From: an uncultured Trueperaceae bacterium
Lineage (GTDB): Bacteria; Deinococcota; Deinococci; Deinococcales; Trueperaceae
Direction: 5' to 3'
NCBI GenBank assembly: GCA_963815215.1
Contig: CAWFFU010000001.1
Span: 1 to 42,629, forward strand
Length of the DNA: 42,629 nucleotides
Shown here: positions 1-42,629 of the stretch, piece after piece
Layout: every line of letters starts with the position of its first letter
How positions within the stretch are numbered: the stretch's first letter is position 1
Notes under the pieces: model-generated
Seen by the model: only the letters and a program-made list of their open reading frames with translations
Databases searched by the model: none
Told to the model about the DNA's origin: nothing
Program-made: the position numbers and the translations under genes

Positions 1-180
1 CGCGGCCCGCAGGGACTATGCTTGAGGATCGGATGAGCGACGGGGTCGGATCGGGGTTCCGGCGTCGGTCGTTGGTTCCGTCGGAGATGGAGGGCGATCC
101 TGGGGACTCGACCCACGAGTCTCGCGAGAGGCGCCCGGAGGTGGGGGTACCCGGAGCGGCGCTACCGCACATGGCTGACG

Positions 181-2121
181 ATGGTGATCGTGGTCATGAT
201 GGCGGGAAGTGCCGGTGTGGGTACGTACTTGGTGCTGAACCACACCCGCACCATCATCCTCGAGAGCTCCCTAGACAGCGCCCAGGCGGTCTTGGTCACG
301 CATCTCGCCGTCGCCGCCGATGGTGCGCTGGTGGGGCCGCCGCTCGACCACGCGGGGGCTTGGCACGCGTTGATCGAAGGCGTCGGTGGGAGCTCCGGCA
401 CGATCGATGTCCTGGTGCTCGACGCCGACGGCGTGGTGCGCCGATCGCTGTCCAGCCCGTTGGGCATCGCTCCGCTGCCGGAGGCCGCCTGGCATCGGGT
501 GGAGGCGGGCCGGCCCTATCGCCGCCTGCATGTGGGCGCCGCCGGACCGGTCTTGGACGTGGTGGTGCCGGTGACGTTCGGGGAGGGGCCGACAGGCGCG
601 GGGCGCGGCGCTGTCGAGATCGTGCAGGACGGCCGGCGTGTGGCCGCTGACCTGCGGAGCATCACCCTCCAGAACGGGGCGGCCGGGGTGGTGACGTGGT
701 TGATGCTGAGCATCCTGATGTACTTCGTCGGCAGAATGCTGACGGCGCGCTCGTTCCGCGATCGCCTGACCGGTCTGCACAACCTGCAGTACTTCGAGGT
801 CTCGACGGTCGGCGAGCTGGCGCGGTTGGCGCGCCACGGCCGCAGCGCGGCCGTGCTGAACGTCGACGTGCGGCGCCTGCGCCACGTCAACGATGCGCTG
901 GGGCACCGTGCTGGCGACACGATCCTGCGGCTGGCGGCGGCGGCGCTAAAGAGCGAGGTCCGCCCCGGCGATTACCTGTCACGCGTGGGCAGCCAGTTCC
1001 TGGTCCTGCTCGACGAGGTCGACAAGGGCGGCGCGGAGGCGTTCGCGTGGCGCATCGCGGTGGTGCTGAGGCGCACCGTGCAGGTCGGCGGCAACCCACT
1101 GCGACTCAGCGCCGCGATCGGCATCGCACTGTTCCCGGACCACGGCACCACCCTCGACGAGCTGCTGGCGAACGCCGACAGCGCCCTGAGCGAGTCGAAG
1201 AGCGGTGGCCATCCCTTCTATACCTTCCGGGCCGGCCTCCCTCGCAGCACCGCCGAGTCGCTGGCGCTCGAGAGCGATCTCGCCGCCGCGCTGGTCGCGG
1301 ACGAGCTGCTGCTGTTCGGGCAGCCCATCGTCGACCTGGCGAGCGGGCGGGTCGCCGGCATGGAGGCGCTGGCGCGCTGGCAGCATCCCGACCGCGGCCT
1401 GCTCGCGCCTGCCGCGTTCATCCCGCAGGCCGAGGAGTCGGGGTTGATCCGCGAAGTGGACCGCTGGGCGCTCGACGCCGCCGCCGCCGCCGTGGCCGCC
1501 TGGGGACGGAACGGCTTCGAGGGCTTCGTCAGCGTCAATCTATCGGGGCAATCCCTCGCCGACGACGGCCTCCCCGCGGCGGCGGGCCGCGCGCTGGCGC
1601 GGCACGGCGCCAGCGCCGGATCGATCATGCTGGAGGTCACCGAGACCGCCGCCATCCGCGATCTGGAGGGCTCGCGGGACGTCCTCGGCGCCCTCAAGGC
1701 GCTGGGCTTCCGCCTCGCGCTCGACGACTTCGGCAAGGGCTACTCCTCGCTCGGCTACCTGCGGAAGCTGCCCGTCGACCTCATCAAGATCGATCGCCAG
1801 TTCACCGAGAACGTGGTGCACCAGACCGCCGACCAGCACCTGATCCGCGCACTGGTGACGTACGCCCGCGGCCTGCGGCTGGGCGTGGTGGCCGAGGGGA
1901 TCGAGACCGCCGAGCAGCACGCCTGGCTCGAGCGCGCCGGCATCCGCTGGGGCCAGGGCTACCTGTACGGTGTACCGGCGCCCCTGACCGAGCCTCCCAC
2001 GGCACTGCGGGTGCCCGCGAACGGCCCCTCCGGGAGCGGGGCCTCGGGGAGCGGGGCCTCCGGGAGCAGCGCCTCGGGAAGCAGCGCCTCCGGGAGCGGT
2101 TTCGGCGCCAAGGGAAACTGA
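181..2121 (+). CDS. Membrane-anchored GGDEF-EAL protein; likely c-di-GMP phosphodiesterase with degenerate GGDEF
   Basis: Two hydrophobic segments flank an extracytoplasmic region. GGDEF fold (DRLTGLHN, VNDALGHRAGD) has a degenerate site SRVGSQF. EAL motifs are intact (MEALARW, LDDFGKGYSSL, KID, AEGIET, QGYLYG). The true start may lie upstream. Confidence 0.9.
   Translation: MVIVVMMAGSAGVGTYLVLNHTRTIILESSLDSAQAVLVTHLAVAADGALVGPPLDHAGAWHALIEGVGGSSGTIDVLVLDADGVVRRSLSSPLGIAPLPEAAWHRVEAGRPYRRLHVGAAGPVLDVVVPVTFGEGPTGAGRGAVEIVQDGRRVAADLRSITLQNGAAGVVTWLMLSILMYFVGRMLTARSFRDRLTGLHNLQYFEVSTVGELARLARHGRSAAVLNVDVRRLRHVNDALGHRAGDTILRLAAAALKSEVRPGDYLSRVGSQFLVLLDEVDKGGAEAFAWRIAVVLRRTVQVGGNPLRLSAAIGIALFPDHGTTLDELLANADSALSESKSGGHPFYTFRAGLPRSTAESLALESDLAAALVADELLLFGQPIVDLASGRVAGMEALARWQHPDRGLLAPAAFIPQAEESGLIREVDRWALDAAAAAVAAWGRNGFEGFVSVNLSGQSLADDGLPAAAGRALARHGASAGSIMLEVTETAAIRDLEGSRDVLGALKALGFRLALDDFGKGYSSLGYLRKLPVDLIKIDRQFTENVVHQTADQHLIRALVTYARGLRLGVVAEGIETAEQHAWLERAGIRWGQGYLYGVPAPLTEPPTALRVPANGPSGSGASGSGASGSSASGSSASGSGFGAKGN
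2026..2100 (+). repeat. 15-bp tandem repeat x5 encoding a Ser/Gly/Ala tail
   Basis: Units ccctccgggagcggg, gcctcggggagcggg, gcctccgggagcagc, gcctcgggaagcagc, gcctccgggagcggt. Confidence 0.9.
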
Positions 2122-2275
2122 GCGCGCGCCCGGCGACGACCTTCCAGGACTAAGAGAGGCGAAAGCCACACCCTGTCACTGTGGGGCGTAGCAGGGGATC
2201 GTGTCGACCCCCGGCGCGGGCGCCGCAAACCGCTGCGGACCTCCCGCGAACGCCTCTCTCCCGGCGGCTAGGATC

Positions 2276-3470
2276 ATGGCCAACGTCCACACACCCATCT
2301 GGATCCGCTCGCTCGGAAGGCTGAGGGCCCGCCTGGTCGCCGACCTGTTCGCCGGCCTGCGCAGCCTCATCCAGCGCCCCAGCGGCAGCCACACCTCCAT
2401 CATGGAGGTGGTGGCCGACGTGCAGGGCGTCGAGCGCTTCCGGTGGATCCTGCGCAACATGCTGTGGTTCGGGGTGGCCCTGCACCTGCTGTTCATGGCC
2501 TTGTTCTTCGGGCTGCAGGTGTGGAGCCTGGGCGTGCTGAACGTCGCCAGCGTGTTGTGCTACCTGCTGGCCGCACGGATGCTGCAAGCGCGGCCAGGTC
2601 GACGCGCCCTTCGCCATCGGCGGCACCGAGGTCGCGGCGCACGCCGCCATCGTCACGCTGCTGCTGGGCATCCGCCCCGGCTTCTTCATCTTCCTCCCGC
2701 TGGTGACCGTCCTCACCTTCCTCAACCCCAAGGCGAGCCTGCGCACCAAGATCCTGTGGAGCGCCACACAGGCGCTGCTGCTCATGGTGGTGGTCGCGGT
2801 CGCGGAGACGAACGCGCCGGTGCTGGTGCTCGCGCCCGAAGTGCAGCGCCTGCTGATGATCGTCAACGCCGCACTGTTCGTGGGCGGGCTGTCGTTCCTG
2901 ACGCACGTGGTGAGCGAAGCCGCGCGCAGCGCCGAGGGCGACCTGCGGCGCGCGCTGGCGCGCGAAGACGAGCTCGCGCGCACCGACGCCCTCACCGGGC
3001 TGCTCAACCGCCGCGCCATGAGCGAGCTGCTCGAGGTCGAGGCCGCGCGGGTCGAGCGCAACGGCCGCTCCTTCGCCGTGCTGGTGGCCGATCTCGACGA
3101 CTTCAAGGGCGTCAACGACGCTTACGGTCACCCCGTCGGCGACCATGCTCTGCGCTGCGTCGCCGCGCGCCTGCTCGGCGCGGTACGGGCGCAGGACCAG
3201 GTGGCACGCTGGGGCGGCGAGGAGTTCCTGCTGCTGCTGCCCGAGACCGACTCGGAGACCGCACTGCGGGTGGCCGAACGGCTTCGCTCCGCCGTCTCCG
3301 AACCTCCGCTGCAACTCGACGACCACGAGTACCGCGCTACCGCCACCTTCGGCCTGGACGTCTACCGCCGCGGCGCCACCGTCCACGAGGTCGTGCGCCA
3401 GGCCGACCGCGCCCTATACGCGGGCAAGCGGCTGGGCAAGGACCGGGTGGTGCGGGGGTTGGCGGCGTAG
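2276..3470 (+). pseudogene. Membrane diguanylate cyclase (GGDEF) with a +1 frameshift near 2586 (pseudogene or assembly indel)
   Basis: The N-terminal TM region (MANVHTP...LLAARML) is in the 2201 frame. It continues in the 2703 frame as KRGQVDAPFAIGGTEVAAHAAIVTLLLG..., then TDALTGLLNRR, RAQD I-site and RWGGEEF. Confidence 0.85.
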
Positions 3471-3734
3471 GGGGGAAGCGTAAGGCAAGCCTGGCTTTCG
3501 GGGTCACCGCGAGCGGGAGGAGGTAGGGGGGGTTCTCTGGCACCGTCGTCCGGAGGTAAAGACTGGCTTTACCTCTATCGAAGTACGTCAGAGACGGCTC
3601 TCGTGCCGTACGGGGAAGGCCGAGGCCGAAGGCGCCGACGCCCGCAGCGGGCGACCGCACGGGCCGACCGGCGGCGAACGTTCAACCAGCCTTTACCTTC
3701 GAAAGAGGGGTTCGGACACACCCCCCCGCCCTAC
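3467..3734. repeat. Inverted pair of ~50-bp dispersed repeats (MITE/REP-like) plus a truncated copy
   Basis: 3523-3572 (gtagggggggttctctggcaccgtcgtccggaggtaaagactggctttac) is an imperfect reverse complement of 3680-3734 (gttcaaccagcctttaccttcgaaagaggggttcggacacacccccccgccctac). Partial copy at 3467-3499. Internal hairpin gaggtaaag-actgg-ctttacctc at 3553-3575. Confidence 0.7.
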
Positions 3735-4954
3735 CGCGGCGGCGGCCCCAGCGTCTTCCGGAACGCCCGCGCGCTCGCCGGGCACGCGCCGCGCAGCTCC
3801 GCGGACGCCGCGAGCTCCGCGGGGAGAGCGCCGCGGTCGACCTCCTCGAATCCCCAGTGCTGGAGCAGCTCGGGGATGGTCGTGGTCAGGCCGTAGGCGA
3901 CGTTCGCGCCGGCCCGCGCAGTCTCGCGCAGGGCGTGACGCAGCAGCGCCTCGCCGTAGCCGCGGCCGCGCAGGGCCGGCCGCACGGCGAGGGAGCGGAG
4001 CAGGGCGTGCTCGCCGTAGCCCTCGAAACCGACGACCGCATCGATCGCTCCGGGCGCACCGTCCAGTACGAACAACCGCGTCACGTCCGCCGCCAGCCCG
4101 ATCTCTGGCAGCCCCTCGCCGCCGAGCAGCGCAGCCACGGCCGGCAGGTCGCCGGCGTCCGCCGGGCGCAGCGCCGGCCTGCGGGCGCGGACCGAGGCGC
4201 TGTAGGTCTCGCCCGTCGCCACGCCCTCGGGCGGCGCGTCGACGGCGATGTCGGCGAACCCGGCCGCGCGCAGCAGCTCCCGGTAGCGCTCCGGCGTCTC
4301 GGCGCCGTCGATGCAGGCGCACCAGCCCTCCTCGCTGGCAGCGGTCAGGCGCGGCCCGTTGCGAAGCACGTCGCTGATCGCCAGGCGTCCGCCCGGACGC
4401 AGCACCCGGAACGCCTCGCCGAAGACCGCCGCCTTGTCCTGCGACAGGTTCACCACGCAGTTGGAGAGCACCACGTCGATCGAGGCGTCCTCGACCGGAA
4501 GCGCCTCGATGAAGCCTTCGCGGAAGGCGACGGTACCGAGCCCCAGCTTCGCAGCGCCGTCGCGGGCGCGCGCCAGCATGGCGGGCGTCATGTCCACGCC
4601 GAGCACGCGGCCCGTGGGCCCGACGGCCCTCGCGGCGCGGAACGCGTCGAGGCCGGCGCCGCTCCCCAGATCCAGCACGCTCTCGCCGGCGTCGAGCTCG
4701 GCGAAGACGGTCGGTTGACCGCAGCCGAAGCTGGGCGTGGCGGCGAGCGCGTCGTCGCCCACGTCGGCCGCGGCCGGACTCGCGCCGTCGCCGCAGCACC
4801 CGCCCGCCTCCAGGCGCGCGGTGTAGTACGAGCGCACGCTCTCCCGGATCTCGGCGGTTCCCTCAGGGGCGGCCGGCGCCGCGCTCACGCTCGGGCCGAC
4901 ACCCTGGCCCGGCGCGCAACAGCCGGGGCCCGCCGCGGGCTCAGCGGCGCTCAT
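3731..4954 (-). CDS. arsM: Arsenite S-adenosylmethionine methyltransferase fused to a C-terminal GNAT (ArsN2-like) acetyltransferase
   Basis: ArsM motifs GCC, SFGCGQP, VLDLGSGAGLD, GVDMT, SNCVVNL, WCAC. C-terminal GNAT with ALLRSLAV..RGRGYG, YGLTTT and CPASA. Lies downstream of arsR. Confidence 0.85.
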   Translation of the reverse strand: MSAAEPAAGPGCCAPGQGVGPSVSAAPAAPEGTAEIRESVRSYYTARLEAGGCCGDGASPAAADVGDDALAATPSFGCGQPTVFAELDAGESVLDLGSGAGLDAFRAARAVGPTGRVLGVDMTPAMLARARDGAAKLGLGTVAFREGFIEALPVEDASIDVVLSNCVVNLSQDKAAVFGEAFRVLRPGGRLAISDVLRNGPRLTAASEEGWCACIDGAETPERYRELLRAAGFADIAVDAPPEGVATGETYSASVRARRPALRPADAGDLPAVAALLGGEGLPEIGLAADVTRLFVLDGAPGAIDAVVGFEGYGEHALLRSLAVRPALRGRGYGEALLRHALRETARAGANVAYGLTTTIPELLQHWGFEEVDRGALPAELAASAELRGACPASARAFRKTLGPPPR

Positions 4955-5175
4955 GCGCCCGCCGTGCAGCAGGTGGCGCCGACCATCGCCGGGACGGACC
5001 CGCAGACCGGACCCGCCGTGGCGCCCCCGACGGACGCGCGGCGCGCCCTCCGGCCCGACGCCGCCTCCGTGCGGCGCTCCCGCAACGCGCGTCGCACGGC
5101 GGCGCGCGCCTCGCCCTCGCGGCGCAGCGCGTCCAGATGCTGATGGAGCAGGTGGCTCAGGTACACGTCGTTCAT
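4951..5175 (-). CDS. Small hypothetical protein (74 aa) with C-terminal cysteines
   Basis: SD-like gagggag upstream. Stop overlaps the arsM start (ATGA). Ends PVCGS...TCCTAGA. Confidence 0.6.
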   Translation of the reverse strand: MNDVYLSHLLHQHLDALRREGEARAAVRRALRERRTEAASGRRARRASVGGATAGPVCGSVPAMVGATCCTAGA

Positions 5176-5205
5176 GATGCTCTCCCTCTTCGCAGGCGGC
5201 CGACG

Positions 5206-5514
5206 TCAGGCCGGAACCGGGGGCGCGAGCCGCAGCCGGTCCAGCTCGTCGGCCAGCCGGCCGATGGCCTCGGAATCGAGCTCGTAGTACACCCAGCGGC
5301 CGCGCTTCTCGGCACGCACCAGTCCCGCCGACACCAGCACCTTCATATGGTGGCTCACGGTCGGTTGCGAGAGCCCGAGCACACCCTCCATGTCACAGCC
5401 GCAGACGCCGTCGCTGCGGCTGCAGCAGTCGGCCTGCGGGGCGCGGAGGAACTCGACGATGGCCAGGCGCGTGGGATCGGCCAGGGCCTTGAGGCGGTCG
5501 GCAAGAGCCTGCAT
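5206..5514 (-). CDS. arsR: ArsR/SmtB family metalloregulator
   Basis: LKALADPTRLAI, DCC...VCGCD, LSQPTVSHHMKVL..AGLV..EKRGRWVYY. Confidence 0.93.
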   Translation of the reverse strand: MQALADRLKALADPTRLAIVEFLRAPQADCCSRSDGVCGCDMEGVLGLSQPTVSHHMKVLVSAGLVRAEKRGRWVYYELDSEAIGRLADELDRLRLAPPVPA

Positions 5515-5520
5515 GGATCG

Positions 5521-5549
5521 ATAGTAGTCGATGTATCGACGCCTGTCAA
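5521..5549 (-). promoter_or_regulatory. Sigma70-type promoter of arsR (leaderless) with palindromic operator
   Basis: On the minus strand: TTGACA (5549-5544), 17 bp, TACTAT (5526-5521), 6 nt, ATG. The spacer holds the palindrome GTCGAT-N2-ATCGAC (5527-5540). Confidence 0.8.
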
Positions 5550-5590
5550 TCTATCTGAGGACGATCCAGGACCCACCCCCGGCTCGAGCC

Positions 5591-5643
5591 GTCAAACCAC
5601 CCTTGACGTTCGGAAGAGGGGGTCCGGAACACCCCTCTGGTAC
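5591..5643 (+). repeat. Solo copy of the ~50-bp dispersed repeat
   Basis: gtcaaaccacccttgacgttcggaagagggggtccggaacacccctctggtac resembles 13090-13140 and 3680-3734. Confidence 0.65.
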
Positions 5644-5696
5644 TCTCCGGCCGCCGGATGGCACCCGCCGGACCACGGCTGCCGACCCGCAGCCCC

Positions 5697-6239
5697 CTAC
5701 CGCCTCCCGGCCCGCCCGGGGCCCGCCCGCCAGCCTTCCGGCCGGACGGCCGCCGACCGCACCGCCTGCGGCGCCCCCCGGTAGGCGCGCCGCACCTCCG
5801 GCACGAACGCCAGCAGCACGACCACCAGACCGAGGCCGGCGATGAACGCCTGCAAGAGGTTGGTGGCGCCGAGCATCAGCACCTGCACGGCGATCCACAC
5901 CATCATCGCCAGGCCCGCGCCGACCGCGACGCTCCAGGCCCAGTGCCGACCGGTGGCGCGCTCGAGCCAGGCCATCGCCCGCCATTCCGGCCGCCACCAC
6001 AGCAGCAACACCGCCACCAGCGGGTACACACCCAGCACCAGGGTGAGCAGCAGGCCGGGCACCAGGAAGCTGTCGAAGGGCGTGCCCGCCAGCACCGACG
6101 TCGACAGCCCCAACGGCGCGCCGAACGGGTCCATCAGCATCGGGACGCCGCCGAAGAGTGCCGCGCTCGCTTCCAACACCAGCACCAGGCTGAGCACGAA
6201 GAGGCTGACAGGACGAAGGCGCCTACGTTCCACTTGCAT
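5697..6239 (-). CDS. Hypothetical integral membrane protein (about 4 TM)
   Basis: SD ggggagg before ATG 6239. Hydrophobic helices and DPFGAPLGLS..L.GTPFDSFLVPGLLL segment. Confidence 0.75.
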   Translation of the reverse strand: MQVERRRLRPVSLFVLSLVLVLEASAALFGGVPMLMDPFGAPLGLSTSVLAGTPFDSFLVPGLLLTLVLGVYPLVAVLLLWWRPEWRAMAWLERATGRHWAWSVAVGAGLAMMVWIAVQVLMLGATNLLQAFIAGLGLVVVLLAFVPEVRRAYRGAPQAVRSAAVRPEGWRAGPGRAGRR

Positions 6240-6573
6240 CAGGACCTCCCCTGGTGTCGACCGCCCACGCGATCGCACCCGCACGGCCCATGTCCGGACC
6301 GCGGCGCCGCCCGCTCCCCCGGCGTTCACCAGGTCAACGTCGCGACGGTCCCACGTCGTGCCTCGCCTCGATTCTAGAGCCTCGTGGGGAGTCAGGTGTC
6401 CCTTGGCAGGCGACCTCGGACGGGTATACGCTGGAGGCCCGTTCCTGTCGAAGGGTCGCGTTCACGACACACGGAGCCTGCACGATCTCTTGGGGGGGTG
6501 GCGAGCATGACTCGCACGACGCACTATGGGGCACCGGCGATCTTCGGGCCGGGGTCCGTTCGTTCTCTGCACC

Positions 6574-7551
6574 ATGGACGGGCCTCCGTCAACGCACGCC
6601 CCTAGCTCGATGGACCGTGCGACCGATACCCTGCTCGGAGAGCTCTTCGAGCGGCTTCCCGACGGCTGCTTCTTCGTCCTCCTCGACGCCCCGGCCACGC
6701 ATCCGCCCGACTCCGAGGCGCTGGTCGATCACGTCCTGACGTCGGCCCGGCTGGTGCGCGCCAACGAGGCGCTGGAGCGGCAGCACGGCGTGGCGAGGGC
6801 CCGGCTGCTCGGCCGCAGCGCCGCCGAGCTCCCCGGCTTCGCCGGCGCCGAGGGCCGCGCGCAGCTCCGCGCCCTGCTCGCTCAGGGCAGCGTCCATCTG
6901 GTGCGGCCGGTCCGCGCGCTCGACGGCCGGGAGCTGACCATCGACGGCCGCTACCACACCCTCCGAGACGAAGACGGGCGCGTTCTCGGCTTCCTGGGGG
7001 TGCAGCGCGACATCACCCACCTGCAGCGGCTGCAGGACGAGCTGGAGTCCAGGGCCTCCACCGACCCGCTGACCGGCGCGGGCAACCGCCGGCTGCTCGA
7101 GGAGCGCTTCGCCGCCTACACCACCGCCGGCGGCGCGCACCGCATCACCCTGCTCTACATCGACCTCAACGGCTTCAAGCGCGTCAACGACCGCTCCGGC
7201 CACGGCGCGGGCGACCACGCCCTGGAGCGCTACGCCGATCACCTTCGCACCGTGCTGCGCGCCGGCGACACACTGGTGCGCATCGGCGGCGACGAGTTCG
7301 TCGTCCTCGCCCCACACGCCAACCCCGGGGACGAGCGCGCGCTGCTCGAGCGCGTGGCGGCGCCCGCCGTGATCGATCTTCCGGAGGGCGACTCGGTCCG
7401 GCTGTCGTGCAGCGTGGGCGTGGTGCACTTCCCCGGCGACGGGACGGAGCTGCCCGAGCTGCTCGAACTCGCCGACCGGCGCATGTACCTCGCCAAGGGG
7501 AGCGGGCCGGACGCGGCCGGGAACGGCGGCCGACCGTCGATGCCGGTCTAG
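6574..7551 (+). CDS. PAS-GGDEF diguanylate cyclase
   Basis: PAS/PAC end (GFLGVQRDIT), TDPLTGAGNRR, DLNGFKRVND..GH..GD, RAGD I-site, RIGGDEF. Start uncertain (6526/6574/6610). Confidence 0.9.
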   Translation: MDGPPSTHAPSSMDRATDTLLGELFERLPDGCFFVLLDAPATHPPDSEALVDHVLTSARLVRANEALERQHGVARARLLGRSAAELPGFAGAEGRAQLRALLAQGSVHLVRPVRALDGRELTIDGRYHTLRDEDGRVLGFLGVQRDITHLQRLQDELESRASTDPLTGAGNRRLLEERFAAYTTAGGAHRITLLYIDLNGFKRVNDRSGHGAGDHALERYADHLRTVLRAGDTLVRIGGDEFVVLAPHANPGDERALLERVAAPAVIDLPEGDSVRLSCSVGVVHFPGDGTELPELLELADRRMYLAKGSGPDAAGNGGRPSMPV

Positions 7552-7728
7552 GCTCGTTCGCGGGACCCCTGTCCCGCCGCCACAGGTGCATACTGAGGTC
7601 GCGGAAGCCGTCCAGGAGGAAAGAGATCCGAGCGCCGCAGTCGGAGATGGCGGAGGTTCACGAGAACGCCGCGCGGACGCTCCCGGGGCGTACGGCCCGG
7701 AGCGCAATCCCGACCCCTCCCCTTGGAT

Positions 7729-7757
7729 TTGAAATCGGAATGATTCCGAGTTAATAT
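7729..7757 (+). promoter_or_regulatory. Sigma70-type promoter with 7-1-7 palindrome (Fur/PerR/Zur-like box)
   Basis: TTGAAA (7729-7734), 17 bp, TAATAT (7752-7757), 6 nt, ATG 7764. Spacer holds TCGGAAT-G-ATTCCGA (7735-7749). Confidence 0.7.
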
Positions 7758-7763
7758 CCTGCC

Positions 7764-9791
7764 ATGACCTCATCCGCCCAACGCCTGCTGGAGGAGATGC
7801 ACGCCGAGCGCGCCGCGCTCCGGATCAACATCGTCCTCACGGCGCTGACGGCCGCCGGCCTGCTGGCCGGCGTCATCGCGGCCTTCGTCCACGCACCTAC
7901 GCCGCTGGCGTACGGCCTGTTCGCGGTCGCCTACCTGGCCGGCGGCGTGCCTGCGGGCTGGGATGCCCTCAAAGCGCTACGGCGCGGCCACCTCGACATC
8001 GACCTGCTGATGGTGCTGGCCGCCCTGGCGGCGGCCGCCGTCGGCGCGGTGCGCGACGGCGCCATCCTGCTGTTCCTGTTCAGCCTCGCCGGCACCCTCG
8101 AGGATTACGCCCTGGGCAACACCAAGCGCGCCGTGGTGTCGCTCATGAAGCTCCGCCCCGACACCGCCAACGTGCTGCGCGACGACGGCACCCTCGAGAA
8201 GGTCGAGGTGAGCGCGGTCCGCGTGGGCGCGCGCGTGGTGGTCAAGCCGGGCGAGCGCATGCCGGTCGACGGCCGCGTGCTGCAGGGCGGCAGCGCCGTC
8301 GACCAGTCCCCCATCACCGGCGAGTCGGTGCCCGTCGACAAGGTCGTGGGTGACGACGTCTTCGCAGGCTCCATGAACGGCCACGGCGCCCTCGAGATCA
8401 CCGTGACCAAGGAGGCGAGCCAGTCCACCCTGACCCGCATGATCGAGCTGGTCACCGAGGCGCAGTCGCAGCGCTCCCCCAGCGAGCGCTTCAGCACCTG
8501 GTTCGGCCAGCGCTACACCATCTTCGTGCTGCTCGGCTCCGCTGCGGCGCTGGGCATCTTCCTGCTCATCGGGCTACCGCGCTGGGAGGCGTTCTACAAG
8601 GCGGCCACCCTGCTGGTGGTGGCGAGCCCCTGCGCCATCGTCATCAGCGTGCCGGCCGCGGTGCTGTCGGCGCTGGCCGCGGCGGCGCGCATGGGGGTGC
8701 TGTTCAAGGGGGGCGGGGCGCTGGAGGACTTCGGGTCGACCGGCGTCATCGCCTTCGACAAGACGGGCACCCTCACCGAGGGCAAGATGCATGTCACCGA
8801 CGTGGTCGGCATCGCCGTCGGCGAGCTCGACGTGCTGGCCGCCGCGGCCGCCGTCGAGCAGACCTCCGAGCACCCGCTGGCGCGCAGCATCCTCGAGGAA
8901 GCGCAGGAGGAGAACCTGTCGGTGCGGCCGGTCAGCGACACCCTGGCGCTGCCCGGCAAAGGGATCCGCGTGACGCTGGCCGGCGAGCGCTACTGGGCCG
9001 GTAACCGCAAGATGGCGGCCGAGGTGGGCGCCGACATCACCGACGCCATCGAGTCGGCGGTCGGGCGCCTCGAGGGCGAGGGCAAGACGACCATCCTGGT
9101 CGGCAAGGGCGGCGACCACGGGGAAGCTTCCGCCGCAGGCCCCGCCGCAGTCCCCGCCGTCGTGCTCGGCGTCATCGGCATCGGTGACACCGTGCGCGCC
9201 AGCGCCCGCGAGACCCTGGACGCGCTGCGGGCGGCCGGCGTGGGCCACATGGCGGTGCTCACCGGCGACCACGGCGCCGTGGCACGCAACGTCGGCGCGC
9301 AGCTCGGCCTGCCCGAGGACGCCATCTACGCCGATCTGCTGCCGGAGCAGAAGGTCGACAAGATCCGCGAGCTCGCCCGCTACGGCCGCGTCACCTTCGT
9401 CGGCGACGGCGTCAACGATGCCGCCGCGCTCGCTACCGCCTCGGTGGGCGTGGCGATGGGCACCGCCGGCTCCGACGTGGCGCTCGAAGCCGCCGACGTG
9501 GCGCTGCTGTCCGACGACCTGCGCAAGCTGCCGCACGCCTACACCCTGGCGCGCCAGGCCAATCGCATCATCAAGCAGAACCTGATCTTCGCGCTCGGCA
9601 TCATGCTGGTGATGGTCCTCATCACCATCTTCTTCTTCCTGCCGCTGCCGCTGGGCGTGCTCGGGCACGAGGGCGGCACCATCCTGGTGGTGGCCAACGG
9701 GCTGCGCCTGCTGGCCTTCCGGCCCAAGACGGCGCCGGCGGGACGCGAGGTCGCGCCCGACCCGGCGCGTGGGCTGGCCACCGGGGCCTGA
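7764..9791 (+). CDS. Heavy-metal translocating P1B-4 type ATPase (Co/Fe/Zn class)
   Basis: TGES, SPC in TM (VVASPCAIVIS), DKTGT, SEHPL, GDGVND and HEGGT. No N-terminal metal-binding domain. Confidence 0.93.
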   Translation: MTSSAQRLLEEMHAERAALRINIVLTALTAAGLLAGVIAAFVHAPTPLAYGLFAVAYLAGGVPAGWDALKALRRGHLDIDLLMVLAALAAAAVGAVRDGAILLFLFSLAGTLEDYALGNTKRAVVSLMKLRPDTANVLRDDGTLEKVEVSAVRVGARVVVKPGERMPVDGRVLQGGSAVDQSPITGESVPVDKVVGDDVFAGSMNGHGALEITVTKEASQSTLTRMIELVTEAQSQRSPSERFSTWFGQRYTIFVLLGSAAALGIFLLIGLPRWEAFYKAATLLVVASPCAIVISVPAAVLSALAAAARMGVLFKGGGALEDFGSTGVIAFDKTGTLTEGKMHVTDVVGIAVGELDVLAAAAAVEQTSEHPLARSILEEAQEENLSVRPVSDTLALPGKGIRVTLAGERYWAGNRKMAAEVGADITDAIESAVGRLEGEGKTTILVGKGGDHGEASAAGPAAVPAVVLGVIGIGDTVRASARETLDALRAAGVGHMAVLTGDHGAVARNVGAQLGLPEDAIYADLLPEQKVDKIRELARYGRVTFVGDGVNDAAALATASVGVAMGTAGSDVALEAADVALLSDDLRKLPHAYTLARQANRIIKQNLIFALGIMLVMVLITIFFFLPLPLGVLGHEGGTILVVANGLRLLAFRPKTAPAGREVAPDPARGLATGA

Positions 9792-9833
9792 GCACCGGGC
9801 CTGAGCACCGGGCCTGAGCACCGGGGCTGAGCC
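9781..9833 (+). repeat. 13-bp tandem repeat (~4 copies) spanning the ATPase stop codon
   Basis: ccgg(g)gcctgagca repeated in the convergent intergenic gap. Confidence 0.8.
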
Positions 9834-9848
9834 GCGCCGGCGGGCGCC

Positions 9849-11033
9849 CTAGCCGAGCGAGGGCCGGGCCAGGTCCACCCGCTCACCCTTGCGTAACAGC
9901 TCCGTCGCCGCCTCGACCTTGCCGAAGGTGTTCCACAGCAGCACCCCGCGCAGCCGCTCGCCGTCGTGGTAGTAGACGATCCCCTTGCGCTCGGGGCCGT
10001 CGGCGGGCTCGCTCCAGTCCTCGACAGCCTTCAGGTCGCCGCCCAGGTCGCCCACCGCCTCGTAGCCGTTGTCGAACAGGTCGCTGTAGAAGAACGGGAC
10101 GTGGTCGTAGGGTTCCTCGACGCCCGCCATGACGCGGCCCGCGTGGTGACCGCTGGCGGTGGCGTTGTCCTCGTGCTCGACGCGCACGCGCCGCCCCAGC
10201 GCGGGGTGCAGGAACGCCATGGCGTCGCCGCAGGCGTAGACGTCGGGCCGGGCCGTTCGCAGGAAACGGTCGACATGGATGCCACCCTCGACTTGGAGGC
10301 CGAGCTCTTGCGCCAGCGCGACGTTGGGCACGGTGCCGATGCCCACGACCACCAGATCGGCCGTGAGCTCGGTGCCGTCGTCGAGCGCCAGCTCCACGAG
10401 GTCGTCTCGGCTGCGCGCCTGGCTCACCGCACGACCCCCCAGCACGCGCACGCCGCGACGCTGGTAGTCGCGGTCGAGAGCGCGGGCCAGGCTCTCCGGG
10501 AAGCGGCCCGCACCGAGGTGCGGCTCGGGGAAAACCATGCTCACCTCGGCCCCGGCGGTCCTCAGCCCCGCCGCCATCTCCGAGCCGATGAAGCCGCCGC
10601 CGACGACCACCGCGCGCCCTCCCTCCGAGACCAGCGCGCGGGCCCGGCGGTAGTCGTCCAGGGTGCGGTAGGCCAACACCCGCTCGCTGAGCGCCAGGCC
10701 CGGCAGCGACCGCGGCGTGCCGCCGGTGGCGAGCAGCAGCTTGCCGTAGCCGGCCACGTCCCCTTGCGAATCCGTGACCGTCCGGGCGTCGGCGTCGACG
10801 GCGGTGACCTGTCGGCCGAGCCGCAGCTCGACGCCCTCGTCGCGGGTGCCGAGGCCGAGGTCGTCCTCTTCCCCCATCCACAGCCCCTTGGAGAGCGGCG
10901 GGCGCTCGTAGGGCTCGTGCGGCTCCTGCCCGACGAGCAGGATGGAACCCTCCTCGTCGACGCTGCGGATGCCCTTCACCGCGGCATCGGCGCTCTGGCC
11001 GCCGCCGACGATGACGTAGTCGAATCGCTGCAT
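9849..11033 (-). CDS. FAD-dependent NAD(P)H oxidoreductase (ferredoxin reductase/monodehydroascorbate reductase-like)
   Basis: YVIVGGG, PYERPPLSK, LLLATGG, VVGGGFIGSE, VYACGD, RVEHED, PFFYSD. SD gaggagg before ATG 11033. Confidence 0.9.
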   Translation of the reverse strand: MQRFDYVIVGGGQSADAAVKGIRSVDEEGSILLVGQEPHEPYERPPLSKGLWMGEEDDLGLGTRDEGVELRLGRQVTAVDADARTVTDSQGDVAGYGKLLLATGGTPRSLPGLALSERVLAYRTLDDYRRARALVSEGGRAVVVGGGFIGSEMAAGLRTAGAEVSMVFPEPHLGAGRFPESLARALDRDYQRRGVRVLGGRAVSQARSRDDLVELALDDGTELTADLVVVGIGTVPNVALAQELGLQVEGGIHVDRFLRTARPDVYACGDAMAFLHPALGRRVRVEHEDNATASGHHAGRVMAGVEEPYDHVPFFYSDLFDNGYEAVGDLGGDLKAVEDWSEPADGPERKGIVYYHDGERLRGVLLWNTFGKVEAATELLRKGERVDLARPSLG

Positions 11034-11152
11034 GAGGACCTCCTCTCGTACGAACGTACGCGGGCATCGGTTCTGCGGACGTCCGCCGCGCCACCCCAGA
11101 AGCCTCATCGCAGACTCCGGGACGCTCATCGGGCAGCGCCTATACTCGCGTG

Positions 11153-12111
<959 letters not shown>

Positions 12112-12115
<4 letters not shown>

Positions 12116-12960
12116 CGGTCCTCACCATCGCCGGGGCGTCGCTGCGCGAGGCCTGGAACCGGCGCCTGGTGCTGGCGCTGATCGTGGTGAGCGTAGCGTT
12201 CCTGGCGCTCTACCTCTACGGCGCGCACCTGCTGAACACGCGCCTGGTCGAGCGCGCGCAGGCGATCGCCGCCCGCAACGGCGGCGGCATCACACTGGCG
12301 CGCCACCAGATGGTGCTCCTCGGGATGTACGTGGTCGACTTCCTGGCGTCGTTCATGGCGATCTTCGCCGGTGTCGGCGCGATCGCCGGCGAGCTGGAGG
12401 ACCACAGCCTGCAGCTGGTGCTGGCCAAGCCGGTGCGGCGCTGGCAGGTGATCGCCGGCAAGGCCCTGGGGAGCGGCACGGTGAGCGTGCTGTACGCGAC
12501 GCTACTGTCCGTCTCGCTGCTGGTCGGCAGCCGCGTGGTGCTGGGCGTGACCCCGCCGGGCGTCGTTCCGGCGATCCTGCTGATCGACCTCGGGATCCTG
12601 GTGCTCTCCGGCCTGACGCTCCTGGCGAGCAGCCTCACCCACACGCTCACCGCCGGCGTGGCGATGGTGATGGCCTACGCGCTGGCCTGGACCGGCAGCG
12701 TGCTCACCAGCCTGGGCGAGCTCACCAACATCGACGTGCTGGCCACGCTGGGCCGCGATACCCGCCTGCTGGTGCCCAGCGACGCCCTGTGGAAGGCCGG
12801 CTCCTACTACCTGCAGACGCCGTCCATGCGGGCGCAGGCGGGCCCCAACCCGCTGTTCGGCGTGAGCGCGCCCGATGCGGCGTTCCTGATCTACGCCGGG
12901 GCGTACGTGGTGGTGGCGTTCGTGCTGGCGGGGCTGGCGTTCCAGCGGCGCGACCTGTAG
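12112..12960 (+). CDS. ABC-2 type transporter permease
   Basis: ATGA overlap with the ATPase gene. About 6 TM, ELEDHSLQLVLAKPVRRW and a C-terminal FQRRDL. Confidence 0.88.
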
Positions 12961-12984
12961 CGCGAGGCGGGCGGGCGGAGGACC

Positions 12985-13140
12985 GAGGGGGGGTTCGCGG
13001 AACCCCTCTATCGAAGGTCAAGCCTCGCTTCACGGTCGCGCGCGCAGACCGCGGTCCTGGGGGTGAACGCGCTGCGGCCTGCCAAGCATGTCAAACCACG
13101 CTGTACCTCCGGAAGAGGGGTCCGGGACCACCCCCCCTAC
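12985..13140. repeat. Second inverted pair of the ~50-bp dispersed repeat (MITE/REP-like)
   Basis: 12985-13033 (gagggggggttcgcggaacccctctatcgaaggtcaagcctcgcttcac) is an imperfect reverse complement of 13090-13140 (gtcaaaccacgctgtacctccggaagaggggtccgggaccaccccccctac). Lies between convergent genes. Confidence 0.72.
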
Positions 13141-13195
13141 CGGCCGAGCGCGCTCCGGCCGGGCGCGGGCCAGGCGCGCGCGCGCTAGACCGCCG

Positions 13196-15097
13196 CTACA
13201 GCTCGACCTGGATGCCCAGCTCCACCACGCGCTCGGGCGGGATGTGGAAGAACGCCGTGGCGCTGCTGGCGTTGCGCGCCATGACCGCGAACAGGCGCTC
13301 GCGCCACAGCGCCATGCCCGGGAGCGCCGTGGGCAACAGCGTCTCACGGCCCAGGAAGTAGCTGGTGTCCTCGGCCTCGATCCCGCGGCCGCCGACCTCC
13401 AGCACCGCCAGGTCACGCGGCACGCGCGCGGTCTGCATGAAGCCGTAGCTCAGCACGATCTGGTAGAAGCCCCGCCCCAGGTCGGTGATGACCGGCCGCT
13501 CGTCCGAGGTGACGCGCGGCACGCCCTCGGTGCGCACCGACACGAACAGCACCCGGTCGTGGAGCACCTTGTTGTGACGCAGGTTGTGGGCGAACGCCGG
13601 CGGGGTGGTGGTCGGGTCGCCCGTCATGTACACCGCCGTACCGGCCACCCGCGCGTAGCTCGCGGTGTCGATCTCCTGCAGCAGCCGCTCCAGCGGGCGC
13701 GCGGCCGACCTCAGGCGCTCGCCCACGATCTGCCGGCCGCGGCGCCAGGTGGTCATCAGCGTGAACACCGCCGCCGCCATCACCAGCGGGAACCAACCTC
13801 CCGCCGCGACCTTGAACAGGTTGGCGCCGAAGAACGCCAGGTCGATCAGCAGGAACGTGCCCGTCAGCAGCCCCGCCTTCCACCGCGCCCAGCCCCAGCG
13901 CTGCGTCGCCACCACGTACAGCAGCGCGGTGGTGATGACCATGGTCATGGTGACCGCCACACCGTAGGCGGCGGCCAGGTTGCTCGAGGTGCGGAAGCCC
14001 AGCACCAGCCCCACGCAGGCGACCATCAGCGCCCAGTTGATGGAGTCCACGTACACCTGCCCCATCTCGGTGGCCGAGGTGTGGCGGATGTTCAGCCGCG
14101 GCAGATAACCGAGCTGCACGCTCTGCATCGCCAGCGAGAAGGCGCCCGAGATGAGCGCCTGCGAGGCGATGACGGTGGCCAGGGTGGCGATCAGCACGAC
14201 CGGGTACAGGGTCCAGCCGGGCGCCATGCGGTAGAACGGGTCGGCCACCGCCGACGGGTCGCGCAACACCAGCGCGCCCTGACCGAAGTAGTTCAGCAGC
14301 AGCCCCGGCAGCACCACCACGAACCAGGCGAGCCGGATGGGGCGGCGCCCGAAGTGCCCCATGTCGGCGTACAGCGCCTCGCCGCCGGTGACCACCAGGA
14401 ACACCGAGCCCAGCACCAGGAAGCCCTGGCCGCCGTTGCGCAAGAAGAAGCGCAGCGCCTGCAACGGATCGAGCGCCCACAGCACTCCCGGCTGCCGCAC
14501 GATCTGGCTCACGCCCAGCACCGCCAGCGTGCCGAACCACAGCAGGGTGATGGGACCGAACACCCGCCCCACGCCGCCGGTACCGCGCCGTTGGATCATG
14601 AACAGGCCGATCAGGATGGCGATGGTGATGGGCAACACGAACGGGGTCAGCGTCGGGGTGGCCACGTCCAACCCCTCGACCGCCGAGAGCACCGAGATCG
14701 CCGGCGTGATCATGCCGTCGCCGTAGAGCAGCGCCGTCCCGAACAGGCCGAGCGTCAGCAACCACCACAAGCGGCTGCGGCGGCGCGCGTTCGTCGGCGC
14801 CACCAGCGAGGTCAGCGCCAGGATGCCGCCCTCGCCGTGGTTGTCGGCGCGCATCACGAACACCAGGTACTTGACGGTGATGATCACCAGCAGCGACCAG
14901 AAGATCAGCGACAGCACGCCCAGCACGTTGTCGGGCGTGGGCCCGACCTGGTGCCGGAACGACTCGCGCAGCGCGTACAGCGGGCTGGTGCCGATGTCGC
15001 CGTAGACCACGCCCAGCGCGGACAGCGACAGCGCGGCGAGGCGCCGGCCGCGGGGCGGCCCGCCGGCCCGGCCGTTCGTCGAGTCGGGATTCTGCAT
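13196..15097 (-). CDS. kup: KUP/HAK/KT potassium transporter
   Basis: GVVYGDIGTSPLYA, ADNHGEGG, TGGEALYADMGHFG, AAAYGVAVT, HNKVLH and C-terminal VELGIQVEL. TATACT lies 6 nt before ATG 15097. Confidence 0.95.
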   Translation of the reverse strand: MQNPDSTNGRAGGPPRGRRLAALSLSALGVVYGDIGTSPLYALRESFRHQVGPTPDNVLGVLSLIFWSLLVIITVKYLVFVMRADNHGEGGILALTSLVAPTNARRRSRLWWLLTLGLFGTALLYGDGMITPAISVLSAVEGLDVATPTLTPFVLPITIAILIGLFMIQRRGTGGVGRVFGPITLLWFGTLAVLGVSQIVRQPGVLWALDPLQALRFFLRNGGQGFLVLGSVFLVVTGGEALYADMGHFGRRPIRLAWFVVVLPGLLLNYFGQGALVLRDPSAVADPFYRMAPGWTLYPVVLIATLATVIASQALISGAFSLAMQSVQLGYLPRLNIRHTSATEMGQVYVDSINWALMVACVGLVLGFRTSSNLAAAYGVAVTMTMVITTALLYVVATQRWGWARWKAGLLTGTFLLIDLAFFGANLFKVAAGGWFPLVMAAAVFTLMTTWRRGRQIVGERLRSAARPLERLLQEIDTASYARVAGTAVYMTGDPTTTPPAFAHNLRHNKVLHDRVLFVSVRTEGVPRVTSDERPVITDLGRGFYQIVLSYGFMQTARVPRDLAVLEVGGRGIEAEDTSYFLGRETLLPTALPGMALWRERLFAVMARNASSATAFFHIPPERVVELGIQVEL

Positions 15098-15253
15098 CCG
15101 GAGAGTATAGGTGCGCGCCGCGCCGGCACACGTGCGCCACGACCCGTCCGCGAACCCCGGAATGTGCCATAGCGCTCGACCGAACGGCCCGCGCGGAGCT
15201 ACCATGGACGGACGTCTCGGCGCAGGCTCGAGCCCGCGCCGCTGGAGGATGCC

Positions 15254-15577
15254 ATGCGTGTGCCCGGCGTGTGGGATGTGGATCGAGCGCAAGCGGCGCT
15301 CAACGTCTTCGGTGGTGCGACCTTCGCCGTCGGGAGCCTGCTGTTCCTGAACAGTGCGCTCGTGCGGTTGGGGATCGCCTTCTTCGTGGTGGGCAGCTTC
15401 GCGATGCTCGCCGGCGCGCTGGCGGTGTGGAACCAGCGCTACGCGCCGGGGCGCACGGCCGACGGCTCGGCCCTCACGCTCGAGCCGGCCGCGCAGACCG
15501 TGGCAGCGACCGTGCCCGGCATCGTCACTTCAGCAGCAGCACCGGGCAGTCGGCCAGCAGACCCACTCGGTGACTGA
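15254..15577 (+). CDS. Small membrane protein, YrhK-like
   Basis: SD ggagg. NVFGGATFAVGSLLFL...FFVVGS pattern. The 3' end overlaps the USP gene. Confidence 0.6.
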   Translation: MRVPGVWDVDRAQAALNVFGGATFAVGSLLFLNSALVRLGIAFFVVGSFAMLAGALAVWNQRYAPGRTADGSALTLEPAAQTVAATVPGIVTSAAAPGSRPADPLGD

Positions 15578-15947
15578 TCGTCCCCCAGCCCTTGGTCGGC
15601 TCGTCGCGGTCGATCCGGTGCGACTGCAGCACGATCAACTCGAAGCCGCGCTCCTCGGCGATGCGTAGGATCTCCTTCACCCGGCGCCCGAAGACCACCT
15701 CGGTCTCCACCCGCACGCCGGCGTCATCGAACGGCGCCAGCAGCGCGTCCATCTCGCTCCTGGCCTGCGCCGCCAGCGAATCGTAGAAGTCGCGGTAGTC
15801 CTCGTAGGTGGTGTCCTTGATGATCTCCACCACGTGCAGCACGGTCACGCCCGCGTCCGCCTCGCGTGCCGCCAGGCCGAGGGCCGTCGCCACCGCACGC
15901 GCAGCCCGCTGTGAACGATCGACCGGAACCAGGATCGAACGGTACAT
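15525..15947 (-). CDS. Universal stress protein (UspA family)
   Basis: MYRSILVPVDRS, TVLHV, ELIVLQSH, GTISHRV..LADCPVLLLK. SD ggagg. Confidence 0.9.
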   Translation of the reverse strand: MYRSILVPVDRSQRAARAVATALGLAAREADAGVTVLHVVEIIKDTTYEDYRDFYDSLAAQARSEMDALLAPFDDAGVRVETEVVFGRRVKEILRIAEERGFELIVLQSHRIDRDEPTKGWGTISHRVGLLADCPVLLLK

Positions 15948-15968
15948 GGCTCCTCCAGTATGGCGCTC

Positions 15969-17864
15969 TCAGGCGCGGTGGGGGGCCCGCTCGACCAGTT
16001 CCAGGAACACTCCGGTCAGTTCGGGATCGAACTGCCTGCCGGCCATGCCCGCGATCTCCTCGACGGCGGCGGCGTGCGTCCATGCCTGCTTGTACGGGCG
16101 CTGGCTCATGAGCGCGTCGTAGACGTCGACCAGCGAGAACATGCGCGCCTCCAGCGGGATGGCGTCGCGCGCCAGGCCGTCCGGGTAGCCGTCGCCCAGC
16201 CAGCGCTCGTGGTGGTTTCGCACCAGCGCACGCGTGGCGTCGGGCAGGAAGGGGATGCCCCGCGTCATCTCGTAGCCGTACACCGTGTGGTTCTTGATGA
16301 CGGCGTACTCCTCGGCCGTGAGCCGCCCCGGCTTGAGCAGGATGTCGTCGGGGATGGCGATCTTGCCCAGATCGTGGAGGTAGGCCCCCCACTGCAGCGC
16401 CTGCAGCTCGCCGTCGCGCATCCCCAGGGCGCGCCCGAAGGCGAGCGCTCGCTCCACCACCCGGTCGGTGTGCCCCTTGGTCTCGTAGTCGCGGTACTCC
16501 AGCGCCACCCCCAGCGCGCGGAAGGTCTGCTCGCGGGTGGTGGTGAGCTCGCGGATGTACTCGACGCGCTCGAGCGCGTTCTCCAGGCGCTTCACGAAGC
16601 TCTCCGCCACCAGCCGGTCCTCGTCGTCGAGGTCGACCTGGCGCCCGAAGGCGGCCAGGCTGATCACCCCGACGGTGACGCCGCTGCGCTTGACCGGCAA
16701 GGTGAGCTGCGTGCGCAACCCCAGCTCTACGTACTCGGGCAGCGCGCCCTCCCAGGCGGGGTAGTCCGAGAGCGTGCCCTCGCCCGTGGCCGCCACCGTG
16801 CCGACGAGGCCGGTGCCGACCGGCATGGGCCGCTTCTGAAGCGCGCGCAACCCCTCCGGCACGGTGCCCCACAGACGGGCGACGTGGCAGGCGCCGCCCT
16901 CGATGAGGTAGTACACCCCCAGATCGAGCTGCAGCTGGCGGGCCAGGTCCTCCAGGCCCGCGTCGAGCAGCGCGTCGATGTCGTGGAGTTGCTCGATGCG
17001 CGCGCTGAAGTTGGCGAGCTGGTGGTAGGCGGCCGCCGTCTCCTGCAGCTCGGCGTTGAGCCGGCGCACCCGCTCCAGCGCGCTCCGGCGCTCGGTCACG
17101 TCGGCGATGGAGCCGATCGTGCCGACGACGGTGCCCCCGGCATCGCGGGACGGCGCCGCGCTCACGCGTACCCAGCGACGCTCACCGTCAGGACGCACGA
17201 TCTCGGTCTCGTACTCCTCGGGCACCCCCAGCAAGCGGCGTTGGTTGCGCTCCTCCTGGGCCGCCCAGTGCTCCTCGGGCATCAGCAGGCGGTACGCCAC
17301 CTGCCCCTCCAGCTCGTCCCGGCTCCGTCCCGTCAACACCCCCATGCGCGGGTTGGCGTAGAGGATGCGCTCCTCGACGTCGGTGAGGATCAGCCCCTCG
17401 CCCATGCTCTCCACCACGGCCCGGAAGCGCAGTTCCGAGCTCTCCTGGCTGGCGCGCTGCTGGCGGCGTTGCCGCGCCTCGGCGAGCTCGCACTCCACCG
17501 CCGGCGCCAGCCGCGCCCAGCGCCCCTTGATCAGTAGATCCTGAGCGCCCGCCTTCAGCACGCCTACCGCGGCCTCCTCACCGATCGCTTCGGTCACCAC
17601 GATGCAGGGTGTGTCGGGCGCCACCTCCCGGAGTACGGCCAGGCTGTCCAGCGCGTTCAGGCCGTGGACCTGGTGGTCGGCGAGCACGATGTCCCAGGAC
17701 GCCCCGGTCAGCGCGTCACGCAGCGCCGCCGCGTCGGCGACGCGCTCGCTGGTCACCGCATAGCCGGTGCGCTCGAGCTGCTGCGCCAGCAGATCCGCTT
17801 CGTCGGCGTCGTCCGCGACGAACAGCACGCGCAGGAAGGTGGTGTCGCCGTCCCCACGGCTCAT
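15969..17864 (-). CDS. REC-PAS-GAF-HD-GYP c-di-GMP phosphodiesterase response regulator
   Basis: REC (LRVLFVADD, DIVLAD, LIKG), PAS/PAC, GAF, RDYETKGH, LHDLGK, HHERWLGDGYP. Start at ATG 17864 after SD gagggg. Confidence 0.9.
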   Translation of the reverse strand: MSRGDGDTTFLRVLFVADDADEADLLAQQLERTGYAVTSERVADAAALRDALTGASWDIVLADHQVHGLNALDSLAVLREVAPDTPCIVVTEAIGEEAAVGVLKAGAQDLLIKGRWARLAPAVECELAEARQRRQQRASQESSELRFRAVVESMGEGLILTDVEERILYANPRMGVLTGRSRDELEGQVAYRLLMPEEHWAAQEERNQRRLLGVPEEYETEIVRPDGERRWVRVSAAPSRDAGGTVVGTIGSIADVTERRSALERVRRLNAELQETAAAYHQLANFSARIEQLHDIDALLDAGLEDLARQLQLDLGVYYLIEGGACHVARLWGTVPEGLRALQKRPMPVGTGLVGTVAATGEGTLSDYPAWEGALPEYVELGLRTQLTLPVKRSGVTVGVISLAAFGRQVDLDDEDRLVAESFVKRLENALERVEYIRELTTTREQTFRALGVALEYRDYETKGHTDRVVERALAFGRALGMRDGELQALQWGAYLHDLGKIAIPDDILLKPGRLTAEEYAVIKNHTVYGYEMTRGIPFLPDATRALVRNHHERWLGDGYPDGLARDAIPLEARMFSLVDVYDALMSQRPYKQAWTHAAAVEEIAGMAGRQFDPELTGVFLELVERAPHRA

Positions 17865-18065
17865 GCCGTCCCCTCTCCCAACCTGAAGTGGAAGGCGGCC
17901 CCCCGATCCTGATTCGCCCTCGACCCGCACCCGCCCGCCGTGCCGCCGCACGCGAACCCTCCGCCTGCTTCGCCGCACGGTGGCGAGCCCGACCCCGGTG
18001 CCGGGACGACCCCTCGAAGCCCACATCGAACCCTGCACCGGCGTTCTGGACAGTGTAGGGCATTT
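17861..18065 (-). pseudogene. Degraded remnant of a sensor histidine kinase HATPase_c C-terminus
   Basis: Collinear fragments in three frames: YTVQNAGAGFD (G1-like), PGTGVGLATVRR...RHGGRVRVEG (G2 box) and GAAFHFRL-GEGTA-stop. The stop overlaps the ATG of the downstream response regulator. Confidence 0.65.
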
Positions 18066-18201
18066 CGCGCTCGGCGCTGGCGACGTCGCCGGCGCGCCGC
18101 GGGGTCCCGAGCAAGCCGCGTCCCCAACGCGATTCGGGAGCAACAGCGGTTCAGGGGTATCATGAGGCATCGCGACGCGCAGCGCAGAGGGAAGGGGACC
18201 C

Positions 18202-18882
18202 ATGCTCGCTCCCACCGGATTCGATCCCTGGCAGTGGTGGACTACGCTCCAGCCGCAGGGTCGGCTGCTGGCCGGGCTGGCTCAGCTGGTCGCCGGCCTG
18301 GCCATCGCCTTCTTCGGGTTCCGGCTGTTCCGGGCGCTGCTCGCCCTGACCGGCTTCGTGGCCGGCGCCTCGTTCGGCCTGTCGCTGGGCTCCGGCGCGG
18401 CGCCGTCGGCCGGCACCTGGCTGCTGGCCGTGGCGCTGGGACTGTTCGGCGCGCTGCTGCTGTGGATGCTGTTCCGCATCGGAGCGCTGCTCGCCGGCGC
18501 GGCCCTGGGTGCGGCCGTGGCCGGCGCCGCGGCGGTCGCGCTACCCGCCGGGGCCAACCCCCAGTGGGCCTGGTTGCTGCTACTGGTGGGGCTGGTGCTC
18601 GGCGCGGTCCTGGCGTGGCGCCTGCAACGCCCGCTGATCATCGTCGTCACCGCGCTCGCCGGCGGCTGGGCGACGATGGTCGGGCTGGCCATGCTGCTCG
18701 GCCGCGCCACGCCCGCGCAGGCGGTGCCGGCGGCGCTCGGCAGCGACGTCTGGTCGCTGGGCCTGGCGAACGCCTGGCACAGCGGGGGCGCCCCGTGGCT
18801 GCTGGGAGCGCTGGCGCTGGCGCTGCTGGGGGCGGCCTTCCAGCTGCGCGACACGGTGCGGCTGCGCAACCGCAGGGTCTAG
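18202..18882 (+). CDS. Integral membrane protein (DUF4203/TM7S3-like)
   Basis: GLAIAFFGFRLFR..L..TGFVAG motif, about 7 Gly/Ala-rich TM helices, SD gaagggga. Confidence 0.7.
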   Translation: MLAPTGFDPWQWWTTLQPQGRLLAGLAQLVAGLAIAFFGFRLFRALLALTGFVAGASFGLSLGSGAAPSAGTWLLAVALGLFGALLLWMLFRIGALLAGAALGAAVAGAAAVALPAGANPQWAWLLLLVGLVLGAVLAWRLQRPLIIVVTALAGGWATMVGLAMLLGRATPAQAVPAALGSDVWSLGLANAWHSGGAPWLLGALALALLGAAFQLRDTVRLRNRRV

Positions 18883-18894
18883 GCGCCGCAGGGT

Positions 18895-19848
18895 CTAGGC
18901 GCCGCCTCGCGACGCAGGCGCCAGGTGCGTACGTGCCGGGTACGTAGGCGCCAGGCACGCGGGCGCGAGGCGCTCGAGCGTGGCGCGCTCCCGGTCATCG
19001 AGGCCCAGCAGCTCCAGGCTTTCGTCCCACAACCGTTGCGCCGTCGCGGCGCGGTGTGCCGCGCGCGGCGGACGCACGCGCCGGCCGTCCTTCCAGAGGC
19101 CGCCGCTGAGGCCCGTCAGCGCCGGGTCGCACGCCAGGAACAGGGCCGTCTCGGCCGCTGCCGCAGGCTCGCGACCGACGACCGCCATGGAGAGGCGGAT
19201 CGAGAACTTCAGGAGGCCCCTGCCGCGCCCGAACGCGGTGCGCACGACGCCCGGGTCGAAGGCGTGGGCGCCCAGCGCCTCCGCCGGCACGCGCCGGGCC
19301 AGCTCGGTCGTGACCAGCACTCCCGCGAGCCGCGCCTGGGCGTAGGCGACGAGGCCGTTGTAGCCGCGACGCAACTGCACGTCGCGGTGCACGCGCCCCC
19401 AGTGAGCGACGAGCGAGGCGGTGGTCACGACGCGGCCTCGCGCCGCCAGCAGCGGCTCGAGCAGCAGCAACGTCAGCAGCATGGAGGCGAGGTGATCGAG
19501 CGCGAAGGTCATCTCGATGCCGTCGGCGGACAGCTGGCGGCGCGGGAAGAAGCCGCCGGCGTTGTTCACGAGCAGGTCGAGGCGCGGCGCCTGCGCGCGC
19601 ACCTGCGCCGCCAGGGCACGGACTTCGGACTGGACCGACAGGTCGGCGGGCAGGAAACGGTGCCCGGCGTTGCCGGTCCGTCGCCGCAGATCCGCCACCA
19701 CCTCGGCGCCGGGACCGCCGGCTCGCGATACCAGCAGCACCGTCACGCCACGCTCGGCCAGTCCGGTCGCGACCGCGCGCCCGATCCCGGCGCTGCCGCC
19801 CGTCACCAGCGCCACCCGACCCCGCATGGCATCGCCCGTTGTCGGCAC
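18895..19848 (-). CDS. Short-chain dehydrogenase/reductase (retinol dehydrogenase-like)
   Basis: VTGGSAGIG, DLS, LVNNAG, TAS, YAQARL (catalytic K replaced by R) and DPGVVRT. Start uncertain (19854/19848/19827). Confidence 0.85.
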   Translation of the reverse strand: MPTTGDAMRGRVALVTGGSAGIGRAVATGLAERGVTVLLVSRAGGPGAEVVADLRRRTGNAGHRFLPADLSVQSEVRALAAQVRAQAPRLDLLVNNAGGFFPRRQLSADGIEMTFALDHLASMLLTLLLLEPLLAARGRVVTTASLVAHWGRVHRDVQLRRGYNGLVAYAQARLAGVLVTTELARRVPAEALGAHAFDPGVVRTAFGRGRGLLKFSIRLSMAVVGREPAAAAETALFLACDPALTGLSGGLWKDGRRVRPPRAAHRAATAQRLWDESLELLGLDDRERATLERLAPACLAPTYPARTHLAPASRGGA

Positions 19849-19884
19849 GCCCAACTGTAGCGCCGCGGCGGCGGAGCCTTCGTT

Positions 19885-20244
19885 CTACGGACTCGCCTGG
19901 TAGCGCAGCACCCGCACGTTCTCCACGGTGATGAGCCCGCCGCCCTCCAGCAGACGCTCGAGCCGCGCGATCAGGGCGTCGATGCGTTCGGCGTCGTCCA
20001 CCACCTCGATCACCACCGGCAGGTCGCCGGAGAGGCGCCACAGCTCGGGCCGGTGGATGATGCTGTCGGCACCGAAACCGATGGAGCCGAACAGGACCGT
20101 GGCGCCGGCCAGACCCAGCTCGCGCGCCGTCTCGACCACCGCCCGGAAGGCGGGCACCCCGCCCACCCGGTCGCGCTCGCCCAGGAACACGCGCAGCAGC
20201 CTCCCGGCGGGAGCCTCGTCGCCCAGCTTCACCGTCGCCGTCAT
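19885..20244 (-). CDS. DUF190 family (PII-like) protein
   Basis: LLRVFLGERD, GLAGATVL.G..GFG..S.IH, LSGDLPVVIEVVD, GGLITVENV. Confidence 0.85.
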   Translation of the reverse strand: MTATVKLGDEAPAGRLLRVFLGERDRVGGVPAFRAVVETARELGLAGATVLFGSIGFGADSIIHRPELWRLSGDLPVVIEVVDDAERIDALIARLERLLEGGGLITVENVRVLRYQASP

Positions 20245-20269
20245 GCCGTCATCAGCCTAGCACCGGCGC

Positions 20270-20749
20270 TCAGAACGTCGACGGCCGCGTTCCCTGCGCC
20301 CGTCCCGAGAAGGTGGCCGCCCACGCGCCGGCGCGGCGCAGCTCGCCGTACAGGATGGTGCCGGGACCCTCCGAGGCCATGAAGCTCGTGGGCGGGCTGA
20401 TGACGTGGGCGCCCTTCTCGCGCAACCGCTGGGTCAACCCGTTGGCGGTCGAGCCCATCATCCACTTCGCTCCCGGGCGCCAGGTGTCGAACGCCACCGC
20501 CAGCTTGCCCCGCAGGGCGTCGACGGGGAGCCGTTCGATGAGGTGCTGCAGGTGGTGGATCTCCTCCAGGTGACCGTGCGTGGGCGCGCCGATGACGATC
20601 AGGTCGGCCTCCACCAGGGCTTCGCGCTGCGCCTGGAAGGGAGCGGCGACCACCCTTACGAGCCCGAACGGCTCCAGCGTCCGCGCCACCGCGCGCGCCA
20701 CGTGGCCCGACGTACCGCAGGTCGCGTCGTACAGCACCACCGTCTGCAT
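20270..20749 (-). CDS. Flavodoxin-like protein
   Basis: VVLYDATCGTS (variant FMN loop), DLIVIGAPTHG, AVAFDT, GELRRA.AWA. SD aggagg. Confidence 0.75.
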   Translation of the reverse strand: MQTVVLYDATCGTSGHVARAVARTLEPFGLVRVVAAPFQAQREALVEADLIVIGAPTHGHLEEIHHLQHLIERLPVDALRGKLAVAFDTWRPGAKWMMGSTANGLTQRLREKGAHVISPPTSFMASEGPGTILYGELRRAGAWAATFSGRAQGTRPSTF

Positions 20750-20877
20750 GTGCTCCTCCTACGGCTCGAGCGCCGAAGTGACGACTCCCACGCCCGCGCG
20801 CCGATCGCGGCGACCCCCAACGATCCATCACGAGATTTGGGGGAGTGTAGGGACCCGGGCGGGGCCAGCGCAAGGGC

Positions 20878-20937
20878 GCATTGTCCCGCACGGCATCTGC
20901 CCGCACGGCATCTGCCCGCACGGCATTGTCCCGCCCA
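20878..20937 (+). repeat. 15-bp tandem repeat x4 in a divergent intergenic region
   Basis: gcattgtcccgcacg, gcatctgcccgcacg x2, gcattgtcccgccca. Confidence 0.85.
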
Positions 20938-21030
20938 GCCGTCTTCCGGCCGGCGTCCGCTGGGCGCCGTACGGTATGACTCTCGGCATGACCGCCCACG
21001 CGCAGGACCCACGGTGACGGCGGTACGCCC

Positions 21031-21951
21031 GTGACCGATGCCCTGGTGCAGGTCGGGCTGCTCATCGGCCTCGGCTTCCTGCTGCGGCGCTCGAGCTTCC
21101 TCGACCCCGGCTTCTGGCGCAGCTTCGAGCGCCTGGTCTACTTCGTGCTGCTCCCCACACTGATGTTCCGGGTGCTGGCCGACGCCTCGATCGACGGCTC
21201 GGTGGCGGCGCGGCTCGCCGGCGCGGTCGCCCTCGCGATCGTGCTGCTGGCGCTGCTGCTGCTGCTGGCGCGGCGGCCCCTGCGGCTCGGCGGCCCCGCC
21301 TTCACCTCGGTGTTCCAGGGCAGCGTGCGCTTCAACAGCTACGTGGCGCTGGCGGTCATCCCGGCGGTGTTCGGCAACGGCGGGCTGGAGTTGCTGGCCG
21401 TGCTGATCGCCGTGGTGGTGCCGCTGGTGAACGTCCTGAGCGTGCTGATGCTCGCCGTCTTCGCCGGCGGCCCCTCCCCCACGCCCTGGCGGGTGTTGCG
21501 GTCGATCGCCGGCAACCCGCTCATCGTGGCCAGCGTGCTGGGCATCGTCGCCAACCTCACCCTGCACGGCCTGCCCGCCACTGTCGATGGGGCGCTGGCG
21601 GTGCTGGCGCGCGCCGCCCTGCCGTCGGGGCTCATGGTGGTGGGCGCGGCGCTCGTCCCGAGCGCGTTCCGGGACCACGCGCGCGGGCTCGGCGTGTCGC
21701 TGCTGGCGCGCTTCGCGCTGCTGCCGGCGCTGTCGTTCGGCCTCGGCGTCCTGTTCCACCTGCCGGCCGAGGCGCTGGGGGTGCTGGTGCTGTTCCAGGC
21801 GCAGCCGACCGCCACCTCGGCCTACCTGCTCGCCCGCCAGCTCGGCGGGGACGCCGAGCTGATGGCCAGCATCATCACCGGCCAGACGCTGCTCGCCTTC
21901 GGCGTGCTGCCGGCGGTAGCGGCGGCGGTGGTGGCGCTGGTGCCGGGGTGA
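21031..21951 (+). CDS. AEC (auxin efflux carrier/malate permease) family transporter
   Basis: ERLVYFVLLPTL, TSVFQGSVRFNSYV, NPLIVA, PTATSAYLLARQLGGD..LMA.II..QT. Confidence 0.9.
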   Translation: MTDALVQVGLLIGLGFLLRRSSFLDPGFWRSFERLVYFVLLPTLMFRVLADASIDGSVAARLAGAVALAIVLLALLLLLARRPLRLGGPAFTSVFQGSVRFNSYVALAVIPAVFGNGGLELLAVLIAVVVPLVNVLSVLMLAVFAGGPSPTPWRVLRSIAGNPLIVASVLGIVANLTLHGLPATVDGALAVLARAALPSGLMVVGAALVPSAFRDHARGLGVSLLARFALLPALSFGLGVLFHLPAEALGVLVLFQAQPTATSAYLLARQLGGDAELMASIITGQTLLAFGVLPAVAAAVVALVPG

Positions 21952-22018
21952 GGCCGGGCGCGGCGCGTCTTCGGCGCCCTGTCGCGCGCCGTCTACAGAG
22001 CCGCCTAGAGTGCCGTGC

Positions 22019-22528
22019 TCAGCGCCACTCCCCCGCGTACTCCAGGCGCAGCGGCTGGACCTCCCGAGCCCAGTAATCGTAGTGCAGCTTGGTGAGCTGC
22101 CGGACGTGCAGCAGGTCGTGCACCACCCAGGCGGCGAGCAGCTCGCCCGTCGTGCGACCCGTAGGCGACGCGATCTCGAGGTTCGGCGCCTCGAGGGTCG
22201 CGAGCCAAGCCAGCGAGGCACGCCGCTCGGCCAGGAAGCCCTCGAGCGAGGGTCCGAGCTGCCGTTCGTTGTAGCGGCGCTCGATCGCCCAGCGCGGCGG
22301 GTCGATCGGCGGCACGGGCTCGTCGGGGCGCTCCAACAGGTGGCGGAAGCGGTAGCGGAAGTCCTCCCGTTCCTCGTCGTAGAGGTGGTTGATCACCTCC
22401 AGGATCGACCATCGTTCCGGGCCCGGCTTCCAGCGCGCCTGTGCGTCGCTCACGCCCTTCACGAGATCGTGGAGGACCTGGACGCTGGCGGCGAGACGGT
22501 TCGAGGCGGTCTCCACGTTCACGGGCAT
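22019..22528 (-). CDS. DinB/YfiT-like four-helix metalloprotein
   Basis: WSILEVINHLYDEE and WVVHDLLHVRQ His triad. Confidence 0.85.
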   Translation of the reverse strand: MPVNVETASNRLAASVQVLHDLVKGVSDAQARWKPGPERWSILEVINHLYDEEREDFRYRFRHLLERPDEPVPPIDPPRWAIERRYNERQLGPSLEGFLAERRASLAWLATLEAPNLEIASPTGRTTGELLAAWVVHDLLHVRQLTKLHYDYWAREVQPLRLEYAGEWR

Positions 22529-22890
22529 CGTGGTTGCAGTCTAGCCTGCCGGGCGCTGTGACCCGCGTCACCGACAATCCGCTCGCCGGCCTGCGCGCCT
22601 GCCGCATCCGCGCGCCTCAGCCGCGCGCCGCGGCCGACCGCGCGCGGAGTACCATGACGCCAACGCGATCGGCGCGCCGAGCCCTACGGCGGACCGGGCG
22701 CCCCTCCGGGGCACCCGCCGGCGAGGTGTCGACGCCCTGCCGCGCGGACCCGGGAGGGGGTCGAACCCAGCTTATGGACGAACCGGCCACGACGACACTC
22801 GTGAGCACGCGACCGGTCAGGGAGACGGCGCCGGTCTGGGGAACTGCACCGGTCGGGGGAACTGCGCCGGCCAGAGGATCGGCGCTGCGG

Positions 22891-24387
22891 ATGCGTACGG
22901 CCCGCACTCTGGCCCGCGCCCTGGCGCTGCTGGCGGCGGCCGCGCTGCTGCTGCCGTCCGCACTGGCGCAGGATCTCGCTTCGCGCGTGCACAGCGTCAC
23001 CCTCGCCAACGGCCTGCGCATCCTGCTGGTCGAGCAGCACGCGGCGCCGGTGGTGAGCTTCGACCTGATGTTCGACGTCGGCGGCATCGACGAGCCGCCG
23101 GGCCTGGGCGGCATCGCCCACATGGTCGAGCACATGGCCTTCAAGGGCACGGAGACCATCGGCACCGATCACCCGCAGCAGGAGCAACAGGCGCTCACCG
23201 ACGTCGAGATCCTCGCCTACGCCCTGAAGCATGCGCAGGACGAGGGCGACGCGGCGCTCGTCGCGAAGCTCCAGAAGACCTTCCTGGCGGCCCGCAAGCA
23301 GGCCCAGTCGCTCGCCTCGCAGGCCCCGCTCGACGGCATCCTGTCGGTCAACGGCGCCGTCGGACTCAACGCCTCCACCGGCTACGACTACACCCACTAC
23401 GTGGTGTCGCTGCCGGCCAACCGCGTGGCGCTCTACGCCCGCATCTACGCCGACGAGATGGCGAATGCGGTGTTCCGCTCGTTCTACGAGGAGCGCGACG
23501 TGGTGCGCGAGGAGCGGCGCCAGCGCAGCGAGGACGACCCGCAAGGGGTGCTGTTCGAGGCGTTCCTGGGCGCCGCCTTCCAGGGCACGCCCTACGCACG
23601 GCCGTTGATCGGTTCGGCGCACGCTATCGAGGGGTACACCGCCACCCGGGCGCACGCCTTCTACCAGTCGTTCTACGCGCCCGACCGCGCGGTGCTGGTG
23701 GCGGTCGGCGACCTCGACCCGGTCAAGGACCTGGCCACGCTCGAGACGTACTTCGGCGCGGTGCCGGCCCACCCCACGTTGCAGACCCGCTTCCCGGCGC
23801 CGCCGGCGCAGACCGCCGAGCGACGCGTGTCGGTGACCTTCCCGGCGCAGCCGCAGCTCGTCATCGGCTACCACAAGCCCACCTACCCCTCACGCGAGGC
23901 CTACGTGCTCGACCTGATCGACGCACTGCTCGGCAGCGGGCGCACGTCGCGCCTGTACGAGCGCCTGGTGGTGCAGGATCAGGTGGCGGCCAGCGTCAGC
24001 ACCGCCAGCAGTTTCCCCGGCACGCGCCTGCCCGACGCCTTCATCGTCTACGCCCTGCCGCGCGCGCCGCACACCACCGCCGAGGTCGAGGCTGCCGTCT
24101 ACGACGAGCTCCGCAGGCTGGCGACCGAGCCGGTGGGCGACCGTGAGCTGCAGAAGGTCAAGAACCTGGTGAGGGCCCAGACGCTTCGCACCTGGTCGTC
24201 GAACGCCGGGCTGGCACAGAACCTCGCCTACAACGAGTTGTTCGCCGGCGGCTGGCAGCACCTGATGAGCGACCTCGACACCTACGACTCGGTCACGGCC
24301 GCGGAGGTCCGGGCGGTGGCTGCGAAGGTGTTCACGGCCCGCAACCGCACCGTGGCGGTGCTCGAGCCGCCGAAGGGAGGCAAGTGA
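22891..24387 (+). CDS. M16B (pitrilysin/insulinase) zinc peptidase, catalytic subunit, with signal peptide
   Basis: GIAHMVEHMAFKG (HxxEH), LNASTGYD.T.Y, ERDVVREERR, SRLY. Signal peptide ends ALAQ. Start uncertain (22774 possible). Confidence 0.9.
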   Translation: MRTARTLARALALLAAAALLLPSALAQDLASRVHSVTLANGLRILLVEQHAAPVVSFDLMFDVGGIDEPPGLGGIAHMVEHMAFKGTETIGTDHPQQEQQALTDVEILAYALKHAQDEGDAALVAKLQKTFLAARKQAQSLASQAPLDGILSVNGAVGLNASTGYDYTHYVVSLPANRVALYARIYADEMANAVFRSFYEERDVVREERRQRSEDDPQGVLFEAFLGAAFQGTPYARPLIGSAHAIEGYTATRAHAFYQSFYAPDRAVLVAVGDLDPVKDLATLETYFGAVPAHPTLQTRFPAPPAQTAERRVSVTFPAQPQLVIGYHKPTYPSREAYVLDLIDALLGSGRTSRLYERLVVQDQVAASVSTASSFPGTRLPDAFIVYALPRAPHTTAEVEAAVYDELRRLATEPVGDRELQKVKNLVRAQTLRTWSSNAGLAQNLAYNELFAGGWQHLMSDLDTYDSVTAAEVRAVAAKVFTARNRTVAVLEPPKGGK

Positions 24388-25862
24388 TGCGCCGCGCCTC
24401 CAGTCCGCCGACCGGCGCACGGGTCGCAGGCGCACGGATGGCGCGCGCACGGATCGGCCGCACCCTGAGCGCGGTCGCCCTGGCCGCCCTCGCGCTCACC
24501 GCGTCCGCGCAACCCGCGAGCTGGCCCGACCCGAGCGCCATGACCTTCCCGCCCATCCACTTCCAGGCGCCGGCCCCGCACAAGGCGGTGCTCGCCAACG
24601 GCATCACCGTCTACCTCGCCGAGGACCACGCGCTGCCGCTGGTGCGCGGCGTCGCCTACGTGAAGGCGCCCGGCGTCTACGACCCGCCCGGCAGGACCGG
24701 GCTGGCGAGCTTCACGGCCCGGCTCCTGCGCGACGGCGGCGCCGGCGGACGCGCGCCCGACGCTATCGACGAACAGCTCGCGTACCTGGGCGCGTCGGTG
24801 GAGGCGAGCTCGTCCAACGACTACGCCGCGGTGTCGTTCTCCGCCCTGGCCGGCAACGTCGATCAAGTGTTGCCCCTGTGGCAGGACGTGCTCACCCGGC
24901 CCGACTTCGCGCCGGCGCGCGTCGAAGTGGAGCGTCAGCGTCAGCTCGAGGCGATCCGGCGGGTGGCCGACAACCCGGTGCAGCTCGCCGTGCGCGAGTT
25001 CTCCTACCGTGTCGCCGAGGGGCACCCGTCGGGCGCCTATCCCACCGCCGACACCATCGACGCCATCCGGCGCAGCGACCTGGTCGCCTTCCACGATGCC
25101 TACTACGCCCCGGCCTCGACCGTGGTGGCGATCACCGGGGACTTCGACAGCGCGCAGATGCTCGAGACGTTGAACGCCACGCTCGGGAGCTGGCGCCACG
25201 CACTGGCGCCGGCGCCCCGGCTCCCGGTCTTCAACCAGCACCCGACGCCGAAGGTCTACTTCGTGCAGAAGGACGTGCAGCAGTCGATCCTCCTGGTCGG
25301 CCAGCCGGCCATGAAGGCCTACACCCCGAGCTACGACGCCTTCACCGTCGCCAACCAGATCCTCGGCGCCGGCGGCTTCACCAGCCGCCTGTTCACCGAC
25401 ATCCGCACCCGGCGCGGGCTGGCCTACAGCACCGGCTCGCAGCTCTCGCAGGGCTTCGCCTACCCGGGGACCTTCCTGGCCTACGCCTTCACCCGCGCCG
25501 ACGCCACCGGCCGGGTGCTGCACCTGCTGCTCGACGAGATCGACCGACTCGGCACGGAGGGCGTGACGGCCGCGGAGGTGGCGCAGGCGCGCGAGCAGAT
25601 CGTCAACCAGGCCGTCTTCCGCGACACGTCGGTGGCCGCCACCACCGAGCGCACCGCCCGCGTCCAGCTGCTCGGCCTGCCCGAGGGCTACTTCCAGGCG
25701 TTCCTGGACACCGTCCAGACCATCACGCCTGCCGAGGTGCAGGCCGCCGCGAAGCAGGTCCTCGACCCCGGCGCCATGGTGATCATGGTGGTCGGGAACG
25801 CCGACGCGTTCGACGAGCCCCTGAGCGACTTCGGCCCGGTGGTGGACGTGCCGCTGCAATGA
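24384..25862 (+). CDS. M16B peptidase non-catalytic partner subunit
   Basis: Same fold (LANGITVYL, ILGAGGFTSRLF..IRTRRGLAYS) but lacks HxxEH. Overlaps the upstream stop and has a signal peptide. Confidence 0.88.
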   Translation: MMRRASSPPTGARVAGARMARARIGRTLSAVALAALALTASAQPASWPDPSAMTFPPIHFQAPAPHKAVLANGITVYLAEDHALPLVRGVAYVKAPGVYDPPGRTGLASFTARLLRDGGAGGRAPDAIDEQLAYLGASVEASSSNDYAAVSFSALAGNVDQVLPLWQDVLTRPDFAPARVEVERQRQLEAIRRVADNPVQLAVREFSYRVAEGHPSGAYPTADTIDAIRRSDLVAFHDAYYAPASTVVAITGDFDSAQMLETLNATLGSWRHALAPAPRLPVFNQHPTPKVYFVQKDVQQSILLVGQPAMKAYTPSYDAFTVANQILGAGGFTSRLFTDIRTRRGLAYSTGSQLSQGFAYPGTFLAYAFTRADATGRVLHLLLDEIDRLGTEGVTAAEVAQAREQIVNQAVFRDTSVAATTERTARVQLLGLPEGYFQAFLDTVQTITPAEVQAAAKQVLDPGAMVIMVVGNADAFDEPLSDFGPVVDVPLQ

Positions 25863-26005
25863 GCGCTCCGGGCGGCAGCGGCAGGTCCGGTCGCCCGCCG
25901 CTGCCGCCCCCCGGGACGCCGGGCGGCGCCGACCGGGCCCGCCGCGGCCGGGCCTGAGCGTCGCGAGCGCGTGTGCGCCCCGGCGACCGGCGCCGGCGCG
26001 TGGCT

Positions 26006-26584
26006 TCAACGAACGGGTTCGTAGACGAGCTTCTGGATGCCGTTCTCGTACGCCTCGCTCTCGACCAGGCGCAGCATCTGCTTCGCCTTGTCGCGACCGC
26101 TGAACAGGCGCTGTCCCGCGCCCAGCAGCAGGGGGAAGACCAGCAGGTGGTACCGGTCGATCAGGCCGGCATCGGTGAGGCCTCTGCCGAGCGTGGCGCT
26201 GCCGTGCATGATGATCGGGCCGCCTTCGCCGCGCTTCAGATCCGCGACCTGGTCCAGCGTACGGAGGATCCTCGTCGCTCCCCAGTTCGTCACGAGGTCG
26301 GTCTCCTCCATCGTGGTCGACACGACGTACTTCGGCATGGCGTTGTAGTCGGTGAACTCCTCCATGCCCGGCCACACGGGCGCGAACGCCTCGTAGCTCC
26401 GCCGACCCATCAGCATGGCCGTGGCTTCCCGCTGCTCCCGGGCCTTGATCTCGTAGGCCGCCTCGACGAAATCGAGGTCCTCGAAGGTCCAGCCGGCGCT
26501 CCGGTGCGTCTCGGAAGGGCCGCCCCCCGGGGCTTCGACGACGCCGTCGAGCGAGACGAAGGACGTGGAGATCAGTGTGCGCAT
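26006..26584 (-). CDS. Dihydrofolate reductase-like (RibD C-terminal) protein
   Basis: FVSLDGV, LMGRRSY, PKYVVS, HGSATL, LIDRYHL.VFP.LLG.G.RLF. SD ggagg. Confidence 0.88.
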   Translation of the reverse strand: MRTLISTSFVSLDGVVEAPGGGPSETHRSAGWTFEDLDFVEAAYEIKAREQREATAMLMGRRSYEAFAPVWPGMEEFTDYNAMPKYVVSTTMEETDLVTNWGATRILRTLDQVADLKRGEGGPIIMHGSATLGRGLTDAGLIDRYHLLVFPLLLGAGQRLFSGRDKAKQMLRLVESEAYENGIQKLVYEPVR

Positions 26585-26875
26585 GTGCGCCCTCCCATGG
26601 GCACGGGGCTTCGCGCAGGCCTAGCGATGCGGCGCCGCCGTGGTGGCGCGCATCTCACCTTGCCGATCGTGCCGCTCGGTGGCATCCTACGCCCGGGTCG
26701 ACGCGCCCGAACGTGCGCGAGCGAACGGCGACCCCGGGGCGCCCGGAGCGCCGGGCCGCGCGCGCCGCGGCGGTCGCGCAGGGCCTCGCCCGACCCCCGC
26801 TTCGACACCACGGCCGGTACGTCCGATTCGCCTGAATCAGGTCGCGTTATGCCGGGAATCAGACGGTCGTATGCC

Positions 26876-26904
26876 CTGAGTACCCATAACGCTGAGTACC
26901 CATA
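26876..26904. promoter_or_regulatory. 13-bp direct repeat upstream of acs (candidate transcription factor site)
   Basis: CTGAGTACCCATA at 26876-26888 and 26892-26904 in a comparatively AT-rich intergenic region. Confidence 0.4.
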
Positions 26905-27003
26905 CCGGGGCGAACAACCTTGCGTCCGGGGCATTTGTCCCACTATGGTTGGGGGGTATCTAAAACCTTAAGGCTTGATGAAGCCGCGAACGGGAGGCAA
27001 TCG

Positions 27004-29028
<2,025 letters not shown>

Positions 29029-29115
29029 CCGGTTCACTCGTGACGCCCGACCGAGGGCCCCGGTGATGGGGGCGACCGCCGTGCCCAGCGGAGGCGCCTT
29101 AAGGAGGCGGATCGG

Positions 29116-29679
29116 ATGAACGCAAAGCTCGCCAACCCTGCACCGTTAGGACTTGCAGGCTTCGCATTCACCACCTGGATGCTCAGCATGATCAACGTCG
29201 GCTGGTTCGACGCCAAGAGCATGGGCCTGGTGCTCGCCCTGGCGCTGGCCTACGGCGGTACGGCGCAGATGGTTGCCGGCATCCTGGAGTTCCCTCGAGG
29301 CAACACCTTCGGCACCGTGGCGTTCTTCTCCTACGGCTCGTTCTGGTGGTCGTTCGCCCTGTTCGTGTACTTCTTCGGGACCGGCGTTTCGGGAGCCTTC
29401 GTGGGCTGGTACCTGTTCGTGTGGGGCATCTTCACCTTCTACATGTGGATCGCCAGCATGAAGGCCAATACCGCCCTGATGCTGGTGTTCCTGGCGCTGT
29501 GGATCACCTTCCTGTTCCTGGCGCTGGGCGAGTGGGGGCTCACCGCCTTCCACACCATCGGCGGCTACGTAGGCCTGATCACCGCCATCCTGGCGTTCTA
29601 CCTGTCCGCCGCCGAAGTGATCAACGAGTCCTTCGGCCGCACCGTGCTGCCCATCTCGGGCGGCGGGGCCGCGAAGTAG
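29116..29679 (+). CDS. satP: Acetate uptake transporter (GPR1/FUN34/YaaH, SatP)
   Basis: ANPAPLGL motif, YGGTAQ..AG, GNTFG..AF.SYG.FW. SD aaggagg. Downstream of acs. Confidence 0.92.
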   Translation: MNAKLANPAPLGLAGFAFTTWMLSMINVGWFDAKSMGLVLALALAYGGTAQMVAGILEFPRGNTFGTVAFFSYGSFWWSFALFVYFFGTGVSGAFVGWYLFVWGIFTFYMWIASMKANTALMLVFLALWITFLFLALGEWGLTAFHTIGGYVGLITAILAFYLSAAEVINESFGRTVLPISGGGAAK

Positions 29680-29839
29680 GCGGCAGCCGGGGACTGAGTC
29701 TCCGACGTCGTCCCGAGCCGCGGCCCACTGCGGGCCGGCCGCTCGGCGAGCAGACCGGGAGCGCGCGGGGGCGCGCTCCCGGTCTCGTGTCGTCGGCCCT
29801 CGGCTGCGGGCGCCGTTGTGAGGACGCGATCGCCGGCGC

Positions 29840-31286
29840 CTAGCGTTCGCCGGTCCCCTCGAAGGCGACGCGCCGGCCGTCCACCCGGAAGACGTCCCCC
29901 TCGAGGCGCTCGATCCTCGGTTCGCTGCTGAGCCAGGCCGCCAGCGCCTCACGCTCGCCTTCGTCCAGCCAGGCGGGCGGGTCGGAGCAGCCCTTGAAGC
30001 CCGCCACCAGCCCCAGATCCTGCAGGGCATGTCGCTGCCCCGGCGTGAGCAGGTCGTAGCGCGAGCGGAAGAACGCCACGTCGGGGTCGGTGTGCACCAG
30101 CGGCTTCAGCCACAACCGCGCGACGCTGGTGACGATCGCGCCGCGCGCCGCGGGTCCGGTCGGGTCGTGGAGCAGCAGCCGGCGGTCCTCGTTGTCCCAG
30201 TAGGGGGCCGTGTCCGGACCGACGCGAAGGCCGTCGGCCAGGCCGAGCGACGCCAGCACCGGAGCGCCGCACGCCAGCAGGTAGGCGTCCTCCCCGCAGG
30301 CCTCGCGCACCAGCGCCAGCGCCTCGCGGTAGGCACGCTCGCGCCCCATCGGCCGGTGGCGCACGCCGGGCAGGGCGGCGGCGTACAGGAAGTCCAGCTT
30401 GAGAAGCTCGAAACCCCAGCCGCGGGTCCGCCGCACGGTCGCCTCGAGCCAGCCCTGTACCTCGGGGTGCGTGGTGTCGAGGGCGTAGAAGGGTCCGCCC
30501 CAGTTGTCGCCCGCCGGCACCGGCTCGCCGGCAGCGTCGCGCAGCAGCCACGCCGGGTGGTCGCGGACGAGGCCGCTGCCCGGCCGCGCGATGAACGGCG
30601 CGAGCCACAGCCCGGGGGTGAGCCCGGCGGCGCGGATGCGCATCGCCATGCTCCCCATGCCCGACGGAAAGGCGTCGTTGGGTTCCCAGTCGCCGATGGC
30701 CCGCTGCCAGCCGTCATCGATCTGGAAGGCGTCGAAGGCCAGGCCCCGCAGCCCGTCGAGGACCTCGAGCAGGGCGTTCTCGGAGATGTCGCGGTAGAAA
30801 CCGTACCAGCTCGACCACAAGCGAGGCGCGGCGGCGGCGGCGCGGCGCCCGAAGCGCTCGGCGAGCCGCTCGGCGTAGGCGCCGAACACCTCCGCCTCCG
30901 ACCCGAACGCCACGAACCAGTCCCCGGCGCCCTCCTCGTAGCCGCCCTCGAGGCCCTGCGCGTCCGCTTCGACGCGTGCGGCCAGCTCGAGCGCGCCGAG
31001 CAGCAGCACGCCGTCGGCCGTGGCGAGGGCGCCCACCCCACTGCCGCCGTGCCGGTCGTCCTGGGCGTAGCGGGGGTCGTCCCCCTGCGGGCGCCTGCGC
31101 CGGGGGCTCGATGGCGTGCACCGGCTCGCTGAGCTCGAGCCAGCGCGCCTCGCTCCAGCTCTGCCAGCCGTGCCGGTAGAAGCGGGTGGCGCCGCCGCCG
31201 GCCAGGACGATCCGCTCGGCGCGGAGCCGGAAGCCGCCCGGCACCGGCTCGGCTCCGGCCGGCAGCTCGGCCGGTCCGAGCCTCAA
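29840..31286 (-). pseudogene. GH36 alpha-galactosidase (Thermus type) with a frameshift near 31102-31106
   Basis: N-terminal MRLG...FYRHGWQSWS is in one frame. RPQGDDP...GSGVGAL, WSSWY, FQIDDGWQ, GLWLAPF, LKLDFLY, RVGPD and TDPDV are in another. One extra base lies at a G5 run. Confidence 0.85.
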
Positions 31287-31354
31287 GGGGACACGTCCCA
31301 CGCGGGCAGCTCGAGGGGCGCTAGGCGGCGCAGGACGGCGTCCAGGGAAGGCAT
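31283..31354 (-). CDS. Putative leaderless 23-aa upstream ORF coupled to the alpha-galactosidase
   Basis: TAGACT lies 6 nt before ATG 31354. MPSLDAVLRRLAPLELPAWDVSP-stop, with the TGA overlapping the TTG at 31286. Confidence 0.3.
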   Translation of the reverse strand: MPSLDAVLRRLAPLELPAWDVSP

Positions 31355-31665
31355 GCTCCCAGTCTACGGAGTCTTCCCAACTCGCATCGGTCCTCTGCCC
31401 CCCGGAGCGCCGGGGACCCTGGCCGCGCCCTGGCCGCGCCCCGACCGTCGAGTGTCGCGTCGTCGACCGTCGTGTAAAGGACCTAACCGCACCCCCCGGT
31501 CCGATGCGGTACCTTGCTCGCTGCCTCCCTCCGGGGAGGCTCCCCAATCGATGGCCGCGGTGGCGCTGCCCCGCGCTCATCACCCACACCCCCTTCCAGG
31601 GGATGGGAGCGCGCGGCGTCCCCCCACGCCGCGCGCTCCGATGCCTCGGGCCCAGCTTCATCGCC

Positions 31666-31725
31666 CCTGTCTACTCGGCGCCTGTCTACTCGCCCCCTGT
31701 CTACTCGCCCCCTGTCTACTCGCCC
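31666..31725 (+). repeat. 15-bp tandem repeat x4 upstream of the GGDEF-terpene synthase gene
   Basis: cctgtctactcggcg followed by cctgtctactcgccc x3. Confidence 0.9.
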
Positions 31726-31823
31726 CGTAATGCCTCGCGCCCGGGGCGCGTCCGGGCAGCCGCGCCTGCCCCACGGCCGGATACTTCCTGGTCGCCCTCG
31801 CGCGCAGACGGTAGAGTGCGGGT

Positions 31824-33986
31824 ATGAAGTCGGGAGCGGAGATGGGGGGCGGGGGCCCTTACACCGACCGGGAACCGGACGCCCCGGCTGTTGGGCGGGA
31901 CGCCCCCGCCGTCGTCCGCGTCAAGCGGAACTTCTACCTGTTCCTGTTGCCGCTGCTGGCGGCCGTGGTGCTGGTCACCGGGATCCTCGGCGCGCCCGGC
32001 TCCTTCGATCAGATCGTCCTGCCCGCCGTCAGCGCCGTGATGCTGCTGATGCTGCTGCCGGTGTACGGTCGCTGGCTCCCTCCGCGCTACATCGAGAGGG
32101 CGGTCTTCGGTCTCTTCGCGTTGCTGTACCTGAGCAAGCTGGCGATCAGCCTCTCCGAGGCCGAGAACCTCTACCAGATCTTCGTGTGGACGCCGCTGCT
32201 CTATGTGCTGGCGTTCCTGATGTTCGATCCAGGACCCGGACTCATCGCCTCTGTCATCGTGCTGGCCGTCTCGTCCGGTGTGGCGGTGACCGGCGCGCTG
32301 CTGACGGCGATCCCGGCCCGCAGTCTGTTCGAGTACTACCTCGCGAACGGACTGCTCGTCTCCATGGTCTACGGGCTCTCGCGCCTGAGGCGCGACGTCG
32401 CTTCGCTACAAACCCAGCTCGTGGGCATGCGGCAGCTCGCCCACGAGGACGTCCTTACCGGGTTGCCCAACCGCCGTGCGCTGGAGGCGATCCTCGACAG
32501 GGCCATCGCGCTGGCGGAGCGCCGGACCCAGGACGTGGGCGTCCTCCTGTTCGACCTCGATGACTTCAAGCGCGTCAACGACGAGCACGGCCACGATGCC
32601 GGCGACCAGGTGCTGCGCGGCGTAGCGCTTCGTGGCGAGAGCGTGCTGCGGCGCCCTGATGTCTTCGGCCGCTGGGGCGGGGAGGAGTTCCTGGTGATCA
32701 CCCCCGGGATCGACCTGCCCGGCGCCATGCGCGTGGGCGAGCGCCTTCGCGAGGCCCTCGCCTCCCACCCCTTCGGGGATACCGGGACGGTGACGGCGAG
32801 CTTCGGCGTGACGACCTACCACCCCGGCGACACCACCGAGACGCTCCTGAAGCGCGTCGACGACGCGCTCTACCTGGCCAAGCAGAGCGGCAAGGATCGG
32901 GTCGACGCCCTGGCGCGCGAGATGGTGGAGCACGTCGTCCTGCCGGCCCTCGCCCGACCCTTCCCGCCGGTCGAGCGCGACACCGAAGCGCTGCAGCGCA
33001 ACACGCTGGCGTGGTTGAAGGCCTTCGAGGTGGCGCCGCCCGAGACGCTCTACCGCTGGGTGGCCGCGGTCCAGCCCGGCTGGCTGGCCGGCCACATGCA
33101 CCACACCGATGACGCCGGCGCTCTTCAGATCGTGTCGGACTGGACCTTCTGGATGTTCCTGCACGACGACCACTGCGACACCAGCGCCGCCGGGCGCCAC
33201 CCCCGCTACCTGATCGACCTGCACCAACGCCTGCTCGGCGTGCTCGCCGGCGACGACCCACAGCCGCGCGACGGCGCACTGGCGGCGTTGCTGGCCGACC
33301 TGCGCACGCGCCTGGAGGCGGCCGCCGGCGCGGACGCCGTCCGGCACTTCGCCGACGCCACCGATCGCTACTTCGCTGCAACCCGCTGGGAGGCCGCCAA
33401 CCGTGCCAACGGCACCCCGCCCGACCTGGAGACGTACCAGCGCATGCGCCTGCTGACCAGCGGCCTGCAGGTGCACACCGTCCTGCTGCAAGCGCTGGAA
33501 GGCGTACCGACGTCCACCCACCCGCTGGCGAAGGCGCTCTATGCGTCGGCGGACCTCGCCGTGTGCTGGGCGAACGATATCTACTCGCTCAACAAGGAGG
33601 TCCAGGAGGCGGACATGCACAACCTGGTGATGGCCCTGCAATCGACCCACCACATGGGCCTCGACGCCGCGTTGGGGCGGGCCGCACGCATGCACGACGA
33701 GCAGGTCGCCGATTATCAGCGCTTGCGCTCGTCGGTCGACGCCCAGGACGGATCGGAGCGCACGCAGCTGCTGACGATCGCACGGGCGCTGGAGGCGCGC
33801 ATGGGGGCCAACGTGGCCTGGTCCGAGCGCTGCAGCCGGTACCGCGCCGCGGTGACGGTGCGGGTGTCCGCCGATACGTCCACAGACCCGTCAACAGACG
33901 CATCCACAGACGCATCCAAAGACGCATCCAAAGACGCATCCGCCGACCCCAAGGCCGCCGCATCAGCCACCGAGAGCGGCGCCTGA
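31824..33986 (+). CDS. Fusion protein: membrane sensor region + diguanylate cyclase (GGDEF) + class I terpene synthase
   Basis: About 5-6 TM helices, then EDVLTGLPNRR, DLDDFKRVND..GH..GD, RRPD I-site and GGEEF (32676-32690). After that: LHDDHCD (DDxxD, 33165-33179), YQRMR..TSG, NDIYSLNKE (NSE, 33573-33599), HNLV and WSERCSRY (33819-33842). TAGAGT lies 6 nt before the ATG. Confidence 0.9.
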   Translation: MKSGAEMGGGGPYTDREPDAPAVGRDAPAVVRVKRNFYLFLLPLLAAVVLVTGILGAPGSFDQIVLPAVSAVMLLMLLPVYGRWLPPRYIERAVFGLFALLYLSKLAISLSEAENLYQIFVWTPLLYVLAFLMFDPGPGLIASVIVLAVSSGVAVTGALLTAIPARSLFEYYLANGLLVSMVYGLSRLRRDVASLQTQLVGMRQLAHEDVLTGLPNRRALEAILDRAIALAERRTQDVGVLLFDLDDFKRVNDEHGHDAGDQVLRGVALRGESVLRRPDVFGRWGGEEFLVITPGIDLPGAMRVGERLREALASHPFGDTGTVTASFGVTTYHPGDTTETLLKRVDDALYLAKQSGKDRVDALAREMVEHVVLPALARPFPPVERDTEALQRNTLAWLKAFEVAPPETLYRWVAAVQPGWLAGHMHHTDDAGALQIVSDWTFWMFLHDDHCDTSAAGRHPRYLIDLHQRLLGVLAGDDPQPRDGALAALLADLRTRLEAAAGADAVRHFADATDRYFAATRWEAANRANGTPPDLETYQRMRLLTSGLQVHTVLLQALEGVPTSTHPLAKALYASADLAVCWANDIYSLNKEVQEADMHNLVMALQSTHHMGLDAALGRAARMHDEQVADYQRLRSSVDAQDGSERTQLLTIARALEARMGANVAWSERCSRYRAAVTVRVSADTSTDPSTDASTDASKDASKDASADPKAAASATESGA
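33873..33944 (+). repeat. 12-bp tandem repeat x6 encoding a D-x-S-x tail
   Basis: gatacgtccaca gacccgtcaaca gacgcatccaca gacgcatccaaa x2 gacgcatccgcc. Confidence 0.85.
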
Positions 33987-34112
33987 GCCCGCCTGCCGCC
34001 TCTGGATCCGGAAGACCGCACGCGGGCCGCCGAGTCGCACCGCCGAATCGCACCGCCAGACCGCACCGCCAGACCCGGCTCACGGAACCCAGGTCACGGA
34101 ACCCAGTCACAA

Positions 34113-34145
34113 GTGAGGGGGGCGCCCATCGGGCGCCCCCCTCAC
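34113..34145. terminator. Perfect 15-bp stem hairpin between convergent genes (likely bidirectional terminator)
   Basis: gtgaggggggcgccc-atc-gggcgcccccctcac. Confidence 0.75.
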
Positions 34146-34187
34146 GCTCCCGCCTCCGGCGGGGAGCCGTCGTGTCGGCGGCGTACG

Positions 34188-35714
34188 CTAGTTCGTCACC
34201 TTGAACGCGTAGCGGAAGTGGAACTTGTGGGGGTGATCCTGCCAGGTGAGGACGGCCTGCCGGTACAGGAAGGGCTGCTCGTCGACCGCGCTGTAGTCCT
34301 TGTTGCGGTAGAACGACGGGTACAGGTCGATGTAGTGCCAGCCCGGCGCCCAGCTCGCGGTGACGGGGACGACCACGTCGCCGTTGGTGCTGAAGCCGCA
34401 GCCGTACCCCAGGTAGACGTTGTCGATCACGACGGCGAAGATGTTGGTGGTCTGGGTCCAGCCCAGGCCCTTGACATGGATGGTGATCTTGGTCCCGACC
34501 GGTCCTTCGGTCGGCTGAAGCGGCAGCCCCACGACGCCGATGTCGAAGTGGGTGCTGGCGACCACCTTGTCGCCGACCATGGCCTGGAGCCGGTGCTCGC
34601 CGCCGAGGGCGTCGGGGTACTGGAACGGGAGGTCGAAGGCCCCGCTGGCGTCCGTCTTCACCGTCTTCACGGGCACGGTAGCCGCCGAGTAGGCCGACTC
34701 CGTCACGCGCGAGCCGCTCATGGTGGAGAAGGCGAGCGCCACGTCGCTGTTGGCGGGCAGGCCGCGTCCGTGGATCTGGGCGTCCGTGTAGACCCCCGCG
34801 GCCTTGGGATCGACCCAGAGCTTCGGCCCACTGCCGCTGGGCTCGGAGCCGGCGATCGGCGCCTGGCTCTGCTGCTCGATGGGCTTGGGCATCAGCGCCG
34901 GGCCGTCGGTCACCGTGAACATGAACTGCGGCTCGGGCAGGTAGCCGTAGGGCGAGGAGCCCAGAGCCAGGTAGGGCGCGTCGAAGGGCGCATCGCGAAG
35001 CTCGACGAGATGCTTGCCCACCCGTCCCGTCGCCGGGATCACGAAGTTGGCGGTGCCGTGCGTCTCGACGGCGGTGACGAAGCCGGTGATGGCGTTGTCG
35101 TAGGTGAGGGCGTACCACGAGATGTTGTTGATGGCGTCGACGCCGGTGATGCCCACGTGGATGTCGGTGCCCACGGGGCCGCTCTGCGGCGACATGGTGG
35201 CGTGCATCTCCACGTAGTAACCGGCCTTGTTGACGTTGTCGCCGTTCTCCTGGACGTAGATGTCATGGTTTCCGCCGAAGCCCTCGGGAACCGTGAAGGC
35301 GGCCGAGAACGCGCCGTCGGAGCCGACCGTGACCGTGGCGAGCGGAACGCTCCGCTGGTCGAAGGTGCGTCCCAGGAAGTTGCCGGTGTAGTCGCCGTTC
35401 TTCATCTCCAGCTTCCACTGGCCGTCGAAGGCGGCCCACACGACGCTGAGGCTGGCGCCCGGCTCGAAGCCCGAGCCACTCAGCGTCGCCTGCGATCCGA
35501 CGATGCCCTTGGCGGGGGTCACCTGGATCTCGCCCTTGATCCCGTTGGGGAAGGTGGCCTGACTGGTGGCCGCGTTGCCCTGCGCCGAGGCGCCGGCGAA
35601 CAGCATGCCTGCGGCCAGGAACAGCACCGTCCATACGGCGCGGGCGCCCAGGCGCGGTTCATGGATTCTCGTGTTCACGGTTTCCATCTCCATCTCGTAG
35701 ATCGTGTCCCTCAT
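34188..35714 (-). CDS. Secreted beta-rich protein with internal duplication (Ig-like repeats), function unknown
   Basis: Signal peptide ending ASAQ. Duplicated segments (GAFSAAFTVPEGFGGNH / GAFDLPFQYPDALGGEH; PQSGPVGTDIHV / PTEGPVGTKITI; YDNAITG / IDNVYLG). Start uncertain. Confidence 0.75.
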   Translation of the reverse strand: MRDTIYEMEMETVNTRIHEPRLGARAVWTVLFLAAGMLFAGASAQGNAATSQATFPNGIKGEIQVTPAKGIVGSQATLSGSGFEPGASLSVVWAAFDGQWKLEMKNGDYTGNFLGRTFDQRSVPLATVTVGSDGAFSAAFTVPEGFGGNHDIYVQENGDNVNKAGYYVEMHATMSPQSGPVGTDIHVGITGVDAINNISWYALTYDNAITGFVTAVETHGTANFVIPATGRVGKHLVELRDAPFDAPYLALGSSPYGYLPEPQFMFTVTDGPALMPKPIEQQSQAPIAGSEPSGSGPKLWVDPKAAGVYTDAQIHGRGLPANSDVALAFSTMSGSRVTESAYSAATVPVKTVKTDASGAFDLPFQYPDALGGEHRLQAMVGDKVVASTHFDIGVVGLPLQPTEGPVGTKITIHVKGLGWTQTTNIFAVVIDNVYLGYGCGFSTNGDVVVPVTASWAPGWHYIDLYPSFYRNKDYSAVDEQPFLYRQAVLTWQDHPHKFHFRYAFKVTN

Positions 35715-35838
35715 ATTCGTACATCCTCATCCAGATTTAGAGCATAGGACGGGCGCCCTCGCTGCCGCTCGTTGAGCAACATGCCTTGATTCGCGGTAGG
35801 GGGCGCCCGGGAGTTACGTGCCTCGGCTCAGCGGAGGG

Positions 35839-36411
35839 CTATCCGAGCATCCAGTACCACCAGCGGTGCTTCTCGTAGCGCCGCAGCAGGGAGTCGACCC
35901 CCCAGATGTGGCCCGCGCCCATCGACGCCAGCGCGAAGAACGCGAAGATGGCGATGATCTGGACGTCGAACCAGCCGCTGGTCGGCGGCAGGCAGGCGGT
36001 GTAGAAGCTGAGCATGATCAGCGTGCCGGCCAGTGCCGCGAGGCGAGTGAGGAAGCCGCTGACCATGGCGAGGCCGATGGCCCCCGTGCCCAGGATCAGC
36101 AGCCAGAGGACGAGCTGATTTCCCCACAACGCCGTGTAGACCTGCCCGATGGGGCCCTGGACGACCCCGGGCAGCAGGGCGCTGGCGCCGGTCCAACCGT
36201 CCCAGCCCCCGCGGAAGAGCTTGTACGCCACCTGCAACATGCTCAGGCCAAGCGCCATGCGCAGCGCGAAGAGGGCGAACTCGCCGATCGAGAGCTTGGC
36301 GCTCTGGCCGAGCTGCTCCTCGGGCCGGTCGAAGCGGGAGCCGCTCCGGTCGTGAGCGGCCCGCTCCTCGGCAGCGAGGCCGGACATCCGTTGACGATCC
36401 GGAGCGGCCAT
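35839..36411 (-). CDS. DoxX family membrane protein (DoxD/TQO small subunit-like)
   Basis: LRMALG, AIGLAMVSGFLTRLAALAG, GAGHIWGVD; about 4 TM. Confidence 0.8.
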   Translation of the reverse strand: MAAPDRQRMSGLAAEERAAHDRSGSRFDRPEEQLGQSAKLSIGEFALFALRMALGLSMLQVAYKLFRGGWDGWTGASALLPGVVQGPIGQVYTALWGNQLVLWLLILGTGAIGLAMVSGFLTRLAALAGTLIMLSFYTACLPPTSGWFDVQIIAIFAFFALASMGAGHIWGVDSLLRRYEKHRWWYWMLG

Positions 36412-36415
36412 CTCG

Positions 36416-36916
36416 TTACCTCTTCTCGACCGTGATCAGGGTCGGGTAGCCTTCGGCGGTGGGGTAGTCCTGGTTCATGGGCGTCCAGGTCACCGTGTTG
36501 CCGGAGCTGTCCGTGACGATGAGCTGGTACTTGAGCACGCCCGTCGGATACACGGGTGGGATGACCCAGCCGGCCGCCCACATCCACACCTTGGGATCAC
36601 CGCTGTGCGGGTGCTCACCGAGCGCGAGGTCGACGGTCTTGCCGTCTTCGAGCTTGGCCGTGACCTTCATGCCGAGCTGCTTGGCCTGGTCGGGCGTGAC
36701 CACTTCGCCGGTCGCGGTGCTGTACACCTTGGCCAGCCATACGACCTGCTCACCGGTCTTGAACGTCGAGATCAGCACGCAGCTGGGCCCGGCGGCGTTC
36801 TGGCTGCCGCGCACGACCTCGGCCTGCAGGTAGTAGGCCGGACCTGCCGCGAACGCCGTGCCGACGATCGCTGCGAACGCCAGGGCGGTGACGAGGAACT
36901 TGATCTTACGCATCAC
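36416..36916 (-). CDS. Secreted hypothetical protein (~165 aa)
   Basis: SD aggagg, signal peptide MRKIKFLVTALAFAAIVGTAFA, and CVL..F, GEHP, W..GW.IP..YPTG motifs. Confidence 0.8.
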   Translation of the reverse strand: MMRKIKFLVTALAFAAIVGTAFAAGPAYYLQAEVVRGSQNAAGPSCVLISTFKTGEQVVWLAKVYSTATGEVVTPDQAKQLGMKVTAKLEDGKTVDLALGEHPHSGDPKVWMWAAGWVIPPVYPTGVLKYQLIVTDSSGNTVTWTPMNQDYPTAEGYPTLITVEKR

Positions 36917-37030
36917 TGAATCGCCTCCTAATGAACTGAACGATCCCGCTCCACGGGAATCATCCCGGTCGATCATCCTCCCTCGGGAAGTTGCGAAGAC
37001 AGGGACAAACATACCGCCCGGGACGCAAGA

Positions 37031-37048
37031 CACCCCCACGGGGTATAC
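37031..37048. promoter_or_regulatory. CsoR/RcnR/CstR-type operator candidate
   Basis: Minus strand GTATACCCCGTGGGGGTG is a TAC-C-tract / G-tract pseudo-palindrome upstream of the three-gene operon. Confidence 0.45.
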
Positions 37049-37412
37049 GCTCTGCATCGGGTCTGTCGCGTTGGGAAGGGGCTTCCTGCAGACGCCTCGT
37101 GCGCCCCGGTGGAGCGGCGCGCGCACGCCGTGGTGCGGGAAGGATGGGTGTGGTTGACGGCCACGGGACGATTGACCCCCTTCAAGGATCCCGAGCGTGG
37201 AAGGACCACTCCGATGCTAGCGGACGGCGGGTCCCGCGGAGGGTAGCAAACTGCACGAAATCGGTCAGGATTCGTTCATCGACCCCTCATCTTCGGGGGT
37301 CTCATCGCCGCATCTCTCGGCTACCTTCGGCTGCCCGCGGCCCGTCCGCGGTTGCACCGCGGCCGACCCCGCCCGACGTCCCGGCGGGACCCGGCGCCGC
37401 CCCGTAAGCGGC

Positions 37413-39662
37413 TCAGTCCGCCTCGTTCAGCGCCAGGAACGCGTCCACCACCGCGGGGTCGAAGTGCCCGCCCGTCTCCTTCCGGATGTGGGCGATGGCC
37501 TCGTCGTGACTCCATGCCGGCCGGTAGGGACGATCGCTGGTGAGCGCGTCGTAGACGTCCGCCACCGCGAAGATGCGCGCCGCCAGCGGGATCGCTTCGC
37601 CGCTCAGCCCCATCGGATAGCCGGAGCCGTCCCAGCGCTCGTGGTGGGCGGCCGGGATGGCGAGCGCGGGCTTCAGGAAGTGGATGGGCGCCAGCAGGTC
37701 GGCGGCGAAGATGGTGTGCTGGCGCATGCGCGCCCACTCCTCGTCGGTCAGGGCGCCAGGTTTCTGGAGGATGGCGTCGGGCACCCCCATCTTGCCGATG
37801 TCGTGGAGCAGCGCGCCGCGCCGGATGTGGACGAGTTCCTCCTCGGGCCGGCCCATCGCGCGCGCCAGGCGCAAGCTCAGCTCGGTCACCCGGCGCGAGT
37901 GCCCTTCGGTCTCCTTGTCGCGCAAGTCGAGCGCGCGCGACCAGCCCTCGATGGTGGCGTCGTAGGCGGCGCGCAGCTCCTGGTTGCTGGCCGCCAGGTC
38001 GGCGACAAGCGCCGCGTTATCGATGAGGATGGCGCCCTGCGTCGCCACCGTGACCAGGAACTCCAGCCAGTCGGGTCCGACCTCGAGCGGGCTGCGGTGG
38101 GCCACCACCAGGCCGCCCCGCAGGCCGCCGCGCGCGTACATGGGCGCGGCTGCGAGCAACTCGAGGGGCAGCGGGGGCGCACCGGCGTCCGCGCCCAACG
38201 CCCCTTCGATCTGCGGCCGCCCCCGGGCCAGGTAGGGCGTCCCGTCCAGGATCGCGCGACCCACGACGCTGGCGTCTGCCGACAGGCGCCGGGCCGCGGC
38301 CGGGAAGCTCGCCCCACGCGCTTCGAGGAGCTCCAGCTCGGAGCCGTCCGCCGCAGCGACGTAGGCGGCGGCCACATCGATCCCCAGGCCCTCGCGAGCG
38401 GCCTCGAGGAACGTCCCCGCCGCCGACCGCAGGTCGGTGCCGGCGGTGATCGCCGTATCGATGCGCCGCAGCGTCGTCAGCCGCTGGACCTGCGTATGCA
38501 GGTCGCGGTTGAGCACGCGGATGTTCTCCCGCGCCAGCGCCTGTTCGGTGACGTCCCGCTTCGCCGCCACGAAGTGCTCGATCGCCCCGCGGGGACCGAT
38601 GACGGGCGTGATGCTCATCGCCTCGCGATACTCGGAGCCGTCCTTGCGGCGGTTGATGAGCTCGCCGCTCCACGGCCGCCCCGCCGTCACGGTCTCCCAT
38701 AGCGATCGGTAGAAGGCGGGGTCCTGCCGTCCCGAGCCCAGCATGCGGGTGTGCGAAGCCACCAGCTCGTCCTCGCCGTAGCCCGTCAGCCTCAGCGCAT
38801 GCGGGTTCGCCCATTCGATGAAGCCGTCGGGGTCGGTCACCACGATCCCCACCGGGGCGGCCTGCAGGGCGGTGAGCTGCAGCCGCAGGCGCGCCTCGCC
38901 CTCCTCCTCCCGGGTGCGATCGATGAGCGTGCCCACCAGGGTGCGCTCCCCCTCCAGCCTGACCACCTGCTCCAGCGCCTCCACCGGCACCACCGAACCG
39001 TCGCGGCGCAGGCCGCGGAACCGGAAGCGCCGGATCTCGTCCCCGGCGTCCTGCAGGTCCGCGACGTCGTCGGCCACCCAGGCGTGGTCCTCCGGGTGCA
39101 CCACGTCGGCCGGCACGAGCCGCTCCACCACTTCCTCGGGCGTGAAGTCGAAGATCGCGGCGAAGGCCGCGTTGACGTAGGTGAAGCGACCCTCGCGGAT
39201 GGAGTAGGTCCCGGCCAGCACGTTCTCCGCGATCTGTTCCAGGTGCCGCTCGTTGGCCCGTAACTCGTGCTCCAGCGCCCGGTGGCGCTCGAGCGCGGCC
39301 CTGAGCTGACGATCGCGGTTGCGCCAGAGCCCCACGGCGACTCCGAACGCCACCGTGACCAGGGCGGTCGGCACGCCCGGTACCGTCAGGCTCGAGAAGG
39401 GAGCGGCATGATCGAGCACCGTCGCCGTCAGGGTCGAATGCAGTAGCAGCGCGACCAGGGCGGAGGCGACGCCGCCCACCAACCCGTAGCACCAGCCGGC
39501 CACGGCCACCGGCAGCAGCATGAGCGCCGCCGTGTCCACGGCCAGCGCCGGCTCCAGGGCGAAGAACGCCACCCCATAGACAACGAAGCCCCCGATGACG
39601 GAGGCGACCTCCCCGGCGGTCTGCCGTCCACTACGCGTCACTGACAACCCATCCCCTGACAC
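37413..39662 (-). CDS. Membrane PAS-PAS-GAF-HD-GYP c-di-GMP phosphodiesterase
   Basis: N-terminal TM helices, two PAS/PAC domains (VHPED; WSGELINRRKDG), GAF, RDKETEGH, LHDIGK and HHERWDGSGYP. Confidence 0.92.
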   Translation of the reverse strand: MSGDGLSVTRSGRQTAGEVASVIGGFVVYGVAFFALEPALAVDTAALMLLPVAVAGWCYGLVGGVASALVALLLHSTLTATVLDHAAPFSSLTVPGVPTALVTVAFGVAVGLWRNRDRQLRAALERHRALEHELRANERHLEQIAENVLAGTYSIREGRFTYVNAAFAAIFDFTPEEVVERLVPADVVHPEDHAWVADDVADLQDAGDEIRRFRFRGLRRDGSVVPVEALEQVVRLEGERTLVGTLIDRTREEEGEARLRLQLTALQAAPVGIVVTDPDGFIEWANPHALRLTGYGEDELVASHTRMLGSGRQDPAFYRSLWETVTAGRPWSGELINRRKDGSEYREAMSITPVIGPRGAIEHFVAAKRDVTEQALARENIRVLNRDLHTQVQRLTTLRRIDTAITAGTDLRSAAGTFLEAAREGLGIDVAAAYVAAADGSELELLEARGASFPAAARRLSADASVVGRAILDGTPYLARGRPQIEGALGADAGAPPLPLELLAAAPMYARGGLRGGLVVAHRSPLEVGPDWLEFLVTVATQGAILIDNAALVADLAASNQELRAAYDATIEGWSRALDLRDKETEGHSRRVTELSLRLARAMGRPEEELVHIRRGALLHDIGKMGVPDAILQKPGALTDEEWARMRQHTIFAADLLAPIHFLKPALAIPAAHHERWDGSGYPMGLSGEAIPLAARIFAVADVYDALTSDRPYRPAWSHDEAIAHIRKETGGHFDPAVVDAFLALNEAD

Positions 39663-39803
39663 GCCACCTTGCGATCAGCCTCGCCGACCGGGAAGCACGC
39701 AACTCTTACGCCCCCACGCAATGCGTGCTCGCCCGCGCACGTCGGCCTGCCGACAACCTGGCTGGGCGCCGCATCTATAGAGTAAGCCGAGACGGAGGCT
39801 AGC

Positions 39804-40883
39804 ATGCGCTATCGACCCCTCGGCAGGACCGGAACGCTGGTCTCGGAGCTGTGCCTCGGCACCATGACCTTCGGCGGCCAAGGCATCTGGGAGGCCATCG
39901 GCAGCCAGCAGCAGACGGAGGCGACCGCCCTGGTGCGGCGCGCGCTCGAAGGCGGCGTGAACTTCCTCGACACCGCCAACGTCTATTCCATGGGCGCCAG
40001 CGAACGGCTGCTGGGCCAGGCCCTCAAGGACCTGGGGGTGGACCGCAGCCAGGTGGTGCTGGCCAGCAAGGTGCGCGGGCGCATGGCGCCCGGCGTCAAC
40101 CAGTCGGGGCTGAGCCGCGCTCACATCGTCGACCAGGTGCACCGCAGCCTGGAGCGGCTCCAGACCGACCACCTGGACCTCTACCAGATCCACGGTTTCG
40201 ACCCGCTCACGCCGCTGAAGACCACCCTTCGCGCCCTCAACGACCTGGTGCGCGAGGGTACGGTGCGCGCCATCGGCGCCAGCAACCTGGCAGCCTGGCA
40301 ACTCGCACGTGCGTTGTGGATCAGCGACGTGGAGGGGCTCGAGCGCTTCGAGAGCCTTCAGGCCTACTACACCGTGGCGGGGCGGGGCCTGGAGCGGGAG
40401 GTGGCGCCCCTGTTGATCGACCAGGGCCTGGGCCTGATGGTGTGGAGCCCGCTGGCCGGCGGCCTGCTGTCGGGCAAGTTCGACCGTGCCACCGCCAAGG
40501 CCGGCGGCGCCCGGCGCGACAGCTTCGACTTCCCGCCCGTCGACCGTGAGCGGGCGTGGGACGTCGTGGACGTCATGCGCGACATCGGCGGGGCGCACGG
40601 CGTCAGCGTGGCGCAGATCGCACTCGCCTGGTTGCTCCATCAAGATGTCGTCACCAGCGTCATCATCGGCGCCAGGTCGATGGCCCAGCTCGAGGACAAC
40701 CTCGCCAGTCCGGACATCGCGCTGTCGGCCGACGAGCTGGCCCGCCTCGACGCGGCGAGTGCGCTGCCGCCCGAGTACCCGGGCTGGATGGTCGCGCGGC
40801 AAGCGGGCGACCGCGACCTCGCACACCTGTCCGAGAGCGCGCCGCCGGTGCTGGGGGGCGAGCAAGCGAAGACGTCGTCCTGA
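39804..40883 (+). CDS. Aldo/keto reductase
   Basis: LGRTG..VSELCLGTMTFG, DTANVY, ASK, DLYQIH, IGASN, WSPLAGGLL. SD ggagg. Confidence 0.93.
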   Translation: MRYRPLGRTGTLVSELCLGTMTFGGQGIWEAIGSQQQTEATALVRRALEGGVNFLDTANVYSMGASERLLGQALKDLGVDRSQVVLASKVRGRMAPGVNQSGLSRAHIVDQVHRSLERLQTDHLDLYQIHGFDPLTPLKTTLRALNDLVREGTVRAIGASNLAAWQLARALWISDVEGLERFESLQAYYTVAGRGLEREVAPLLIDQGLGLMVWSPLAGGLLSGKFDRATAKAGGARRDSFDFPPVDRERAWDVVDVMRDIGGAHGVSVAQIALAWLLHQDVVTSVIIGARSMAQLEDNLASPDIALSADELARLDAASALPPEYPGWMVARQAGDRDLAHLSESAPPVLGGEQAKTSS

Positions 40884-41009
40884 GGCCGCGCCCGGACCGC
40901 AGCGGCCGCACGGCGGTGCGCGGGTTCGGGCACGAGGCGAGGGGGCACACGAGGAACAGGCGCGCGAGGAACAGGCGCGAGAAGATCGCGTGTCCGGCCG
41001 GCGCGGCGG

Positions 41010-42412
41010 CTAGGGCGTTGCGGTGCCGGGCGTTGCGGCGGGCGCCGCGGTCGGGTCCGCCGCGGTCGGGTCCGCGCGGTGGCGGTCCGCCGGTGCCTGG
41101 TCCGCTGGTGCCTGGTCCGCCGGTGCCGATTCCCCTCGGGGTCCGCGTCGGGCGCCCCCTCCCGGACGGAGCCGCCCACCAGGCTCTCGCTGAACGTGCG
41201 GATCTCGGGGCGGAACGCCGCGCCCACCGCGACCAGCAGCTCGAGCGCGCCGGCCCCCGCGAACAGCGCCGTCAGGTCCCACTTCGCGACCGCGCCGGAG
41301 AGCGCCTGCGAGACCGGCACCAGCCCCGTGTTGGTGAGCATCAGGATGCTCATCATGCGGCCGAGCATCGCCTTGGGGGTGCGCGCCTGCACCCAGGTGA
41401 ACAGCAGGATGGCCGCGTAGCCGTTGCCCACGCCGAGCACGAGCAGCAGGCCGAAGTCGATCCAGGTGGACCCCAGGAAGCCGAGCGCTCCCACCACCAG
41501 CCCGAACGCCGCCAGGAGGCCGATCAGGAGCACGCGCATCGCGGCGCCGCCGATGCGCGGCAGCGAGCCGGCCAGCACGAAGCCCACGAGGTCGCCCCCG
41601 GAGTAGGCGGACATCAGCAGGCCGAACGCCAGCGCGCCCTGCGGGAGTCGCTGGTCGGCCAGCACCGGGATGCCGACCAGCAGCGGGCCGATCAGCAGCA
41701 GGTTGACCGCGGCGAGCAGGAGCACGACGAGGCGCAACGGCCGGTCCGACCAGAGGTAGCGCACGCCGCTGAGGATCGAAGCCCACATGCCCTGCGCCTC
41801 CTCGGCGCCGTCCTCGAGCGAGCGGGCGGCGAAGCCGATCAGGGCCAGACAGGTCGCGGACACGGCGAAGCTCACCGCATCGATGGCGAACGCCAGACCG
41901 ACGCCCGCGAAGGAGCGGGCGTAGGCGCCGATGACGATCCCGGCGAGGGTGGGACCCAGGAAGCCGACGAGCTGCCCCAGACCCATCACGACCGAGTTGC
42001 CCGCCTGCAGATCGCGTTCCTCGACCAGCGTGGGCACGATGCTGTTGGCGGCCGGCACCGCGAAGCCCGCCACCAGGCCGAAGGCCAGCGCGAAGGCGTA
42101 CAGCATCCAGGTCTGGGCGGCGCCCGCGAACACGATGGCGGCCAGGAGCCCGGTCAGCGCGAAGCGCACGACGTCCGACGCGATCATGATGGCGCGCGGC
42201 GAGAACCGGTCGGTGATGGCGCCGCCGATCAGCATGAACGCAGCGCGGGGCACGCCCTCGAGAGCCAGCACGATGCCCAGCGCGAGGGGGTCGCCGGTGA
42301 GCCGCAGCGCCAGCCACGGCATCGCGACCAGCGCGAACTGGTCGCCCAGCAGCGACGTTCCGGTGCCGACGGCGAGGAGCCGGAAGGCGGGGAGGGCGAG
42401 GACGCGCTTCAC
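41010..42412 (-). CDS. MFS transporter (H+ antiporter-3/Tap-like); probable 1-nt indel near 41132
   Basis: About 12 TM, GGAITDRFSPR motif A, Q...P..MLGR. As written the ORF runs to 40640, overlapping the AKR gene. The alternative frame gives a natural tail and a stop at 41010. Confidence 0.85.
41013..41132. repeat. Degenerate 15-bp tandem repeats at the MFS 3' end
   Basis: ggcgttgcgg x2; cgccgcggtcgggtc x2; cgccggtgcctggtc / cgctggtgcctggtc / cgccggtgccgattc. Confidence 0.75.
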
Positions 42413-42589
42413 GGCGCCCGTCCCGTGCGTCCTCCGGGCGCCCGACGCGTCGTCCCGTCGGCGGCGCGCCGGCCGAGGGGGGCGGCGATGCGCGGAAGGG
42501 TGCGTTCGGATTCGTTCGCCGGTGTCCTCACGGGTCGCCTCCGGGGCCGTCGTCCCCTCCGCGCACCACGGGCGCCGAGGAGCGTCAGA

Positions 42590-42618
42590 AGTATAGGCGC
42601 ACCCTTACATATTGACAA
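42590..42618 (-). promoter_or_regulatory. Sigma70-type promoter pointing to the MFS gene
   Basis: On the minus strand: TTGTCA (42618-42613), 17 bp, TATACT (42595-42590). Confidence 0.6.
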
Positions 42619-42629
42619 GTATTGCTTTA

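Follow-up and report, generated by a model that had tools for sequence, protein, structure and literature searches.

The window, by which the whole analysed stretch of 42,629 nucleotides is meant, encodes a polypeptide in which a membrane module and a GGDEF diguanylate cyclase domain are fused to a complete class I terpene synthase domain (Table 1). This fusion is most likely a bifunctional enzyme. We put the probability at roughly 0.5 that it is one inner-membrane protein with two working enzymes and a shared input.

Table 1. Coordinates of the fusion gene, its parts and a neighbouring gene in the window
Feature	Residues	Position	Strand	Basis or remark
-10-like hexamer TAGAGT		31812..31817	+	6 nt ahead of the start codon; transcript possibly leaderless
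Whole gene, membrane GGDEF-terpene synthase fusion	720 aa	31824..33986	+	ATG start, stop codon included
Six-helix intramembrane module, MASE6-like, very short outer loops	28-186	31905..32381	+	hydropathy and AF2 helices
Stalk/signalling helix, runs on from TM6	187-207	32382..32444	+	AF2: single helix 165-207
GGDEF diguanylate cyclase domain	206-362	32439..32909	+	PF00990, TIGR00254, PDB sequence matches
I-site RRPD	276-279	32649..32660	+	R276, D279 invariant 18/18
Active-site GGEEF	285-289	32676..32690	+	invariant 18/18
Connector, ~8 residues, last GGDEF strand to N-terminal strand of the synthase	363-370	32910..32933	+	AF2
Complete class I terpene synthase domain	371-675	32934..33848	+	PF19086; T-muurolol synthase 9hqd
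DDHCD, first metal-binding motif	448-452	33165..33179	+	D448, D449, C451, D452 invariant
R542, pyrophosphate-sensor Arg (presumed) in YQRMR (538-542)	542	33447..33449	+	Y538, R542, G547 invariant
NSE triad NDIYSLNKE	584-592	33573..33599	+	N584, D585, S588, K591, E592 invariant
WSERCSRY, C-terminal RY pair	666-673	33819..33842	+	W666, R672, Y673 invariant
Disordered low-complexity Ser/Thr/Asp/Ala tail	676-720	33849..33983	+	pLDDT < 50
PAS-PAS-GAF-HD-GYP protein	749 aa	37413..39662	-	HD_5 E 6.8e-41, plus PAS and GAF; 3.4 kb downstream of the fusion

One gene for both domains

The reading frame of the fusion is open throughout with no internal stop codon, as the initial annotation had stated for a single unbroken ORF, and its GC content at the three codon positions (0.72/0.47/0.90) is as usual for real genes in this DNA. 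An indel or a stop had been considered for the junction (~32880-32950), and neither was present in the Logan contigs spanning it. Contigs of 926 b (run X1, 32412-33319), 382 b (run X5, 32569-32950) and 203 b (run X3, 32829-33031) each showed 0 differences and 0 gaps, and no indel appeared for any of the four sequencing runs compared by their Logan contigs. The junction-spanning short-read contigs originate from two separate studies; run X1 is possibly the sample behind the assembly itself.

A second assembled copy of the gene lies at the start of contig C9, which overlaps the last 10.9 kb of the window with 99.74% identity. A duplicate gene in the genome (on C1 and C9) was rejected, as the contigs overlap end to start. 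The overlapping contig ends differ by indels and at least one neighbouring gene is frameshifted in the assembly, but both contigs yield an identical protein, the junction is unchanged in the data of two studies, an intact single-frame fusion is present in 19 species genomes of the phylum and none of 71 stand-alone synthase relatives has a same-strand membrane-GGDEF gene upstream (flank of ~3 kb at most), so that an artefact in which two adjacent genes were merged through an assembly or sequencing error is effectively refuted.

The hexamer in front of the start codon is the same in a related genome (G008) and reads TAGACT with equal spacing in another (G003). Leaderless mRNAs are common in Deinococcus. 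A consensus scan of 31000-34300 revealed no sigma-70-type promoter on the gene strand. Its only hits, a promoter-like and a terminator-like site on the minus strand within the gene, were put down to chance. Nowhere in the window did an Rfam family attain its gathering score, and hence no known riboswitch lies upstream.

Membrane module and GGDEF domain

The multi-TM N-terminus of the initial annotation corresponds to six helices in hydropathy analysis and AlphaFold2 (residues 28-54, 61-82, 87-112, 117-133, 136-158 and 165-207). Within this module K105, Q118, W122 and P124 are invariant in an alignment of 18 family proteins. The MASE6 profile PF20966 matched five of the 18 members (best E 7.3e-07), while the present protein had no match at E ≤ 1; a literature search for MASE6 gave one paper, an unrelated one. 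Because the N-terminal charges are positive and the number of helices is even, both enzymes are expected to lie in the cytoplasm.

The GGDEF domain was matched by PF00990 at residues 206-359 with 144.5 bits (cut-off 23.8, E 3.1e-42) and by TIGR00254 with 148.6 bits (cut-off 37.4). PDB sequence matches included PadC and PleD, and stalk-linked cyclases were hit with E values from 2e-34 to 1e-30. The palm-type fold was modelled with mean pLDDT values of 81-95 in the AF2 blocks of residues 211-360, and Foldseek matched it to 3ign (TM-target 0.91) and to the coiled-coil-linked cyclases DgcB (6ttr, 0.87) and PadC (5llw).

The GGEEF active site and the RRPD I-site had been described as intact, which the translation and the 18-protein alignment confirm. 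They are separated by five residues, a spacing that we take to be that of PleD by its numbering and that marks the product-inhibited subclass of cyclases, and RxxD-x5-GGEEF is also present in the fusions of a second family. A pattern scan of the loci of this family recovered GGEEF in 7/7 intact fusion frames, in the frameshifted G206 and in the diguanylate cyclase-bearing fragment of G148. D244, D246, K249, N252, D253 and D261 are invariant in 18/18 proteins and, by mapping to PleD, presumably bind metal and GTP.

Connector and terpene synthase domain

As the initial annotation had noted, a short linker leads into a synthase of ~300 aa. Residues 357-376 read KDRVDALAREMVEHVVLPAL; in the AF2 model they contain a strand (360-362) and a helix (364-368), and the block 361-370 has a mean pLDDT of 68. 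Just past the connector, P374, L376 and P379 are invariant in the 18-protein alignment.

The synthase domain is complete from its own N-terminus. NCBIfam terpene synthase models align from model position 2 at residue 372, and stand-alone synthase relatives have the same profile start position as the fusion domain. Terpene_syn_C_2 (PF19086) matched residues 439-629 with 135.1 bits (cut-off 23.7, E 3.4e-39). Among solved structures, the closest relative is the Roseiflexus castenholzii (+)-T-muurolol synthase (9hqd), which was matched by sequence with E 1.5e-47 over 291 residues and by fold in Foldseek with a TM-target of 0.89, an rmsd of 2.2 Å and 33% identity over 302 columns. The earlier description as pentalenene/epi-isozizaene-synthase-like was right as to a class I terpene synthase, but loose as a label. 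The motifs DDHCD, YQRMR, NDIYSLNKE and WxxxxxRY that it had listed are all found in the translation and their key residues are invariant in 18/18 proteins; the clade of the second family has DDRCD where the window protein has DDHCD. The role of R542 as ‘sensor’ Arg is assumed from the anatomy of bacterial synthases.

None of the product-specific NCBIfam synthase models reached its cut-off. The best was the selina-4(15),7(11)-diene synthase model with 111.4 vs 450 bits, and the 4-epi-cubebol (106.7 vs 500 bits) and epi-isozizaene (65.2 vs 675 bits) models were below cut-off as well. Substrate and product are therefore guesses. The model for terpene cyclases that are cargo of Family 2 encapsulins (NF041168) gave 70.8 bits, below its cut-off of 1200. 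The C-terminal tail contains a 12-nt tandem repeat of 5.2 copies (33879-33941) and is weakly conserved, with 59% identity to G008 vs 93% overall.

The AF2 model of the whole protein has a mean pLDDT of 81.8 and comprises both folds as well as a continuous TM6-stalk helix; at a pTM of 0.58, the placement of the domains relative to each other is not confidently predicted. A complex prediction of the GGDEF domain (200-366) with the synthase (372-680), with an 18-row alignment for each, gave no answer (0.00 twice) and is neutral on contact.

Distribution, conservation and origin

For stand-alone relatives, the synthase part alone as query gave only five matches, for which the low-complexity tail is probably to blame, and a genome scan with alignment A2 was used instead. 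Homologous fusions in related genomes, whose presence had been left to be checked, were found in 21 of 364 species genomes of the phylum, twelve of them Trueperaceae (the family of the window) and nine from a second family (taken as Deinococcus). Nineteen are one intact frame, one is frameshifted and one is broken at contig ends. Flags of one internal TAG in two genomes (G059 and G060) were rejected, as the TAG is the terminal stop of each gene and both are intact single frames. The cultured species Deinococcus metalli carries the fusion by sequence. Both domains were present in 20 protein clusters, and 18/18 aligned members matched both Pfam families. GGEEF, RxxD, DDxxD, the sensor Arg, NSE and RY are all kept down to ~36% identity.

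For five pairs, dN/dS was 0.24-0.30 in the GGDEF and 0.19-0.46 in the synthase part (NG86; rough values at 90% GC3), which indicates purifying selection on both halves. In the tree of the diguanylate cyclase half, 33/33 fusions lie to the same side of a branch supported by an SH-aLRT of 90. For the synthase half, the AU test did not reject a single fusion clade (p 0.195), and the trees of both halves contain the same two subclades. Both are compatible with one ancient fusion.

A PF19086 synthase occurs in 22 of the 364 genomes, among which no unfused copy of the synthase lineage of the fusion was found; the single stand-alone gene (G110) is of a distant type. The fusion is the only PF19086 gene of the present genome and the sole terpene synthase of this family in the genomes that carry it. 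The combination of this membrane module and GGDEF domain is also common as a stand-alone protein of ~360-390 aa.

Genomic neighbourhood

The genomic context links the fusion with c-di-GMP turnover and with terpene biosynthesis. The HD-GYP protein encoded downstream (Table 1) is likely a c-di-GMP phosphodiesterase according to its domains. It is syntenic in G003 with 78% identity and may form one functional unit with the fusion. In four genomes of the second family a PAS-GGDEF-EAL gene lies directly upstream of the fusion on the same strand, and a PAS-GAF-GGDEF-EAL gene abuts it in G019. The 3.3 Mb genome has 22 GGDEF matches, four of them inside the window; the adjoining c-di-GMP genes could partly reflect the local density of such genes, and related genomes are non-independent observations.

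Among the 26 flanking ORFs scanned in the window (24384-42628), neither a prenyltransferase nor a P450 was found, nor did any other terpenoid tailoring or precursor gene adjoin the fusion. The initial annotation was thus correct in that no prenyltransferase is adjacent. Its statement on the P450 holds for this window, but not for another genus, in which a divergent cytochrome P450 gene lies 64-94 bp upstream of the fusion in 3/3 genomes, while the other flank varies. An adjoining P450 is typically the mark of a terpene synthase with a biosynthetic role. A single query with the P450 of that genus gave no match in the present genome, which does not prove absence. Two polyprenyl synthases are encoded in the genome and are a possible substrate source.

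Proposed function and alternatives

In the protein, a six-helix, near-loopless sensor resembling MASE6 leads via an extended signalling helix to the GGDEF domain and, after ~8 residues, to the class I synthase. By analogy to other stalk-linked cyclases, the protein would be dimeric. Its membrane module, depending on its state, would fix the relative register of the paired stalk helices and thereby decide whether two GTP-loaded GGDEF domains meet and yield c-di-GMP, with product inhibition at the RxxD I-site. In the synthase, a prenyl diphosphate, most likely FPP from the cell’s own two polyprenyl synthases, would be ionised at the trinuclear Mg site and a cyclic terpene would be released beside the membrane. 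Because they are fused, the terpene and the c-di-GMP output would share promoter, copy number and location, and because the connector is so short, the same conformational switch is probably common to both. The invariance of all catalytic residues in both domains favours two working enzymes and speaks somewhat against a synthase that is a pure sensor.

The two enzymes may go further and form an allosterically coupled machine, which would be the first terpene cyclase gated directly by a second messenger, or the reverse by feedback; we hold this extension as tentative. The initial annotation had already suggested that a membrane signal, GGDEF dimerisation or c-di-GMP may gate terpene production. 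Here, the synthase would be switched via the 8-residue connector, either by c-di-GMP at RxxD or by a dimer state that the sensor imposes. Conversely, closure of the synthase driven by diphosphate could feed back on c-di-GMP synthesis, and the hydrophobic terpene, passed into the membrane, could be the ligand of the loop-less six-helix sensor and close a feedback loop that connects a membrane or volatile terpene with c-di-GMP signalling.

It is rather unlikely that both domains are active yet independent, so that the fusion only holds the synthase at the membrane and ensures its co-expression with the cyclase, no signal passing from one to the other. The synthase is complete and close to free-standing enzymes, the membrane-GGDEF half is widespread as a stand-alone protein, and the low pTM and connector pLDDT leave the inter-domain geometry without a confident model, all of which would suit a simple tether. 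However, the connector is very short and followed by three invariant residues, the two halves share their subclades, and a search of the genomes with PF19086 revealed no unfused copy of this synthase lineage, the one stand-alone gene being distant. That the halves have been kept together for so long is more readily understood if their linkage has a role of its own.

Class I synthases close upon diphosphate binding, and the synthase domain might, as the initial annotation had offered as its alternative, serve as a sensor that binds FPP or GGPP with Mg2+, closes, controls c-di-GMP synthesis and reports isoprenoid supply. Such a role would be consistent with this closure, with the N-terminal strand of the synthase only ~8 residues from the GGDEF domain and with the lack of an adjoining precursor or tailoring gene in the window. 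It is nevertheless improbable, as the residues for ionisation, beyond those for binding, are all invariant across the family and the P450 partner in 3/3 genomes of one genus implies a product that is formed and then oxidised. Moreover, the input domains of GGDEF proteins are usually N-terminal to the cyclase, and this position is already occupied by the membrane module.

The GGDEF domain could also mainly bind c-di-GMP as a receptor at its RxxD I-site, or be a dimerisation scaffold, with the synthase as the real output, switched by the c-di-GMP that other enzymes make and degrade. The invariant RxxD, the recurrent GGDEF-EAL and HD-GYP neighbours and the C-terminal position of the synthase, which generally suits an output domain, agree with this. 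In GGDEF domains of the receptor type the active site is usually degenerate, though, whereas GGEEF, D244, K249, N252 and D261 are invariant here too, and we regard a mainly receptor or scaffold role as quite improbable. Two working enzymes with a shared input are preferred.

Terpene synthases are normally soluble and regulated transcriptionally, and diguanylate cyclases normally act via separate receptor proteins. A covalent and anciently conserved union of both would be a direct link from c-di-GMP signalling to terpenoid production at the protein level, and may connect the formation of terpenes directly with a bacterial second messenger. It would give a first handle on the roles of terpenes in the Deinococcus group and would be a natural design for membrane-tethered, signal-controlled terpene synthesis. 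As a single polypeptide with two readily assayed activities and well-known point mutants, the fusion is directly testable.

Comparison with known systems

A published description of a GGDEF-terpene synthase chimera was not found in the open-access full text and bioRxiv content searched, which agrees with the initial annotation that knew of no characterised one. The synthase domain has the same α-helical class I fold as (+)-T-muurolol synthase from R. castenholzii (9hqd/9hqi), and its further bacterial relatives are the epi-cubenol, 10-epi-cubebol, avermitilol, selinadiene and epi-isozizaene synthases. DDxxD, the sensor Arg, NSE and RY are common to these sesquiterpene synthases and to the domain of ~310 aa in the fusion. 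In contrast, they are soluble, stand-alone enzymes of ~310-380 aa, while the fusion synthase makes up the C-terminal third of a signalling protein in the membrane. With ~33% identity to T-muurolol synthase and no product model at cut-off, the product of the fusion need not be T-muurolol.

The N-terminal part has the layout of stalk-helix-linked cyclases with an I-site, namely PleD, DgcB (6ttr), PadC (5llw), SiaD and membrane MASE-GGDEF proteins, in which an N-terminal input leads through a helix to a GGDEF domain with GGEEF and RxxD. Unlike the fusion, these carry no terpene synthase; an enzyme domain that follows GGDEF is normally EAL.

Class I synthases within larger polypeptides are known from multi-domain synthases. 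Geosmin synthase has two synthase domains, and P0199 and P0159 contain two or four PF19086 domains. Such proteins join synthase to synthase in one pathway, whereas in the fusion the partners of the synthase are a second-messenger cyclase and a membrane sensor.

Proteins that bind cNMP are encoded beside 2-methylisoborneol synthase genes, and family 2B encapsulins are cNMP-binding shells with terpene cyclase cargo. As in the fusion, a nucleotide second messenger is associated with a class I terpene cyclase in these systems. They consist of separate proteins with cAMP-type binding domains, however, while in the fusion a predicted c-di-GMP synthase is joined covalently to the terpene synthase.

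Architecture of the fusion protein

The fusion gene starts with ATG and comprises 720 codons in one frame with no stop inside. Its GC contents at the three codon positions (0.72/0.47/0.90) match those of real genes in this ~70% GC genome. NCBIfam terpene synthase models aligned from model position 2 to about residue 680, so the synthase domain is complete and not a fragment. Pfam and NCBIfam, together with the modelled fold, placed the protein in the GGDEF family and in the class I synthase family, and NCBIfam assigned it to no product-specific synthase family. An AlphaFold2 model calculated from an 18-row alignment (mean pLDDT 81.8, pTM 0.58) and hydropathy gave six membrane helices with very short loops, the last of which is prolonged into a stalk that leads to the GGDEF domain. 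The connector between the GGDEF and synthase domains has 8 residues. Both enzyme domains are predicted to be cytoplasmic from the even helix count and the positive residues before TM1. The initial annotation had described a membrane part, a GGDEF domain and a complete class I synthase. This was confirmed by Pfam, NCBIfam, AlphaFold2 and the motifs, all of which were found in the translation where they had been placed.

The C-terminal tail varies in length and sequence among orthologs.

Features of the window and of the fusion protein
Feature	Position	Strand	Remark
GGDEF domains	754-1209; 2976-3443; 7054-7506		window
748-aa ORF	15969-18215	-	34% identical to G003 ortholog of the window's HD-GYP protein
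Acetyl-CoA synthetase; YaaH-type channel; aldo-keto reductase			neighbours of fusion
Alpha-galactosidase-like (melibiase) gene	29840-31289	-	frameshifted; upstream of and divergent from fusion
Hairpin	31606-31639		perfect 13-bp stem; divergent intergenic region
15-bp tandem repeat	31664-31726		4.2 copies, 93% matches; ~100-160 bp upstream of fusion start codon
Fusion gene	31824-33986	+	720 aa
GGDEF domain of fusion	32439-32900		window
12-nt tandem repeat	33879-33941		5.2 copies; encodes Thr-Asp-Ala-Ser-rich disordered tail
Three genes			no clear family match; downstream of fusion
PAS-PAS-GAF-HD-GYP gene	37413-39662	-	3.4 kb downstream of fusion
Last membrane helix and stalk	residues 165-207		AlphaFold2, hydropathy
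GGDEF	residues 206-359		Pfam, E 3.1e-42
I-site RRPD	residues 276-279		translation
GGEEF	residues 285-289		translation
Start of synthase models	residue 372		NCBIfam
Helical synthase domain	residues 388-669		AlphaFold2
Terpene_syn_C_2	residues 439-629		Pfam, E 3.4e-39
DDHCD	residues 448-452		translation
YQRMR	residues 538-542		translation
NDIYSLNKE	residues 584-592		translation
WSERCSRY	residues 666-673		translation
Tail	residues 676-720		disordered, Ser/Thr/Asp-rich; AlphaFold2

Integrity of the gene

The assembly of the window's genome (G000) is imperfect. The end of the window (31752-42629) was assembled again as the first 10.9 kb (1-10894) of contig C9 with 99.74% identity and with indels (10895 aligned columns vs 10878 bases), which makes the contigs direct neighbours. 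The copies disagree in some reading frames; 40640-42412 (-), for instance, has 590 aa in the window but 472 aa in C9. Compared with its 492-aa ortholog in genome G003, the alpha-galactosidase-like gene is split over two frames near 31074-31108, which reflects a frameshift or else an error of the assembly. Two of the window's GGDEF matches were repeated on contig C5, probably through another contig overlap.

The fusion gene was identical in both overlapping contigs. It was also compared with Logan short-read contigs of four sequencing runs from two studies, the best-matching of which may be the source sample. The junction between the two enzyme parts (about 32880-32950), where an indel or stop would have meant two separate genes, was crossed with 0 differences and 0 gaps by contigs of the runs X1 (926 b, 32412-33319), X5 (32569-32950) and X3 (32829-33031). 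No indels were listed anywhere in the fusion gene for the four runs. The strongest case against an artefact, a reading of next to no probability, is the comparative one, namely the occurrence of the fusion in other genomes.

Distribution of the fusion

The search for other proteins of this architecture, as suggested by the initial annotation, was successful. When 5.8 billion protein clusters were searched by word index, 20 contained both Pfam domains (38-100% identical, 563-770 aa); the other matches listed were ordinary GGDEF proteins. With HMMER and a family profile, only six full-length single-stretch matches were found among 1.84 billion representatives, followed by a drop in score from 708 to 418 bits. 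Public names, where given, were 'diguanylate cyclase' (simply so at NCBI for a representative from Deinococcus metalli), 'GGDEF domain-containing protein' and 'hypothetical protein', and one fragment was named '5-epi-alpha-selinene synthase'. Unusual multi-synthase architectures unrelated to the fusion were seen in the metagenomic proteins P0159 (1617 aa, four PF19086 domains in one chain) and P0199 (669 aa, two).

A PF19086 match above cut-off was present in 22 of 364 species genomes of the phylum. The fusion occurred in 21 of them, namely in 12/128 genomes of the window's family, Trueperaceae, and in 9/125 of a second family; the remaining one (G110) encodes a distant 315-aa stand-alone synthase. 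The second family is regarded as Deinococcus, since its member genome G184 has a cyclase half with the same sequence as the D. metalli protein. Within the window's genus, four of nine other genomes carried the fusion. One intact frame was verified in 19 of the 21 genomes. In G206 (L128, contig C93), a frameshift near the synthase C-terminus places the RY motif in another frame, and in G148 the gene (L129/L130) is split over two contig ends; either may be a pseudogene or an assembly error. In second-family assemblies with few contigs, the fusion lay on contigs of 290-620 kb, never the largest (G162:C4, G178:C2, G215:C5, G252:C2, G184:C2), and may be located on secondary replicons in these Deinococcus-like genomes.

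When 185,579 species genomes were scanned with the synthase-domain alignment, 80 loci were kept. Nine were fusions, whose sources were exclusively Trueperaceae, Deinococci and unnamed MAGs. The other 71 encode the synthase by itself and belong to Rubrobacteraceae (33-36% identity), a cyanobacterium, Chitinophaga, Ktedonobacter, Nannocystis and others. A same-strand upstream membrane-GGDEF gene was found at none of these 71 loci. As far as the searches see, the architecture is restricted to the Deinococcus group.

Conservation and origin

An alignment was made of eighteen fusion proteins that share 36-84% identity with that of the window. Invariant residues of the GGDEF half were GGEEF, R276 and D279 of the I-site, D244, D246, K249, N252, D253 and D261. 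In the synthase half, D448, D449, C451, D452, R542, N584, D585, S588, K591, E592, R672 and Y673 were invariant, as were P374, L376 and P379 of its N-terminal strand. The same motifs are kept in the second-family clade. Pairwise dN/dS (NG86, five pairs), rough at this GC3, was 0.24-0.30 for the GGDEF domain, 0.19-0.46 for the synthase and 0.37-0.81 for the membrane module. Both enzyme domains are under constraint, and the sensor (membrane) part is the fastest to evolve. Between G000 and G003 (L013), two species of one genus, the fusion is 72% identical compared to 90-96% for the five nearest flanking genes. The HD-GYP gene is also lower with 78%.

The synthase-half tree (24 fusion and 17 stand-alone rows; excluded were fragments, one identical copy and two multi-synthase proteins) contained two fusion clades, and a single clade was not rejected (AU p 0.195). 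In the cyclase-half tree, built from 33 fusions plus 22 stand-alone sequences (the best of 44 candidates), a branch with SH-aLRT 90 had all fusions to one side, again divided into these two subclades. The trees fit a single ancient event that joined a native membrane-GGDEF gene to a synthase. Membrane-GGDEF paralogues are present throughout the order, and the nearest free relatives of the synthase are now found in other phyla.

Genomic context

The fusion is the sole PF19086 gene of G000. As claimed initially, no prenyltransferase or P450 is adjacent: a scan of 26 flanking ORFs revealed neither these nor a methyltransferase. Two polyprenyl synthases are encoded elsewhere in the genome. In all three genomes of the genus g28 (G055, G056, G057), a divergent cytochrome P450 gene (454-464 aa) lies 64-94 bp upstream of the fusion, and the downstream flank is different in each. 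A terpene synthase next to a P450 is the classic minimum for a terpenoid cluster, and of the evidence available this pairing speaks best for a synthase domain that makes a product.

In G215, G252, G184 and G205, the gene immediately upstream, on the strand of the fusion, encodes a PAS-GGDEF-EAL protein (894-1025 aa); the gap is 63-67 bp in three of the four. In G019, the fusion is abutted tail to tail by a PAS-GAF-GGDEF-EAL gene. A paralogous membrane-GGDEF gene is found at a distance of 1.8 kb in G162, and a TPR-GGDEF gene at 2.2 kb in G178. The HD-GYP gene is syntenic in G000 and G003. These recurrent c-di-GMP turnover neighbours are suggestive but no proof, given that the carriers are related and GGDEF genes frequent (22 matches in G000).

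The window itself is rich in c-di-GMP genes, with four GGDEF domains and the HD-GYP protein. The 15-bp repeat unit has no other occurrence in G000, and G008 and G003 lack the array in their orthologous regions. The hairpin is kept in both, although one pair has undergone a compensatory change in G003; its forward arm sequence occurs six times in the genome.

Possible mode of action

Established knowledge of stalk-linked GGDEF cyclases and class I synthases suggests that the protein would dimerise and that the stalk register, set by the membrane module, would decide whether the two GGDEF domains meet productively. c-di-GMP could inhibit via RxxD, and the synthase would ionise FPP or another prenyl diphosphate and release the terpene at the membrane. 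That both enzymes are functional and share a common input has a probability of about 0.5. It is rather unlikely that both conserved enzymes, joined by so short a connector, are functional and independent of each other. Set beside the P450 pairing, a synthase acting as prenyl-diphosphate sensor is distinctly improbable; a GGDEF domain that keeps both I-site and GGEEF and is chiefly a c-di-GMP receptor or scaffold is equally so. The regulatory ideas of the initial annotation, terpene production gated by a membrane signal, dimerisation or c-di-GMP, or a synthase controlling c-di-GMP output, are plausible.

Comparison with known systems

In open-access full text, no GGDEF/c-di-GMP-terpene synthase fusion was found described, and the two subjects were co-mentioned separately only. 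Foldseek matched the synthase part to (+)-T-muurolol synthase from Roseiflexus castenholzii (TM-target 0.89, rmsd 2.2 Å, 33% identity) and the GGDEF-plus-stalk part to PadC, DgcB and PleD. Taken singly, the halves are ordinary members of well-known families, and the novelty lies in their combination, which is rare, conserved and directly testable.
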